Positions 1 to 64,000 of a DNA stretch of 64,000 bases are shown one piece after another. How positions within the stretch are numbered: the first letter of the stretch is position 1; every line of letters starts with the position of its first letter. The notes beneath the pieces are model-generated. The model was given only the letters and a program-made list of their open reading frames with translations, did not search any database and was not told the origin of the DNA. The position numbers and the translations under genes were made by a program. The stretch comes from Rickettsiales bacterium (GTDB lineage Bacteria; Pseudomonadota; Alphaproteobacteria; Rickettsiales; JABIRX01): contig JAWUXM010000016.1 in NCBI GenBank assembly GCA_034111325.1, positions 29,214 to 93,213 on the forward strand. Reading direction: 5' to 3'.

Positions 1-901
1 TAACTCGGTTTTTGATAACTTTTTGTGCAATATCCAGACAATTCATTACATCTATTCCGCTTTTAAATGTAATCATAAAAAACTCACTAAACCTTGCCAC
101 GTCAATTTTACGAAGTGTTTTTCCTATAACAGGAAAACCAAGTTTTACCCGATCAACCATATATGCATATGACTGACTTGATACCCGAGCAACTTTATTT
201 AAGATATATAAAGATATTGGAACTATAATGAGCACATACCAATAATTTTGGAAAAAATTAGAGAACCATATCAACGCCTTAGTATAAAGCGGCAATTCTA
301 TATTTTGATTAATAAGAAACTCAGATAATTTAGGTATGACATATATCATCATAACTGAAATTACTGAAAATAATACCACCAAAAGAAAGAGTGGATAACG
401 AATTGCCTTCATCGTACTACGCCTTATATCTTCCGACCATTTCAAATGATCTGCGAGATAAGCAAATGATTGATGTAGGGTTCCGGTTTTTTCGCCAGCT
501 GCAACTAGACCTACAAAGACATCATTAAAAACCTTAGGGTATTCTGCTAATGCCTCTGAAAGTAGCTTTCCAGATTTTACGGTTTCATATATACCTTGCA
601 TCATGTCACGAAAAACTTGTGTATCACTAGAATCGCGCAAATCCTCAATGGCCAATGTTAAAGGTACACCAGCACGATCTAACTGTTCAAAATGCGTACA
701 TAGTAAAATAACATCCCTATTACTAACACCTTGACCAAAAAAAGAAATCACAGCACTTGATTGGCTTGATAAATTGCTACTAACTAGCTCAAGGGAGATT
801 TCACTTAATTTATATTCCAGATCATCGTCATTAAGAGCATTCATCACACCCTTAAACGACTTACCTTCATTATTTAACGCTAGATAATTATAATTTGGCA
901 C
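1..901 (-). CDS. gspF: Type II secretion / type IV pilus platform protein (GspF/PilC family); 3' end cut by window edge
   Basis: Absent from the ORF track because it runs off the window. Hand translation of the minus strand from GTG at 901 (GGAGG 4 nt upstream) gives VPNYNYLALNNEGKSFKGVMN...CTHFEQLDRAGVPLTLAIEDL...GEKTGTLHQSFAYLADHLKW...RYPLFLLVVLFSVISVMMIYVIPKL. This is typical T2SS-F architecture. It starts 20 nt downstream of the gspE stop. Confidence 0.85.
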   Translation of the reverse strand, partial: MPNYNYLALNNEGKSFKGVMNALNDDDLEYKLSEISLELVSSNLSSQSSAVISFFGQGVSNRDVILLCTHFEQLDRAGVPLTLAIEDLRDSSDTQVFRDMMQGIYETVKSGKLLSEALAEYPKVFNDVFVGLVAAGEKTGTLHQSFAYLADHLKWSEDIRRSTMKAIRYPLFLLVVLFSVISVMMIYVIPKLSEFLINQNIELPLYTKALIWFSNFFQNYWYVLIIVPISLYILNKVARVSSQSYAYMVDRVKLGFPVIGKTLRKIDVARFSEFFMITFKSGIDVMNCLDIAQKVIKNRV

Positions 902-921
902 TCGACCTCCTCTGAATTTTT

Positions 922-2814
922 TTATAAACGATCTGTTATATCGATTGTCTTAGCAATCTCGTCAATATCAGTGACACCTTTTAACACTTTGTCAGCTGCA
1001 TCATCTATCATTGGTACAAAACCACCAGATAATGCATGCGCTTCTATTTCATTACGCGTTTTGCTAAGCGCAATCATTTCATCAAGCTCTTTATCAATCG
1101 CTAATATTTCAGCAATGGCTATTCTGCCTTTATAACCAGTATTGTTGCATTGATCACAACCAATATGGCGATATATTAAAGGAGGCTTACTAGGGTCGAC
1201 CTTCAATATTCCACATTCTTCAGTACTGGCAGTATATTGCTTCTTACATTCATCACATAATTTACGCCCTAAACGCTGCGCTACCGAACAAACTAAAGAA
1301 CCTGATAATAAATATGGTTTAATACCTATATCAACCATTCTAGCAATCGCACCAATCGCATCACTTGTATGTAAAGTAGTAAAAACCTGATGACCAGTCA
1401 TAGCAGCACGCACAGCAATACTGGCAGTTTCTTCATCACGCACCTCTCCGACAAAAATCACATCAGGATCTTGTCGTAAAAGTGATTTAATACCAGAAAC
1501 AAAATCAATAGACCCCTCTCTAACATTTGTTTGCCTAATAAGCGGAATTTCATACTCAACAGGGTCTTCCAAAGTCATGATATTTTTATCTACCGAACTA
1601 ATATAGCTCAATACTGAATAAAGCGTTGTAGTTTTACCACTACCTGTAGGACCAGTAACAATAATTATACCTTCAGGCTTTCTAAGTAATTTTTTCAATA
1701 CAGCAATATTATGCTCGCTATAACCTAATTGATCTAACGGCACTAATGATTTTGCCTTATCAAGAACACGCATGACAATATTTTCACCATGCACTGTTGG
1801 CTGAGTTGCAACACGAAAATCCACCTCTCTACCAAGTATATTCGCCGAAGCATGGCCATCCTGTGGCTTGCGATTTTCAGCAATATTCATACTCGACATG
1901 ATTTTGATACGAACGGCAATGGAAGGCCAATATTCCTTATGAAAGCTTTTAATTTGCATCATCTGACCGTCAATGCGGTATCTAAGCCTTAAAAAACTCT
2001 CTTCAGGTTCAAAATGAATATCCGACGCTCCACTATGCACTGCATCAATTAAAATTGAATCTACCAAGCGCACAGTTGGGTTTTTATAACCCTCGGCTGA
2101 CATTTCATTAGGGTTTAACTCTTTCTTGTCGTTACCGCTATTTTCGATCTCACGTAAGATACCGTCCATCGACATCTCATAATCATAATATTGATCGATC
2201 GCCTCTAAGATATCAGTCTCAGGACAGTAGAGCGGATCAATACGTAAATTAGGTGGAAAATAACGTTTTATTGCATCAATCGCAACAATATCAAATACGT
2301 CATGTATAGCCACTGAGACCTTCTCACTATCGATATCAACTGCGATAGCTTTATAACGTGTGGCGACTTTTTTTGGTAATTTACGAACTAAGCGTGAATC
2401 TAAAACTACGGATCTAATATCAAATTTCTTAATACCAGAAGTTTTAGATATAGCTTCGCCTAATGTACTCTCGGTTATAAAACCCAGCTCAATGAGCACA
2501 TCGCCTAAAACCTTGCCCTTATGCAATTTACATTGTTTTGTGGCAATGACTAGTTGATCCGGTGAAATAACACCTTTTTGGACAAGAAGCTCACCTATAC
2601 CGATCGCCTCAACAATTTCGTTTTCGGGAACAGTCTCTATATTTTCATTAGAATTGGCAATTCCTGTGTTATCAGATTGATCAACACCACCTACTTCACT
2701 TTTAACCATATCACCTCCTGAAGATTGATTAACTAAGACATTAGCTTGATTCTTCATATAGTAAAAATTTTTGCTTGATAATAACCACCCATATCTTCTC
2801 TTAAGCAATCTCAA
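922..2814 (-). CDS. gspE: Type II secretion / type IV pilus assembly ATPase (GspE/PilB family)
   Basis: N-terminal T2SSE_N-like segment (GELLVQKGVISPDQL..LGDVLIELGFITE), Walker A GPTGSGKTTT, and tetracysteine CDEC...CDQC. The start at 2814 is TTG preceded by GAGGT. An alternative ATG lies at 2757 (MKNQANV). Confidence 0.93.
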   Translation of the reverse strand: MRLLKRRYGWLLSSKNFYYMKNQANVLVNQSSGGDMVKSEVGGVDQSDNTGIANSNENIETVPENEIVEAIGIGELLVQKGVISPDQLVIATKQCKLHKGKVLGDVLIELGFITESTLGEAISKTSGIKKFDIRSVVLDSRLVRKLPKKVATRYKAIAVDIDSEKVSVAIHDVFDIVAIDAIKRYFPPNLRIDPLYCPETDILEAIDQYYDYEMSMDGILREIENSGNDKKELNPNEMSAEGYKNPTVRLVDSILIDAVHSGASDIHFEPEESFLRLRYRIDGQMMQIKSFHKEYWPSIAVRIKIMSSMNIAENRKPQDGHASANILGREVDFRVATQPTVHGENIVMRVLDKAKSLVPLDQLGYSEHNIAVLKKLLRKPEGIIIVTGPTGSGKTTTLYSVLSYISSVDKNIMTLEDPVEYEIPLIRQTNVREGSIDFVSGIKSLLRQDPDVIFVGEVRDEETASIAVRAAMTGHQVFTTLHTSDAIGAIARMVDIGIKPYLLSGSLVCSVAQRLGRKLCDECKKQYTASTEECGILKVDPSKPPLIYRHIGCDQCNNTGYKGRIAIAEILAIDKELDEMIALSKTRNEIEAHALSGGFVPMIDDAADKVLKGVTDIDEIAKTIDITDRL

Positions 2815-2892
2815 TTTTTAACCTCTATATATAAAATTTACAACACCTCTTTTATGCAAATTAATCTTTTCGCAAAAAAAGATTGGCTTCAT

Positions 2893-3642
2893 CTATCCAT
2901 TAATTGAAAATTGCAGATAGCAAGCCACCTGATCATTTGTAAGCTTATAGTAAGTATTTGGATAACGCCCACTGATACATTGCACACCACTATCTTTACC
3001 CATTGCTCGCCGCCCATTATCAGCATATACATAACCACGATCCGCCTTGCCATCATCAACCTTCTTATCAAGATTAAAAGCATCAGATGGCGTTAATAAA
3101 GGATACATCAAATTCCCTCTAATGCGCTGCCCTGCCAAACGTAGAAAATTACGATCTGCACCTTTCAGCGGAGCATAAGATTCGTTCATCCTACTATCCC
3201 CTAATATCTGATACGCAGCTCTACGCATAACCGATTTTGGCACATTACGCCCGACTGCAGCTTTATAACGCAAGGTAAAACTAGTTGGCGCAAAACTCCC
3301 AAACCCTGCCAAATATAAATGCTGCCAAGCTCTATAACCTTCTGTATTATCACGGATAATCTCATCACCATCGCCACTACATATATCTTTTTCCGTAGAA
3401 AAATTACCTTTGCAATCATGACCCCAGAATTTCCCTGCATATGAGAAATCTCCAGGCAAAGCCCCATAATAATCACGAAACTCTCTTATCTCAGCGCGGT
3501 AACGCTCAACTTCCGAAAGAACCGTAACACGATTAGCTCCTTTTATAAGTTGTGTAGCATAGCCACAACCGCCAGAAATAAGCGCGATGACTAATAGAAC
3601 AATTGACATTTCAAGCAAAGAGAAGGCAGATTTGGAATTCAT
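2893..3642 (-). CDS. Type IV pilin / pseudopilin-like protein with prepilin-type N-terminus
   Basis: N-terminus MNSKSAFSLLEMSIVLLVIALISGG carries a class III signal: a short basic leader, F+1, E+5 and a hydrophobic helix. Two Cys pairs are present, one near the C-terminus like a D-region loop. It is the first gene of the gspE/gspF operon. Confidence 0.8.
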   Translation of the reverse strand: MNSKSAFSLLEMSIVLLVIALISGGCGYATQLIKGANRVTVLSEVERYRAEIREFRDYYGALPGDFSYAGKFWGHDCKGNFSTEKDICSGDGDEIIRDNTEGYRAWQHLYLAGFGSFAPTSFTLRYKAAVGRNVPKSVMRRAAYQILGDSRMNESYAPLKGADRNFLRLAGQRIRGNLMYPLLTPSDAFNLDKKVDDGKADRGYVYADNGRRAMGKDSGVQCISGRYPNTYYKLTNDQVACYLQFSING

Positions 3643-3747
3643 AATGATAATATAAACAAACTCCTCCTTCGCTTTTACTAATCACATAGTAAAATTTATT
3701 CGTCAACCCATAGTTGCAAAATAAATTAAAGAATTTATAGACATGTT

Positions 3748-4284
3748 ATGAAAAAAATAATCACACTAGCTCTACTCATAAGCCTTTGCGCTATACTACT
3801 ACTCAACAACAAAACAAAATGCTGGCTGTTTGATTGTAAAAATCAACACTCATCAAAATACCACTCCGGCAAGGTCATCAGCGGCTATGCAAAAGTGATA
3901 GATGGTGACTCTCTGGAAATAAACCATAAGCAAATCCGATTACATAATATTGACGCACCTGAATGGAATCAAAGCTGCACAAAAGATGAAGAAGAATATA
4001 ATTGTGGTGCCGACGCCACAAGCTACATGAAACAACTTACACAAAATAATATTGTAACATGCACAGTGCTCGAGACTGGCTTTTATGGAAGATTTTTATC
4101 AAGCTGCATAAATGAAATGAACCAAAATCTTGGCATTGAGATGATTCGCTCAGGTTGGGCAATCCCCTACTATAATGATTCTGAATATTACCAATTTCAG
4201 CAGGAAGCAAAAACCGCCAAAAGAGGAATTTGGCAAGGCGAATTCATCACCCCAAAACTCTACCGCAAACTAAACCCGCACTGA
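3748..4284 (+). CDS. Secreted/anchored thermonuclease (staphylococcal nuclease, SNase family)
   Basis: N-terminal hydrophobic signal MKKIITLALLISLCAILLL. SNase core motifs VIDGDSLEI..IRLHNIDAPE...YGRFLSSC...AKRGIWQG are present. Confidence 0.85.
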   Translation: MKKIITLALLISLCAILLLNNKTKCWLFDCKNQHSSKYHSGKVISGYAKVIDGDSLEINHKQIRLHNIDAPEWNQSCTKDEEEYNCGADATSYMKQLTQNNIVTCTVLETGFYGRFLSSCINEMNQNLGIEMIRSGWAIPYYNDSEYYQFQQEAKTAKRGIWQGEFITPKLYRKLNPH

Positions 4285-4297
4285 CTCTTGAGGAATA

Positions 4298-4440
4298 CGA
4301 AAAGACCACCGAGTGTTAATCTGAGGATTTTTGTGATGATTTTTGTCAAATGTCCTGTTTGAACGAGTGAACGTATACTTCATACGTGACTCGAGTGAGA
4401 GCAGGACATTTGGCAAAAAGGGTACAAAAAGACCAGATTA
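4298..4440. repeat. Family-B repeat copy B1 (about 145 bp, long imperfect hairpin); its end overlaps the lpdA stop codon
   Basis: Shares tctgaggatttttgtgatgattttt...caaatgtcc...acgtat/atacgt hairpin...aaaaagggtacaaaaagaccaga with copies at 15342, 44838, 54331 and 57975. Confidence 0.8.
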
Positions 4441-5832
4441 TATGTGGATAGATTTTCCACAAGCCTCCAACACCGCCTCATGCATCATCTCTGAAAGCGT
4501 AGGATGTGGGAAGATAGTATGCATTAAATCTTCCTCAGTCGCTTCGATAGTTTTCGCAATTGAAAAGCCTTGCACCATTTCAGTAACTTCGCTGCCGACC
4601 ATATGTGCACCAAGCAATTCACCACTCTGCTCTTCAAAAATAACTTTTACTAAACCTGTCTCCTCACCCATAGCAATTGCTTTGCCATTTGCAGAGAATG
4701 GAAATCTGCCAACGCGAATTTTATGCCCTGCTTCCTTAGCTTTTTCTTCGGTTAAGCCAATTGAAGCAATTTGCGGCGTGCAATATGTACAACCAGGGAT
4801 ATTCTCAATTTTAAGTGGGCGTGGATTTTTGCCAGCAATTTTCTCAGCACAAATAACTGCTTCGTGCGATGCCTTATGCGCAAGCCATGGCGCGCCCACA
4901 ACATCACCAATTGCGTAAATGCCTTTTTCAGCAGTTTCTAAATATGCATCTGTTTTTATATGACCACGATCGAGCTCTATCGCCGTTGATTCCAAACCAA
5001 TATTTTCAACATTAGCAACAATCCCCGCTGCAACAATAACTCTATCAACTTTTACTTTAGTGATTTTGTCATTTTGTTTAATTGCAACTTCAACATCCTT
5101 TTTACCTTTTACAATGCTACTTACTGTAGCATTAGTGAAGAAATCCACTTTGCGTTTTTCAAATTCTTTACGCACAATTTGCGAAATTTCCCTATCCTCC
5201 ACTGGCAAGATATTCTCCGCCATTTCAACGATTGTAACATTACAGCCTAAACCATTATAGAAACTGGCAAATTCCATACCGATTGCACCGCTACCAACAA
5301 CGAGTAAAGATTTTGGCAATTCTTCAGGAACCATAGCTTCCTTATAGCTCCAAATAAATTTCCCGTCTGGTTCAAGATTTGGCAAAATGCGCGCCCTTGC
5401 ACCAGTGGCAATAATAATATTTTTGGCTTGCAGATCCTCAATAGTTTTTCCTTTTTCATCAAGCAAACGTACTGCGTTTTTACCATTTACCATGCCGAAG
5501 CTATTGAAAACTTCGACCTTATGCTTTTTCATTAAAAAGCTAATTCCTTGTGAAAGTTTGCTTGCAACATCACGCGAGCGTTTGATGATTTTTTTAAAAT
5601 CAAATTTGATATCTTTAACGCTAAAGCCATATTCATCAAGATTATGCAAAAGATGATTAATCTCTGAGCAACGCAATAATGCTTTTGTCGGGATACAACC
5701 CCAATTTAAACAAACACCACCAAGATGTTGTTTCTCAACCAGCGCAACATTCAAACCTAGCTGGCTAGCACGGATCGCTGCTACATAACCACCTGGTCCA
5801 CCACCAATTATCACTATATCAAACTTTTCCAT
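4438..5832 (-). CDS. lpdA: Dihydrolipoyl dehydrogenase (E3)
   Basis: GGGPGGYVAAIRA FAD site, redox-active disulfide CLNWGCIPTK, and C-terminal HPTLSE interface motif; 464 aa. Confidence 0.95.
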   Translation of the reverse strand: MEKFDIVIIGGGPGGYVAAIRASQLGLNVALVEKQHLGGVCLNWGCIPTKALLRCSEINHLLHNLDEYGFSVKDIKFDFKKIIKRSRDVASKLSQGISFLMKKHKVEVFNSFGMVNGKNAVRLLDEKGKTIEDLQAKNIIIATGARARILPNLEPDGKFIWSYKEAMVPEELPKSLLVVGSGAIGMEFASFYNGLGCNVTIVEMAENILPVEDREISQIVRKEFEKRKVDFFTNATVSSIVKGKKDVEVAIKQNDKITKVKVDRVIVAAGIVANVENIGLESTAIELDRGHIKTDAYLETAEKGIYAIGDVVGAPWLAHKASHEAVICAEKIAGKNPRPLKIENIPGCTYCTPQIASIGLTEEKAKEAGHKIRVGRFPFSANGKAIAMGEETGLVKVIFEEQSGELLGAHMVGSEVTEMVQGFSIAKTIEATEEDLMHTIFPHPTLSEMMHEAVLEACGKSIHI

Positions 5833-5865
5833 AACTCTTCCTAACTTTTATTAATAAAAAACACT

Positions 5866-5905
5866 GTCATTGCCTGAATTTTTACAAAAAAAGTCAGGCA
5901 ATGAC
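5866..5905 (-). terminator. 12-bp perfect inverted repeat (gtcattgcctga..tcaggcaatgac) downstream of glmS; probable terminator built from family-A repeat termini
   Basis: The stem is seen directly. On the minus strand it is followed within 4 nt by GTTTTTTATT. It lies between the glmS stop (5934) and the lpdA start (5832). Confidence 0.5.
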
Positions 5906-5933
5906 AAAAATCCATCAAAAACAACCCGGTTAA

Positions 5934-7757
5934 TTACTCCACCGTGACTGACTTCGCCAAATTCCTTGGCTGATCAACATCCGTCCCCTTATGTACCGCA
6001 ACATAATATGCAAATAATTGTACTGGCACTGCATAAAGTAGTGGCGAAGCAAAATTATCAATTTTTGGCAAAGTAATTTTACTTTTTGCCACATCTGCTA
6101 GTTTAGCCACACCTTCTTCATCACTAATTGCGATAATATTCCCACCACGTGCAGCAACTTCTTGTGCGTTTGATAATGTTTTACCAAACATGTTATCTGG
6201 CGGCGCGATGAATAATACCGGTAATTTCTTATCAATCAACGCAATTGGTCCATGTTTCAACTCACCCGCTGCAACGCCTTCCGCATGTACATAAGAAAGC
6301 TCTTTAACTTTCAACGCACCCTCTAAAGCTACACCATAAGAAACACCACGCCCTAAATATAAAAAGCCATTTACCTTAGTGAATTTTTTGGCAAGTTTAG
6401 AAATCTCTTCAGAACCCTTCAACACTTCGGAAATCTTTGCAGGTAGTGAGCGCAAAGCACGACAAAGTAATATTTGTTTATTATCACTAACTATATCCTT
6501 TTCCTTCCCTGCTTTTATCGCGAGTAATGCCATAACTGCTAACTGTGCTGTAAAAGCCTTAGTTGAAGCAACGCCTATTTCTGGGCCAGCAAGAATATTT
6601 ATCACATAATCAGATTCACGTGCCATCGAACTTTCAACAACATTTACAATCGAAAGAATCTTTGCACCAGCCTTTTTGGCTTTTTTTAATGCAGCAATAG
6701 TATCCGCGGTCTCGCCTGATTGCGATATACAAATCGCCAATTCACCAATCGCACAATCATTTTGACGATATTTAAACTCCGAAGCAATATCGACCTCAAC
6801 GGGGATTTGCGCAGTAGATTCAAACCAATATTTAGCGATAAGTGCAGCATAATATGAAGTCCCACATGCTATTATATTGATTTTCCTGAGTTGTTTAAAA
6901 TCACACTTAACTTTAGGAAAGACAATAATATTACGAATCCGATCATAATAAGAGTTTAAAATATTCGCTAAAATCGTTGGCTGTTCATGCATCTCCTTAA
7001 GCATGAAATGTTCGTAATGACCCTTTCCTGCACTCTCCGCTGAAATATTAGATGTTTGTATTTTACGCCTCACCTCTTTAAGCTTTTTATCATAAATCGT
7101 CACTGCATCATGATGCAAGACCGCAATATCATCATCTTCAAGATAGGTAACTTTTGAGGTTAACGGGGATAATACATAAGCATCTGAACCCATATACATC
7201 TCGCCTTTACCATAGCCAATCGCCAAGGGTGAACCACGACGTGTGGCGATTAATAAATCATCATATTCCTTAAAAATAATCCCCAAGGCAAAAGCACCTT
7301 TCAGTTTTTTTAAAGTCTCCTTAACTGCCTCTAATGGCTTTAAGCCTTGTTTTAGAAAATCATCAATTAAAAATGGAATCACCTCCGTATCAGTATCACT
7401 TTTAAATTTATGACCTACAACTTCAAGCTCCTCACGCAAAAGACGAAAATTTTCGATTATGCCATTATGTACCACGGCGACATTATCAGTAATATGTGGA
7501 TGTGCGTTGATTTCTTCAGGCTCGCCATGCGTTGCCCATCTTGTATGCGCTATCCCTATTTTGCCTTTTAGGGATTCATGATCTAACTTTTTTTCAAGAT
7601 TTTTGATTTTGCCTTTCGCTTTGCTAAAATGGATTTTACCTTTGTCTAACGTCGCAATTCCCGCAGAATCATAACCACGATATTCCAAGCGATTCAACCC
7701 TTCTAACAATAAATTCTCAACTTGCCTCTGCGCAACAACGCCAAATATTCCGCACAT
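5934..7757 (-). CDS. glmS: Glutamine--fructose-6-phosphate aminotransferase
   Basis: MCGIFG Ntn amidotransferase N-terminus, two SIS domains, and C-terminal KSVTVE; 607 aa. Confidence 0.96.
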   Translation of the reverse strand: MCGIFGVVAQRQVENLLLEGLNRLEYRGYDSAGIATLDKGKIHFSKAKGKIKNLEKKLDHESLKGKIGIAHTRWATHGEPEEINAHPHITDNVAVVHNGIIENFRLLREELEVVGHKFKSDTDTEVIPFLIDDFLKQGLKPLEAVKETLKKLKGAFALGIIFKEYDDLLIATRRGSPLAIGYGKGEMYMGSDAYVLSPLTSKVTYLEDDDIAVLHHDAVTIYDKKLKEVRRKIQTSNISAESAGKGHYEHFMLKEMHEQPTILANILNSYYDRIRNIIVFPKVKCDFKQLRKINIIACGTSYYAALIAKYWFESTAQIPVEVDIASEFKYRQNDCAIGELAICISQSGETADTIAALKKAKKAGAKILSIVNVVESSMARESDYVINILAGPEIGVASTKAFTAQLAVMALLAIKAGKEKDIVSDNKQILLCRALRSLPAKISEVLKGSEEISKLAKKFTKVNGFLYLGRGVSYGVALEGALKVKELSYVHAEGVAAGELKHGPIALIDKKLPVLFIAPPDNMFGKTLSNAQEVAARGGNIIAISDEEGVAKLADVAKSKITLPKIDNFASPLLYAVPVQLFAYYVAVHKGTDVDQPRNLAKSVTVE

Positions 7758-7839
7758 ATAAAATCACTCCTTTATAAATAACAAGCTGCGCAACATAAAC
7801 AAAGCACATGTTAAATCAACGAAAAAACCCTTGCAAAGA

Positions 7840-7878
7840 TTAATATTGGCATTAGAAAATATTAATATTGGTATTAGA
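7840..7878 (+). promoter_or_regulatory. Two 18-bp direct repeats (ATTAATATTGGYATTAGA) phased 21 bp apart, upstream of gadC; candidate operator overlapping a candidate promoter
   Basis: Repeats at 7840-7857 and 7861-7878 are 17/18 identical. TTGCAA at 7831-7836 plus TAGAAA at 7853-7858 with a 16-nt spacer gives a sigma70-like fit. The gadC ATG is at 7911. Confidence 0.3.
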
Positions 7879-7910
7879 GGTTGGTCATAAACCTGTATTT
7901 GTTGGAGATA

Positions 7911-9326
7911 ATGAAAAAAGCCACAATCAAACTTAGCATGTTTACTTTGGCAATGCTTAACGTAGCTGCAGTGATGAGTTTACGCGGTTTACCATTGCTC
8001 GCTGACACTGGCATGCAAATGCTGTTTTATCTTTTCTTTGCCGCTTTTTTGTTTCTTATCCCTTCTGCTCTAGTATCAGCAGAATTAGCCACAGGTTGGC
8101 CTAAAGATGGTGGCGTTTATCGTTGGGTTAAGGAGGCTTTTGGCGCACGCTTTGGCTTTTTAGCAATATGGCTACAATGGATTCAAAATGTAGTATGGTT
8201 CCCTATTGTACTCGCCTTTGCCGCTGTAACTATTGCTTTTGCATTAAAAAGACCAGAATTAGCAGATAATAACCTCTACATAGTGCTAGTAATTGTTGGT
8301 ATATATTGGTTAGCCACTTTTATTAATTTCTTCGGTATAAAAGTCGCTGGGTCAATTACCATGGCAGGTGTAATATTAGGCACAATATTACCTGGAATAT
8401 TCATCATAGCTTTAGGTACGTTATGGATAATAGATGGCAATAAAATTGCTTTCCTGCAGGAAAATATAAGTTTTTTCCCAAACCTATCTGACTTTAGCAA
8501 TGTAGCCTTTTTATCGGGTGTTATATTATTATTTGCTGGTATAGAAATTGGTGCCGTACATGTACGTGAATTAAACAAACCTCTACGCGATTATCCACGT
8601 GCCATATTTCTAGCAACCATTATTATTTTGATTGTATTTGTTTTGGGAGCGTTATCAATTGCCACAGTTTTGCCCTCAAATGAGATTAGTTTAACTGCTG
8701 GTATAATGTTCGCATTCGATAAAATGTTACAACTCTACCATCTGCAATTCCTATTACCAATTATCGGAATTTTGATTACTTTTGGTGCTGTTGGTGGCGT
8801 TATGGCGTGGATTGCTGGACCAAGCAAAGGTTTGCTTGCCACGGCGGAATCTGGCGAAATCCCACCTTTTTTAGCTCATACTAACAAGTATGGCGTTCAG
8901 GTTAACATTCTCATATTACAAGGCATTATCGTAACTTTACTTGCCTCACTTTACCTCATCATGGATAATGTCGATACGGCATTCTTCTTACTCTCTGCTA
9001 TGACCATCAACCTATATTTAGTAATGTATATGCTACTTTTTGCAGCTGGCATTAGCCTACGCTATACAAAACCTAACGTCTCTCGCTCATACAAAATCCC
9101 TGGTGGTAAAAATTGGGGAATGTTACTGATTGCTGGCATTGGTTTTGTTGCAGTGATGTTTTCATTCTGTATTTCCTTTATTCCACCAACGCAATTACAA
9201 GTTGGAACACCTGCCTTATATTCTAGTCTAGTAGTTTTAGGTTTAATCACCTTTACTGGCACAGCATTTATCATTCACGCCTTTAAAAAACCTACTTGGC
9301 TTAAACATATAAACAATAAAAGGTAA
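7911..9326 (+). CDS. gadC: APC-family amino acid permease, glutamate:GABA antiporter-like
   Basis: About 12 TM helices. It ends 4 nt before the glutamate decarboxylase gene. ATG at 7911 is preceded by GGAG, whereas the track start at 7881 is TTG. Confidence 0.8.
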   Translation: MKKATIKLSMFTLAMLNVAAVMSLRGLPLLADTGMQMLFYLFFAAFLFLIPSALVSAELATGWPKDGGVYRWVKEAFGARFGFLAIWLQWIQNVVWFPIVLAFAAVTIAFALKRPELADNNLYIVLVIVGIYWLATFINFFGIKVAGSITMAGVILGTILPGIFIIALGTLWIIDGNKIAFLQENISFFPNLSDFSNVAFLSGVILLFAGIEIGAVHVRELNKPLRDYPRAIFLATIIILIVFVLGALSIATVLPSNEISLTAGIMFAFDKMLQLYHLQFLLPIIGILITFGAVGGVMAWIAGPSKGLLATAESGEIPPFLAHTNKYGVQVNILILQGIIVTLLASLYLIMDNVDTAFFLLSAMTINLYLVMYMLLFAAGISLRYTKPNVSRSYKIPGGKNWGMLLIAGIGFVAVMFSFCISFIPPTQLQVGTPALYSSLVVLGLITFTGTAFIIHAFKKPTWLKHINNKR

Positions 9327-9330
9327 ATCC

Positions 9331-10746
9331 ATGACTATAATTAAAATAAAAGATTGCCCTCCTAAAGGTTGTGATGTTGAAGAATTAATGATTACTTCCT
9401 ACGGCTCGCACGATTTTAGCAAACCAATACCAAAATACAAAATTCCTGATGATGGTATGCAAGCTCGTCATGCCAAGAACCTTGTACATGACATGCTAAT
9501 GTTAGACGGCAATAGCCGTCTTAATTTAGCAACTTTTGTAACTACCTTCATGGAGCCAGAAGCGAGAGAGCTAATGGCAGAGACGCTGGATAAAAACATG
9601 ATTGATAAGGATGAATATCCTCAAACCGCAGAAATGGAAATGCGCTGCGTCAATATGATAGCACGCTTGTGGAATTGCCCAGAATCACAAAACACCATCG
9701 GTTGCTCTACAACTGGCTCTAGCGAAGCATGTATGTTAGGAGGCATGGCAATGAAATGGCATTGGCGAGATAGAATGCGTGCTAAAGGCAAAGCAACGGA
9801 CAAGCCAAATTTGGTCATGGGTATCAATGTACAAGTGTGCTGGGATAAATTTTGTCGCTATTGGGATATAGAAATGCGCCAAGCGCCAATGTTGACCGGT
9901 AAATATGTTTTAACAGCCGAAGAAGCCGTGAACCTTTGCGACGAAAATACTATCGGAATAGTCGGAATTCTCGGCACAACCTTCACTGGCGAATATGAAG
10001 ACATAGAGGCGATAAATGACGCAGTTGATAAATTAAATAAAAAAACTGGTTGGGAGATTCCTATTCATGTTGATGCGGCAAGCGGGGGCTTTGTTGCACC
10101 TTTTCTTGAACCAAAACTTAAATGGGATTTTCGTCTCAAATGGGTAAAATCAATTAACGCCTCAGGTCATAAATATGGCTTGGTCTACCCCGGAGTAGGT
10201 TGGGCTGTATGGCGTGACAAAGAGGAATTACCAAAAGATTTAATATTTTATGTAAATTATCTTGGTGGCGAAATGCCAACTTTTGCTATTAATTTTTCTC
10301 GCCCAGGCAGTCAGATTATTTTACAATATTACAATTTCCTGCGCTTAGGGTTTGAGGGTTACCGACGTGTCCTTCAGAATTGTCGTGATGTCGCTTTGCA
10401 TCTATCATCATCAATCAGCAAAATGGAGGTTTTTGAACTTGTCTCAAATGGATCAGATATTCCAGCATTTTGCTGGAAATTAAAAACTCCGATGAATTTT
10501 ACTTTATTCGACTTATCCGAACATTTACGTTACAATGGCTGGCAGATTCCAGCATATACCTTACCCGAAAATGTCACTGATATTACGGTAATGCGTATTG
10601 TAGTAAAAGTTGGATTTACTCTAGAACTTGCTAATATGCTGCTAGATAATCTTAAAAGTGCATTACAACATTTTGCTAAACAGCCTAAAAAGAAAAAAAA
10701 GATGGCAAAACATGATATGCGAGAAAAAACCGGTTTCCATCATTAA
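9331..10746 (+). CDS. gadB: Glutamate decarboxylase (PLP-dependent, group II)
   Basis: 471 aa. PLP-lysine motif NASGHKYGLVYPGVGW, and HVDAASGGF. The C-terminal tail ends in TGFHH. Confidence 0.9.
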   Translation: MTIIKIKDCPPKGCDVEELMITSYGSHDFSKPIPKYKIPDDGMQARHAKNLVHDMLMLDGNSRLNLATFVTTFMEPEARELMAETLDKNMIDKDEYPQTAEMEMRCVNMIARLWNCPESQNTIGCSTTGSSEACMLGGMAMKWHWRDRMRAKGKATDKPNLVMGINVQVCWDKFCRYWDIEMRQAPMLTGKYVLTAEEAVNLCDENTIGIVGILGTTFTGEYEDIEAINDAVDKLNKKTGWEIPIHVDAASGGFVAPFLEPKLKWDFRLKWVKSINASGHKYGLVYPGVGWAVWRDKEELPKDLIFYVNYLGGEMPTFAINFSRPGSQIILQYYNFLRLGFEGYRRVLQNCRDVALHLSSSISKMEVFELVSNGSDIPAFCWKLKTPMNFTLFDLSEHLRYNGWQIPAYTLPENVTDITVMRIVVKVGFTLELANMLLDNLKSALQHFAKQPKKKKKMAKHDMREKTGFHH

Positions 10747-10769
10747 GGGAGTGCCACAAAAACCATTAA

Positions 10770-11151
10770 TTATTTAACTTTAAGCCACTTTAAGGCTTTA
10801 GCTTGCTCACCTTTCTTGAAGATCCTCACCTCAGGATGAAGAAAGGTTTTTTCCATAGTCGCTAGCCACTCCTGCCAAGCATGAGCTGTTATCAACAGCT
10901 AATTTCTTAATTTTAATATGGTGCACCTTAACAAAACCAAAATGTTGCTCAGCCGATTTCAAATCCTCCCAACCGACAAATTTTGATGCATCAACCACAA
11001 CCCTAACCGCACCATACTTTTCAATTAGTTGATCGACCTTAATTGTTAGCTTCTTAAAATCCGCGCTCAGAAATTGCACGAAGCTACATCCTAATCTTAC
11101 TACTGCCTGCGGCTTGTGGCAAAAACCGTGCTTTTTTTCAAAAACATGCAT
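10770..11151 (-). pseudogene. STAS/SpoIIAA-like (DUF3478-type) gene with an apparent 1-nt frameshift near 10885-10893
   Basis: The track ORF 10831-11151 ends ..KKLAVDNSSCLAGVASDYGKNLSSS. The adjacent frame continues AHAWQEWLATMEKTFLHPEVRIFKKGEQAKALKWLKVK* (stop at 10770-10772). That matches the family C-terminus as I recall it (W.EW....F...E.R.F.....A..WL). Confidence 0.6.
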
Positions 11152-11223
11152 TTAAAGATGAAGGTCGGTCTTAGTTACATTATTTAGTCAAAGTTAGTAA
11201 AGTCACACGGTTAGAATTCTATA

Positions 11224-12906
11224 CTAGAACAATTCAGCCATTTTCTCGAAGAACCGGCCCTTCAACTCATCTGAAGAATTAAGAGTTAGCGAGTTTGCAT
11301 AAAGTTTGTCAACATTATGACCAATGCCAAGTGCTAATAACTCAATATTGGTTTTGCTTTGCAAATGATGAATTACCGCTTTGAGATGGTCGTCCAAGTA
11401 ACTTGCAGAATTATTTGATAATGTCGCATCATCAACTGGCGCACCGTCTGAAAGAATAATCAAAATTTTGCGTTTTTCTGGCTGCCTACGTAAACGATGT
11501 GCTGCCCAAAGCAAAGCCTCACCATCAATATTTTCTTTCAAAACACCCTCCTTCGCCATTAGCGCTAAATTTCTTTTGGCAGAGCGCCAGCCATTATCAA
11601 AAGCTTTATAAATAATATGGCGAATATCATTAAGCCTGCCGGGTTTATCTGGAGAACCATTTTTCTGCCAAAGCTCACGGCTTTTACCACCATGCCAAGT
11701 TTTTGTTGTAAAACCCAACACTTCATTTTTTACGCCGCATTGCTCCAATATATTAGAGAGAAGCGCCGTGGTGTGTATAATGGTATTTATGGGTTTACCA
11801 TTCATTGAGCCTGAATTATCAAGCAGAATAGTAACGCAACTATCGTGCGCCTTATCTTGACTGATATGTTTATAGAGTAATTTATAATTGGGGTTAGCGA
11901 TCAGAAGCGGCAATTTTCGACTATCAATCATACCATCTTCCAGATGATGTTTTTCATGATTATATTTTTGCGCCGCTAATTTACGGCGAAATAAACTTAC
12001 CTTGCGTTTATCAACCTCACCAATTGCTTTCATTTTCTCTTTTATCTCCGCCCAAAGATTACTTAATTCGTTAAAATTAGTTAGCTTTGCCGCTTTAACT
12101 ATCTCATCAAACTCATTGCTATAGGATTTATAAGCGACAAACTCCTTACTATTTATCGCCTCACCAGATCCAGAAATTTGTCCTTTCCCACCATATTGCT
12201 TTTGCTTCGTTGTTTGCTCAGCATTTTGCGTTGGTTCTTCCTGTTTTCCATCAGTTTGGCTAAGAAGTTTTTGCGTTTTAGCTTCTAACTCCGCCCGCAC
12301 CTCTTCCTTATTCTTCTCAGATTGGCTAGTTGTAACTTTAAGATTTTCCAATTGGCTTTCAGTCGGCTTATTAATTGAAGTTTTGCCCTCAACCAAAAAC
12401 TTATCAATCAGTAAATTCACTTTTTTACTATAGGCAATTTGATCATTTATGAGCGCAAAAGTTCCAGCAAATTTAAATTTACTGTCCTGTCTATTAAGCA
12501 AAAAATCACGTGCCAGATTTGGCAAGCTAAGTTTTTCATCTTGCCAAATTGCCAAATCACTACGCAACTTTACTTCTATATTTTGTTTAACACCCTGCAA
12601 CGACTCCAGCCCTAACGCTACTAAACGCAATAATGCAAATTCATCAAATATAGATTTTTTCTTAGCTGCCTCTGGTTCTAACTCAGCATGAATTTCCACA
12701 TCATGAAAACGTAGCGCCAATGCGGCAAGATCAGCCACAGCACGCAACTCAGAAAATTCACAATCCGCTGGTAGAACCACGCTATCGGCAAAATTATTGA
12801 TGTGTAGTTGGTAATTATCACGATAGGAAATGTCAATTTCCTGCCGCCCGCTCAACGCAACTATACAGCCCTTAATCGCTTGTTTTTGAGTTTCAGTGAT
12901 ATTCAT
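11224..12906 (-). CDS. cobT: CobT-like protein (N-terminal CobT domain plus C-terminal VWA domain)
   Basis: 560 aa. VWA MIDAS motif ILLDNSGSMNG. It pairs with the AAA+ cobS gene 283 nt downstream on the same strand. Confidence 0.85.
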   Translation of the reverse strand: MNITETQKQAIKGCIVALSGRQEIDISYRDNYQLHINNFADSVVLPADCEFSELRAVADLAALALRFHDVEIHAELEPEAAKKKSIFDEFALLRLVALGLESLQGVKQNIEVKLRSDLAIWQDEKLSLPNLARDFLLNRQDSKFKFAGTFALINDQIAYSKKVNLLIDKFLVEGKTSINKPTESQLENLKVTTSQSEKNKEEVRAELEAKTQKLLSQTDGKQEEPTQNAEQTTKQKQYGGKGQISGSGEAINSKEFVAYKSYSNEFDEIVKAAKLTNFNELSNLWAEIKEKMKAIGEVDKRKVSLFRRKLAAQKYNHEKHHLEDGMIDSRKLPLLIANPNYKLLYKHISQDKAHDSCVTILLDNSGSMNGKPINTIIHTTALLSNILEQCGVKNEVLGFTTKTWHGGKSRELWQKNGSPDKPGRLNDIRHIIYKAFDNGWRSAKRNLALMAKEGVLKENIDGEALLWAAHRLRRQPEKRKILIILSDGAPVDDATLSNNSASYLDDHLKAVIHHLQSKTNIELLALGIGHNVDKLYANSLTLNSSDELKGRFFEKMAELF

Positions 12907-12940
12907 GACTTATGATAAATTTAAAGCACTTTCCCAAAGG

Positions 12941-13085
12941 GGTCATCCTGAACTTGTTTCAGGATCTGCATAATTAGCAAGATAGTAAAGGCAAGGACTT
13001 TTCACTCAAGCCATATCCTAATATAAAAACTAAACTGCTGCACTATTGGTTACTCAGCAGATCCTGAAACAAGTTCAGGATGACC
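12941..13085. repeat. Family-C MITE-like element copy C1 (about 145 bp with about 29-bp terminal inverted repeats)
   Basis: ggtcatcctgaacttgtttcaggatctgc ... gcagatcctgaaacaagttcaggatgacc. It lies between cobT and cobS. A second full copy is at 33492-33639. Confidence 0.85.
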
Positions 13086-13189
13086 TCTTTTACGCCGCAA
13101 AATCTTTCCTAAATAGCAATGCCTAATAATGCTCTTATCAAATCCCATAATCAAATTATTTAACAAAAAGGGCGCAAAAGACCCAGATT

Positions 13190-14122
13190 TTATAATTCTT
13201 CTCCAAAAACTCGTTGATACATCTCCGCAATAATTTCTCTTTCACCAAAATCACAACGATTGAAAAACGCATATTTAAAGCTTTCCGCAATTGAACCAAA
13301 AATCTTCATATTAGCTGCCCAACTTAATACTGTCCTTACTGACATTAAAGTAGAGATCTCGCCTGCTTTAAAGGCTTGCCGAGTTAAGTTTGCCATAGCA
13401 ACAAACTCTTTTATTTCCTGTGCTTTTAAGATCTTGCCAAATTTTGCCTTAATAATCTTCTCTTCATTAGCTTGCGAAAGATAATCAAGATTCGCCACAA
13501 TATCCCATCTATCAAGCTGCCCTTGATTGATCAACGACGTGCCATGATATATTCCGCTATCATCACCTAGACCAACTGTGTTTGCTGTTGCAAAAATACG
13601 GAAATCAACATGCGGTGTAATTACTTCATTTTTATCAAGCAGGTTGAATTTACCATTTTGCTCAAGCAAACGCTGAATAATAAACATTACATCTGGACGC
13701 CCTGCATCATATTCATCAAGCACTAGAGCAACAGGGCGGCGAACAGCAAAAGGCACAACCCCTTCTTGAAATTCGGTTACTTGCTTGCCATCACGCAAAT
13801 TTATAACGTCACGCCCGATCAAATCCATCCTTGTGATATTACCATCTAAATTTACACGAATACATTGCCAGTTTAGACGTGCGGCGATTTGCTCAATATG
13901 AGTTGATTTACCCGTACCGTGATAGCCTTGTAGCAAAACACGTTTGTTAAATTTAAAACCGGCGAGAATCGCCTTTGTTGTATTTTCATCAAAAACATAA
14001 TTTTTATCAATATCCGGCACTAATTCACTAGGCTCATTAAAGATTTCTAGCTCAAAATCTTGACTGAGGTGAAATAGTTTTTTAACATTGGCTGGAGCTT
14101 TAGTTTTTATAGCTTGAGACAT
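13190..14122 (-). CDS. cobS: CobS-like AAA+ (MoxR-type) ATPase
   Basis: Walker A GYHGTGKSTH, Walker B LVLDEYD; 310 aa. Confidence 0.88.
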   Translation of the reverse strand: MSQAIKTKAPANVKKLFHLSQDFELEIFNEPSELVPDIDKNYVFDENTTKAILAGFKFNKRVLLQGYHGTGKSTHIEQIAARLNWQCIRVNLDGNITRMDLIGRDVINLRDGKQVTEFQEGVVPFAVRRPVALVLDEYDAGRPDVMFIIQRLLEQNGKFNLLDKNEVITPHVDFRIFATANTVGLGDDSGIYHGTSLINQGQLDRWDIVANLDYLSQANEEKIIKAKFGKILKAQEIKEFVAMANLTRQAFKAGEISTLMSVRTVLSWAANMKIFGSIAESFKYAFFNRCDFGEREIIAEMYQRVFGEEL

Positions 14123-14216
14123 AGTTTAAGCGACTTATATTTAGTTGTTGATAAAATAGATAAAGATCTCTAGTTTTGGCTCTTAAAGTAAAGATAATAT
14201 AGAATTAGTCACCAAT

Positions 14217-15341
14217 ATGCAACTCTCAATCGATAGAAACACCCTCCTAAAATCACTTACCCATATTCAAGGCGTAGTTGAAAGACGCAATACCATCCCT
14301 ATTCTTTCCAATGTCAAACTAGAAGCGAAAGCAAACAAATTATCCCTCACTGCGACTGATATGGATTTAGCGATTTCTGAAGATATCACAGCTGATGTTC
14401 AAACAGAAGGGACAACAACAGTTCCTGCTCATACTTTGCACGATATCATCCGTAAATTACAAGAAGGCGAAAAGATCGAGATTTCTTTAAAAAATGAGAA
14501 ACTACTTATCAAAGCCAAAGCCTGTAAGTTTTCTCTACCATGCTTGTCCGCTGAACAGTTCCCAACTATTAGCGCTGATGATAGCTCACATAATTTCAAC
14601 ATCACTATTGCTGATTTACTTAAATTAATCGACAAAGCTAAATTTGCGATCTCAACTGAAGAAACTCGCTATTACCTTAACGGGATATTCTTACATCATG
14701 CTAAAAACCAAGATGAGAAGGATGTATTACGCGCTGTTGCAACAGATGGTCATCGCTTAGCAAGAGTTGAAGTTGCCTTACCTGAAGGCGCAAAAGATAT
14801 ACCTTCAGTCATCATCCCGCGTAAAGCAATTATGGAGATCAAGAAAATCCTTGATGAGGAAGATAAGACCAAAACTGTCACTGTTGCATTATCTGACACT
14901 AAAATCAAAATCACTGGCAGCTCAGTGGTCCTAGTTTCAAAGCTAATCGACGGCACATTCCCTGATTATGAAAAAGTTATTCCAAGTGCTAATAACATAA
15001 TTATGGGCACTAAAGTAAAGCCTCTATGCGCAGCGATTGATCGTGTTTCAACTATCGCATCTGATAAAACACGTGGAGTAAAAATCCTACTAAGCAATAA
15101 TAAACTAACCCTATCAGCTAACAATGTTGATATTGGTGATGCACAAGAAGAGTTAGATGTTAAATTCGATGCAGCGAATGATATTGAGACTGGCTTCAAT
15201 TCAAAATATTTACTAGAAATGGCTTCCGTGCTGGAAGGTGAAGATGCTGAATTTTTCTTTTCAGATTCCATGTCACCGACGATTGTAAAGGATTCGGCTG
15301 ACTTGTCTTCCTTGTACGTAATAATGCCTATGCGCATCTAA
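14217..15341 (+). CDS. dnaN: DNA polymerase III beta sliding clamp
   Basis: 374 aa. N-terminus MQLSIDRNTLLKSLTHIQGVVERRNTIPILSNVKLEA. C-terminus ends ..YVIMPMRI. Confidence 0.95.
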   Translation: MQLSIDRNTLLKSLTHIQGVVERRNTIPILSNVKLEAKANKLSLTATDMDLAISEDITADVQTEGTTTVPAHTLHDIIRKLQEGEKIEISLKNEKLLIKAKACKFSLPCLSAEQFPTISADDSSHNFNITIADLLKLIDKAKFAISTEETRYYLNGIFLHHAKNQDEKDVLRAVATDGHRLARVEVALPEGAKDIPSVIIPRKAIMEIKKILDEEDKTKTVTVALSDTKIKITGSSVVLVSKLIDGTFPDYEKVIPSANNIIMGTKVKPLCAAIDRVSTIASDKTRGVKILLSNNKLTLSANNVDIGDAQEELDVKFDAANDIETGFNSKYLLEMASVLEGEDAEFFFSDSMSPTIVKDSADLSSLYVIMPMRI

Positions 15342-15475
15342 AAACTAATCCTTTTGGGTGCTTTTTAGTGAATAACCTTTGTTCAATCGACTCGTGTATG
15401 AAGTATACACGTCGCTCTCTCGCAAAGAACATTCACTAAAAATCCCTCCAAAAAATTTAGTCTTCAACATCGCGC
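15342..15475. repeat. Family-B repeat copy B5 (inverted orientation), starting directly after the dnaN stop
   Basis: Reverse complement matches B copies: ..ccttttgggtgcttttt..., hairpin cgtgtatgaagtatacacg, ...aaaaatccctcc. Confidence 0.75.
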
Positions 15476-15566
15476 AGTGGGTTAGAGAAAAATTAGAAAC
15501 TCCTCAGATTTTTAATCACGCGTTGGGAAATATTATCTCAAAATCTCTTAGGTTGCACTTGGCAAA

Positions 15567-16673
15567 ATGACTTCAAAAACAACAATACAAAAACTATCTT
15601 TACATAATTTTCGTAATTTTGAGAAAAGGAATTTTGCCTTCGAAGCCCAGCAAGTTGTTATTGCTGGGAAAAATGGCATAGGTAAAACAAATATATTAGA
15701 GGCAATTTCCCTACTCGCACCGGGGCGTGGCTTGCGTAACGCCAAGTTAGACGATATTGAAACCCTAAAAAACCCTGATAAAGGCTGGTCTGTACAAGCA
15801 AAGATATTAATTGATGATGTTGATTTACGCACAATTACTACACTCAAAGATGACTGTGCCCGCCGTAAAATTATTATTGATGACAAGAAAACTGCTAATC
15901 AGGCACATTTGCTCAACGTCCTAAATGTAGTCTGGCTCACACCATTAATGGATATGATTTTTGTTGGTAGCGCTTCAGATCGTCGCCATTTTTTTGATAA
16001 TATAGTAGCTAATCTCTACCCTGATCACATCAAGGATTTAGCACGTTATCATCACTATATTAAAGAAAGGTTGAAAATTTTGCTGCAATCACCAAATCAA
16101 GATAGTTGGATTTTAGCGGTAGAAAATAAAATCGTCGAATTAATCAGTTCAATTGCTCATGCACGAGTTGAAGTTTTGGGTCATTTAAACAATGCAATAT
16201 CAGAGCTGCATGAAACATTCCCAAAGGCACAACTCACTATCGAAGGCAAGTATGAAAATATGGTTGCAGCAGGAAAATCCGCTCTCGAGATAGAAAAAAT
16301 AATTGCTAGTGATTTCGCAACCAACCGCCAACAAGATTTTGCGACAGGACGTACAAATATTGGCACACACAAAAGCGACTTAGTTTCTTTTTATAAAAAA
16401 CGTAATATTTTAGCCAAGATCTGCTCAACCGGCGAACAAAAATCCATGTTAATTTCGATCATTCTCGGCAAAGCAAGGATGATTTATACTTGGACAAACA
16501 AGCCCCCGATAATTCTTTTAGATGAAATAAACAGCCATTTAGATGAATATAATCGTGATAAATTACTACAGGAAATTCATGATATGGGTAGCCAATGTTT
16601 TATGACCGGCACTGATGCAAACTCGTTCTCAACTCTCAAAAACGATGCTGAATTCATTGATGTTACGACATAA
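15567..16673 (+). CDS. recF: DNA replication/repair protein RecF
   Basis: LSLHNFRNF, Walker A GKNGIGKTNILEAI, and C-terminal LLDEINSHLD; 368 aa. Confidence 0.93.
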   Translation: MTSKTTIQKLSLHNFRNFEKRNFAFEAQQVVIAGKNGIGKTNILEAISLLAPGRGLRNAKLDDIETLKNPDKGWSVQAKILIDDVDLRTITTLKDDCARRKIIIDDKKTANQAHLLNVLNVVWLTPLMDMIFVGSASDRRHFFDNIVANLYPDHIKDLARYHHYIKERLKILLQSPNQDSWILAVENKIVELISSIAHARVEVLGHLNNAISELHETFPKAQLTIEGKYENMVAAGKSALEIEKIIASDFATNRQQDFATGRTNIGTHKSDLVSFYKKRNILAKICSTGEQKSMLISIILGKARMIYTWTNKPPIILLDEINSHLDEYNRDKLLQEIHDMGSQCFMTGTDANSFSTLKNDAEFIDVTT

Positions 16674-16718
16674 TAAGAGAATACTGAACTGTTTTAAAAT
16701 CTCCGCTATAGAGATATA

Positions 16719-16770
16719 TCACTCTTTCGAAGAGACCATGAAATAAATTGAGGGTGACGTATTTGGCAGA
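16719..16770. repeat. Family-C right-half fragment (C6)
   Basis: atcactctttcgaagagaccatgaaataaattgagggtgacgtatttggcag is near-identical to 54027-54078. Confidence 0.6.
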
Positions 16771-16794
16771 AACCATCCCTTTGGGATGCGCCTA

Positions 16795-17286
16795 TCATTC
16801 AAAATCACCATACTCTAACTCGCCACGTATATGTTTGGTGATTATGCCTTCTTCATTAAGAAAGAAAGTTTCTGGCACGCCAATTAAGCCAAATTTTATA
16901 TTATATTTACCCTTCTCATCAAGAGCAGTTTTAACATAAGGGCTTCCCTTCTCATTCAGCCACTTTTTGACGTTTCGTATCGTATCACGTGTTGCAACAC
17001 CATAAATTTCTATATTATTTTTTTTTGCAAAATGCAGCAAAATTGGATGTTCAAATGCACAAGCTACACACCACGAGGCAAAGATATTAACTATTACTTT
17101 TTTACCATGAAAATCTGCTTGTGATAGAGTTCCTCCATCTAATAAAGGCAATTGAAAATCAGGAAATTGCTTGCCTACCATTGGCGTTGAATCTACTTTC
17201 TGCGCACTATTAAAAGAAAATGCTAACACCACAGAAATCATACTAAAAGTAATTATTGGAACAAAATATAGGAGCTTTAATTTCAT
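16795..17286 (-). CDS. ccmG: Thiol:disulfide oxidoreductase CcmG/DsbE (TlpA-like thioredoxin)
   Basis: N-terminal anchor and thioredoxin-fold WCVAC active site. It overlaps the ccmF stop by 4 nt. Confidence 0.85.
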   Translation of the reverse strand: MKLKLLYFVPIITFSMISVVLAFSFNSAQKVDSTPMVGKQFPDFQLPLLDGGTLSQADFHGKKVIVNIFASWCVACAFEHPILLHFAKKNNIEIYGVATRDTIRNVKKWLNEKGSPYVKTALDEKGKYNIKFGLIGVPETFFLNEEGIITKHIRGELEYGDFE

Positions 17287-19145
17287 CGTTTTTTTATAAT
17301 TACACTAACAAATCCGCCAGCAACCATCAGCAAGATTCCTAGCCATAATAGGTTAACCATAGGATTGTAATAGATTCTGGTTAATATGCCATCCTTGCGC
17401 AGATCGCCAACTACCACATATAAATCTGAGAGAAATTTCACACGCATAATCGCGACTTCACTCGTTTGTTTTTGCTCGACAATATATAATCTTTTTTCTG
17501 GCTTTAGGACTTTTGCATAGACACCACGATCATAAACATCAAAACTTGCTTTACGGGTTAGATAGTTGCTCTCCTGCAGATGTTTTACTTCACGCAGATG
17601 TAACTGATAATGGGCAATATTTGCTTTATCACCAACATCCATAACTAATTGTTTTTCCTGTTTCAGAATAGAGAAAAGCGCCAATGCAATCATCGCGATC
17701 ATAAAACCACTATGCGAGATTAACATCGGATATTCCTGCGCTTTGATCTTGTGGCCGATGAAAAAATTACTAACCATAAATAAAGCAATTAATGCAATCG
17801 TCAGAATCACATAAGCTACAACATTGTAGTCTGCCTTGAGCCATAGCGACAGAGAAATAATCATACTAATTAGAACAGGCAGAAGCAGCTTCCCCGCTAT
17901 ACGCCGCCAATTATCTTTCTGCCATTTAAGAAATGGCAATGGTGACATTAACAATAAAATAATTGCTAAAAGCGGCGCTAGGCTACTATTAAAATATGGC
18001 GCACCAACAGAGATCTTTTGCTTAGTTACAACCTCTAACAAAAGCGGGTATAAAGTTCCCAGAAAAACTACAAAACAACTCGTCACTAACAATAAATTAT
18101 TCAGCAACACAAAATTCACTTTGGAGAAAAAGCTATGTGTTTTCTTCGCCTCTTTCACAACTTTATTATTAAAAGCAAATAATGTGAGCGAATATAAAAT
18201 GACCAGAATAACGAAAGCTAATATAAACACTCCCCGCTCAGGATCACTAGCAAAAGAATGCACCGAAATTACCACTCCCGAACGCACCAAGAAAAAGCCA
18301 ATCAAACAAAATATAAATGTCAAAAGCGAGAGCAATAACGTCCAATTTCTTAACTGCCCAGTTTTCTGAGTAATGATTAAGGAATGCAATAAAGCTGTGC
18401 CAAATAACCATGGCATTAATGCAGCATTCTCCACAGGATCCCAAAACCAAAAACCACCCCAACCTAACTCACGATATGCCCACCAACCGCCAAAACCAAT
18501 ACCTAACGTCAGTAGTGCCCAGCTAATTGAAATTATAGTTTTAAGATGTTTCGCCCAGTTTTTATCAAGAATTTTCAAATGCAAAACTGCAATAGCAAAG
18601 GCAAAAGCAAGCGAAAAACCAATATAGCCGCTATATAAAAGCGGCGGATGAATTACCAAGCCAATATCCTGCAATAAAGGGTTCAAACCTAAACCTTCGA
18701 GAGGAACATCTAACAGGCGCTCAAATGGATTAGAAAAGAAAATCAAAAATGCATAAAAAGCGGCTATAATTACAGACTCCGCTAAAATGACTATGCGTTT
18801 AATTTGCAGCTCTACTTTTGATAAAGAACAAAAAAGCATCAATGCCAAGGAAAAGAGAAAAATAAACAGCAATATAGAACCTTCATGATTCCCCCAACTA
18901 CCAGTAATTTTATAAACTAATGGTTTCGCCTGATGTGAATTAAGGTAGACATTAGCAAAAGAAAAGTCAGAAATTATATAAAGATATACAAGATTTATGA
19001 ATGCTACCGCTGAAAAAAAGAATATGGATAGCACAAGTGGATTCAAGCACTTGCTGACTACCTTTTCCTTTTTACTTAAAGTAATGATAATACATAATAA
19101 TGCTGAGATAAAACCCAACCATGTTGCAATGAGACCAAGTGACAT
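17283..19145 (-). CDS. ccmF: Cytochrome c-type biogenesis heme lyase subunit CcmF
   Basis: 620 aa, polytopic. WWD-type motif WGGFWFWDPVENAAL. Confidence 0.93.
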   Translation of the reverse strand: MSLGLIATWLGFISALLCIIITLSKKEKVVSKCLNPLVLSIFFFSAVAFINLVYLYIISDFSFANVYLNSHQAKPLVYKITGSWGNHEGSILLFIFLFSLALMLFCSLSKVELQIKRIVILAESVIIAAFYAFLIFFSNPFERLLDVPLEGLGLNPLLQDIGLVIHPPLLYSGYIGFSLAFAFAIAVLHLKILDKNWAKHLKTIISISWALLTLGIGFGGWWAYRELGWGGFWFWDPVENAALMPWLFGTALLHSLIITQKTGQLRNWTLLLSLLTFIFCLIGFFLVRSGVVISVHSFASDPERGVFILAFVILVILYSLTLFAFNNKVVKEAKKTHSFFSKVNFVLLNNLLLVTSCFVVFLGTLYPLLLEVVTKQKISVGAPYFNSSLAPLLAIILLLMSPLPFLKWQKDNWRRIAGKLLLPVLISMIISLSLWLKADYNVVAYVILTIALIALFMVSNFFIGHKIKAQEYPMLISHSGFMIAMIALALFSILKQEKQLVMDVGDKANIAHYQLHLREVKHLQESNYLTRKASFDVYDRGVYAKVLKPEKRLYIVEQKQTSEVAIMRVKFLSDLYVVVGDLRKDGILTRIYYNPMVNLLWLGILLMVAGGFVSVIIKKR

Positions 19146-19180
19146 TTTTATTTTACCTAATTGTTGTTTCCCTCCCCCCG

Positions 19181-19606
19181 CTACAAAGGAGAGGGAGTGA
19201 TCTTGTTACCTAACTCCACTGGAGGCATATAGTTCTCATCATGTTTCGCAAGGATTTCATCAGCAACAAATACATTATCTTTTATCCTGCCATTTGCCAC
19301 AACGCCCTGCCCTTCACGAAATAAATCTGGCAGAATGCCTTGATAGAGAGTTTTTATTTCTTGCTTAAAATCCGTAATTATAAACTCCACCTTGTTACCA
19401 TCATGATAAATGATGCTGCCTTTTTTTACCATACCACCAATTCTTATCTTTTTATTAATGCTAAGCTGTGACAGTTCAGACGGTGCATAGAAAAACATAA
19501 TATTTTGACGAAAATTACTATAAAGTAAACCAGCAAGACCAAGAATTATAGATAAAGTTGCGATGATAAAAACCGCACGATTTTTTTTATTTTTTCTTCT
19601 GAACAT
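19181..19606 (-). CDS. ccmE: Cytochrome c maturation heme chaperone CcmE
   Basis: N-terminal membrane anchor and heme-binding LAKHDENYMPP. The last codons (ITPSPL*) lie inside a family-D hairpin repeat. Confidence 0.92.
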   Translation of the reverse strand: MFRRKNKKNRAVFIIATLSIILGLAGLLYSNFRQNIMFFYAPSELSQLSINKKIRIGGMVKKGSIIYHDGNKVEFIITDFKQEIKTLYQGILPDLFREGQGVVANGRIKDNVFVADEILAKHDENYMPPVELGNKITPSPL

Positions 19607-19709
19607 TTTTGACTTTTCTCCAATTAATAATCGTCTGCATTAGAACTCCAACAAGAACAATCGCAGATATAAGATAGACTGCTAATACGTAATAAAAATA
19701 ATCATTCAT
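19587..19709 (-). CDS. ccmD: Heme exporter protein D (CcmD), 40 aa; not in the ORF track
   Basis: Hand translation gives MNDYFYYVLAVYLISAIVLVGVLMQTIINWRKVKNVQKKK*, a single TM followed by a basic tail. Its ATG overlaps the trpE TGA (ATGA). Its 3' end overlaps the ccmE start by 20 nt. Confidence 0.7.
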   Translation of the reverse strand: MNDYFYYVLAVYLISAIVLVGVLMQTIINWRKVKNVQKKK

Positions 19710-21181
19710 TTTGTACCTTCTGCCGCTTTCATCAAAGCCTTGGCTTTATTAATTGTTTCCTCATATTCACTTTCGGCCACTGAATCATAAACCACGCCAG
19801 CGCCTGCCTGCAGATGCAAAGTACCATCTTTTAATAATGCAGTGCGCAGCATAATCGCCATATCCATATAGCGACCACTTGCTGAAAAATAACCAGCGCA
19901 CCCCGCATAAAAACTGCGCTTATCTCTTTCCATCTCATTAATAATCTGCATAGCCCGAATCTTTGGCGCGCCTGAGACTGTCCCCGCTGGAAAACCTGCC
20001 ATCAACGCGTCGACCAAATCATGCTTAGTATAATCCAGCTCGCCTTCAACTGTTGAGCTAATATGCATAACATGTGAATAATATTCAATTTCCATTTGGC
20101 GCGTAACCCTAACGCTTGCTGGTTTTGCAACTTTACCAACATCATGACGCCCAAGATCAATTAACATTAAATGTTCCGCACGTTCTTTTGGGTCGGCCAA
20201 TAAATCTGCCGACAATTCTGCATCCTCCTTAGCATCAAGACCACGCTTCCTTGTGCCTGCTAAAGGACGAATTACAACCTTATCATGGTCAACTTTTACC
20301 ATTATTTCAGGGCTCGAACCAATAATTTCATAATCAATAAAACTAAAGTAAAATAAAAATGGTGAAGGATTTAAAATACGTAACGAACGATAAAAATTAA
20401 AACCATTTTTCTTAAATTTTGCTGAGAAACGTTGTGATGGTAAAACTTGGAATACATCACCTTCAACAATATAATCCTTGGCTTTATCGACCATTGCACA
20501 ATATTCTTCTCTGCTCATATTCGGTAGAAATTCTACCTCCGCATCATCCGATTCTGCGCTTTCTACCTCCTCCCCTGCTAATGCATCCTTCGCTTTAGCA
20601 ATCAAACTCTGCGCTGCTTGGTATCGTTCCTGTGCATCACCACTATGTGCCCATACTGGTGCTGCAATGATCATCTCCTTTTGTACATTATCAAATATTA
20701 CCATTAATTGCGGGCGAATAAATACGCTATCTGGAATCTCTAGCGTATCCTCTTTCATCAGACCAACATCCTCAATCAAATGAATCATCTCATAACCCAT
20801 ATAGCCAAACCAACCCGCTAGCATCGGTGGCATATCATCTGAGAATGTTATTTTACTCTTTTGGATTTGCTCTTGCAGTGAAGGTAGAATTTTTTTCCGA
20901 TCGTTAATCGTAATATCTTCCTTACCATCTTCGCTGATTGTTACGCTACTATTTTGACACACCCATTTTTTATCAGCCATTAGACCAATCGCCGAATAGC
21001 GTCCACGCTTTTTACCACCTTCAACTGATTCAAGTAAAAAATGATTAGGGTCGAGAGGAAACAATTTTAAAGCCGCGGTAACTACACCATCGCTATCGGC
21101 AGCTATTTTACTGATGATGATTTGGCTCTCTCCAGCATTAAATTTTTTTGCAAAATCATCAAAATCAATATCAAGAATCAT
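19706..21181 (-). CDS. trpE: Anthranilate synthase component I (chorismate-binding enzyme; PabB not excluded)
   Basis: HFLLESVEGGKKRGRYSAIG motif. C-terminal chorismate-binding core GAPKIRAMQII..RSFYAGCAGY..QAGAGVVYDS; 491 aa. Confidence 0.75.
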   Translation of the reverse strand: MILDIDFDDFAKKFNAGESQIIISKIAADSDGVVTAALKLFPLDPNHFLLESVEGGKKRGRYSAIGLMADKKWVCQNSSVTISEDGKEDITINDRKKILPSLQEQIQKSKITFSDDMPPMLAGWFGYMGYEMIHLIEDVGLMKEDTLEIPDSVFIRPQLMVIFDNVQKEMIIAAPVWAHSGDAQERYQAAQSLIAKAKDALAGEEVESAESDDAEVEFLPNMSREEYCAMVDKAKDYIVEGDVFQVLPSQRFSAKFKKNGFNFYRSLRILNPSPFLFYFSFIDYEIIGSSPEIMVKVDHDKVVIRPLAGTRKRGLDAKEDAELSADLLADPKERAEHLMLIDLGRHDVGKVAKPASVRVTRQMEIEYYSHVMHISSTVEGELDYTKHDLVDALMAGFPAGTVSGAPKIRAMQIINEMERDKRSFYAGCAGYFSASGRYMDMAIMLRTALLKDGTLHLQAGAGVVYDSVAESEYEETINKAKALMKAAEGTK

Positions 21182-21216
21182 GTTGTTAGATTATTTATTA
21201 TGCAGTCACCCAATGT

Positions 21217-21326
21217 GTCATTGCCTGAACCGCCTGCAATTTTAGGTCGATCCAAGGGCAAAAGTCGAGATATTTATTTGTGGCTCTAGACTCCTAGAAT
21301 TTCTTTAAAATTCAAAAAGTGGCACA
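21217..21326. repeat. Family-A palindromic element, degenerate copy A4
   Basis: The left end gtcattgcctgaaccgcctgcaattttaggtcgatccaaggg matches A copies. The right end is decayed. Confidence 0.55.
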
Positions 21327-21336
21327 AAATTGAAAA

Positions 21337-23205
21337 TCACTGTACTTTATTGATGTTCTCATTGACTCGCACTTCGTATTTTTTATATAAATGCATATTA
21401 TATTGTTCCAGTATCGCTTCTTGAAATGTTGAGCTTAATAAATTTGTCATTTGTCTTAATTCTGCTTGATGTCCATCTTCCTTAGCAGGACTAATTCCCT
21501 CTAATACCGCAAAATCATACCCGCCATTTGTATTAGCATAGGGCATAGTAGCATTAGCTATATCTAGAGCAAAAATCTCTACAACTAAACCCTGTGATAA
21601 TGAGCTCTCCGTACGCTGTAATTTTACGTCACGCTCTAATTGCAAACCATATTTCGTTGCTAAGTTATTAGCCTTTTTACCGTTATTAATTTCTTCCACA
21701 TAAGATTGCGCAAGATTATATAATTCATCCTCAGCTTTTTGATTCCGCCATTCCGTCACTACCAAACCCTTGACTTCATCAAGGGCTTTATACCTCTCGC
21801 CCAAAACATTGTCTATTTGTACAACCATGAATATTTCATCACCAACAATTGTTGCAATTGGCTCTGTGACTTCATCAATATTAAAGACACTATCGATAAT
21901 TTCTTGGCTAAATGTTGGATATGTCTTTTCTAGAGAACCAAAAAATCTACCCTCTTCTTTTGCGACAGAATTATTGCTCTGTACCGCGATTTGATATTTT
22001 GTAGCTGCTTCCTTCATTGTAGCACCAGAAGATAATTCATCCTCTATTTGGTTAAATGTTTCCAAAGCAAATTCACAAGATTTCTCTTTTCTAAGAGTTT
22101 GTTCTATATCAGATTTAACCTGAGCAAAAGTAAGTACCTTCTCTGGAGTAACTTTATCAACCATGAATATATGCCAACCAAATGGTCCCGCAATTGGCTT
22201 GGTAATTTGCGCTTCTGATAGAGCAAACACCTCATCCCTAAATTCACGAATCAACTCCTCTTTCGTCAACTCACCAAGGCTAACTTGATTTTTATTGAGA
22301 CCGCTTATTTTCGCAACTGCGTAAAAATCCTCCCCCGCTTTGATCTTCTTATATGCAGCTTTTGCATCTTTTTTAGTTTTAAAGAACACTTGCTTTAAGT
22401 TACGAGACTCGGGCGTTTTGTAATTGTTTATATTGCTTTCATATTCAGTTTGCAAAAGCTCTTGACTAATCTCTACCCTTCCATGCATAGCCTTGCAACT
22501 GACATCTAAATAAGAGATGTCTCTTGTTTCAGCTTGCATAAAAAACTCTTTGTTTTTCTCGTGATAGCCAATTAAATCAGCCTCACTAGGAATAAAAGAT
22601 ATTTTATCAATTTTATTTTTTGGTACTGTTATAATATCAACTGTGCGAGCTTCATATTCATATTTATATATGTCACTTACCAGCCCATCAAGCGTAGCAT
22701 TATTGGCCGTTAAGGCATCTATTATATAGTTACGGGCAAGTTCTTTGTTGAGATTAGAAATATAGAGTTCTTCAATTAGACCAGAAATATTCATTACTAG
22801 GTTGAAACGTTTCTTGCTAAACTTCCCTTCATCATCAAAAAACCGTTTATCATTAAAAATCTGCTCTAGCGCTACACGATCATCCATTAATATTTCTAAT
22901 GATTTAGCTTCCTGCTCAAACAATCTATCTATGATTAACTGTCTCAAGGTAAGTTGACGTAGAAACAACTCATCATTCTCAGTTAATTTATTTGCTCCAT
23001 TCTCAGAAGCTCTAGAACGCTGACGCGAAAGCTCTTGCTGAAACTGTTGCATAGTCACCGCCTCATCACCAACTGTAGCAATATCACTACCAGCAGTGCT
23101 GCGAAAAATATCACCTACTCCCCAAAGGACAAATGATAACATGATTAGCACTAAGATTGATTTAACAAAAAGCGTATTTGTTACTTGCCTAATTTTACCT
23201 AGCAT
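21337..23205 (-). CDS. ppiD: Periplasmic chaperone / peptidyl-prolyl isomerase PpiD-like
   Basis: N-terminal TM anchor MLGKIRQ..ILVLIMLSFVLWG, a SurA_N-like region, and a parvulin-like segment (GPFGWHIFMVDK); 622 aa. Confidence 0.8.
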   Translation of the reverse strand: MLGKIRQVTNTLFVKSILVLIMLSFVLWGVGDIFRSTAGSDIATVGDEAVTMQQFQQELSRQRSRASENGANKLTENDELFLRQLTLRQLIIDRLFEQEAKSLEILMDDRVALEQIFNDKRFFDDEGKFSKKRFNLVMNISGLIEELYISNLNKELARNYIIDALTANNATLDGLVSDIYKYEYEARTVDIITVPKNKIDKISFIPSEADLIGYHEKNKEFFMQAETRDISYLDVSCKAMHGRVEISQELLQTEYESNINNYKTPESRNLKQVFFKTKKDAKAAYKKIKAGEDFYAVAKISGLNKNQVSLGELTKEELIREFRDEVFALSEAQITKPIAGPFGWHIFMVDKVTPEKVLTFAQVKSDIEQTLRKEKSCEFALETFNQIEDELSSGATMKEAATKYQIAVQSNNSVAKEEGRFFGSLEKTYPTFSQEIIDSVFNIDEVTEPIATIVGDEIFMVVQIDNVLGERYKALDEVKGLVVTEWRNQKAEDELYNLAQSYVEEINNGKKANNLATKYGLQLERDVKLQRTESSLSQGLVVEIFALDIANATMPYANTNGGYDFAVLEGISPAKEDGHQAELRQMTNLLSSTFQEAILEQYNMHLYKKYEVRVNENINKVQ

Positions 23206-23254
23206 CTATTAATTGACTGTGATTTGATTTAATGGAAAACATTTGAGAAGCATT

Positions 23255-24007
23255 ATGAGCAAAACAATAGTTATTGGCAATTGGAAAATGAACGGCGACC
23301 TCGCCTTTTGTAAAAACCTCGCTCAACAAATAACAACGCATGCCGAAATGGACGATGATACAAATGTAGTTCTATGTCCACCAACGCCCTTCCTATCCGC
23401 AGTTAATGATGTTATAACAACCAGCCCTCTTTCACTTGGCGCGCAGGATTGCAGTGAATCTGATAAAGGTGCACATACTGGTGATGTCTCTGCTTCAATG
23501 CTCAAATCCATCGGCTGCAATCATGTCATAGTTGGCCATTCTGAAAGACGAACTAATCATGGCGAGACTAATCAACTAGTTAAAGCCAAAGCATATAATG
23601 CTCAACAAAATGACTTAGTAACGATTATCTGCGTTGGTGAAAATCTTGCTGAATATCAACAAGGCAAAACTCATACAGTAATAAAACAACAATTAATCGA
23701 ATCATTATCAGAAGATACTGACTCAGAAAACACAATTATTGCTTACGAACCAGTTTGGGCAATTGGCACTGGGAAAATCCCTAGCATACAAGAAATAAGC
23801 GATATTGCAGAATTAATGAGCGAAACTGTAAAAACACTTGGCAATAAAACAAATAATGCTAACATGCGCTTCCTTTATGGTGGCTCCGTCAATAAGAACA
23901 ACGCACAGGAACTCGCCTCAATAGAAAAAATTAACGGTTTTTTAGTAGGTTCAGCAAGTCTGAACGCTGAAGAATTTTGCAATATTATAAGATTAACTCA
24001 AAGGTAA
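23255..24007 (+). CDS. tpiA: Triosephosphate isomerase
   Basis: IGNWKMNG, VGHSERR and AYEPVWAIGTG. ATG at 23255; the track start at 23243 is TTG. Confidence 0.95.
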   Translation: MSKTIVIGNWKMNGDLAFCKNLAQQITTHAEMDDDTNVVLCPPTPFLSAVNDVITTSPLSLGAQDCSESDKGAHTGDVSASMLKSIGCNHVIVGHSERRTNHGETNQLVKAKAYNAQQNDLVTIICVGENLAEYQQGKTHTVIKQQLIESLSEDTDSENTIIAYEPVWAIGTGKIPSIQEISDIAELMSETVKTLGNKTNNANMRFLYGGSVNKNNAQELASIEKINGFLVGSASLNAEEFCNIIRLTQR

Positions 24008-24018
24008 AGAAATAAGTT

Positions 24019-24333
24019 ATGGAAAATCTACAAAATCTATTATTAATAGTTCACATCATTACCGCAGTTTTACTGATAGTCTTAGTGCTCTTGCAACCAA
24101 GCTCAAGTGACGGTGGCTTTGTTTCATCAATGAATAATTCGCAAGCCCTTGTATCAGGGCGCTCTGCCGCCAATTTCTTAACTAAACTAACTGGCTTCCT
24201 TGCAGCATTATTTATGCTAAACAGCTTAGCTTTAGCCACACTTGCACATAGGCAAGTTGATAAAGATTCACAAATTGATAAATTTATCAAACAAAAAACC
24301 CAAGAAACACCTGCTGCACCATTAGCAGAATAA
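24019..24333 (+). CDS. secG: Preprotein translocase subunit SecG
   Basis: 104 aa with two TM segments. IITAVLLIVLVLLQPSSSDG is a SecG-type motif. The position between tpiA and pyrG is commonly conserved. Confidence 0.85.
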   Translation: MENLQNLLLIVHIITAVLLIVLVLLQPSSSDGGFVSSMNNSQALVSGRSAANFLTKLTGFLAALFMLNSLALATLAHRQVDKDSQIDKFIKQKTQETPAAPLAE

Positions 24334-24350
24334 TAGTGCAATAACATAAT

Positions 24351-25979
24351 ATGAAAAACACGAAATTTATATTCATAACTGGCGGCGTTGTATCATCCCT
24401 TGGCAAAGGCATTACTGGTGCTAGCCTTGCCTCCATATTACAAGCTCATGGCTATAAAGTCCGCATCAGAAAATTAGACCCTTATCTAAATGTTGACCCA
24501 GGTACAATGAGCCCTTTCCAACATGGTGAAGTTTACGTCACTGATGATGGCGCTGAGACTGACCTTGACCTTGGTCATTATGAAAGATTCACTGACATTA
24601 ATACTAAAAAATCAGACAATGTCACATCTGGTCAAATTTACTCAAAACTACTTAGTAAAGAGCGCAAAGGAGACTATCTCGGCGGAACAGTCCAAGTCAT
24701 TCCACATGTTACTGATCTAATAAAAGAATTCATCCTCAGCAACATTACTGATGAAGATTTTATAATTTATGAAATCGGCGGCACAGTTGGTGACATTGAA
24801 GGCTTACCATTCTTTGAAGCAATTCGTCAAATTGGCTATAAATTCGGTCGTGAAAAATCCCTCTTCATTCACTTAACTTTAGTGCCTTATATCAAAGCTG
24901 CTAAAGAGATAAAAACCAAACCAACACAACATTCCGTCAAAGAATTGCGCTCAATCGGTATCCAACCTGACATCCTAATCTGCCGCAGTGAAGTTCCAGT
25001 TCCCGCAGCTGAACGTAAAAAAATTGCACTATTTTGCAATGTTGATGAAAAGAATGTAATTCAAGCACCTGATGTTGACACAATCTACCGCATACCGCTA
25101 GTTCTTCACCAACAAAAGCTTGATCGGCAAATTCTTGAACATTTTAATCTAGCGATTGAGTGCGAGCCTAATCTTGAAAAATGGCAAAATATTGTTAGCC
25201 AAATTAACAAAAATAAAAAGACGGTTAATATTGCCATAGTAGGAAAATATACTGGTTTAAAAGAGGCGTACAAATCTTTGATCGAATCCTTAGAGCATGC
25301 GGCAATTAACCTTGATGTAAAAGTAGAAATCATCTGGATTGATGCAAGAACACTCAATAAAAAAACTACAAAAGCAAGCCTTGTTAGTGCAGACGGAGTC
25401 TTGGTACCAGGCGGCTTTGGCACAGAAGGCATAAAAGGTAAAATCGCTGCAATTACTTACGCACGTGAAAACAACATTCCCTTCTTCGGAATTTGCCTTG
25501 GTATGCAAATGGCAGTTATAGAATTTGCTGAAAATGTTGCTAAAATTAACTCACCATATTCAAGTGAGTTCGTCAAAAAAAGAAACGGCAACCAATTAAT
25601 CGGTTTGATGACCGAATGGTTCAAAAGTGGTAAAAAACAACAACGCAAACATAATGGTGATTTAGGCGGGACAATGCGCTTAGGAGCCTATCCTTGTAAA
25701 ATAATTGCCAAAACTTTAGCCAGTAAAATCTATGGCATGAGCAAGATCGACGAACGTCACAGGCATCGTTACGAGTTTAATATTAATTATAAAAAACAGC
25801 TGGAAAAGGCTGGCATGGTTTTCTCCGGAATGTCCCCTGATAATAATTTAGCTGAAATTATCGAGCTGCCTACAAATGATTTCTTCATCGCTGTGCAATT
25901 TCACCCTGAACTTAAATCACGACCTTTCTCACCGCACCCTTTATTTACAAATTTTGTCAAAGCAAGTAGTAAAATATAA
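24351..25979 (+). CDS. pyrG: CTP synthase
   Basis: FIFITGGVVSSLGKG, GATase nucleophile GICLGMQ, and C-terminal QFHPE; 542 aa. Confidence 0.96.
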   Translation: MKNTKFIFITGGVVSSLGKGITGASLASILQAHGYKVRIRKLDPYLNVDPGTMSPFQHGEVYVTDDGAETDLDLGHYERFTDINTKKSDNVTSGQIYSKLLSKERKGDYLGGTVQVIPHVTDLIKEFILSNITDEDFIIYEIGGTVGDIEGLPFFEAIRQIGYKFGREKSLFIHLTLVPYIKAAKEIKTKPTQHSVKELRSIGIQPDILICRSEVPVPAAERKKIALFCNVDEKNVIQAPDVDTIYRIPLVLHQQKLDRQILEHFNLAIECEPNLEKWQNIVSQINKNKKTVNIAIVGKYTGLKEAYKSLIESLEHAAINLDVKVEIIWIDARTLNKKTTKASLVSADGVLVPGGFGTEGIKGKIAAITYARENNIPFFGICLGMQMAVIEFAENVAKINSPYSSEFVKKRNGNQLIGLMTEWFKSGKKQQRKHNGDLGGTMRLGAYPCKIIAKTLASKIYGMSKIDERHRHRYEFNINYKKQLEKAGMVFSGMSPDNNLAEIIELPTNDFFIAVQFHPELKSRPFSPHPLFTNFVKASSKI

Positions 25980-26802
25980 AGACCTAATCGGTGTTGGGCT
26001 TCGCCAACCACACTACAAGGACTTCATTGAAGGCACGCCAGATATTGGCTGGCTCGAGGTACATAGTGAGAATTTCTTTGCTGAAGGTGGTGCATCTATT
26101 GAATTCTTACATAAAATTGCCAATAAATACCCATTAAGTATGCATGGCGTTGGCTTATCCCTTGGCTCTAGCGACGGCTTGGATAAACACCACCTTACAA
26201 AACTTAAAAAATTAATTAGTGAAGTTAAACCCTTCTTAGTTTCTGAACATGTTTCATGGTCAGGCTTTGGCGGACAATTCTTAAATGATCTACTTCCCTT
26301 GCCTTATAATCAAGAATCACTGGAGATTATTTGTGACAACATAAATTATCTACAAGATTTTCTTGGTCGCGAGATTCTCATTGAAAACCCCTCTTCCTAT
26401 ATGGCTTTCGACGAATCTAGCATGAGTGAGTGGGAGTTTATGAGACGAGCTCAAGAAAAAACTAATTGTGGATTATTACTTGATTTAAACAATATTTTTG
26501 TCTCCGCTTATAATCATAACTTCTCAAGCATAGATTATATTGACCACATGCCAATAAAAGCTGTAAAAGAAATTCACCTTGCTGGCCCCACTAAAAAACA
26601 ATTAAAAAATAAAGAAATTTTTATTGATAGCCATAGTACAAAAGTCATGGCTGAAGTCTGGCAATTATACGAATATGCAACAGGTATTTTTGGCGCAGTA
26701 CCTACGTTGATTGAATGGGACAATAACATTCCAGAGCTTAGTATTTTGCTAGGGGAAGCAGAAAAAGCACGTAAAATTATCAGAACCCATGACGGATCTT
26801 AA
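25954..26802 (+). CDS. DUF692-family multinuclear non-heme iron oxidase (MNIO; MbnB/BufB/HvfB-like)
   Basis: IGVGLRQPHYKDF...WLEVHSENFF...HGVGLSLGS...LVSEHVSW...IENPSSY...LLDLNNIFVS...EIHLAG matches the TIM-barrel DUF692 pattern. I prefer TTG at 25954, which leaves 11 aa before IGVGLR. The track ATG at 25876 would overlap pyrG by 104 nt. Confidence 0.85.
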   Translation: MSKQVVKYKDLIGVGLRQPHYKDFIEGTPDIGWLEVHSENFFAEGGASIEFLHKIANKYPLSMHGVGLSLGSSDGLDKHHLTKLKKLISEVKPFLVSEHVSWSGFGGQFLNDLLPLPYNQESLEIICDNINYLQDFLGREILIENPSSYMAFDESSMSEWEFMRRAQEKTNCGLLLDLNNIFVSAYNHNFSSIDYIDHMPIKAVKEIHLAGPTKKQLKNKEIFIDSHSTKVMAEVWQLYEYATGIFGAVPTLIEWDNNIPELSILLGEAEKARKIIRTHDGS

Positions 26803-27502
26803 AAACATACAAAAAGACTTTATTGAGAAGATTTACGACTCATCAATTGATGATGAGTTAATTGATATATATCGCAATAATATTTTCCACAACCTAACTT
26901 CGAGCCTTCAAAATATTTACAAAACCACAGAGAAAATTGTCGGTGAAAAATATTTCAAACATTTAGCACTCGAATATATAAAGCAACATCCCTCAGAAAG
27001 TGGTAATCTAGAAGATTATGGTGAGTACTTTCCAACCCACCTTAAAGAAATCGATATTATAAAAAAACAATTGCCATACCTACCTGATATAGCAAAAATT
27101 GACTGGCTCTATCATTTTTCATATCAACAAAAAGATACTAAACCACTTGCGGCTGAACAATTAACAAGCCTCAAAGAGGAAGATTATTTTAAGTTAAAAT
27201 TTAAATTACATCCTGCCATATTTTTCTACAAATCAGCATATCCTATCTGGCAAATTTGGCAGCTTAATAATTGCACTGATAATTCGCTAAGAGTGAATTT
27301 CAATGATGGTAGTGAAAATATTATCATTATGCGGCAAGGAATAAAAACTCTTATAGAACCTATTGACCAAGCAGAATATGTGTTTCTACAAGAAATTCAA
27401 AACGGCAAAACACTTTATGCAATTTTTAGATTACTTGACAAAGAAAACCTCAACTCTAACATCGGCGATATGCTCAAAAAGTTTTCACAACAATTAATTT
27501 AA
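26789..27502 (+). CDS. DUF2063-family protein (MNIO partner, BufC/HvfC-like)
   Basis: 237 aa with N-terminus LKNIQKDFIEKIYD...IYRNNIFHNLTSSL, typical of DUF2063. It overlaps the DUF692 gene by 14 nt. Confidence 0.75.
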   Translation: MTDLKNIQKDFIEKIYDSSIDDELIDIYRNNIFHNLTSSLQNIYKTTEKIVGEKYFKHLALEYIKQHPSESGNLEDYGEYFPTHLKEIDIIKKQLPYLPDIAKIDWLYHFSYQQKDTKPLAAEQLTSLKEEDYFKLKFKLHPAIFFYKSAYPIWQIWQLNNCTDNSLRVNFNDGSENIIIMRQGIKTLIEPIDQAEYVFLQEIQNGKTLYAIFRLLDKENLNSNIGDMLKKFSQQLI

Positions 27503-27514
27503 TAGGTTATCAAC

Positions 27515-27973
27515 ATGACAGCGAAATCATACAATAAAAAGTCTGGTTACAGCAAATGCATAATTAATGCAGGAGAAAAATTCATTGCTATTTTAAACTA
27601 CATCTCCCCACTATTTAACCTCGCTGTTAGGCTCTGGATTGCCTCTATCTTCTGGAAATCTGGCATAACAAAAATAGCCAATTGGGATCAAACATTATTC
27701 CTGTTCGAATATGAATATGCAGTGCCATTACTGCCAGTGGCTTTAGCAGCAATGATGTCCACAGCAGCAGAGCTTGCTTGCCCTGTCTTCCTCGTACTTG
27801 GCCTAGCTACAAGGTTCGCTGCTTTACCTTTATTCATTATGACAGTAATCATCCAATATACCGTAATTGCCCATGACCAACATTATTACTGGATGACAGC
27901 TTTACTATTCCTCATCTTCTATGGTGCTGAAAAATTATCGCTTGATCATATCTTAAGCAGAAAGAGACGCTAG
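27515..27973 (+). CDS. DoxX-family membrane protein
   Basis: 152 aa with 4 TM segments. RLWIASIFWKSGITKI is a DoxX-type motif. It starts 12 nt after the DUF2063 gene. Confidence 0.75.
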   Translation: MTAKSYNKKSGYSKCIINAGEKFIAILNYISPLFNLAVRLWIASIFWKSGITKIANWDQTLFLFEYEYAVPLLPVALAAMMSTAAELACPVFLVLGLATRFAALPLFIMTVIIQYTVIAHDQHYYWMTALLFLIFYGAEKLSLDHILSRKRR

Positions 27974-28037
27974 TCTAGAGCAAAACCCAATTTTTACATT
28001 TGCAGAATATTGCTGGGCATCTACATATTAAGGCAAT

Positions 28038-28082
28038 ATTTTGCATCGCAAAAGAGTCATCCTGAATTTTTTCAGGATCTGC
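28038..28082. repeat. Family-C solo terminal repeat (C3)
   Basis: ttttgcatcgcaaaagagtcatcctgaattttttcaggatctgc. Confidence 0.7.
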
Positions 28083-28165
28083 ATATTAGTAAGAAAGTTA
28101 GTTCAGACAAATTAAAAATTTTTGATTTGCGACACTCCCACATCCTACAAACCCTTACCCCATAC

Positions 28166-28189
28166 CTCTCCCTTATGATTAAGGGAGAG
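28166..28189. repeat. Family-D short hairpin (ctctccctta/taagggagag)
   Basis: Perfect 10-bp stem between the convergent doxX-like and parC genes. Related hairpins are at 19170, 34823, 54096 and 61583. Confidence 0.7.
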
Positions 28190-28234
28190 CTTTAACGGAA
28201 TAGTGTAAAAAGGGCGCAAAAAGATTATTTTGCT

Positions 28235-30442
28235 CTAAAATTTATTACTTCTTGGGAAATCAGAAGGCGCAGCAAGGCCGCGTGTTGCTCTGGTACCAAA
28301 CCATTTCTTCAGCATCGATTGATCCCAGAATTTACGTCCAGCTTTGAGGCCATCTTCTAATTTAAAACTTGTAAAATCTAGCAATTTACAACCGGCCTGT
28401 TTCTGCAATATAACACCTTTACCTTTTTTCATCACTGGGATTTGTGCCAAATCAAAAATCAGCAAACGCCTTGCGCCACTCAGTAATGCTATTTTATCAT
28501 CACCTTCTCTAATATGTTTGAGTCCAATTGCCTTATCATCCTTATTGAGCGCCAATATTTGTTTACCATTTTTTGTTTGGGCAATAATGTCGTCAGACTC
28601 AACAATAAATCCTTTCCCTAAAAGTGAAGCCATTAATAATTTCCGACCTTTCTCATAAATGAATAGATCAGCAATATTAGCACCTTGCTCAATATCCACG
28701 ATCAAATTCAATGGCTCGCCATCAGTTTTCCCGCGGGAAATCTTATGTGCATCTAATGTATAGAAACGTCCATTATCAGCAAATATAACTAATTTATCCG
28801 TGCTTTGCGCTTCGATAACAAATTTTTCCTTATCTCCTTCCTTATATTTAACTTTTCCTAAATCATACTTGTGACCCTTCACAGCACGTATCCAACCAAG
28901 TTTTGAACAAATAATTGTTAAAGGCTCTTTCGGAATAAAATCCATTTCCGAAACTTCCTTAATTACAAATTCATTATCTACTGTAGTTTGACGTTGATAA
29001 ATCCCCCCAGCCTTCTGCCCAAAGCGTCTTTTGACTTCTTTAAACTCAGCCGTCAAAACCTCTTTACGTCTTCCTTCTGAATCTAAAATTTCCTGCAACT
29101 CTTTACGTTCAGCTAATAACGCCTCTTGCTCTTCTTTGATTTTAATTTCCTCTAATTTACGTAAAGAACGCAAACGCATATTTAGAATCGCCTCAGCCTG
29201 AACATCACTAAGCTTCCATTTAGCTATCATAATCTTCTTCGGCTCATCCTCTTCACGGATAATCCTAATAACTTCATCAAGGTTTAAATAGGCAATTAAC
29301 AAACCACCAAGAATCTCTAAGCGTTCATCAATTTTACCAATGCGGAATGTACTTTTTCTAACTAAAACATTAAAGCGATGTGCAATAAAAGCGTTTAGCA
29401 CTTCACGCAAGTTCATCACATGTGGTACAGAATTTTTATCCAAAACATTAAGATTAAGACTATAACGTGTCTCCAATTCAGTTAATTTGAATAATTGCTC
29501 CATCAATGATTCTGCATCAGTTGCGCGGCTTCTAGGCTCAATTACTACACGAATTTCCTCTGCCGATTCATCCATGATATTAGCAAAATTCTGCACTTTT
29601 TTGGTACGCAACAAATCCGCCATTTTTTCTAACAACCGCGATTTCTGTACTTGGTAAGGAATTTCGGTAATAATTATTTGATATGCGCCCTGCTTAAGAT
29701 CTTCCTTATGCCATTTAGCACGAATTCTAAAAGAGCCTCGCCCCGCCGTATAATTTGCAATAATATTAGCTTTTGACTCAATAAGCACACCACCTGTTGG
29801 GAAATCTGGCGCTTGCACAAAATCCACTAATTTGGCTATACTAGCCTCAGGGTGTTTGAGCAAATGCAACAAAGCATCGGCTAACTCGCCAGCATTGTGC
29901 GGCGGGATAGAAGTCGCCATCCCCACGGCAATACCCTCGCTTCCATTAGCTAATAAATTAGGAAAAGCCGCAGGCAAAAGAGCAGGCTCACTATCGCCGT
30001 CGTCATAAGTCGGGCGAAAATCAACTGTATCAAACTCGATATCTTGCAATAAAGCCATCGCAACATCAGTCAAGCGAGCCTCTGTATAACGCATTGCAGC
30101 AGCATTATCGCCATCAACCGAACCAAAATTCCCCTGCCCTTCAACTAATGGGTAGCGTGCTGAGAATGATTGCGCCAAGCGTACCAACGCGTCATAAACC
30201 GCTATATCACCATGCGGGTGATATTTACCAATTACGTCACCAACTACTCTTGCACATTTCTTAAAACCTGAATTAGGCTCCAAGTGCAAACGTAACATCG
30301 CATATAAAATTCTCCTATGTACAGGCTTCAAACCATCACGCACATCAGGTAGTGACCGTGACATAATGGTAGAGAGTGCATAAGAAAAATAACGCTCTCC
30401 TAACGCTTTACTAAAATCTATATTGTGAATTTGCTCAGTCAT
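28235..30442 (-). CDS. parC: DNA topoisomerase IV subunit A
   Basis: [12 protein letters not shown], with the catalytic Tyr context [10 protein letters not shown]. The 735-aa size fits ParC better than GyrA. Confidence 0.88.
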
Positions 30443-30523
30443 TTTTCTTTTTTATATTTCTCTTCTTACTATCATCACCTGAATTCTTGCCCATAATTTC
30501 AAACGCGATCTGTACCCCACCGT

Positions 30524-30633
30524 GTCATTACCCGAATTCCGTAGGAATTCTAGGGTAATCCAGGAGCAAAGGGCAAGATATTAATTTATGACTCTGGATT
30601 GCCCTAGAATTCCTACGGAATTCAGGCAATGAC
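30524..30633. repeat. Family-A palindromic MITE-like element copy A1 (110 bp)
   Basis: gtcattacccgaattccgtaggaattctagggtaatccagg...ctggattgccctagaattcctacggaattcaggcaatgac. The two arms are reverse complements of each other. Confidence 0.85.
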
Positions 30634-30704
30634 AAATCTTTTAACTTAAAACCATGCTCCTTTCTTGCGAATAAGATTTAGCGAGAAATAAAAGTAGATC
30701 TCAC

Positions 30705-31433
30705 TTATTTGCAAGCCCTTTTTAAATTATTAATTAATAAATCTCGACTAGTAGGTAATTTCTTATTTTTTGGTGCAAACCAATATTTATCCAAAAAATA
30801 ACCACTTAGATCTAGACCATCGACAATTTCTTGGTCATTAGCTGGTTGATCATTTGCTATAAGAAAATTAGGCAAATTAAGCAACTTGTCTGCATATGGC
30901 TGACCCGCCTCTCTACTAACCGCTCTACCACTTTTGGGAGAAACATAAATCAAATCAAATTTTGAATTCGTTGCCGCACAACAGCTCAAATCCAAACCAA
31001 AGCCAACGATATTTAACAACTCCATTTCAATTTTTATATAATCTGTAACCCAATCATCACCGCTTGATAATTTATGCAAGAAACCCTCTATATGAGTAAA
31101 AAACTCTGCATGAGGATCACGCTCCGGCAAAGCACCAACAACTAACTGCATAAGGCTTGAAAGCGCCATCATCCGATCATGCGAATTAATAACATTCGCA
31201 AAATGACTTTTAACTAATTCAGCACGAAAATTGCCAAGATGTTCCTCTAGCCTTGCTGACCAAGTAAAATCAATAATATTACCAATCTGATAAATTGGCA
31301 AATTCTTCTTACTTGCGCCGCCCCTAACCATACCTGCAAACACGCCTTTTTCTGCTGAGAAAAACCGTACGATTAGAGATGTTTCACTATATTTTGAGCT
31401 TGAAAGTATAATACCCCTCCCTTGCCATTGCAT
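30705..31433 (-). CDS. recO: DNA repair protein RecO
   Basis: N-terminus MQWQGRGIILSSSKYSETSLIVRFFSAEKGVFAGMVRGG (OB fold); 242 aa. Confidence 0.88.
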   Translation of the reverse strand: MQWQGRGIILSSSKYSETSLIVRFFSAEKGVFAGMVRGGASKKNLPIYQIGNIIDFTWSARLEEHLGNFRAELVKSHFANVINSHDRMMALSSLMQLVVGALPERDPHAEFFTHIEGFLHKLSSGDDWVTDYIKIEMELLNIVGFGLDLSCCAATNSKFDLIYVSPKSGRAVSREAGQPYADKLLNLPNFLIANDQPANDQEIVDGLDLSGYFLDKYWFAPKNKKLPTSRDLLINNLKRACK

Positions 31434-31488
31434 TTTGTTTAATAACCCTTATTTTTACAACATCATCAACAATGTAATAATTAAGTCA

Positions 31489-31641
31489 ATGGAGAAAGAA
31501 CAAAAAGATCCAAAAGCAAATCCTGAATTAGAACAAAAGAAACCTCAAGAAAAAGAAGGTGAATTTGGTGGTTTTGAAAACAAACCCGAACCAACCCGAC
31601 ATGGCGATTGGGAGGTTAATGGCAGAACCAGTGACTTTTAA
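31489..31641 (+). CDS. DUF1674 protein (SDHAF4-like succinate dehydrogenase assembly factor homologue)
   Basis: C-terminus EFGGFENKPEPTRHGDWEVNGRTSDF is the DUF1674 signature. ATG at 31489; the track start at 31435 is TTG. Confidence 0.75.
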   Translation: MEKEQKDPKANPELEQKKPQEKEGEFGGFENKPEPTRHGDWEVNGRTSDF

Positions 31642-32420
31642 TATAAAAACTGTTCACGGATGATTTTTTCATCGAGGGAGTTACCGCCATCAAAAAGTAG
31701 CGTGATGTGTTTTCTACGATTCTCAGAAATCTCAACTGCCACGACATTACGAACTTCATGAAAATCCGCCACAGCACTAACTGGACGTTTTGCTGATTCT
31801 AATATTTCAAATTTTATTTTGCTTTTGCTAGGCAATAGAGCACCACGCCAATGTCTAGGGCGGAATGGGCTAATTGGTGTTAAGGCAAGCAAGTTAGAAA
31901 TCGCTGGTAAAATTGGCCCGTGCACAGAGAAATTATAAGCAGAGCTGCCAGCAGGCGTTGCAACCAAAACTCCATCTGCCACTAACTCATGTAACTTCTC
32001 GACTTCATTAACTAAGATCCTGATTTTTGCGGATTGTTTTGTTTCCCTAAGCAACGAAACTTCATTTAGCGCCAAAGCTGTGTGACAATTCCCTTCCACA
32101 TCAATTGCACTCATTATTAACGGATGAATTTTTGTGCCCTCAGCAGAATTAATACGGTGCACAAGATCTTCCACATTATAACTATTAAGCAAAAAACCGA
32201 CCGTACCACAATTCATTCCATAGATCGGCACATTATCATCCATAAATCTATGCATTGAGCGAATCATAAAACCATCACCACCAAGGGCGATAACTACATC
32301 CACAGCTTCTTTGCTTTTTTCTATATCAATAAAATTTAGATATTCTGCTTTGATAGCTTTCAATGCCTTTTTGGCAGATTCTGAACTATCCGCAATAATT
32401 CCTATTTTTTTATATTGCAT
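31638..32420 (-). CDS. nadK: NAD kinase
   Basis: ALGGDGFMIR, NEVSL and DGVLVATPAGSSAYNFS; 260 aa. Confidence 0.92.
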   Translation of the reverse strand: MQYKKIGIIADSSESAKKALKAIKAEYLNFIDIEKSKEAVDVVIALGGDGFMIRSMHRFMDDNVPIYGMNCGTVGFLLNSYNVEDLVHRINSAEGTKIHPLIMSAIDVEGNCHTALALNEVSLLRETKQSAKIRILVNEVEKLHELVADGVLVATPAGSSAYNFSVHGPILPAISNLLALTPISPFRPRHWRGALLPSKSKIKFEILESAKRPVSAVADFHEVRNVVAVEISENRRKHITLLFDGGNSLDEKIIREQFLY

Positions 32421-32480
32421 ATTCCTACTGCCTGCGTTTTATTGTAATCCCGTAAAATAACTATATCTAGCACTAACGCA

Positions 32481-33419
32481 ATGGAAAAAAACGTAAAAAA
32501 CTTGATAATCGGCTCAGGCCCTGCTGGCTATTCAGCCGCAATCTATACTGCACGCGCAAACCTCAAACCTGTTATGGTCACAGGTTTACAAGCTGGCGGG
32601 CAATTAACCATCACCACCGAAGTTGAAAACTACCCAGGTTTTGCCGATGTAGTTCAAGGGCCTTGGCTTATGGAACAAATGTCTGCGCAGGCTGAGAAGG
32701 TTGGCACAGAAATCATCTATGACCACATTAAAGAAGTAGATTTTAGCAAACGCCCTTTCCGCTGCGTTGATGAATCTGACAATGTCTATATTGCTGAAAC
32801 CGTAATTATTGCAACTGGTGCGCAAGCAAAATGGCTTGGCTTAGAAAGCGAACAGGCTTTCCAAGGTTTTGGTGTTTCAGGCTGCGCAACTTGCGACGGC
32901 TTCTTTTTTAAAGATCAAGAAGTCTTGGTCGTTGGTGGCGGAAATACTGCCGTTGAGGAAGCATTATTCCTAACTAATCATGCAAGTAAAGTTACGTTGA
33001 TTCACCGCCGTGATAGTTTCAAGGCTGAGAAAATTCTCCAAGATCGTATCTTTAAAAACCCTAAAATTGAAGTCATTTGGGATAGCGCTTTAGAGGAAAT
33101 TATAGGTAAGGATGACCCAAAAGAAGTTACTGGCGCAAGAATTAAAAATGTCAAAAGCGGCGAAATTACTGAGCTAAAAGTAAGTGGCGTCTTTATCGCC
33201 ATTGGCCATGAGCCGAATACTGCTTTGTTTAAAGGACAAGTTGAGATGGATGAAACTGGCTATATCAATACCAAGCCAGATAGCACCCAAACAAATATTG
33301 AAGGTGTGTTTGCTGCTGGTGATGTGCAAGACCGCATATATCGCCAAGCAGTTACCGCTGCTGGAACTGGCTGCATGGCAGCTTTGGAGGCTGAGAAGTT
33401 TTTGGCAGAACATAATTAA
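32481..33419 (+). CDS. trxB: Thioredoxin reductase
   Basis: GSGPAGYSAAIY, redox-active CATCDG, and GGGNTAVEEA; 312 aa. Confidence 0.95.
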   Translation: MEKNVKNLIIGSGPAGYSAAIYTARANLKPVMVTGLQAGGQLTITTEVENYPGFADVVQGPWLMEQMSAQAEKVGTEIIYDHIKEVDFSKRPFRCVDESDNVYIAETVIIATGAQAKWLGLESEQAFQGFGVSGCATCDGFFFKDQEVLVVGGGNTAVEEALFLTNHASKVTLIHRRDSFKAEKILQDRIFKNPKIEVIWDSALEEIIGKDDPKEVTGARIKNVKSGEITELKVSGVFIAIGHEPNTALFKGQVEMDETGYINTKPDSTQTNIEGVFAAGDVQDRIYRQAVTAAGTGCMAALEAEKFLAEHN

Positions 33420-33491
33420 TATAATATACAATATTACATTATGAATTTCCTCTAGTAAGAAAAATTATTCTAGTCAAGCAACTACCCACAG

Positions 33492-33639
33492 AGTCATCCT
33501 GAATTTATTTCAGGATCTGCTGAGTGAGCCAATAATATAGTAGCTTAATTTTTATAGTAAGACATGGTATGAGTATCAATTATTTACTTCCATTTTCGTG
33601 GCTAAATTGTGCAGATCCTGAAATAAATTCAGGATGACT
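33492..33639. repeat. Family-C MITE-like element copy C2 (about 148 bp)
   Basis: agtcatcctgaatttatttcaggatctgc ... gcagatcctgaaataaattcaggatgact. The flanking ttttgcggtgcaaaa extension is shared with the copies at 28038 and 54066. Confidence 0.85.
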
Positions 33640-33729
33640 ACTTTTGCGGTGCAAAACCTCGCTTCAATATGCAAATAATGGCAATAGTTTAAAGACACCC
33701 TACGCTTTTCATATGCTAAATGTTAAATC

Positions 33730-34182
33730 TTGATCATGATTCATAACGAAACCGCTACATCGCAATTTACAGCAGAACAATTATTTGACTTAGTCCTGGA
33801 TGTTGAGAAATACCCTGAATTTCTACCTTGGTGTAGCAACGTAAAAATCACTGAGCGCAAATCGGCAAAAGAGTTTTATGCAGAGCTCACTGTGAATTTC
33901 AAAGCTTTCACCTATACGTACACCTCTTTAGTTAGCGGCGCAAAACAAAAAAATGGCTCCTATCTACTCGAAGTCGAGATGGTAAAAGGTCCATTTAAAC
34001 ATCTCTTTAATTCATGGAAATTTACTTCTAATAAAAAAAATACTCTAATTGATTTTACAATCGATATGGAGCTAAAGTCTCGTTTACTTAGCAAATTACT
34101 CGATGTAATATTTGAAATTGCATTTAAAAAGATGCTCAGCGCCTTTCAGAAAAGGGCGGAAGAAGTTTATAATGGATTTTAG
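33730..34182 (+). CDS. SRPBCC-fold protein (RatA / COQ10-like)
   Basis: FTAEQLFDLVLDVEKYPEFLPWC matches the polyketide_cyc2/COQ10 pattern; 150 aa. Confidence 0.75.
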   Translation: MIMIHNETATSQFTAEQLFDLVLDVEKYPEFLPWCSNVKITERKSAKEFYAELTVNFKAFTYTYTSLVSGAKQKNGSYLLEVEMVKGPFKHLFNSWKFTSNKKNTLIDFTIDMELKSRLLSKLLDVIFEIAFKKMLSAFQKRAEEVYNGF

Positions 34183-34227
34183 AGTCGTAATATTTTATAG
34201 TAAGCAATCAATTTATAATTTAAAAAA

Positions 34228-34794
34228 ATGACAAAACCAACCAGAGAAGAAGCAGAGCAAGCCGTTAAAACCCTAATCGCTTGGGCAGGTGATGATGTAA
34301 GTCGTGAAGGATTAAGCGAAACTCCTCAAAGAGTTGTTGAAAGCTATAAAGAATTATTCAGCGGTTATAACGTAAACCCTGCAGAGTTTCTTGTTAAGAC
34401 TTTTTCAGAAACCGAAAGCTATCGTGAAATGATTATCCTTAAAGATATTTCAGTAGAGTCCCATTGTGAACATCACATGTTGCCAATTATCGGCAAAGCA
34501 ACTATCGCCTATATTCCTAATGATCGAGTTGTGGGCATTAGTAAATTAGCACGCGTGGTGGATGCTTTTGCCAAACGCTTACAAATTCAAGAAAAGCTTA
34601 CGGCACAAATCGCCAATACAATTGACTCCGCACTAAAACCAAGGGGCGTTGCCGTCGTAATTGACGCTGAGCATCACTGCATGACAGTACGTGGGGTACA
34701 TAAAACAGGAGTAAAAATGCGCACATCGCATATTACTGGCTGCTTTGAAACCAACAGTAAAACTCGGCAAGAATTTTTTAATTTACTAAAGTAG
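34228..34794 (+). CDS. folE: GTP cyclohydrolase I
   Basis: ETPQRV, SHCEHHMLP and AEHHCMTVRG; 188 aa. Confidence 0.94.
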   Translation: MTKPTREEAEQAVKTLIAWAGDDVSREGLSETPQRVVESYKELFSGYNVNPAEFLVKTFSETESYREMIILKDISVESHCEHHMLPIIGKATIAYIPNDRVVGISKLARVVDAFAKRLQIQEKLTAQIANTIDSALKPRGVAVVIDAEHHCMTVRGVHKTGVKMRTSHITGCFETNSKTRQEFFNLLK

Positions 34795-34893
34795 AGTACT
34801 GCTTATTGTGCACTAATGATCCCTTCTCCACCAAGATGGGAGAAAATAGCAGGATTTCTATAAAATATAAAACCAAAAGAAGATTGATCGCAA

Positions 34894-36348
34894 ATGCTTA
34901 ACGTCCGCACAATATTATACGTAATCGGCATCTTGCTTTGCATATTATCGATAGCTATGATTCCGCCTTTATTGGTTGACTTCTTCAGTGATAATTATGA
35001 TTGGTATGCGTTCCTTACCTCTGTTTTCTATACAGCTTTTGTTGGGCTAAGTTTAGTCCTGACTAACCGTGGTAATAAAATTACCGATATTTCAGTAAAA
35101 GATACCTTCTTCTTAACAGGTTCTAGCTGGGTAGTTCTAACATTTTTCTCCTCCCTTCCCTTCGTCTTTTCTACTGTGAATATGACTTTCACCGATGCAT
35201 TTTTTGAAGCAATGTCAGGAATCACTACAACTGGCGCTACAGTTATGACAGACTTAGACCTCGCCCCACCCGGTGTTTTAGTATGGCGTGCTATGTTGCA
35301 ATGGATCGGCGGAATAGGAATTATCGTGGTTGCCCTAGCAATTTTACCAATGCTAAATATCGGTGGAATGCAATTATTCCGTACTGAATCATCAGATCGC
35401 TCTGATAAAGTCTTGCCACGCGCAAGACAATTAGCCTCTGCCCTAGCTATAATCTACCTTACCCTCACAACATTATGTGCCTATTTACTATACATAAATG
35501 GCATGACAGTTTTCGATGCAATATTACATTCCCTAACAACAGTTTCCACCGGCGGCTTCTCCACGCATGACCAATCAATTGCCTTTTTTGATAGTGTCCG
35601 CATTGAAACAGTCTTTACAGTTTTTGCGATTATCTGCTCGATTCCATTTACAATTTATATTAGGCTTTTTTATCACGGCAATTTCTCAGCAATCTTTAAA
35701 GATAGCCAAATCCGCTGGTTTTTAATGACTTTATTACTAGCGACAATGGCAGTTACTTTATGGCTTTACAACACACAAAATATGGCGTTTGCCCAAGCTT
35801 TCCGCTTCTCCTCTTTTAGTGTAATTTCTGTGATTACCACCTCAGGTTTTGCAATTACTGATTATAGCCTTTGGGGTAGTTTTGCTGTAGTAGTCATCTT
35901 CCTCATTAGTGTTATAGGCGGCTGTACTGGCTCTACTGCGGGTGGTATAAAAATATTCAGATTTCAGATTCTCTATGGCACAGCCAAGCATCAGCTTAGC
36001 CGATTACTGCAACCACACGGAGTATTTAAAGTTCAATATAACCAAAAACCTGTGGATGATTCCGTTGAGACTTCCGTCATGAGTTTTTTTATTTTATTTG
36101 CGTTTTGCTTTGTTATCACAACAGTCCTCCTTTCGGCAACTGGCCTAGATTACATCACTAGTATGAGCGCCTCCGCTTCTGCCTTAGCTAATGTTGGCCC
36201 TGGGCTAGGCAATGTCATTGGTCCCGTTGGCAATTATCAACCACTAACTGATAGTGCAAAATGGATTCTATCAGCTGCTATGCTAGTTGGTAGGTTGGAG
36301 CTTTTCACCATCCTTGTATTATTCACTAGTTATTTCTGGCGTGACTAA
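34894..36348 (+). CDS. trkH: Trk-type potassium uptake protein TrkH
   Basis: 484 aa, polytopic, with repeated M1-P-M2 units carrying GITTTGATV, VSTGGFS, ITTSGFA and TGSTAGGIK selectivity-filter-like motifs. Confidence 0.9.
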   Translation: MLNVRTILYVIGILLCILSIAMIPPLLVDFFSDNYDWYAFLTSVFYTAFVGLSLVLTNRGNKITDISVKDTFFLTGSSWVVLTFFSSLPFVFSTVNMTFTDAFFEAMSGITTTGATVMTDLDLAPPGVLVWRAMLQWIGGIGIIVVALAILPMLNIGGMQLFRTESSDRSDKVLPRARQLASALAIIYLTLTTLCAYLLYINGMTVFDAILHSLTTVSTGGFSTHDQSIAFFDSVRIETVFTVFAIICSIPFTIYIRLFYHGNFSAIFKDSQIRWFLMTLLLATMAVTLWLYNTQNMAFAQAFRFSSFSVISVITTSGFAITDYSLWGSFAVVVIFLISVIGGCTGSTAGGIKIFRFQILYGTAKHQLSRLLQPHGVFKVQYNQKPVDDSVETSVMSFFILFAFCFVITTVLLSATGLDYITSMSASASALANVGPGLGNVIGPVGNYQPLTDSAKWILSAAMLVGRLELFTILVLFTSYFWRD

Positions 36349-36386
36349 AATAAAAAATACCAAAAAATAAAAATATAAAATAACCC

Positions 36387-38114
36387 ATGCAAACTCTCAA
36401 ATACTCATTCATCTTTCTGCTCCTAACAATCAGTTCAAGTTTTGCGCTGGAAGGAAATTGGCAAGCAGCACCGCATTTAAAGTCACGTTTATTGATTACC
36501 GAAAGTAATGATACCCACATCTCTGGCGGGATAGAATTTACTATTGAAGATGGCTGGAAGATATACAATGACAAACCAGGCAAAAATGGCTTACCCACCG
36601 AGATCGATAATTTACGAAGCCAAAATATTACCAATCTCCAATTTACCTTCCCTAAAGCAAAGAAATTTGATGAAGGTCACAACATCATAACCTATGGCTA
36701 TAAAAAACATGTAATTTTACCTTTTACGGCTGAGCTAGTTGATAACCAAGCAAACTCACATGTAAATTTGCTAGCAAATTTGGCGATTTGCAAAGATATA
36801 TGCATCCCTGTTTCACAGAAATTTAGCACGGATGTTAAGCAAAGTTATCATAGCTCTGTATCGGAACGCTTAATAAAACCATTCCTGCCTAAGACAAATT
36901 ATCAAGTTATTTTACTAATGTTATCTTTTGCCTTTATTGGCGGTTTGATTTTAAATATCATGCCTTGCGTTTTGCCAGTTTTATCAATCAAATTACTCAA
37001 CATTATAAAGAAAGGAGGCGCTGATAAGAAAACAATTCGTCTAAGCTTCTTAGCCACTGCCAGCGGGATAATATCATCCTTTATGATCCTTGCGGCCTCT
37101 ATCGCAGCGCTTAAGCATTTCGGCAAAAATTTTGGCTGGGGGATTCATTTCCAAGAACCAATATTTTTGATTTTTCTAATTTTGATATTAGTAATTTTTG
37201 CCAGTAATTTATGGGGCTTTTTCCATATAAATTTACCCCATCAATTAAGTAATATTGGGAGCAAAAAACATAAGAACCCTTATGCAAATCACTTCTTTTC
37301 TGGCGTACTCGCAACCTTACTTTCAACGCCCTGCTCCGCACCTTTCTTAGGTTCTGCAACTGCCTTTGCCTTAGGCGGCAGCATTACGGATATTTTCTAT
37401 ATATTCTTCTTTATGGCGTTAGGCTTAGCCTCACCATATTTTGTCCTAATGGCTTTTCCGAATTTAATTAGCAAATTCCCTAAACCCGGCCAATGGATGA
37501 TCAATGTCAAAAAATTCATGGGGTTTTTATTATTACTCACTGCCCTATGGCTTATCTGGGTTGTCTCACATCAGTTAGGCTTCGCCTCTAGCCTTGCCTT
37601 AGTAATTATCGCCACCTTAATTTTTAAATTATTTGCTTGGGCTAATAAAATTAGATTCCTCAAAAAATACTCATTGATTCTCTTTCTAATTCTGAGTGTT
37701 GCTGCTTTCTATACACCACTTAAAATCGCCGAGATGCGGGTTGAAAAGTTAAAACTGTCCCAAGATCTATGGCAAAAATTTGAACCACAAAAAATCCAAC
37801 CGTTGGTGCAAACAGGAAAAACAGTGTTTGTTAATGTTACGGCCGATTGGTGCATTACTTGCAAAATAAATAAATTTTTTATTCTTAACAAAACCTCTGT
37901 TATCAATAGCTTGCGACAAGAAAATGTCATTGCGATGGAAGCTGACTATACTAATAAAAATGAAGAAATTTATCAATTCCTTATTAGTAATAATCGCTAC
38001 GGTATACCATTCTATATTATCTACGGGCCCAATGCGCCACAAGGTATAAAACTCCCTGAGGCTATTACTCCAGCTATGGTTATTAAAGCAATTAATGAGG
38101 CAAGCGGCAGATGA
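36387..38114 (+). CDS. dsbD: DsbD/ScsB-family thiol:disulfide interchange protein
   Basis: Signal peptide, an N-terminal periplasmic domain, and a TM core with MPCVLPVLS and TPCSAPFLG. The C-terminal thioredoxin fold carries WCITC. Confidence 0.85.
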   Translation: MQTLKYSFIFLLLTISSSFALEGNWQAAPHLKSRLLITESNDTHISGGIEFTIEDGWKIYNDKPGKNGLPTEIDNLRSQNITNLQFTFPKAKKFDEGHNIITYGYKKHVILPFTAELVDNQANSHVNLLANLAICKDICIPVSQKFSTDVKQSYHSSVSERLIKPFLPKTNYQVILLMLSFAFIGGLILNIMPCVLPVLSIKLLNIIKKGGADKKTIRLSFLATASGIISSFMILAASIAALKHFGKNFGWGIHFQEPIFLIFLILILVIFASNLWGFFHINLPHQLSNIGSKKHKNPYANHFFSGVLATLLSTPCSAPFLGSATAFALGGSITDIFYIFFFMALGLASPYFVLMAFPNLISKFPKPGQWMINVKKFMGFLLLLTALWLIWVVSHQLGFASSLALVIIATLIFKLFAWANKIRFLKKYSLILFLILSVAAFYTPLKIAEMRVEKLKLSQDLWQKFEPQKIQPLVQTGKTVFVNVTADWCITCKINKFFILNKTSVINSLRQENVIAMEADYTNKNEEIYQFLISNNRYGIPFYIIYGPNAPQGIKLPEAITPAMVIKAINEASGR

Positions 38115-38596
38115 TCTATAAAATAAAACCCATTGAAAATTCCATCCTCCTTGGCGCTTTATCTATACTCTTCCTCTCTAGCGCTTATATCATGCAATTT
38201 GGCTTTGATATGCAGCCCTGCATCTTATGTATATATCAGCGCATCCCCTATTTATTACTGATATTATTTTCTATTCTCGCCATGGCTTTGCGTCATAACG
38301 ATCGAATTGTAACTTTTTTCTTATCACTCTCTACCCTTATACTTTTTATCGGCAGCGCTATCGCTTTTTACCATGCTGGGGTTGAATATGGCTTCTTTGA
38401 GGGCTTAAGCAGCTGCGCAACTAAATCACCAATGGTTGATAATATTGAAAAATTAAAGAACTTTCTGCTCCAACAAAAAGCTATGGATTGTAGCAAACCA
38501 CAATTTGTTTTTCTCCTTTCCCTAGCAGGGTGGAACTTTATTATATCTTTATCGCTTGGTATTTTTACTTTAGTCACTATATTAAGAAGTAAATAA
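38111..38596 (+). CDS. dsbB: Disulfide bond formation protein B family
   Basis: 161 aa with 4 TM segments. CILCIYQRIPY is the first Cys pair; a second periplasmic Cys pair follows. There is a 4-nt ATGA overlap with dsbD. Confidence 0.8.
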   Translation: MIYKIKPIENSILLGALSILFLSSAYIMQFGFDMQPCILCIYQRIPYLLLILFSILAMALRHNDRIVTFFLSLSTLILFIGSAIAFYHAGVEYGFFEGLSSCATKSPMVDNIEKLKNFLLQQKAMDCSKPQFVFLLSLAGWNFIISLSLGIFTLVTILRSK

Positions 38597-38611
38597 TTAT
38601 TATAGTTTGCC

Positions 38612-39268
38612 GTGATGACGATCGTCAAAAATTTTATCATTAGGAAATCTGACCTACCAAAATATATACCTCTTTTACCACTTGATGATGTTATCCTCCT
38701 TCCTACAGCGGAGATCCCCGTTGAGATCAGTCAGCCAAATTACCTCAATATGGTTGACGATATATTCAAAACTAAACATCACTTAGTTGGCGTTACTATG
38801 CGAGATCACACATCCCCACAGCAAACTGCCTGTGTCGGGAAAATCGTATCATTTATTGAGTCTGAAAATGGAAAATATTTCATCGTGATACAAGGCATCA
38901 GCCGTTTTACTATCAGCAAAAAAATTAAAACCCGTAAAGGTTACGATAAAGCATTAGCCAATTGGTCAAACTTTACAAAAGATAATAAACTTTCCAAGCA
39001 AAAAATTAGTAACCGCCCGATGCTTGATAATATCGTGAAGGATTATTTGAGCTTAGTAAATAACGACATGCATATTGAATTCAGCAAAATCAAAAACATT
39101 CCTGATTCTAAATTAGTCTCTTTTCTCGGCTCCTATTTGCCTTTTCAGCACTCAGCCAAACAAAACATTCTAAACGCTGATAGCCTTGAAGAACGTTCTA
39201 ATGTTATTATGAATTTAATGGCTATCGAAGTAGCCAAAAAAGAAAGTGTGAATTTTCTGAAGAATTAA
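38612..39268 (+). CDS. LON substrate-binding (Lon N-terminal) domain protein
   Basis: LPLLPLDDVILLPTAEIPVEI matches the LON_substr_bdg pattern; 218 aa, no ATPase or protease domain. Confidence 0.75.
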   Translation: MMTIVKNFIIRKSDLPKYIPLLPLDDVILLPTAEIPVEISQPNYLNMVDDIFKTKHHLVGVTMRDHTSPQQTACVGKIVSFIESENGKYFIVIQGISRFTISKKIKTRKGYDKALANWSNFTKDNKLSKQKISNRPMLDNIVKDYLSLVNNDMHIEFSKIKNIPDSKLVSFLGSYLPFQHSAKQNILNADSLEERSNVIMNLMAIEVAKKESVNFLKN

Positions 39269-39304
39269 TATCAAACAGTTATTGATATTATTTATCAAAT
39301 CACT

Positions 39305-39379
39305 TGGTGACCCCTACGGGATTTGAACCCGTGCACCAAGCGTGAAAGGCTTGTGTCCTAACCACTAGACGAAGGGGCC
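39305..39379 (-). tRNA. tRNA-Glu (anticodon UUC), CCA encoded
   Basis: The reverse complement GGCCCCTTCGTCTAGTGGTTAGGACACAAGCCTTTCACGCTTGGTGCACGGGTTCAAATCCCGTAGGGGTCACCA folds as a cloverleaf: a 7-bp acceptor stem, anticodon loop CTTTCAC, and T-loop TTCAAAT. Confidence 0.92.
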
Positions 39380-39421
39380 TTATAAGTGGATGTCGCTTTT
39401 TACAGGCTAAGAGACTTAAAA

Positions 39422-40231
39422 TCAAGAAATTATAAAAGAAAGGTGAATACCCATAGAGTTTTCACCATTTTTAGTTGCGCGACGATATGAAAAACAATTC
39501 TCCACATCAGCAAATGTATCAATCTCTACCATGTCAATTTTAGCAATTTTCTCTTCTTCTAGCTTCTGCTTTACATAAAATTTTAAAGCAAATTGATATT
39601 TCCCATCTGTTTTACCAGCTGTAAAAAACTTCTCATTATCTACTGATTGTCCAATAAAACGCTGGCGGAAGTCAATATCCACCTCATAGGATTCTTGAGC
39701 AATAGATGGCATAATTGCAGCTATGATATGCTCACGCTTGCCGCCTACTTCTTCCATTAAATCTATTGTATTCTTAACAATTCCAGACAAAGCACCTTGC
39801 CAACCGGCATGTGCTGCTGCACTCACTTTGTTTATAGGGTCATATAATAAAACTGGCACACAATCTGCACTTAAAGCGCCAATGGCAATATTAGAGTTTT
39901 TTGTAACTATAGCATCCGCTTCAGGACGCTGATCAACAGACCAAGGCTTGTCACACAAAACTGCGATATTACTATGAATTTGCTTTACTGTAACAATATT
40001 TGGAACTCCAAGGAACTTGCTGGCTAATTGATAATTATCTAAGATATTAGCTAAAGAATCACCGCTATTAAAACCAAAATTTAACGACTCATAGATCCCT
40101 TTACTAACACCGCCCTTTCTAGTAAAAAAACCATGCTTAATATTGTTCTGCCGAAATAATGGACTTTCTATAATTCTAACTTTCAACTTATACCAAGGTT
40201 CATCTTTAAATGTAGTATTTGTTGTAGGCAT
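39422..40231 (-). CDS. pgeF: YfiH/PgeF-family (laccase-domain) purine nucleoside phosphorylase-like protein
   Basis: HGFFTRKGGVS..YESLNFG, SADCVPVLLYD and AAAHAGWQGA. Confidence 0.88.
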   Translation of the reverse strand: MPTTNTTFKDEPWYKLKVRIIESPLFRQNNIKHGFFTRKGGVSKGIYESLNFGFNSGDSLANILDNYQLASKFLGVPNIVTVKQIHSNIAVLCDKPWSVDQRPEADAIVTKNSNIAIGALSADCVPVLLYDPINKVSAAAHAGWQGALSGIVKNTIDLMEEVGGKREHIIAAIMPSIAQESYEVDIDFRQRFIGQSVDNEKFFTAGKTDGKYQFALKFYVKQKLEEEKIAKIDMVEIDTFADVENCFSYRRATKNGENSMGIHLSFIIS

Positions 40232-40386
40232 AAAAGCTAGGGATTTTTGTTAAAAAATATGTAATTAATATCCGTAGATATTGATAAATGTTTTTTGAGA
40301 AAAAGCACAGCTTTACGGCCGACAATCCTACGGACAGCAGTAAAATTAGCGATATAGCGTCGCACATTTAAAGAAGAACCTTGGCA

Positions 40387-40686
40387 TTACTTCTTCGCAT
40401 CTACACATTTTCTTGCTCTTGTATCCCAACATTTGCTTGTACCACAATCACATCCATAAGTAATAGCATAGCTACACCTCCTCGGGCCTATTGAATTTCC
40501 AATAGGGCAATTATTTGCACAGCTATCAGAAAAAAGCCTCCATGTCCCGCCAATGTCATGACAGATTTTTTCAGGCTTTTCTTTGGGCTTACGATTAATG
40601 TTAATATAGGCGGAAGAAGAAACTGCAACAACAAGCAATAACGAAGCAATAATAAATGTTCTCTTTTTAAACATAGAATTCCTCAA
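40387..40686 (-). CDS. Small secreted cysteine-rich protein, unknown function
   Basis: Signal peptide FKKRTFIIASLLLVVAVSSSAY. The mature part is about 70 aa with 8 Cys (CHD..C..NC..C..CDC..CWD..C). Confidence 0.6.
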   Translation of the reverse strand: MRNSMFKKRTFIIASLLLVVAVSSSAYININRKPKEKPEKICHDIGGTWRLFSDSCANNCPIGNSIGPRRCSYAITYGCDCGTSKCWDTRARKCVDAKK

Positions 40687-40708
40687 ATAAATTTGATATA
40701 AAGCCTAT

Positions 40709-43330
40709 CTATAGTTGTTTTTTAAGCAAGGAAAAAGCCTCTTCTACTCCATGAGGATTATTACCACCACCTTGTGCAAACTTTTGATTACCACCACAAC
40801 CTTTACCACCAATGTTTTCAATCACGGCTTTTAATAATTCCACCGCACTATATTTTTCTTTTAATACATCTTCCAACGCAACAACCATTGCAACTTTACC
40901 ATCATTAACTGCAGCTAAGCCTACTAGACCACCATGCTGCTTTAATAAATTATTAGCAATATCACGTAAATCTTTACCATCCACACCATCTAATTTTTGT
41001 GCAATAAATTTAATATTGTTAATTTCCTCTGCTTTGATTTGTGATAAAGTTGCGGTCGCCGACGCACGCTTTAGTTTCCCCAACTCTTTTTCTAAATTCT
41101 TACGCTCAATAATAAGATTTTCAACATTACGCAAAACATCCTGTTTGGCGCTTTTCATATTCTCTGCCAAATGTGCAACCACACCTTCCTGCTCACGCAA
41201 ATATTCAAAGGCCTTGCGTGCTGTTAACGCTTCAATCCTGCGTACTCCTGATGCAACCGAACCTTCGGAAATAATTTTAAACAAGCCAATATCACCAGTA
41301 CGCTCAACATGCGTTCCGCCACATAATTCAACTGAGAAATTATTATTACTCCCTTCATCAACTCCCATTGATAATACCCGCACCTTATCACCATATTTTT
41401 CGCCAAAAAGCGCCATGGCGCCTAGCTTGTTTGCTTCATCAATATCTGTTTCTAAAATCTGCACTGCTTGATTCTGACGAATATAAAAATTGACCATATC
41501 CTCCACTTGCACTAGGTCATCAAGGCTTAAAGGCTTGTTTTGTGAAAAATCGAAACGTAGAACGTCTGCCGAAACTAAAGAGCCCTTTTGGGTTACATGA
41601 TCTCCCAAAACTTCACGCAGAGCTTTATGTAACAAATGTGTTGCAGAGTGGTTTGCTTTTATACGACGCTGGCGGCGTTCATCAATCTCTAACGTAACCT
41701 TATCACCTATTTTAAAACTACCTTTTTTAACAGTACCAAAATGAACAAATAAATCTCCCGCTAATTTTTTAGTATCAGAAATTTCTATAATATTATTACC
41801 ATTAGTAATGGTACCACGATCACCAACCTGACCACCAGATTCTGCATAAAAACAAGTTTGGTCAGTGACAATCGCCACCTCCTTGCCCTCTTTAACATCA
41901 GACACCTCTTCCCCCGCAATAATCAAGGACTTAACAATAGCTACTAAAGTAGAATTTTCATAACCTTTAAAGGCAGTTGCACCGATTTTGTTTTTCAGTG
42001 CAAACCAAATATTACTATCGGCACTTTCACCAGAACCACTCCAATTACTACGTCCACGCTCTTTCTGAATTTCCATCTCACGCTCAAATTCTGCTTCATC
42101 GACGCTGATGTTACGTGGCCTTAAAATATCCTGCGTTAAATCCAGAGGAAAACCGTAAGTGTCGTATAATTTAAAGGCTACGCTACCGCCTAACTTATCA
42201 CCTGATTTCAAATCAACAGCCTCTTCCTCGAGGATTTTTAAGCCTTTTTCAAGCGTCACTTTAAAGCGTTCTTCTTCATCTTTTAAAGTTTCGACAATTA
42301 ATTTTTGTGCTTTTTTCAACTCTATATAATCATCGCCCATTTCTACAATTAAAGCAGGAACCAAAAGATGCATGAGTGGCTCCCTGCAACCTAACTGATG
42401 TGCATGACGCATAGCACGGCGCATGATACGACGCAGAATATAACCGCGCCCCTCGTTGGACGGCAACACGCCATCAGCGATTAAAAACGCCGAAGAGCGC
42501 AAATGATCCGCAATTACTCGATAAGAAACTTCATCACCTTTTGTTTTGCTAATTTTTTTGATAGCAGAGATTAGGTTTTTGAACAAATCAATATCATAGT
42601 TATTATGTACGCCCTGCATAACCGCAGCGATGCGCTCTAAACCCATCCCTGTGTCAATTGCTGGTTTTGGGAGGTCGATTCTTTTGCCATTTTCTAATTT
42701 TTCATATTGCATAAAAACAAGATTCCAAATTTCAATATAGCGATCTCCCTCATCGCCACTTCCCGGTAAATTGCCTTCTATCTCTTCACCATGATCATAG
42801 AAAATCTCCGAACAAGGGCCACAAGGACCAACATCACCCATTGACCAGAAATTATCATTCGTATCAATACGGATAATTCGCTCATCAGGCAGATTTGCGA
42901 TCTTCTTCCATAAATCAAAAGCTTCGTCATCTGTGTGGTATATTGTTACGACTAACTTTTCAGCTGGCAGGCCAAGCTCGCCATTGATAAAACCCCAAGC
43001 AAAACGAATCGCGTCTTCTTTAAAATAATCCCCAAACGAAAAATTACCCAACATCTCAAAAAATGTGTGGTGGCGTGCGGTGTAGCCAACATTCTCTAAG
43101 TCATTATGCTTTCCGCCAGCACGCACGCATTTTTGCGACGTAACAACAGAAGGTGCTGGTGCTTTTTCCAAACCAGTAAAAATATTTTTAAACTGCACCA
43201 TCCCCGCATTAACAAACATTAATGTCGGGTCATTATGTGGAATTAGCGGTGCTGAAGGTAAAATCTTATGATTATTTTTTGCAAAATAATCGAGGAATGA
43301 TGTACGTATTGCGCGAACAGAATTTTTCAT
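40709..43330 (-). CDS. alaS: Alanine--tRNA ligase
   Basis: 873 aa. Class II core FVNAGMVQFK, editing-domain HSATHLLH..CGGTH, and a C-terminal DHHA1-like region. Confidence 0.96.
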   Translation of the reverse strand: MKNSVRAIRTSFLDYFAKNNHKILPSAPLIPHNDPTLMFVNAGMVQFKNIFTGLEKAPAPSVVTSQKCVRAGGKHNDLENVGYTARHHTFFEMLGNFSFGDYFKEDAIRFAWGFINGELGLPAEKLVVTIYHTDDEAFDLWKKIANLPDERIIRIDTNDNFWSMGDVGPCGPCSEIFYDHGEEIEGNLPGSGDEGDRYIEIWNLVFMQYEKLENGKRIDLPKPAIDTGMGLERIAAVMQGVHNNYDIDLFKNLISAIKKISKTKGDEVSYRVIADHLRSSAFLIADGVLPSNEGRGYILRRIMRRAMRHAHQLGCREPLMHLLVPALIVEMGDDYIELKKAQKLIVETLKDEEERFKVTLEKGLKILEEEAVDLKSGDKLGGSVAFKLYDTYGFPLDLTQDILRPRNISVDEAEFEREMEIQKERGRSNWSGSGESADSNIWFALKNKIGATAFKGYENSTLVAIVKSLIIAGEEVSDVKEGKEVAIVTDQTCFYAESGGQVGDRGTITNGNNIIEISDTKKLAGDLFVHFGTVKKGSFKIGDKVTLEIDERRQRRIKANHSATHLLHKALREVLGDHVTQKGSLVSADVLRFDFSQNKPLSLDDLVQVEDMVNFYIRQNQAVQILETDIDEANKLGAMALFGEKYGDKVRVLSMGVDEGSNNNFSVELCGGTHVERTGDIGLFKIISEGSVASGVRRIEALTARKAFEYLREQEGVVAHLAENMKSAKQDVLRNVENLIIERKNLEKELGKLKRASATATLSQIKAEEINNIKFIAQKLDGVDGKDLRDIANNLLKQHGGLVGLAAVNDGKVAMVVALEDVLKEKYSAVELLKAVIENIGGKGCGGNQKFAQGGGNNPHGVEEAFSLLKKQL

Positions 43331-43331
43331 T

Positions 43332-44411
43332 TTATTGATTCATAAATTTGTTAAGTGCATCAAGTAGTTTTTTATTTTCTGTTTCCGTACCAATTGTTAT
43401 ACGCAAATGATTTCTTAAACCATATGATGTGACATCACGTACAATGATACCTTTGTGGCGTAAAAACTCATCGCAATCACTAGCAGCCTTAGCTTTAGTA
43501 AACTCAACTAATATAAAATTAGCTACTGAATCATAGGCTTTTAAACCCATATCATCAATTGCCTCACGCATAATCTTTAACCACTTATTATTGTGGAGGC
43601 GTGACTTTGCTATGAATCTTTGATCACCAAGAGCTGCTATCCCTGCACATTGCGCTGGTGTTGTAACGTTAAATGGGCTACGTACGCGATTTAATATATC
43701 AGTAATTTTAAGGCTTGTATAACACCAACCTAGACGTAGGGCAGCCAAGCCATATATTTTTGAGAAAGTCCGCGTCATGATAACATTGGGAAATTTATCC
43801 ACTAAATTTACCCCTTCCGTATAGTCACTTTCCTCAACATATTCTGCATAAGCCGCATCAATGACAATCATAATGTTACTGGGCACTTCTTTGATAAGTT
43901 CACGCAATTCTTTTTCTTTTAAATAAGAACCAGTTGGATTATTAGGGTTAGCGATAAATATGATTTTAGTTTTATTAGTGATTTTAGCTAACATGTTTTT
44001 AACGCTAGTTTTCATATCAATTTCCTTAGCGGCAACAGCTTTTGCACCAGAAACTAACGCATAAATTTGATACATCAAAAAGCCATGCTCACTATATAAA
44101 ACTTCATCATGTTTTGTGGTAAATACATTTACCAACAAGCCAATTAACTCATCAGAACCAGAGCCACAAACTATGCGGTCAGGGTCTAGATTATAAGTAT
44201 CGGCAATTTTACGGCGTAATTCCAAACAAGAACCGTCAGGGTAACGTGCTAAATCCTTCGCAGCTTTTTCATAAGCTTTGATAGCCTTTTTGCTGCAACC
44301 AAGTGCATTTTCATTTGAGGATAATTTTATGATTTTCTTAACACCAGAAACCTTACTTTCGCCTCCCTTATAAGGTTTTATGCTTAAAATTGATTTATTT
44401 ACTTTCATCAT
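43332..44411 (-). CDS. hisC: Histidinol-phosphate aminotransferase
   Basis: LSSNENALG, PNNPTG, and the PLP Lys context RTFSKIYGLA; 359 aa. Confidence 0.9.
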   Translation of the reverse strand: MMKVNKSILSIKPYKGGESKVSGVKKIIKLSSNENALGCSKKAIKAYEKAAKDLARYPDGSCLELRRKIADTYNLDPDRIVCGSGSDELIGLLVNVFTTKHDEVLYSEHGFLMYQIYALVSGAKAVAAKEIDMKTSVKNMLAKITNKTKIIFIANPNNPTGSYLKEKELRELIKEVPSNIMIVIDAAYAEYVEESDYTEGVNLVDKFPNVIMTRTFSKIYGLAALRLGWCYTSLKITDILNRVRSPFNVTTPAQCAGIAALGDQRFIAKSRLHNNKWLKIMREAIDDMGLKAYDSVANFILVEFTKAKAASDCDEFLRHKGIIVRDVTSYGLRNHLRITIGTETENKKLLDALNKFMNQ

Positions 44412-44688
44412 CGTTACGCTTTTTTAATTCTTTAACGACATCTTCTAATTTGATATTTTTTGCCGAAAGCAAAACCAATAAATGATAAATAAGATCCGAG
44501 GATTCAGAAATTAGCGCTTCATCCGTTTCATCTAAAGCAGCAACGACTGTCTCAACTGCCTCCTCACCAACTTTACGAGCTATATGACCAACGCCATCAT
44601 TGAATAATTTGCAAGTATAGGAAACCGAAGAATCACCACCTTTACGGCTTTCGATTGTATCAAATAGTTCTTGTAAAAATTGTGGCAT
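44395..44688 (-). CDS. hisE: Phosphoribosyl-ATP pyrophosphatase
   Basis: SYTCKLF..KVGEEAVETVVAA..SESSDLIYHLLVLL matches the PRA-PH pattern. ATG at 44688; the track start at 44724 is TTG. It overlaps hisC by 17 nt. Confidence 0.85.
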   Translation of the reverse strand: MPQFLQELFDTIESRKGGDSSVSYTCKLFNDGVGHIARKVGEEAVETVVAALDETDEALISESSDLIYHLLVLLSAKNIKLEDVVKELKKRNDDESK

Positions 44689-44837
44689 ATTGTCTCTCTC
44701 TAATAGGATTAATTGTATAGGCAAAATATCGCATCAAACTGAAAAAGCAAAGCTTATGTAGAGTAATACCATTACTCAAAATTTAGCATTTGAAGTATAT
44801 TAGCATTATATGATAAATGTTTCCTAAGTTATTTAGC

Positions 44838-45010
44838 AAAAAGCGCACAGAAAGACCACGACAATATAAATTAGAAATTTCTGTGATGATTTTTTACAAA
44901 TGTCCTTTGACATTGCAGTGACGTGTATTCTTCATACACGAGCAAAATGGAAAAGGTTATTTGTGAAAAAGGGCACAGAAAGACTAATTTATCAAAAAGA
45001 CTAATTTATT
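44838..45010. repeat. Family-B repeat copy B2, flanked by about 20-bp direct repeats; its end contains the hisF stop codon
   Basis: Left aaaaagcgcacagaaagaccacg, core ..tgtgatgatttttt..cgtgtattcttcatacacg.., right aaaaagggcacagaaagactaatttat. The end segment caaaaagactaatttatt is duplicated. Confidence 0.8.
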
Positions 45011-45762
45011 CGGACGGGGATGTGATTCTTATTCATATATTCTTTGACTTCAGAAACTGAACAAGTACCAAAATGAAAAACTGAAGCAGCTAGTAGGGCA
45101 TCTGCCTTTCCCTCTGTAACTCCATCGACAAAATCTTGTAACTTCCCGACTCCACCAGAGGCAATAATTGGCACACGGACATTCTCACTCATCAACGCGT
45201 TTAATTCATTATCAAAGCCTTTTTTTGTTCCATCACGATCCATCGACGTTACCAACAATTCACCCGCGCCAAGCTCAGCCATTTTCCTTGCCCAGCCAAT
45301 TGCCTCAATCCCCGTTGGCTTGCGCCCACCATGTGTGTATATTTCAAAGGCACCTTGCTTATTTCTTTTTACATCCAACGCTACCACGATACATTGCGCG
45401 CCAAATTTATTTGCTGCATCTTTTACTAATTGTGGATCCCTTACTGCTGCACTATTAATCGCCACCTTATCCGCCCCAGCGAGCAAGATATTGCGTACAT
45501 CCTCAACTGTTCTCACGCCGCCGCCAACTGTAAATGGTATAAAGCATTTCTCAGCAACCTTTTCAACCATTTCATAAGTAGTTTGGCGATTATCAGCTGT
45601 TGCATTAATATCTAAAAAACAAAGCTCATCCGCCCCTGCTTCATTATAGATAATCGCTTGTTCGACAGGGTCACCAGCATGGATAAGATTCTCAAAATTA
45701 ACACCTTTGACAACTTTCCCATCTTTTATATCCAAACATGGAATTATTCGTTTTTTTAACAT
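45001..45762 (-). CDS. hisF: Imidazole glycerol phosphate synthase cyclase subunit
   Basis: [25 protein letters not shown] and SGGVG; 253 aa. Confidence 0.95.
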
Positions 45763-45773
45763 GTTGGTTTTGC

Positions 45774-46637
45774 CTAATTGTCTTTGATGATTTTAGAAAT
45801 TTCCTTTTCAACCATCTCTTTAACAAGCTTTGGCAGATTATCATCCATCCATTCTTTTAACATAGGTTTCATAAGCTTTACTGATGCAATCTCTTGAATA
45901 ATTTTAGATGTTTCACCAGCTAATTGCGCAGAAATTATTTGCGAAATATCCTCTGATTCTGCTAATTTCTTATCAGGCGTATCATCAGATGGCGTTTCTT
46001 CTATTATCTCTTCATCTGCACTATCCTCGAAACCTAAATCTTGGTCAAGATCTTCACTCGAAAGCAATTGATCACGCCTTCTTTTTAATTCTTGACCTTC
46101 CTCAAGATGATCCAACCCTAAATCACTACCAACCATTCTTGACCAAGCTTCATGCTTATCCTCAACATGTTCTTCGCCCTCATCTTCGTCATCATCACCT
46201 TCGTCATCATCGTCACCCTCATCTTCGTCTTCGTCATCATCGTCACCCTCATCATCATCTTCTTCGTCATCATCGTCACCCTCCTCATCATCTTCTTCGT
46301 CCTCTTCAACCCCTGTATATTCCGCACCATCTTGGTCTTCATTAAGCGCTTCTTCAATTGCTGCTAGCTCAGAAGAAAACCTCCCTTCATCACTCTTAAC
46401 TTCTATTTCTTGTATTTCTTCTACTTCTTCTGTTGCTTGCTGAGTTATTTCAGAAATTGCGCCATCATCCTGCACAGTGCGAGTTAAATTAATAACATCA
46501 TCATCTTCACTAATCTCTTCCTGACCTGTTGGTTTAGACCTATCAATTGCCAAATCATCACCTTCAAGCATTGAGCGAAGTTTCTTGAGGATCTCTTGCG
46601 TATCAGCGGCAGAGCCTGATTGTCCTGTTTTAGTCAT
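45774..46637 (-). CDS. popZ: PopZ-like polar organizing protein (DUF2497) with an expanded hyper-acidic linker
   Basis: The N-terminal helix [16 protein letters not shown] and the C-terminal [31 protein letters not shown] parallel Caulobacter PopZ (MEEILASIRRIISEDD and LLRPLLKEWLDQNLPRIVE), quoted from memory. The central tract is about 60 residues of almost pure D/E/G. Confidence 0.65.
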
Positions 46638-46823
46638 ATCACTTCCTTTTTTTGTAGGAGATTATCCATAAGCGAGCATTAGTTTCAAGATTTAAATTCT
46701 GCTCATTAGCTCCATTAGTTTTCATAAGTTTTTACCTATAAAAATTCGAAAGCCCTTATTGATTTTAATTTAATAGGATACTAGCATGAGTTTTCAAGTT
46801 TTATTCAAAAGGAGATCGCCACA

Positions 46824-48212
46824 ATGCAGCAAGATCATACACCCCTATTAATCCGCTCTTTCCTGCTTATAACGCTCTTTTTCTACAGCCATGTTCTTCA
46901 CGCAGACCAATCAATCAACTTCGGCAACAACGTCGTAAACGCCGCAGATAAAGGCTTTACAAATCAAGTCGCTAGCCTGATCGATGCTAGTTATAATATA
47001 AATGCAACTGGCACATTTTCTACTACTGCGCTTATGCGTGCTAGTTATCGTGGTCACTATAAAATAGCTAAATTATTGGTCGAAGCAGGCGCTAAGACTA
47101 ACATGAAAGATCTTGGCGGCGCCACTGCATTACACTTCGCCAGCCGTCAAAACCACCCTAAAATAGTACAATTATTAATTAACCATGGCGCCGACATTAA
47201 CAGCAAAGATAATGAAGGCTGGACACCCTTAATGCGCGCTGCAATTTCAAACTACCCCTCAATAACAAACACCTTACTTAGCAACAAAGCAAATATTGCT
47301 GCACGAAACTATAGCGGCAAAACAGCTTTATACTATGCAATTTATGCAAAGAATCACGAGACCACACAGCAAATATTAGATCGCCTAAGCACCTCAAATA
47401 ATAACGATATTAAAACAGTCAAAAACTCACTCATAATAGCCAAGCGCAAACAGGATCAAGCAACTGCCGTTGTACTATACACCTTCCTACAAGAAGCAGA
47501 TAAAATTGCTAAACAAGAACAAGAAAATCAACGTGTCGCTCAAGAAGCAGAAGAAAAAAGAAAACAAGCAGAAGTAGAGAAAAAACGCATAGCTCAAGAA
47601 AAACGTGAAGCAAAAGAGAAAGCCATAGAGAATGAAAAAAAACGCATCGCAGAAGAAAAACGCAAAGCCATCATAACCTTATCTAACACTGCATTAATTG
47701 CAAAAATTGTACCAACCAAAGCTTTGCAAAACAAAATGCCATGGCTAGTAACAACCGCACCAACTACAACGCTCTCAACTAATTCAGAAATCTCATCTAC
47801 ACTGCCAACTACCACAATTGACGATATGCCATGGAAAAGCACAAATGCTAAAGAACCTGTATCTCTTCTATCAGGGTTGCATTCTAACAATTCCAACAAA
47901 AATCATAAATCTCCGAATATATCACGCCAACAAAAAGCATCGCCACCAATTGCTATCAACAACAAACCTCTTGAATTAAAATATGGTATATATTTTATCC
48001 AGATAGGTTCCTTTCCTACAGCACAGGAAGCTATCAATATCCGTAATCAAGCAGCAAACATTGCCAACACAATAATTATACCAACAACAATAAATGGGAA
48101 AACATTTCATCGCGTGAGAATCGGCCCGTTTGTTAATCGCCGTGCCGCTCGTGAATTCATCCAAACACAAAACATCAAAAATGAATTTGGCTACGCAACG
48201 ATTGTTAAATAG
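46824..48212 (+). CDS. Secreted ankyrin-repeat / coiled-coil / SPOR-domain protein
   Basis: Signal peptide. About 4 ANK repeats (TALMRASYRGHYKIAKLLVEAGA.., GATALHFASRQNHPKIVQLLINHGADIN, GWTPLMRAA..). A K/E-rich coiled coil follows. The C-terminal SPOR-like segment is YFIQIGSFPTAQEA...FHRVRIGPFVNRRAAREF. Confidence 0.75.
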   Translation: MQQDHTPLLIRSFLLITLFFYSHVLHADQSINFGNNVVNAADKGFTNQVASLIDASYNINATGTFSTTALMRASYRGHYKIAKLLVEAGAKTNMKDLGGATALHFASRQNHPKIVQLLINHGADINSKDNEGWTPLMRAAISNYPSITNTLLSNKANIAARNYSGKTALYYAIYAKNHETTQQILDRLSTSNNNDIKTVKNSLIIAKRKQDQATAVVLYTFLQEADKIAKQEQENQRVAQEAEEKRKQAEVEKKRIAQEKREAKEKAIENEKKRIAEEKRKAIITLSNTALIAKIVPTKALQNKMPWLVTTAPTTTLSTNSEISSTLPTTTIDDMPWKSTNAKEPVSLLSGLHSNNSNKNHKSPNISRQQKASPPIAINNKPLELKYGIYFIQIGSFPTAQEAINIRNQAANIANTIIIPTTINGKTFHRVRIGPFVNRRAAREFIQTQNIKNEFGYATIVK

Positions 48213-48219
48213 TCATTCA

Positions 48220-64000: not shown

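Follow-up and report, generated by a model that had tools for sequence, protein, structure and literature searches.

An intact bufferin-type bufB-bufC-bufD cassette behind pyrG in an uncultured alphaproteobacterium, with no precursor gene adjoining it

In a low-GC uncultured alphaproteobacterium we identify an intact bufB-bufC-bufD gene cassette situated directly behind pyrG, with zero intergenic space after the housekeeping genes tpiA-secG-pyrG. On balance, we favor the interpretation that the cassette still works as a Buf1-type (captophorin) maturation module but has lost its linkage to the precursor gene. If Caulobacter is a guide, BufB would be a multi-iron oxidase and BufC its RRE-type partner; in that organism the two proteins are necessary and sufficient to turn cysteines of a small protein exported by the Sec pathway into 5-thiooxazoles, which act as copper chelators in the periplasm. 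The pair described here would modify in trans a precursor of the DUF2282/BufA1 type whose gene lies at an unlinked position beyond the 78.7 kb that we searched, with the DoxX protein serving as an accessory membrane protein. The three genes are probably co-transcribed with tpiA-secG-pyrG, the start codon of the first of them lying inside the 3' end of pyrG.

The window, i.e. the whole 64,000-nt stretch of DNA analyzed, carries on its plus strand the ORFs of tpiA (triose-phosphate isomerase; 23243..24007; Pfam TIM in the JGI-precomputed annotation of the same contig), which opens the housekeeping operon bearing the cassette, secG (24019..24333; Pfam SecG) and a full-length pyrG (24351..25979; 542 residues; Pfam CTP_synth_N and GATase, and named CTP synthase by one source). 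On the same strand lie bufB (25954..26802), coding for a 282-residue MNIO (DUF692) maturase, bufC (26789..27502), coding for a PME-type-1 partner, and bufD (27515..27973), coding for a DoxX-family membrane protein. A convergent intergenic spacer (27974..28234, assigned to no strand) separates bufD from parC on the minus strand (28235-30442). Re-examination of the ORFs agreed with all the coordinates and spacings that the original prediction had given for the MNIO, DUF2063 and DoxX genes, and also with the proposed attachment of the cassette to tpiA-secG-pyrG: pyrG adjoins and overlaps bufB, its last 8 codons being read in a different frame as the bufB start region. The 14-nt overlap of bufB and bufC is suggestive of translational coupling, and a gap of 12 nt separates bufC from bufD. 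No break in GC content, GC3 or codon usage is seen at the pyrG/bufB junction, and the cassette is host-like in composition; this complete amelioration to the host indicates that it is old in the genome. A search of Rfam returned no match near the cassette.

Sequence profile searches placed BufB above the cutoff of the NCBIfam model for bufferin maturases (NF050167, MNIO_BufB; 379 bits, cutoff 310), and it also matched Pfam PF05114 (342 bits) and the structure PDB 3bww (E=4e-39). These matches uphold the initial assignment of the first gene to the MNIO family and rule out a sugar isomerase, which had been named as an example of an alternative. In contrast, the protein scored under the cutoffs of the NCBIfam HvfB model (228 bits; cutoff 360) and of the MbnB model TIGR04159 (59 bits; cutoff 325). 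The designation "bufferin/Hvf-type" can hence be retained only in its first half: the cassette is of the Buf (BufB) type, while the HvfB score and the absence of the RR/F signature speak against the Hvf type. Two start codons are available in the bufB frame, namely ATG 25876, which overlaps pyrG by 104 nt, and TTG 25954, which overlaps it by 26 nt. The latter appears likelier, as it leaves 12 residues ahead of the GxGLR motif, in keeping with the family (median 13, maximum 36 across 119 homologues), whereas the 38 residues resulting from the ATG exceed the family maximum.

In the alignment of these 119 homologues BufB displays the consensus residue at 71 of the 71 columns with at least 95% conservation. 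From this alignment and the known features of the family, H37, H64, E98/H99, E144, D177, N180, H208, D225, H227 and E254 are the putative iron ligands; H37, H64, H99, E144, D177, N180, H208, D225, H227 and E254 are all present, and D256 aligns with the base D249 of FonB as the equivalent of the catalytic base. Loss of the predicted iron ligands had been named as the mark of a dead remnant, but the His, Glu, Asp and Asn positions and that of the base are all retained. BufB thus looks intact, and no frameshift or stop interrupts the three consecutive genes bufB, bufC and bufD. Moreover, the cassette proteins share 50-57% (BufB) and 32-37% (BufC) identity with those of other lineages, values no lower than those among these lineages themselves, so that nothing points to accelerated decay. 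Using published specificity-residue criteria (PMC13097082), we found that R17-Q18 and D256-N257 of BufB reproduce the pattern of the DUF2282-associated BufBs in the loci compared; the Lys-Cys (EGKCG)-type pattern, exemplified by the second MNIO of locus L018, is RR/DF as opposed to RQ/DN here.

The partner protein BufC combines an N-terminal helical DUF2063 domain (Pfam PF09836; 72 bits) with a C-terminal RRE-like alpha/beta domain. Its AF2 model (pLDDT 87.4, pTM 0.82) is confidently predicted to adopt the MNIO-partner fold, and Foldseek searches with the model recovered TglI (8hci_A, 8hi7_A) and NGO1945 (3dee) with probability 1.0. The score against the HvfC equivalog model (31 bits) remained under the cutoff of 142. 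In length BufC falls slightly short of its homologues, being devoid of about 13 residues of an N-terminal loop and of a short C-terminal tail. Its nearest homologues are encoded in classical bufA1-bufB-bufC operons; together with the specificity residues of BufB, this pairing with BufA1 points to a substrate of the ordinary DUF2282 class. BufD matched Pfam PF07681 (61 bits; cutoff 23.6), remained under the cutoff of the NCBIfam HvfX model (58 bits; cutoff 80), and is 47% identical to the DoxX protein of a classical buf1 operon in locus L068. In Caulobacter the DoxX protein BufD is an accessory that is dispensable for modification (PMC11626156).

The pyrG-bufB junction is too tight to accommodate a promoter region, and this gene overlap makes constitutive read-through from tpiA-secG-pyrG plausible. 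The SigF-type motif GTAACC-N16-CGAA is absent throughout the window and no sigma factor or NrsF gene is found among the annotated genes around the cassette. Consensus scans for promoters and terminators gave hits at chance level, and a Shine-Dalgarno motif precedes only 17 of 44 genes. Downstream of the cassette, transcription of the operon probably ends in the 260-nt doxX-parC spacer. This spacer had been described as only repeat sequence; while it does contain two kinds of short dispersed palindromic repeat, copies of which also turn up in other intergenic parts of the window, it is free of tandem repeats and harbors several hairpins (e.g. at 28166-28189 and 28059-28078).

We found no Buf1, Buf2 or EGKCG precursor gene adjoining the cassette, and pyrG and bufB leave no room for one between them. 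The claim that an adjacent precursor is missing therefore holds, both the re-examination of upstream ORFs and the Buf1 HMM having returned nothing precursor-like. Using exact-protein look-ups we extended the search from the window to two further stretches of the contig that flank it (L031 and L032), and across the resulting 78.7 kb of the 102-kb contig neither the Buf1 HMM nor EGKCG queries recovered a match. When applied as a control to 20 conventional loci, the same HMM detected the precursor upstream in 17 (E = 1e-30 to 1e-38); the other three, like L068-L070, have adjacent precursors too. The comparison of synteny proposed in the original prediction consequently has a twofold answer: a precursor gene lies directly upstream in all 23 conventional relatives, and is absent from the loci with the closest BufB sequences. 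Among other small secreted Cys-rich ORFs, the window and its flanks yielded only spurious antisense ORFs, an SNase-like protein, a TlpA-like thioredoxin and DsbB. The doxX/parC spacer has no coding potential for a precursor, and a 61-aa ORF within it (28010-28195) contains zero cysteines and matches no family.

A Cys-rich protein encoded on the minus strand (99 aa, 40387-40686; 95 aa in its shorter form, 40387-40674) had been put forward as a candidate substrate, which our analysis does not support. The 95-aa form carries a signal peptide and 8 cysteines, but it matched none of the BufA1, BufA2 and HvfA models even at E-values up to 10, whereas positive controls do match these models. A word-based homologue search retrieved only the protein itself, whereas an exhaustive search placed it in a large, widespread and unnamed 8-Cys domain family (447 hits), whose invariant cysteine pattern suggests structural disulfides. 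Querying metagenomes with a 9-sequence subset of the 37-sequence alignment of this family, we found an MNIO gene near its members in 0 of 35 loci, 16 of which span at least 5 kb.

The cassette has no close relative, the next best having 58% identity. The closest homologues of its BufB (55-58% identity) belong to bufB-bufC pairs in other low-GC alphaproteobacterial metagenome-assembled genomes, which likewise have no adjacent precursor and occur in five different neighborhoods (loci L022-L030, e.g. in GCA_027621865.1, "Rickettsiales bacterium", and GCA_002787635.1). These pairs are demonstrably under purifying selection (dN/dS of 0.11 for bufB and 0.14 for bufC). Unlike the cassette they are devoid of DoxX, and they sit by tRNA-Gly/DsbD, a restriction-modification island, UbiA or guaA rather than behind pyrG; no conserved third gene follows bufC in this clade. 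The cassette BufB is nearest to the precursor-less clade by distance, but in a neighbor-joining tree it lies on a long branch beside conventional sequences, so that the two are not robustly united. L068 shares its divergent UbiA neighbor with the orphan locus L028 and yet keeps two bufA1 genes, which suggests that the orphan state arose through loss or relocation of the precursor.

These observations favor a substrate encoded elsewhere over a remnant, with neither being proven. It is unlikely, in our view, that the cassette is a recently orphaned relic, whose precursor was deleted in the very rearrangement that joined bufB to pyrG and whose intact but substrate-less genes are heading to decay. 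Such a history would accord with the absence of a precursor from the 78.7 kb searched, with a junction that eliminated any upstream region, with the somewhat shortened BufC, and with the want of a dedicated SigF/NrsF regulator or SigF-type promoter; further, MNIO-PME1 clusters are reported to be depleted in Rickettsiales (PMC13097082), and the lineage may accordingly be losing the system. However, zero substitutions at the 71 highly conserved BufB positions, uninterrupted reading frames in all three genes, unaccelerated divergence and a composition indicative of long residence speak against it, and the precursor-less pairs of related genomes are evidently maintained by selection. The conservation of that entire clade, and the many minor MNIO precursor types that remain unidentified (PMC12452194), would also accord with a non-canonical substrate, BufBC then modifying some other Cys-containing secreted protein, either a precursor of a new class or the 95-aa protein with its signal peptide and 8 cysteines. 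We regard this as rather improbable, given that the specificity residues and the affinities of BufC are those of the ordinary DUF2282 class and that the 95-aa protein, as detailed above, matches none of the BufA1, BufA2 and HvfA models and belongs to a widespread family with a disulfide-like pattern and no MNIO near it in the 35 loci examined.

The physical fusion of the cassette to a core metabolic operon could be explained if the trio had been recruited to a peptide-free housekeeping or redox function, and DoxX proteins do take part in redox functions elsewhere (PMC11252979). Nevertheless, the characterized MNIOs in the studies cited here modify ribosomal peptides, BufC is predicted to retain the peptide-recognition (RRE) domain of PME1 partners, and BufB passes the threshold as an equivalog of bufferin maturases, making a precursor-independent role highly unlikely. 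Least credible of all is a chimeric join at the pyrG/bufB junction, which might be suspected from the unusual arrangement and the metagenomic origin of the assembly: two contigs, one of 102,074 bp from JGI and one of 102,119 bp from NCBI, carry the same proteins, base composition and codon usage are unbroken across the junction, and both flanks (tpiA-secG-pyrG on one side, parC and recO on the other) consist of ordinary core genes of one genome.

Genome mining for bufferins/captophorins relies on a precursor located immediately upstream of the MNIO gene. The cassette reveals that the maturation enzymes can endure with no precursor gene beside them, a state kept under purifying selection in the related clade. 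If its precursor is unlinked, as we favor, it would constitute a natural trans-acting BufBC, neighborhood-based surveys would underestimate the number of precursors, and the location behind pyrG would imply expression of the maturation machinery together with core metabolism, regulation perhaps being left to the precursor. If, on the other hand, the genome has no canonical precursor, the enzymes point to a new class of substrate. A wider conjecture, which we consider quite doubtful, is that several low-GC, probably host-associated alphaproteobacterial lineages, that of the tpiA-secG-pyrG cassette included, have uncoupled bufferin-type MNIO/partner pairs from canonical precursors, and that selection for a new unlinked class of substrate (one or more secreted Cys proteins) retains these pairs, whose expression would be constitutive and not a response to metal stress.

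Among known systems, the cassette most directly recalls the Buf1 bufferin operons, buf1ABCD of Caulobacter vibrioides (CCNA_03363-03366) and the gig locus of Cupriavidus metallidurans (PMC11626156), with which it shares the order of BufB, BufC and BufD, the overlap of bufB and bufC, and the DUF2282-associated specificity residues, in addition to passing the BufB threshold. It differs from them in having no upstream bufA1, sigF/nrsF or SigF-type promoter and in its position at the end of tpiA-secG-pyrG, where bufB begins within pyrG. The SigF/NrsF metal-stress regulation not found here is common to many Buf1 clusters without being universal, and the same is true of the DoxX accessory gene, frequent in bufferin clusters and present here. 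With two EGKCG (Lys-Cys) captophorin systems, hvf of Haemophilus influenzae (HvfX-HvfA-HvfB-HvfC; oxazolin) and fonABC of Fontimonas (fontiphorin) (PMC11252979, PMC13097082), it has in common the enzyme superfamily, the type of partner, DoxX and presumably the chemistry on cysteine. Yet the gene order is unlike, the HvfB, HvfC and HvfX models stay below cutoff (228/360, 31/142 and 58/80 bits), BufB lacks the Arg-Arg and Phe specificity residues, and no EGKCG peptide was found within the 78.7 kb searched. Nor does the cassette correspond to the methanobactin pair MbnB/MbnC, since BufB stays under the TIGR04159 cutoff (59 bits; cutoff 325) and its partner is a DUF2063 protein in place of MbnC. 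In the split RiPP system of the prochlorosins, many precursor genes at unlinked positions share a single lanthipeptide synthetase, ProcM; though unrelated in enzyme family and chemistry, this system offers a precedent for the logic of a modifying enzyme acting in trans on scattered precursors. Finally, a survey of the MNIO landscape, which describes the bufABC gene order as strictly conserved and to that extent speaks against a separated module, reported stand-alone bufferin precursor genes, describing orphan precursors and not orphan enzyme cassettes, and no case attached to a housekeeping operon (PMC12452194). There too precursor and MNIO are non-adjacent, and since such stand-alone precursors are already published, the cassette described here would be the enzyme half, complementary to a known situation.

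An ORF listing together with a reading of the sequence bore out all the coordinates and spacings of the original prediction. The pyrG gene (24351-25979, plus strand), preceded by tpiA and secG, is followed with no gap by the MNIO gene bufB (ending at 26802), the DUF2063 gene bufC (26789-27502), which overlaps bufB by 14 nt, and the DoxX gene bufD (27515-27973), which begins 12 nt after bufC, all on the plus strand; parC (minus strand, from 28235) converges on this cassette. The first gene was likewise correctly taken to encode an MNIO: its product matches Pfam PF05114 (342 bits) and the NCBIfam equivalog model MNIO_BufB (379 bits against a cutoff of 310), and scores well below the respective cutoffs of the HvfB, ApyH, MbnB and ChrH models. 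The bufC and bufD products match PF09836 (72 bits) and DoxX (61 bits). Database calls of bufB differ between a 282-aa form (NCBI) and a 308-aa form (JGI). A start at TTG 25954, with a 26-nt overlap with pyrG, places 12 residues ahead of the GxGLR motif, and one at ATG 25876 would place 38; since 119 homologues display a median of 13 and a maximum of 36, the TTG is the likelier start. In the JGI annotation BufC is labeled 'predicted ribosome-associated RNA-binding protein Tma20', which looks like a misannotation in light of its Pfam match and its fold match to MNIO partner proteins.

The gene overlap makes it a reasonable inference that the cassette is co-transcribed with tpiA-secG-pyrG. There is no intergenic space for a separate promoter between pyrG and the cassette genes, and no Rfam element was recovered near the cassette. 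The SigF-type motif GTAACC-N16-CGAA (PMC3511200) is absent from the window, and matches to consensus promoters and terminators occur at chance level. The missing Shine-Dalgarno motif before bufB is uninformative, as this motif precedes only 17 of 44 genes. The 260-nt spacer after DoxX, previously described as only repeat sequence, does include copies of short, dispersed palindromes as well as hairpins, and lacks tandem repeats. These copies belong to two families of short (~20-47 nt), REP-like palindromic repeats dispersed in the intergenic regions of the window, one series at 28039-28083, 33490-33520, 33610-33656, 12942-12972 and 13057-13084, and the other at 28206-28230, 61543-61564, 54332-54355 and 58085-58103; one family is built around the hairpin ATCCTGAAAAAATTCAGGAT. 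The window further codes for two large, repetitive-looking proteins, namely a 1414-aa ORF with no Pfam match (48220-52464, minus strand) and a 576-aa protein whose sole match is the low-complexity family Trypan_PARP (58525-60255, plus strand).

We then compared the cassette with 20 loci from GTDB representative genomes that encode BufB relatives at 34-53% identity. In all 20 a small signal-peptide-bearing Cys protein is encoded directly upstream of the BufB relative; 17 of these are DUF2282-like and the other three are Cys-rich repeat peptides, two of them of the GKCG type. A Myxococcales precursor of the GKCG type (L016, 9610-9852), encoded ahead of a 550-aa MNIO fusion, just exceeds the cutoff of the NCBIfam model for the SbtA thio(seleno)oxazole precursor (TIGR04081; 31.5 bits, cutoff 30.5). 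A profile of the DUF2282-type precursor Buf1, built from 15 of the 20 precursors, recovered 17/17 DUF2282 loci (E = 1e-30 to 1e-38) and had no match when run on the window in all six frames (best E about 2) or on another two segments of this contig (78.7 kb altogether). EGKCG-type queries were equally negative over these 78.7 kb, and with pyrG abutting bufB the predicted lack of an adjacent precursor gene holds.

Heuristic searches for short ORFs with secreted, Cys-rich products left one credible gene, the one originally put forward as a candidate substrate at 40387-40686, here 95 aa long (40387-40674, minus strand) and situated between alaS and a PgeF/Cu-oxidase_4 gene. Even at a relaxed threshold of E = 10 its product has no match in Pfam or NCBIfam, and control precursors do match the BufA2, HvfA and SbtA models of the same library. 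An exhaustive profile-free search revealed 447 matches (E <=1e-3), defining a widespread, unnamed family of ~55-residue, 8-Cys secreted domains that these databases do not describe, which occur singly in proteins of ~90 aa or, often, repeated in tandem (2-4 copies) within larger proteins. Seven of the cysteines are invariant and one nearly so (C-x3-GG-x-W-x2-F-x-N-x-C-x-D-x-C ... C-x-Q ... GCDCG-x2-KCW[ND]G-x2-C), a pattern that suggests a disulfide-knotted fold; one member has a weak TIL-domain match. No MNIO gene was found at 35 metagenomic loci encoding family members (16 of which span 5 kb or more) with a profile that finds every control. With no precursor-model match, a broad 8-Cys family and 0/35 family loci with an MNIO, we accordingly regard this candidate as an unlikely substrate of BufB and BufC.

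Leaving aside the identical protein on the NCBI contig, the nearest BufB homologues (55-58% identity) come from MAGs of 35-37% GC labeled 'Rickettsiales bacterium' and 'Alphaproteobacteria bacterium', and are encoded in bufB-bufC pairs with neither an upstream precursor nor DoxX, in five different neighborhoods (e.g. GCA_027621865.1 JAQCAQ010000005.1, GCA_002787635.1 PCXK01000007.1 and the 947-kb JGI contig Ga0210050_1000001). The Buf1 profile has no match within 6 kb of these pairs. They are under purifying selection (L022 versus L026: dN/dS 0.11 for bufB and 0.14 for bufC, dS ~0.3). In a conventional locus (L068) a divergent UbiA gene is followed by bufA1-bufA1-bufB-bufC-doxX; in an orphan one (L028) a homologous UbiA (50% identity) is followed directly by bufB-bufC, and it looks like the precursor genes were lost or relocated from an ancestral conventional operon. 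In a neighbor-joining tree the window BufB is not robustly joined to the precursor-less clade, so uncoupling from the precursor may have occurred more than once. A DsbD-like gene lies directly upstream of bufB in one orphan locus (L022, 3452-5554), with a tRNA-Gly between them, and the window carries an ScsB/DsbD-like gene (36387-38596; DsbD_N, DsbD_TM, Thioredoxin_7) followed by DsbB, 8 kb downstream of the cassette; a link through thiol or copper stress is possible, as is a chance arrangement.

The reading towards which we lean is that of a functional bufBCD module acting in trans, by which an unlinked DUF2282-type precursor would be modified. A recently orphaned relic would equally lack a linked precursor; we hold this to be unlikely, and nothing in the cassette suggests a pseudogene or recent import. 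BufB has the consensus residue at all 71 columns conserved in at least 95% of an alignment of 119 homologues, among them the predicted iron-binding His/Glu/Asp/Asn positions and the Asp that aligns with D249, the catalytic base of FonB (the MNIO of Fontimonas fonABC). BufC is divergent (29-37% identity to its best homologues) and slightly shortened, and retains the invariant motifs of its family; its predicted model is confident (pLDDT 87.4, pTM 0.82), and the only significant structural neighbors are the MNIO partners TglI (8hci, 8hi7) and NGO1945 (3dee). DoxX is 47% identical to that of a classical buf1 operon. In GC content, GC3 and codon usage the cassette stays inside the range of the neighboring genes, and its pairwise divergence from other lineages is not above that among those lineages.

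As to what the module might act on, a non-canonical substrate would also account for the missing neighbor, and we give this a still lower chance than a relic. According to a captophorin study whose data set lists more than 24,000 MNIO-PME1 loci, the MNIO residues that track precursor class are FonB R15/R16 and F250, which follows the D249 base (PMC13097082). At the comparison loci, DUF2282-associated enzymes display Arg or Lys at the first position, a residue other than Arg at the second, and mostly Asn after the catalytic Asp; the GKCG/EGKCG-associated ones display Arg-Arg, one with Asp-Phe. The window BufB has R17-Q18 and D256-N257, the same residues as a DUF2282-associated Roseateles enzyme, and the closest BufC homologues are located in bufA1 operons, so the expected partner would be an ordinary BufA1-type protein. 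A peptide-independent role of the cassette appears very improbable. An assembly artefact at the junction is the least credible: near-identical contigs are available from a JGI metagenome (102,074 bp; sample 3300041951, Ga0455689_062714; positions 72861-8862, reversed, equal window 1-64000) and from NCBI (102,119 bp). The gene content (CcmE/F, DUF1674, Sdh5, GapR, COQ7, cytochrome bc1) and 38% GC of the window point to an uncultured low-GC alphaproteobacterium as host.

In the known system the installation of thiooxazoles on BufA1 requires BufB and BufC and nothing further, DoxX being dispensable, and the modified protein acts as a copper buffer (PMC11626156). Neither a precursor-less BufB-BufC-DoxX cassette nor one attached to pyrG turned up in our literature search. 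A landscape survey reports a strictly conserved bufABC gene order, and also mentions small MNIO clusters behind housekeeping-type genes without a nameable precursor (PMC12452194). Two loci are exceptions to that strict order: L070 (4262-6567), which reads bufA1-doxX-bufB-bufC with DoxX between precursor and MNIO, and L018, which has two MNIO genes with different specificity signatures (RG/DN and RR/DF) and in which an EGKCG-repeat gene lies next to a DUF2282 gene.

Follow-up and report, generated by a model that had tools for sequence, protein, structure and literature searches.

A palindromic repeat family with one end at gene boundaries in an uncultured Rickettsiales bacterium

In a contig of a Rickettsiales bacterium, the end of hisF lies inside a repeat, and a 19-nt motif of this repeat, RTCTTTYTGYRCSCTTTTT, recurs close to the stop codons of other genes. 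This raises the question of why one sequence should stand so near to gene ends and in a fixed orientation. An earlier note on the window (the whole stretch of 64,000 nt that was analysed) had proposed either targeted insertion next to stop codons or a 3'-UTR function. Both readings were followed up on a single 78.6-kb contig. The repeats are referred to as Family B.

Inventory and structure of Family B

Eight exact matches to the 19-mer were found where 0.00 were expected, and 11 were found at up to 3 mismatches (0.92 expected). Its recurrence at seven gene ends was thus confirmed, and the names given to these genes (lpdA, cobS, dnaN, parC, hisF, ndk and ppa) all agreed with NCBIfam. A match at 26800 (3 mismatches, within coding sequence) is probably due to chance. 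With nhmmer, all five full copies that had been claimed were recovered. The inventory of the 78.6 kb comprised 7 full copies (124–129 bp), 3 variants and 4 fragments. The earlier extents of 140–170 bp were too long: the unit measures ~125 bp, and a second, older 19-mer had been included. Full copies were only 52–82% identical in pairwise comparison. The following features were located (window coordinates unless stated otherwise).

4318–4441, minus strand: full B1 element at lpdA (nhmmer E=1.5e-29)
4438–4440: TAA stop supplied by the left tip TAATCTGG of the lpdA element (from the sequence)
4288–4306, minus strand: degenerate older 19-mer GTCTTTTCGTATTCCTCAA at the lpdA locus, past the right tip of the element, with 10 nt between it and the TA of that tip
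13156–13192, minus strand: left-arm-only fragment at cobS, consisting of tip TAAAATCTGG, 19-mer and ~12 nt (nhmmer model positions 3–38)
13190–13192: TAA stop of cobS, within the fragment tip
15339–15460, plus strand: full B1 element at dnaN, belonging to a divergent subfamily whose 19-mer is ATCCTTTTGGGTGCTTTTT (nhmmer 15340–15460, E=8.6e-31; alignment A4)
15339–15341: TAA stop of dnaN, identical with the first three bases of the element
28112–28231, minus strand: variant B2 element 3' of parC
44869–44992, minus strand: full B1 element at hisF, the locus of the finding (nhmmer E=2.2e-29)
44993–45009, minus strand: 17-nt left-tip duplicate ATAAATTAGTCTTTTTG at hisF (from the sequence)
45001–45003: TAG stop of hisF, inside the 17-nt tip duplicate together with the last two codons
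44825–44858, minus strand: older left-arm fragment (19-mer plus GCTAAATAAC) at the hisF locus (nhmmer model positions 9–42)
54361–54488, minus strand: full B1 element that starts at or overlaps the TAA stop of ndk (54486–54488; nhmmer 54361–54486, E=3.1e-31)
54285–54358, minus strand: older B2 variant at the ndk locus with tip CACAAATA, an identical 19-mer and a GC hairpin
57987–58112, minus strand: full B1 element at a tRNA-Ser fragment (nhmmer E=1.7e-33)
58113–58135: tRNA-Ser 5' fragment, 21 nt
61537–61610, plus strand: B2 variant 3' of ppa
61543–61545: TAA stop of ppa, in tip AAAAATTAATC together with the last two codons
61579–61604: GC hairpin of the ppa B2 variant
L119 18809–19061: two further copies just outside the window, at a tRNA-Met 5' end

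Each unit is an imperfect palindrome. In the left arm, a tip that varies (TAAATTAG or TAAATCTGG) is followed by the conserved 19-mer and then by CAAATAACCTTT. A central hairpin separates this arm from the right arm (AAAGGACATTTG, AAAAATCATCACAAAAAT and tip CTAATTTA), which is an imperfect reverse complement of the left arm. Because the right arm mirrors the left, what had been taken for a 19-nt end motif belongs to a terminal inverted repeat of ~35–40 bp, of which it forms one arm. The left arm of this repeat reads TAAATTAG-TCTTTTTGTGCCC-TTTTTCACAAAT and its right arm, reverse-complemented, TAAATTAGAAATTTTTGTGATGATTTTTTGCAAAT. The previously described TGTGATGATTTTT core and the 19-mer are both parts of the element, as had been said; that the core is the pairing partner of the 19-mer had been missed. 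Both tips start with TA and are identical over 8 nt, each reading TAAATTAG. TA was present at each tip in four copies (lpdA, hisF, ndk and tRNA-Ser fragment), and the tips covary between subfamilies.

A single hairpin was obtained across the whole unit (RNAalifold, alignments A1 and A4). Over 35 pairs in the seven full copies, base pairing was kept in 93.4% of cells, against at most 55% when the partners were slid. Double changes occurred at 15 pairs, compared with 7.0 ± 1.8 in shuffles (0/500). The compensating changes noted earlier for the central hairpin are therefore real and extend over the entire element: covariation supports all four helices, including those of the tips and of the 19-mer. 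An asymmetric internal loop (GCCC opposite ATCATC) is conserved between the 19-mer and its partner. For the hisF element, the whole-length hairpin had z values of -7.7 (sense) and -8.5 (antisense). Translations of the elements contained stops in most frames, and a protein search with an alignment of these translations returned no match.

The 19-mer is the single module common to subfamilies that differ in tip and core (B1, B2 and fragments). It is not the free-standing motif that had been supposed; every solo 19-mer belongs to a left-arm fragment or to a variant element with a different core. In the parC B2 variant, for example, a 17-nt spacer leads from the left arm to the GC hairpin CTCTCCCTTAATCATAAGGGAGAG, and AAATCAAAAATTTTTAATT is what remains of the right arm. 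On the contig, nhmmer detected five left-arm pieces on their own and no solo right arms.

Placement at gene boundaries

The distance from the stop codon to the 19-mer was 4 nt at lpdA, 6 nt at cobS and at dnaN, 9 nt at parC, 16 nt at hisF, 7 nt at ndk and -1 nt at ppa. The seven genes are thus indeed closely adjoined, over a measured range of -1 to +16 nt instead of the 0–10 nt given before. At six of the seven, the element tip overlaps the stop codon. As had been noticed, the TAG and the last two codons of hisF are in the element, namely inside the 17-nt tip duplicate. Proteins encoded upstream of the elements are full length when compared with NCBIfam profiles. Every copy is extragenic, and any overlap with a coding sequence is limited to its last 1–3 codons. 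The right tip of the lpdA element faces a convergent SNase-like gene.

All seven CDS-associated 19-mers are in the sense of their gene (five minus-strand and two plus-strand genes). The constant orientation relative to the gene, as first described, holds for these seven and fails at the tRNA loci. Two of the nine loci are in tRNA 5' leaders, where the element runs opposite to transcription with the same left-tip adjacency. The tRNA-Met copies are antisense both to tRNA-Met and to the upstream cytochrome c1 gene. The copy near 58 kb, correctly listed as a full element, is preceded by no CDS; its left tip lies on the tRNA-Ser fragment. What is constant is that a gene boundary is faced by the left tip; in protein genes this boundary is the stop codon, in tRNA genes position -1 to -5.

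Distance and orientation, tallied on the 78.6-kb contig, were non-random. The left tip was at most 16 nt from a gene boundary at nine of nine loci (p = 2.5e-8), and a CDS stop was adjoined at at least seven of nine (p = 1.6e-7), both relative to random position and orientation in the collapsed intergenic space of this contig. The sample is small, with 9 loci on one contig. Members of two other repeat families on the same contig were 27–425 nt away from genes, apart from a single one at 2 nt. Strict placement of nearly every copy on stop codons or at the first base of a tRNA is unusual.

As a target, the TAA/TTTATT sequence suggested before did not hold up: the flanks have only TA in common, and TAAAT is the element tip. 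Given a tip that opens with (TA)A..TAG, an element entering a TAA or TAG stop at its TA recreates a stop, and the gene stays intact. Stop-codon regeneration was rejected as the cause of the orientation bias, because the two tips are identical for 8 nt and regeneration therefore cannot set orientation. An origin of the bias in replication direction was also rejected, as six loci are on the minus and three on the plus strand within one negative GC-skew domain. Plain TA targeting accounts for neither the preference for gene boundaries nor the fixed orientation.

Insertion, stacking and rival readings

A filled and an empty site were found at a duplicated tRNA-Ser promoter. In copy 1 the element (57987–58112) occupies exactly the place where copy 2 (58281–58321) has AAA, and the boundaries fall at the tips. 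The empty paralogous site reads CTC-AAA-TTCGG and lacks TA. At hisF, ndk, lpdA and tRNA-Met, diverged generations of the element are stacked at the same TA. At four loci, 8–10 nt lie between the right-tip TA and the next older 19-mer (10 nt for the older hisF fragment). The older B2 variant at ndk has been pushed away from the ndk stop by the B1 insertion. At each of three loci, both 19-mers carry a private variant: GCGCGC at ndk, TTTCTG at hisF (older fragment and proximal copy) and GTA at lpdA (4288–4306 and the proximal 19-mer). Shared private variants are not predicted by independent insertions, so local conversion is needed in addition. As TA is palindromic, a TA target duplication is indistinguishable from TA as a part of the tip. 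A long target-site duplication (at least 19 bp) was rejected, since different sequences precede the two 19-mers and covariation ties the proximal tip to the right tip.

These observations are best accounted for if Family B is a non-autonomous, MITE-like family of palindromic mobile elements whose insertion takes place at gene boundaries and with a constant orientation, which we regard as probable. Of the two readings offered at the outset, targeted insertion is thereby favoured, based on the discrete palindrome with TA tips, the filled and empty sites, the stacking and relatives that lack the motif. A putative transposase, encoded elsewhere in the genome, would bind the 19-mer, and the element would insert at TA dinucleotides. 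Insertion is strongly biased, with the left tip outward, to a TA at or a few bases from a gene boundary. The TA that borders an older left arm on its outside is used again, so that tandem stacks of the same orientation arise. Later decay of the distal side would leave left-arm fragments beside genes. The elements are probably selfish and near-neutral, and any 3'-UTR effect would be secondary. In the 78.6 kb examined, no transposase or integrase gene was detected, and hence no autonomous partner with matching ends. Complementarity along the full length has been kept despite 20–45% divergence. A DDE transposase needs no such complementarity, which hints at hairpin-dependent propagation or at selection in situ.

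The element could instead be a functional 3'-end module, its pyrimidine-rich left arm (GUCUUUUUGYGCCCUUUUU...) being a native or co-opted RNA signal kept in position and orientation by selection. Such a module may serve in Rho loading and termination, in stabilisation or processing of the 3' UTR, or as a modulator of translation termination, like REP elements that lie within 15 nt of a stop. The seven sense copies within 16 nt of a stop are consistent with this, as are the 19-mer as the only shared module and left arms that outlast the loss of other element parts. Three of the 19-mers are followed 15–18 nt on by a GC hairpin. In all seven B1 copies the sense strand is C-rich and G-poor (C 24–30, G 14–17) and folds 7–19 kcal/mol less stably than the antisense strand, which gives it a rut-like composition. 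This reading is nevertheless unlikely. The left tip lies antisense at tRNA 5' ends at two of the nine loci, which argues against a strand-specific RNA function in 3' UTRs. The two strands pair equally well (8 G.U cells versus 11 A.C cells), and this strand-neutral pairing together with the antisense tRNA loci points to a rule at the DNA level, not at the RNA level. A terminator scan gave 16 sites versus 14.7 expected, none of them at elements, and promoter signals were not in excess of the shuffle expectation. The element hairpins are followed by A-rich sequence and never by a U-tract, unlike intrinsic terminators. Several copies are in probable operons (hisF-hisE, cobS-cobT and dnaN-recF), where termination would be polar. 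That only about 15% of genes carry the motif is a further point against this reading. As a separate candidate, an outward sigma-70 promoter in the left arm that drives the tRNAs was rejected; the best hexamers, fitted by hand, matched at 3–4 of 6 positions each and a consensus scan was empty at the arms.

A native 3' signal conserved in Rickettsiales was not supported either. The ends of orthologous genes were compared for parC, and the motif was absent from 22 kb around parC, including the parC ends, in each of the two nearest relatives (MAGs labelled Rickettsiaceae, parC 63% identical). Because these relatives are distant, the orthologue evidence is weak. Searches elsewhere gave the following results. 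An Rfam 15 scan of the window returned two tRNAs and no match at Family B, and a permissive Rfam scan of the ndk element gave chance matches to miRNA hairpins (at most 18 bits versus gathering scores of 95–117). Only chance matches were obtained by blastn against PLSDB plasmids. A gapped full-element pattern, which matches four copies in the window, had 0 matches in metagenome and viral contigs, the metagenome set not including the host contig. For a degenerate 18-mer, at least 117 single, scattered matches were found in 596 Gb of genome contigs, where a few hundred are expected by chance according to a rough estimate. An ankyrin-protein search aimed at paralogues on other contigs of the same genome returned generic ankyrin matches only.

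Mobilisation as a single-strand hairpin, by an HUH/Y1 enzyme (IS200/IS605 or RAYT-like) or a tyrosine recombinase similar to integron integrases, is a rather improbable route. Here, the enzyme would read the imperfect hairpin with its bulge, and strand-specific insertion would result in the fixed orientation. Complementarity over 125 nt with 15 covarying pairs in such divergent copies fits this route, and so do the conserved asymmetric loop, the orientation-specific outcome and the G.T-type pairs by which one strand folds better in all seven copies. In IS200/IS605 elements the hairpins are subterminal, long terminal inverted repeats are lacking, and insertion takes place 3' of a fixed tetra- or pentanucleotide; Family B differs in its long inverted repeats and has no conserved motif in the left flank. 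Further points against hairpin mobilisation are that orientation is independent of the replication strand and that the 78.6 kb contain no gene for an HUH enzyme or tyrosine recombinase. Full-length palindromy is also usual in MITEs ascribed to DDE enzymes (PMC2229807).

Integration at att-like 19-mers is very improbable. Solo 19-mers would then be empty or excision sites and the copies modules between direct repeats, as with dif/pdif or attL/attR. The hisF and ndk units are in fact bracketed by direct 19-mers 128 bp apart, which are identical at ndk, differ by one base at hisF and share the private variants, and solos are left arms only. However, the sequence upstream of the two ndk 19-mers differs (TAAATTA versus CACAAATA), and covariation in helix 1, with 4 double-change pairs, links the upstream tip to the right one. 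The proximal 19-mer is therefore the element's own, and the distal one belongs to an older element with its own core. No convincing second 19-mer was seen at the tRNA-Ser-fragment copy, the dnaN copy or the paralogous empty site, and no recombinase gene is located nearby.

We consider it possible, though clearly less so than the MITE-like insertion set out above, that Family B or its mobilising enzyme homes in an oriented manner to a mark in the DNA bordering a mature gene product (the stop codon of a CDS or a tRNA 5' end) or to an existing left arm, with the left end outward at a fixed distance, or else that the 19-mer has become a true gene-end signal in ~15% of genes of this lineage.

Relation to known repeats and significance

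Extragenic palindromes of the REP/BIME type are concentrated just 3' of stop codons in enterobacteria. Liang, Rudd and Deutscher reportedly found in 2015 that a REP structure within ~15 nt of the stop can affect the upstream gene. Tn7 inserts at attTn7 downstream of glmS at a fixed distance and in a single orientation, using a dedicated recognition protein and leaving the gene unharmed. Family B resembles Tn7 in its fixed short distance from a gene end, its single orientation and the intact gene, and differs from it in lying at many unrelated genes and tRNA 5' ends with no known targeting protein. REPs measure 20–40 bp, bear a 5' GTAG or CGTC tag and are associated with RAYT transposases (PMC3733652, PMC2817692). 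At ~125 bp, the elements of Family B are longer and have no such tag at either tip, and no Y1 or RAYT gene was present in the 78.6 kb.

Bacterial MITEs form long stem-loops with TA termini (PMC2229807). Correia/NEMIS, RUP and ERIC elements share with Family B a length of 100–160 bp, TA termini or target duplication, hairpin transcripts and co-transcription with neighbouring genes (PMC2229807). For RUP, mobilisation in trans by an IS630-family transposase is assumed (PMC2229807). Unlike Family B, these elements are scattered between genes without a fixed rule of which end faces a gene, and experiments back the outward promoters, the IHF sites and the processing by RNase III described for them (PMC2229807). 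In Family B, no promoter-like signal was enriched. In Coxiella burnetii, which is also intracellular, QMITE1 and QMITE2 reach with their ends 1–50 bp into the 3' ends of housekeeping genes (kdgK, ogt, recN, ruvB, ubiB and others; PMC5896051). QMITEs resemble Family B further in that they can supply C-terminal residues or stops and act as hot-spots where further insertions occur; they occur in both orientations genome-wide, and no rule that one end faces the gene was reported (PMC5896051). The QMITE host is a gammaproteobacterium, and the likeness is one of description; a sequence relationship is not expected.

In-frame insertion in protein-coding genes is what Rickettsia palindromic elements (RPE; Ogata et al. 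2000, 2002) are mainly noted for in the accounts drawn on here (PMC2229807). As far as these accounts go, Family B is similar to RPEs in its Rickettsiales host, the size class of 105–146 bp, the stem-loop with terminal inverted repeats, the existence of several subfamilies, TA termini (in at least some RPEs), the association with RNA and protein genes, and the lack of an identified transposase. It differs from RPEs, as described there, in that its copies are outside genes, with the same end at every boundary and no in-frame insertion; in addition, the host ParC is 63% identical to those of MAGs labelled Rickettsiaceae. This comparison is one with RPE descriptions. We know of no enzyme that has been identified as moving RPE-like elements in 25 years. 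Family B is a set of previously undescribed repeats in a deep-branching, uncultured member of Rickettsiales; the kind of element is itself known.

In annotating Rickettsiales MAGs it should be noted that at hisF, ppa, lpdA, cobS and dnaN the final codons and the stop come from the element. Should the placement rule be a small-sample effect, Family B would be just one more MITE family. If the rule applies genome-wide, Family B would be a rare bacterial mobile element with end- and orientation-specific targeting of gene boundaries that regenerates the stop codon it enters. Oriented homing, if true, would amount to general "safe-site" targeting by a bacterial MITE, comparable to that of Tn7 at glmS and directed to many unrelated genes. 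The rule would then bear on target choice by the enzymes that move RPE-like elements, on the origin of structured RNA in 3' UTRs and tRNA leaders, and on how compact intracellular genomes can retain selfish DNA while their genes stay undamaged.

Sequence examined and its host

The window belongs to a contig of 102 kb (Ga0455689_062714, JGI metagenome 3300041951). GC content of the window is about 38% with negative GC skew throughout, and its gene content comprises housekeeping genes together with genes for ankyrin-repeat and large repeat proteins. The best non-self homologues of ParC, just 63% identical, belong to MAGs that carry the label Rickettsiaceae or Rickettsiales. The host, an uncultured Rickettsiales-like bacterium, is accordingly deep-branching and has no close relative among sequenced genomes. 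Via proteins near its ends, the window was extended by the sequences L119 (7.5 kb) and L120 (7.1 kb) to 78.65 kb. Conclusions on the palindromic repeat Family B were drawn from nine loci on one contig.

A putative RiPP-type gene cluster, unexpected for a Rickettsiales-like genome, lies at 25876-27973 (MbnB/TglH/ChrH-family enzyme, DUF2063 protein, HvfX-family Cu-binding maturation protein). Its ORF at 25876 and the CTP synthase ORF overlap by about 100 nt, and the real start of the former is probably more downstream. Neither the protein of ORF 45774-46637 (acidic, D/E-rich, with 9/15-nt periodic repeats) nor that of ORF 48220-52464 (1414 aa, with 264/294-nt tandem repeats and GCGGCT runs) had a Pfam match; both could be surface or effector proteins specific to this lineage.

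Anatomy and pairing of the full unit

Using an HMM of the copies, seven full units (B1) of 124-129 bp were found in the 78.65 kb. All five full copies listed in the earlier note were recovered, with two further copies in tandem just beyond the window.

Full B1 copies of Family B
4318-4441 (window), at lpdA
15339-15460 (window), at dnaN
44869-44992 (window), at hisF
54361-54488 (window), at ndk
57987-58112 (window), at a tRNA-Ser fragment
18809-19061 (L119), two copies in tandem

Aligned in gene sense, the whole unit is a single long imperfect palindrome. The left arm consists of a tip, TAAATTAG or TAA(A)TCTGG, followed by the 19-mer RTCTTTYTGYRCSCTTTTT. Its pairing partner, the right arm, consists of AAAAATCATCACAAAAAT and a tip, CTAATTTA or CCTCAGATTA; the previously described "core" ..TGTGATGATTTTT.. 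is the reverse complement of this arm. Pairing predicted by RNAalifold spans the entire unit, with 93.4% of cells paired versus at most 55% when partners were slid by 1-3 columns; pairwise identity among copies was just 52-82%. Both-side changes were present in 15 of 35 pairs versus 7.0 +/- 1.8 in shuffles (0/500), and double changes occurred in all four helices, tips and 19-mer included. Compensating changes, first noted in the central hairpin alone, thus extend over the whole unit. With 8 wobble cells versus 11 A.C mismatch cells, consensus pairing is equally good on both strands. Beyond the pairs of the consensus, 7/7 B1 copies have a sense strand that is rich in C and poor in G (C 24-30, G 14-17) and whose fold is 7-19 kcal/mol less stable than that of the antisense strand. 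The same composition was seen in minus-oriented copies, where it opposes the local GC skew.

Placement at gene boundaries

The 19-mer had 8 exact matches versus 0.00 expected, and 11 versus 0.92 at up to 3 mismatches. Its recurrence at gene ends, as noted earlier, is confirmed. NCBIfam agreed with the seven gene names (lpdA, cobS, dnaN, parC, hisF, ndk, ppa). At all seven genes, five on the minus and two on the plus strand, the 19-mer lies in gene sense. The gap from stop codon to 19-mer is 4 nt for lpdA, 6 for cobS, 6 for dnaN, 9 for parC, 16 for hisF, 7 for ndk and -1 for ppa. Both tips start with TA in the four best-preserved copies, and in 6/7 genes the conserved tip contains the stop codon: as TAA of the tip TAA(A)T.. 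(lpdA, cobS, dnaN, ndk), as TAG of ..ATTAG within a 17-nt tip duplicate (hisF) and as TAA of AAATTAATC (ppa). The encoded proteins end 0-2 residues from the NCBIfam profile ends (8 for cobS); the elements therefore sit exactly at native gene ends. Partial likenesses to the 19-mer follow the stops of ORF 2893-3642 (2855-2885, AATCTTTTTTTGCGAAAAGATT) and ORF 21337-23205 (21300-21330, TTTTGTGCCACTTTTTG). They were picked up by neither pattern nor HMM search, and from their sequence may be either chance matches or heavily degenerated left arms.

The two remaining loci adjoin tRNA sequences. At 57987-58112 the copy is not behind a CDS; its left tip adjoins a 21-nt 5' fragment of tRNA-Ser. This fragment belongs to a 313-bp direct duplication (57928-58135 versus 58241-58406) that covers the promoter region of tRNA-Ser(GGA) (40 nt, 93% identity) together with 21 nt from the start of the tRNA. 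In the second duplication copy, with intact tRNA-Ser, AAA stands precisely at the position of the 126-bp element. The two duplication copies form a filled and an empty site, paralogous to each other, with boundaries matching the tips. In the upstream tRNA-Ser copy, the place of the tRNA body is taken by an unrelated stretch of about 105 nt (58136-58240). At tRNA-Met, just beyond the window, two tandem copies with a mutual identity of just 55% have the left tip at tRNA position +1 and are antisense to this tRNA as well as to the cytochrome c1 gene upstream. The constant orientation claimed earlier therefore holds at the 7/7 CDS loci, whereas "sense to upstream gene" fails here; the rule for 9/9 loci is that the left tip faces the gene boundary.

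For statistics, position and orientation were randomised in collapsed intergenic space (6.1 kb, 58 regions). For 9/9 loci to have their left tip no more than 16 nt from a boundary, p = 2.5e-8; for no fewer than 7/9 to lie at a CDS stop, p = 1.6e-7. Copies of two other palindromic families on the contig are separated from genes by 27-425 nt, apart from one at 2 nt; boundary abutment is therefore specific to Family B.

Other repeats
12936-13090, 28056-28085, 33493-33638, 54038-54096, 57869-57896 (window), second palindromic family GTCATCCTGAAnnnnTTCAGGATCTGC
16690-16767, matching 53997-54074 (window), second palindromic family GTCATCCTGAAnnnnTTCAGGATCTGC
5865-5906, 30523-30634, 54193-54277, 61918-62030 (window), third palindromic family TGTCATTGCCTGAATTC..GAATTCTAGGGCAATCCAG
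14633-14667, 19157-19192 (L119), third palindromic family TGTCATTGCCTGAATTC..GAATTCTAGGGCAATCCAG
19170-19197, 28166-28189, 54097-54118, 54291-54313, 61579-61604 (window), short REP-like GC-rich hairpin CTCTCCCTT..AAGGGAGAG

The second family often forms inverted pairs about 110 nt apart and lies 29-425 nt from genes, never abutting. One copy of the third lies 2 nt past the stop (61915) of an Sdh5-like gene, the rest 27-372 nt from genes. The REP-like hairpin has at least 5 copies, 3 of them 15-18 nt past a Family B 19-mer and 2 alone; no copy has a T-run after it.

At hisF and ndk a distal 19-mer, and at lpdA a degenerate one, lies 8-10 nt past the right-tip TA of the full copy. Their upstream tips differ, as does the core at ndk, which places them outside the full unit. 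The simplest reading of the sequence would be that a fresh copy used the same TA again, inserting after the stop codon and ahead of an older copy's left tip. The "solo" 19-mers at parC, ppa and ndk-distal are mutually homologous over about 65 nt and constitute the variant B2: 19-mer, 15-18 nt spacer and a CTCTCCCTT..AAGGGAGAG-type GC hairpin. The parC copy keeps a right-arm remnant. The cobS and hisF-distal sequences are left-arm fragments of 34-37 nt; no solo right arm was found in the 78.65 kb.

Orientation and class of the element

The same end at the gene boundary in 9/9 loci is beyond standard TA targeting. Of the two readings in the earlier note, targeted insertion is favoured over a conserved 3'-UTR function. 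A sense strand rich in C and poor in G would be suited to Rho loading, but a functional 3'-UTR signal in the left arm is weakened by the tRNA loci, strand-neutral pairing, lack of terminator features, copies within probable operons and absence from relatives. Sigma-70-like and terminator-like sites were not enriched, with none at the elements. In the two nearest relatives (22 kb each) the 19-mer was absent, also at the parC ends, although the ParC C-terminus is conserved.

For the fixed orientation there are three partial explanations. In one, the left arm, which is constant and conserved best of all modules, may bind the mobilising enzyme more strongly, and new copies would arrive beside left arms already in place and share their orientation. 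This would explain stacking but leaves the first arrival at a gene end unexplained. Hairpin-dependent, single-stranded mobilisation, with strand specificity built in, would be another partial explanation. In the third, orientation might be selected at CDS ends. Stop-proximal REPs impede terminating ribosomes, and an antisense RNA hairpin, stronger by 7-19 kcal/mol, could do likewise; both tRNA cases would then have to be chance (25%). Stop-codon regeneration was ruled out as the cause of orientation, as both tips read TAAATTAG. Nor does orientation follow the replication strand.

No match to Family B was found in Rfam or among PLSDB plasmids, and a gapped full-element pattern matching 4 window copies gave 0 hits in metagenome or viral collections. 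The 78.65 kb contain no transposase or recombinase gene. In anatomy Family B matches the class of bacterial MITEs described in the summary by Delihas (PMC2229807): it is small, has TA tips and terminal inverted repeats, forms a long stem-loop, comes in several subfamilies with both dispersed and stacked copies, includes a filled/empty pair and shows lineage restriction. Among Rickettsiales elements its anatomy comes closest to that of the RPEs. Coxiella QMITE1 and QMITE2, whose ends overlap 3' ends of housekeeping genes, are a precedent (PMC5896051). On this anatomy, likeness and precedent, Family B is filed as a putative new MITE-like family. Its placement rule is unusually strict.

Follow-up and report, generated by a model that had tools for sequence, protein, structure and literature searches.

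A predicted exported protein joining ankyrin repeats to a C-terminal SPOR domain, a candidate periplasmic septal adaptor of Rickettsiales-like bacteria

We studied a gene of a Rickettsiales bacterium located in a DNA stretch of 64,000 nucleotides (the window, whose numbering is used throughout). Its product presents, in this order, a signal-peptide-like N-terminus, a stack of ankyrin (ANK) repeats, a long charged helix, a disordered linker and a SPOR domain (Table 1). Proteins with a signal peptide, the same ANK module and one to three SPOR or SPOR-like domains were found at 21 loci of metagenome-assembled genomes (MAGs), so that the gene belongs to a conserved family. With moderate confidence we propose that the protein is a periplasmic adaptor, tethered by its SPOR domain to amidase-processed septal peptidoglycan and binding a conserved bacterial partner with its ANK stack. 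It is a plausible candidate for a cell-division or envelope factor rather than for a host-directed effector. A periplasmic or division-site scaffold was one of two options in the original prediction made on this DNA; it is also our best explanation, as a proposal drawn from domains, folds and conservation.

Table 1 Features of the ANK-SPOR gene and its neighbours in the window
Feature	Position	Strand	Basis
PopZ-like acidic protein with C-terminal DUF2497	45774..46637	-	divergent neighbour; Pfam E = 1.2e-13
Shine-Dalgarno-like AGGAG	46810..46814	+	9 nt 5' of ATG, read off sequence
ANK-SPOR gene	46824..48212	+	ORF of 462 aa plus stop codon
Signal-peptide-like N-terminus, aa 1-27	46824..46904	+	hydropathy scan and family comparison
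Ankyrin-repeat domain, aa 30-210	46911..47453	+	Pfam, AF2, Foldseek, family conservation
Long charged helix, aa 212-288	47457..47687	+	AF2; heptad and charge-pair analysis
Disordered S/T/P/N/K-rich linker, aa 289-387	47688..47984	+	AF2 and composition
Linker motif [LM]PW, copy 1, M305-P306-W307 (context NKMPWLV)	47736..47744	+	
Linker motif [LM]PW, copy 2, M335-P336-W337 (context DDMPWKS)	47826..47834	+	
SPOR domain, aa 388-462	47985..48209	+	Pfam, PDB sequence search, AF2, Foldseek, residue alignment
1414-aa convergent gene	48220..52464	-	ORF list, Pfam

The ORF is preceded by a good ribosome-binding site, AGGAG. A scan of positions 46500-48500 for promoters and terminators gave counts no higher than in shuffled sequences, and showed no promoter-like site on the positive strand of the 186-bp intergenic region. 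No further SPOR gene or ANK gene of the family type was found in the window. Both the NCBI and JGI databases contain an identical protein (P0001), which JGI calls 'cell division septation protein DedD'. The hydropathy scan revealed a sole hydrophobic segment, at residues 7-26, which ends HVLHA/DQ: about 11 residues (n-region MQQDHTPLLIR, the last being R11) precede an h-region of about 14 residues (SFLLITLFFYSHVL), and the c-region ends HA/DQ. An equivalent N-terminus is present in all 22 family members, with a small-x-small end right before the ANK domain, in agreement with the signal peptide that had been predicted. The protein would thus be exported, and its N-terminal signal is probably cleaved, or could instead be retained as an uncleaved signal anchor. 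It contains no cysteine and hence no lipobox.

Conservation within the family is strongest in the ANK module. Pfam models Ank_4, Ank_2 and Ank matched roughly residues 40-180 with 101.8, 97.7 and 93 bits (E = 1e-27 to 1e-29), and AF2 modelled residues 30-210 as five units of paired helices, closed on the C-terminal side by a capping helix, with pLDDT above 90. Foldseek aligned this part with DARPins at TM-scores of up to 0.97 normalised to the target. The HMMs, the AF2 model and the DARPin matches all display the tandem 33-residue helix-turn-helix repeats and solenoid stacking that define ankyrins; the four or five units that Pfam and AF2 give make the earlier count of about four repeats a fair one. 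We defined the family by a signal-peptide-like N-terminus with the ANK module no more than about 10-20 residues behind it, and by three signatures within that module (T-x-LMRA, D-x-GGATALH-x-A-x-R and D-x-EGWTPLMRA). The module of the window protein carries all three and aligns without gaps to the 21 other members. In the alignment of 22 homologues 38 ANK positions were at least 85% identical, and G98, A100, R108, E131 and W133, which occupy usual ligand-contact positions, are among them. The invariance of these contact positions across the 22 sequences suggests one conserved protein ligand, and is the opposite of the pattern expected for fast-evolving host-directed ANK effectors. As to what that presumed partner may be, the matches listed by Foldseek and by PDB sequence search, for the whole model or its ANK part, were all generic DARPins and ankyrins, with no partner clue. 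NCBIfam models of Dot/Icm-type T4SS Ank effectors (AnkH, AnkY, AnkG, AnkX and AnkI) covered the ANK repeats only and scored 25-72 bits against cutoffs of 500-1400, none of them above its cutoff (e.g., 72 versus 600).

The SPOR identification at the C-terminus is well supported. Pfam PF05036 matched residues 388-447 with 45 bits against a cutoff of 21 (E = 1.4e-11), and the RlpA SPOR domain was the top match in the PDB sequence search of this region. Modelled on its own by AF2, the C-terminus had the β-α-β-β-α-β (RNP-like) topology with a mean pLDDT of 76.5. The best six Foldseek matches of this model in the PDB were SPOR domains of RlpA (6i05, 6i09), DamX (2lfv), CwlC (1x60), DedD (6ztg) and FtsN (1uta), with TM-scores of 0.49-0.61 normalised to the query. 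Mutagenesis and structures have established that Q251, S254, W283 and R285 of FtsN, and Q270 and R309 of RlpA, are needed for binding to denuded glycans (PMC6895207). Residues Q393, S396, F428 and R430 of the window protein align with the four FtsN positions, and Q393 and R430 correspond to the two of RlpA; the glycan-binding Q393, S396 and R430 are kept, and the aromatic is Phe where FtsN has Trp. Both the Pfam and the structural checks thus bear out the SPOR domain of the original prediction; from these residues it is expected to bind denuded glycans and to be targeted to the septum. Most family members have a pair of cysteines in SPOR, which is absent from the window protein. Such a pair also occurs in the SPOR domains of FtsN and RgsS, and disulfide formation in FtsN has been linked to peptidoglycan binding; the pair in the homologues fits an oxidising periplasm.

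Between both domains, AF2 placed one continuous helix of 77 residues (pLDDT 74-92), about 11 nm long if straight, which gave a weak TolA-like match over residues 224-281 (13 bits). This segment had been described as a K/E coiled coil: the charged helix was found as predicted, and the coiled coil was rejected. Heptad a/d occupancy reached 27% at most, 57% of the core was charged, leaving no heptad hydrophobic core, and pairs of opposite charge peaked at i+3 to i+5. As these counts disfavour a coiled coil, the likelier reading is a single α-helix of ER/K type or a spacer resembling TolA domain II, and the role of the helix is probably that of a spacer. The linker that follows spans about 100 residues rich in T, S, P, N, K and L; its composition and a pLDDT of 27-47 confirm the Ser/Thr/Pro/Asn linker noted before. 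In the linkers of the family [LMIV]PW occurred 13 times compared with 1.3±1.1 in shuffled sequences, and the motif [DE]x[LM]PW was enriched about 10-fold. It is missing in 13 of the 22 members, and where present it is probably a second docking element.

The family was collected from a species-representative genome collection, with further members among metagenome proteins. The labels of the 21 MAG loci were nearly all Rickettsiales, Midichloriaceae or Alphaproteobacteria. Two Midichloriaceae MAGs aside, all matches of the genome scan fell in unclassified MAGs, the best one being 50% identical to the window protein, and none in the named rickettsial genera Rickettsia, Orientia, Wolbachia, Anaplasma and Ehrlichia. 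The AlaRS of the source organism is likewise distant from known sequences, sharing at most 61% identity with any protein in the databases; its best matches that carry a name come from 'Rickettsiales bacterium' MAGs, and the PopZ/DUF2497 gene also points to an alphaproteobacterium. In seven of the 21 loci the C-terminal domains were below the Pfam threshold and SPOR-like by the family-trained HMM only, and in several of these, e.g., L009, L012 and L014, the key SPOR Gln is replaced by Glu. A search of a representative library of 1.84 billion proteins with the full-length family profile recovered P0054, P0050 and P0279 as the only family members, a number unfit for estimating family size because giant multi-ANK proteins swamped the matches. 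The original prediction had called the joining of ANK and SPOR an unusual combination. It is not a singular oddity, given its recurrence in the MAGs and metagenome proteins, and it is not an already characterised one either: the literature searched, on ANK and SPOR fusions and on SPOR proteins in Rickettsiales, describes such a fusion nowhere.

Typical members have three SPOR domains, a VAEAIRVP motif in the linker and the SPOR Cys pair. The window protein keeps the terminal SPOR domain and lacks SPOR1, SPOR2, VAEAIRVP and the Cys pair, and looks like a reduced derivative of the family that may, given these losses, have diverged in function. The best non-ANK matches to the profile of the post-ANK region were the tri-SPOR proteins P0389, P0391 and P0392 (E = 1e-49 to 1e-53). 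Like typical members they have a signal peptide, a long P/A-rich linker, the sequence VAEAIRVPLS and two C-terminal SPOR domains; they differ in having SPOR1 directly after the signal peptide and no ANK repeats. The family looks as if it arose when a periplasmic protein with three SPOR domains acquired an ANK module after the signal peptide, and in the window protein the ER/K helix stands in place of the lost SPOR1, SPOR2 and VAEAIRVP. TPR-SPOR proteins (e.g., P0396) likewise join a repeat-type interaction scaffold to SPOR, although theirs is a TPR and not an ANK solenoid and there is no homology beyond SPOR; their existence makes 'solenoid plus SPOR' a recurring design.

The gene neighbourhood varies among loci and so gives no pointer to the ANK ligand: clustering of neighbours at 23 loci revealed no universal operon partner. 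The recurrent arrangements were tolC-popZ followed by a gene for a protein with a signal peptide and an intrinsically disordered region (IDR), at four loci (L002, L018, L021 and L027; in L002 this protein has ANK repeats by Pfam), and a short-chain dehydrogenase gene, also at four. Genes virB3/B4/B6 of rvh type adjoin the ANK-SPOR gene at two loci, and unrelated genes do so elsewhere. The divergent neighbour in the window encodes DUF2497, the conserved domain of PopZ (PMC5182065), and a popZ homologue lies within a few kb 5' of the ANK-SPOR gene in four other lineages. In the window popZ alone adjoins, with no tolC operon.

Under the periplasmic-adaptor explanation, the protein would be exported by Sec and stay in the bacterium's own periplasm. 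Its C-terminal SPOR domain would dock on glycan strands from which amidases have removed the stem peptides, and since such denuded strands are enriched at the division septum, the protein would be concentrated there. The disordered linker and the charged single helix (see above) would act as a flexible-plus-rigid tether, and the invariant concave surface of the N-terminal ANK stack would capture a conserved periplasmic or membrane partner, with the [DE]x[LM]PW motifs as a probable second contact. Candidates are an enzyme that remodels peptidoglycan or the regulator of such an enzyme, a component of the divisome or of Tol-Pal, and an envelope component of the T4SS; at the site of wall splitting the protein would recruit its partner, retain it or hold it in check.

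Several known systems resemble parts of this design. FtsN, DedD, DamX and RlpA of E. coli, CwlC of B. subtilis and RgsS of S. meliloti share with the window protein an N-terminal export or anchor segment, a low-complexity linker and a C-terminal SPOR fold with the key Gln and Arg, in which SPOR targets a variable 'passenger' domain. Here, unlike in all of them, the passenger is an ankyrin stack: the window protein has essentially no cytoplasmic tail of the FtsN kind, and it has neither the FtsN E domain, nor the RlpA DPBB domain, nor an amidase domain, nor the SPOR cysteine pair of FtsN and RgsS. RARP-1 of Rickettsia, an envelope protein compared by description only, also combines a Sec signal, a disordered region and ANK repeats in a member of the Rickettsiales; it remains in the periplasm, and the partners it binds there are proteins of the bacterium itself. 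Its order is reversed (central IDR, C-terminal ANK) and it has no SPOR domain. The four tolC-popZ loci resemble the Rickettsia operon that starts with tolC and includes rarp-1, whereas the window gene lies outside any tolC operon. Bd3460 of Bdellovibrio and AnkB of P. aeruginosa are periplasmic ANK proteins that act on bacterial targets, as proposed here; they differ in being small stand-alone ANK proteins with no wall-binding domain, and among the matches listed in the PDB searches nothing specific beyond the generic ANK fold links them to the window protein. RARP-1, Bd3460 and AnkB are thus precedents that support a periplasmic ANK protein acting on bacterial partners.

A sub-case of the periplasmic adaptor, with a specific partner, is that of a septal protein that inhibits a peptidoglycan hydrolase or confers immunity to it, which we regard as rather unlikely. 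The ANK groove would restrain an endopeptidase, amidase or lytic transglycosylase, and SPOR would put this brake on freshly denuded glycans, much as Bd3460 complexes DD-endopeptidases in Bdellovibrio and protects its own wall (PMC4686830). The invariant ANK surface would suit such a ligand, and SPOR domains are often fused to wall hydrolases or work beside them, RlpA and CwlC being among our structural matches; no hydrolase gene, however, is a conserved neighbour at the 23 loci, and Bd3460 was absent among the 60 sequence and 50 fold matches listed for the ANK domain. We also consider it unlikely that the family is the FtsN counterpart of these lineages, a divisome activator accumulating at the septum in a self-enhancing way through SPOR and triggering septal wall synthesis when ANK and/or [DE]x[LM]PW contacts FtsQLB-FtsWI or an amidase activator. 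The layout agrees (N-terminal hydrophobic segment, long low-complexity periplasmic linker, C-terminal SPOR), as do the JGI name DedD and a match to NCBIfam TIGR02223 (ftsN), but the match is weak (29.1 bits against a cutoff of 107.65). FtsN-like proteins are highly variable in alpha-, beta- and deltaproteobacteria (PMC7822825), and an FtsN homologue is absent from obligate intracellular bacteria, including Rickettsiales, according to a review (PMC10591338). E. coli-type FtsN, however, has an N-terminal cytoplasmic tail that binds FtsA and a transmembrane anchor (PMC9525312), whereas the window protein has essentially no such tail and its h-region length and A-x-A-like end resemble a cleavable signal peptide. 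The essential domain of FtsN needs the conserved W83 together with Y85 (PMC9525312), and a Trp motif is enriched in the family linker; yet this motif is unlike the E-domain sequence, is lacking in over half of the members, and is the sole conserved Trp element of the window protein, in which no E-domain-like segment was found. The distribution of the family in the genome scan, almost wholly in unclassified MAGs and outside the named rickettsial genera, also counts against an FtsN counterpart. Unlikely, too, is the proposal that in Rickettsiales-like bacteria ANK-SPOR is the septal regulator of SPOR type that has been missing, with ANK replacing the FtsN E domain. If true, SPOR would bring about amidase-dependent septal accumulation, and the ANK groove, perhaps with [DE]x[LM]PW, would engage FtsQLB-FtsWI or the amidase/LytM machinery, coupling septal synthesis and splitting.

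The remaining alternatives place the ANK domain outside the cell. A host-directed effector, released through T1SS/TolC, T4SS or lysis to bind a eukaryotic target, with SPOR incidental or keeping a pool on the cell wall, is very unlikely in our judgement. In intracellular bacteria, ANK proteins often act as effectors, the same genome encodes effector-like ANK protein(s), at least one of them next door, and a tolC operon or rvh-type genes adjoin some related loci (see above). Against this, a Sec-type signal plus a domain for the bacterium's own peptidoglycan argue for periplasmic residence, the ANK ligand-contact positions are conserved across very divergent lineages, every T4SS effector model scored far under its cutoff, and RARP-1, once proposed to be secreted by Sec/TolC, was later shown to be periplasmic. 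The second option of the original prediction, a surface protein anchored by SPOR with ANK displayed outside the outer membrane, we find hardly credible. The long helix and linker modelled by AF2 could in principle span some distance, but the ligands of SPOR are periplasmic, and for a diderm cell Pfam and NCBIfam revealed no β-barrel, autotransporter, lipobox, secretion motif or other outer-membrane translocation module.

SPOR domains are a general bacterial route for sending proteins to the dividing septum, and where intracellular bacteria have ankyrin repeats, these are nearly always interpreted as effectors aimed at the host. An exported ANK-SPOR family that is conserved calls the latter reading into question: at least some ANK proteins of Rickettsiales-like bacteria are probably housekeeping envelope factors, much as RARP-1 has recently been re-assigned to the periplasm, and effector-prediction pipelines that flag every ANK protein call for caution. 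Obligate intracellular bacteria are described as lacking FtsN, with the switching on and coordination of their septal wall synthesis still undefined (PMC10591338); the family offers a concrete candidate for septal regulation in such lineages.

The gene on the other side of the window gene converges on it, with stops 7 nt apart as predicted (48212 versus 48220). It had been called a giant ANK gene, and ANK repeats are indeed present. The epithet was overstated, as the product has 1414 residues with only about three weak ANK repeats (Ank_2, 39 bits). The protein also contains internal repeats of about 60 residues, a poly-Ala tract and, at the C-terminus, a hydrophobic segment rich in G and A, and the local GC content at this gene is 47%.

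An AGGAG sequence precedes the ATG of the ANK-SPOR gene by 9 nt. A protein identical to its product is present in public collections (P0001) on a 102-kb JGI metagenome contig, where the JGI pipeline labelled it 'cell division septation protein DedD'. Pfam searches matched ankyrin families at roughly aa 40-180 (E ~1e-27 to 1e-29) and the SPOR family (PF05036) at aa 388-447 (E = 1.4e-11, 45 bits vs a cutoff of 21). All NCBIfam matches were sub-threshold: the MzaA and Legionella Ank effector models gave 25-82 bits, driven by the ANK repeats, vs cutoffs of 500-1400; ftsN gave 29 bits vs a cutoff of 107.65, and the charged helix matched TolA at 13 bits. An AlphaFold2 model computed from a five-sequence family alignment resolved the protein into an ANK stack, an uninterrupted helix, a disordered segment and a C-terminal domain (see table). 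The N-terminus is the sole hydrophobic segment, with one Arg and a ~14-residue h-region ending in HVLHA, followed by DQ; from this sequence, signal-peptide cleavage between the two is predicted. There is no cysteine, and the protein is therefore not a lipoprotein. Every element of the original prediction was borne out.

Features of the ANK-SPOR protein, its gene neighbourhood and related loci (window positions in nt unless marked aa or preceded by a locus handle)
Feature	Position	Strand	Description
ANK-SPOR ORF	46824-48212	+	462 aa
ANK stack	aa 30-210		five helix pairs + cap; AlphaFold2 pLDDT >90
Single helix	aa 212-288		uninterrupted; AlphaFold2 pLDDT 74-92
Disordered segment	aa 289-387		AlphaFold2
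C-terminal domain	aa 388-461		β-α-β-β-α-β; AlphaFold2
[LMIV]PW copies	M305-P306-W307; M335-P336-W337		linker
PopZ homologue	45774-46637	-	acidic, 287 aa; C-terminal DUF2497 (E = 1.2e-13) + N-terminal helix
Repeat in middle of PopZ homologue	46180-46301		D/E-rich tandem repeat (TRF, period 15/30/33)
tolC (OEP) - popZ (DUF2497) - signal peptide + disordered-region protein	L002 4446-7977; L018 1597-5529; L021 716-3548; L027 649-4531		divergent from ANK-SPOR gene
virB3-virB4	L087 1-7491; L005 3-2498		L087 also three TrbL/VirB6 paralogues
dsbD-dsbB	36387-38596		envelope-oxidation genes
Cu-oxidase_4 gene	39422-40231	-	YfiH/PgeF-type, peptidoglycan-editing factor family
1414-aa protein	48220-52464	-	no signal peptide; ~3 weak ANK repeats only (aa ~470-560)
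(GGCTGC)x7	49051-49094		encodes poly-Ala run of 1414-aa protein
443-aa ORF	52537-53868	-	no Pfam family at E ≤ 0.001
233-aa ORF	56973-57674	+	no Pfam family at E ≤ 0.001
576-aa protein	58525-60255	+	repeat-rich, acidic; sole Pfam match, sub-threshold and low-complexity, to trypanosome PARP acidic repeats (aa 411-487)

The last 88 residues were also modelled alone and used as a query against the PDB. The six best matches were solved SPOR domains, those of P. aeruginosa RlpA (6i05, 6i09), DamX, CwlC, DedD and FtsN, and the RlpA domain was the top match in a plain sequence search. The ligand of SPOR domains is glycan stripped of its stem peptides by amidases, which concentrates SPOR proteins at the septum (PMC6895207, PMC9525312, PMC7822825). 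Five residues matter for septal localisation of FtsN (Q251, S254, W283, R285 and I313), and RlpA makes contact with MurNAc lactyl groups of denuded glycans through Q270 and R309 (PMC6895207). Residues Q393, S396, F428 and R430 of the window protein occupy aligned ligand positions; its predicted binding face is intact except for a Trp→Phe change.

The original prediction had described the charged segment as a K/E coiled coil, which the heptad and charge-pair counts do not fit. In the best register merely 27% of a/d positions are hydrophobic, the core is 57% charged, and opposite-charge pairs are most frequent at i+3 to i+5 (13-14 pairs) and drop to 6-7 at i+6/i+7, making a coiled coil unconvincing. 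Such counts are typical of an ER/K single α-helix or of a TolA-domain-II-like spacer, and the segment would be ~11 nm long if straight.

A first homology search with the window protein was dominated by generic ANK proteins. Four database proteins of 667-779 aa (P0045, P0050, P0054 and P0073), 38-42% identical to the best-aligned (ANK) segment of the query, had both ANK and SPOR by Pfam; their alignment showed invariant T-x-LMRA, GGATALH-x-A-x-R and GWTPLMRA blocks and two to three SPOR domains. Scanning this alignment against one genome per GTDB species returned 80 loci, the best-scoring nearly all in MAGs labelled Rickettsiales, Midichloriaceae or Alphaproteobacteria. At 21 loci the matching ORF (396-1638 aa) had a signal-peptide-like N-terminus ending in small-x-small, an ANK module directly after it, and between one and three SPOR or SPOR-like domains at the C-terminus; these domains were called with an HMM built from SPOR sequences of the family and of E. 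coli. The architecture thus defines a family and is no isolated case. Of ten weaker-scoring loci checked against Pfam, two (L007 and L036) exceeded its SPOR threshold; L016 was borderline (20.7 vs 21), and L006, L009, L012, L014, L015, L021 and L024 had divergent SPOR-like C-termini uncalled by Pfam. The terminal SPOR-like domains of L009, L012, L014, L016 and L024 fell below that threshold. Several members (e.g., L009, L012 and L014) carry Glu at the glycan-binding Gln position (WLEIG, SIEIG, SLELT, SMEVG), and the ligand specificity of these domains may have changed.

Conservation within these proteins is highest in the ANK module, with linker length and SPOR number varying widely. Identity was at least 85% at 38 ANK positions among 22 sequences, including the usual ligand-groove sites G98, A100, R108, E131 and W133; unusual M-R pairs, conserved across the same set, stand in for the canonical His-Leu/Ala of 'TPLH'. 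Literature searches found no publication on any ANK-SPOR protein, and database annotation is merely generic ('ankyrin repeat protein', 'DedD').

A profile restricted to the post-ANK region recovered more ANK + SPOR proteins (P0279, P0390, P0393 and P0394), a TPR + SPOR protein (P0396), showing that 'solenoid + SPOR' designs recur, and three proteins that lack ANK altogether (P0389, P0391 and P0392). The last three are ordered as signal peptide, SPOR, P/A-rich linker, 'VAEAIRVPLS', SPOR and SPOR, precisely the order seen after the ANK module in typical family members. On the simplest reading of these sequences, a periplasmic protein with three SPOR domains acquired an ANK module, placed after its signal peptide and before SPOR1, and the window protein would be a reduced derivative. 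Of the typical layout it keeps ANK and the final SPOR domain; SPOR1, SPOR2, VAEAIRVP and the paired SPOR cysteines are lost, and the ER/K helix is present instead.

Post-ANK regions contained 13 occurrences of [LMIV]PW in 9 of 22 family members, usually with an acidic residue before and L/K/Q after; shuffled residues yielded 1.3±1.1 and never more than 7 in 2000 shuffles. Lying within predicted disorder, it is a candidate docking motif. The linker of the ANK-less P0391 has three copies of another short motif, [IV]P[ED]RAP[KR]FLDDD, which suggests that disordered linkers of this protein class serve as docking-motif arrays.

The best-supported model for the window protein is a periplasmic adaptor at the septal wall, because of its Sec-type N-terminus, its intact SPOR face and an ANK groove invariant across very divergent lineages. 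The SPOR domain would tether the exported protein to wall processed by amidases at the septum, with helix and linker as a spacer, and the ANK module, perhaps together with the PW motif, would hold a conserved bacterial partner. Whereas the analysis demonstrates the domains, their folds, the conservation and the family itself, we infer the export, the septal targeting, the partner and the function. Periplasmic ANK proteins with bacterial partners have precedents: Rickettsia RARP-1, whose periplasmic interactors include Pal and RvhB9/10; AnkB of P. aeruginosa; and Bd3460, an inhibitor of Bdellovibrio's own DD-endopeptidases. An inhibitor of septal hydrolases would be one particular form of this adaptor.

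An FtsN-like activator is attractive, as obligate intracellular bacteria have no FtsN according to a review, but the ftsN HMM score lies below its cutoff, no E-domain-like segment was seen, and the N-terminus looks more like a signal peptide than like the FtsN tail and anchor. The signal peptide, the SPOR domain and the way conservation is distributed speak against a host-directed effector, and for display on the cell surface the Pfam and NCBIfam matches show no route across the outer membrane. SPOR is a well-known portable septal-targeting module whose passengers vary, and the ANK-SPOR adaptor is therefore not a new category. It does change the label of one class of rickettsial ANK proteins, which become probable factors of the envelope or of division. 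For lineages in which FtsN is said to be missing, it also supplies a candidate septal regulator that can be tested.

The window carries an ordinary chromosomal gene set, with parC/gyrA-like, pyrG, ppiD-like, trpE, trkH, dsbD/dsbB, alaS, hisC/E/F, ndk and lolCD genes. No relative of its AlaRS exceeds 61% identity; among named entries the best matches are 'Rickettsiales bacterium' MAGs and then assorted Alphaproteobacteria, which places the source as a deep, uncultured, Rickettsiales-affiliated alphaproteobacterium still making His and Trp. The divergent neighbour of the ANK-SPOR gene, across 186 bp, encodes a homologue of PopZ, the alphaproteobacterial pole organiser of which DUF2497 is the conserved domain (PMC5182065). 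A popZ homologue is close to the ANK-SPOR gene in the window and at four other loci, and no universal partner gene was found among the ANK-SPOR loci compared for synteny. The conserved tolC-popZ operon at these four loci (L002, L018, L021 and L027) resembles the Rickettsia operon that starts with tolC and contains rarp-1; by gene arrangement its third gene, whose product in L002 has a precomputed Pfam ANK match, may be a RARP-1 orthologue. Next to the ANK-SPOR gene at L005 and L087 is a virB3-virB4(-virB6×3) cluster, an arrangement that is a hallmark of the Rickettsiales rvh T4SS and confirms at least these hosts as true Rickettsiales.

Other genes of the window drew attention. The 1414-aa protein, for which JGI records no Pfam match, has three ~60-aa repeats (QQSGNQSLSGHRTATRK...GKGKGVGNRHV.VNTEKQ) and a G/A-rich, hydrophobic C-terminal segment; local GC is 47% there vs ~38% elsewhere. 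The gene could encode a secreted or membrane-inserting effector, or be recently acquired DNA. The 443-aa and 233-aa ORFs flank the ndk-lolCD region. The Cu-oxidase_4 gene lies ~6.6 kb upstream of the ANK-SPOR gene, and its proximity, like that of dsbD-dsbB, is probably coincidental.
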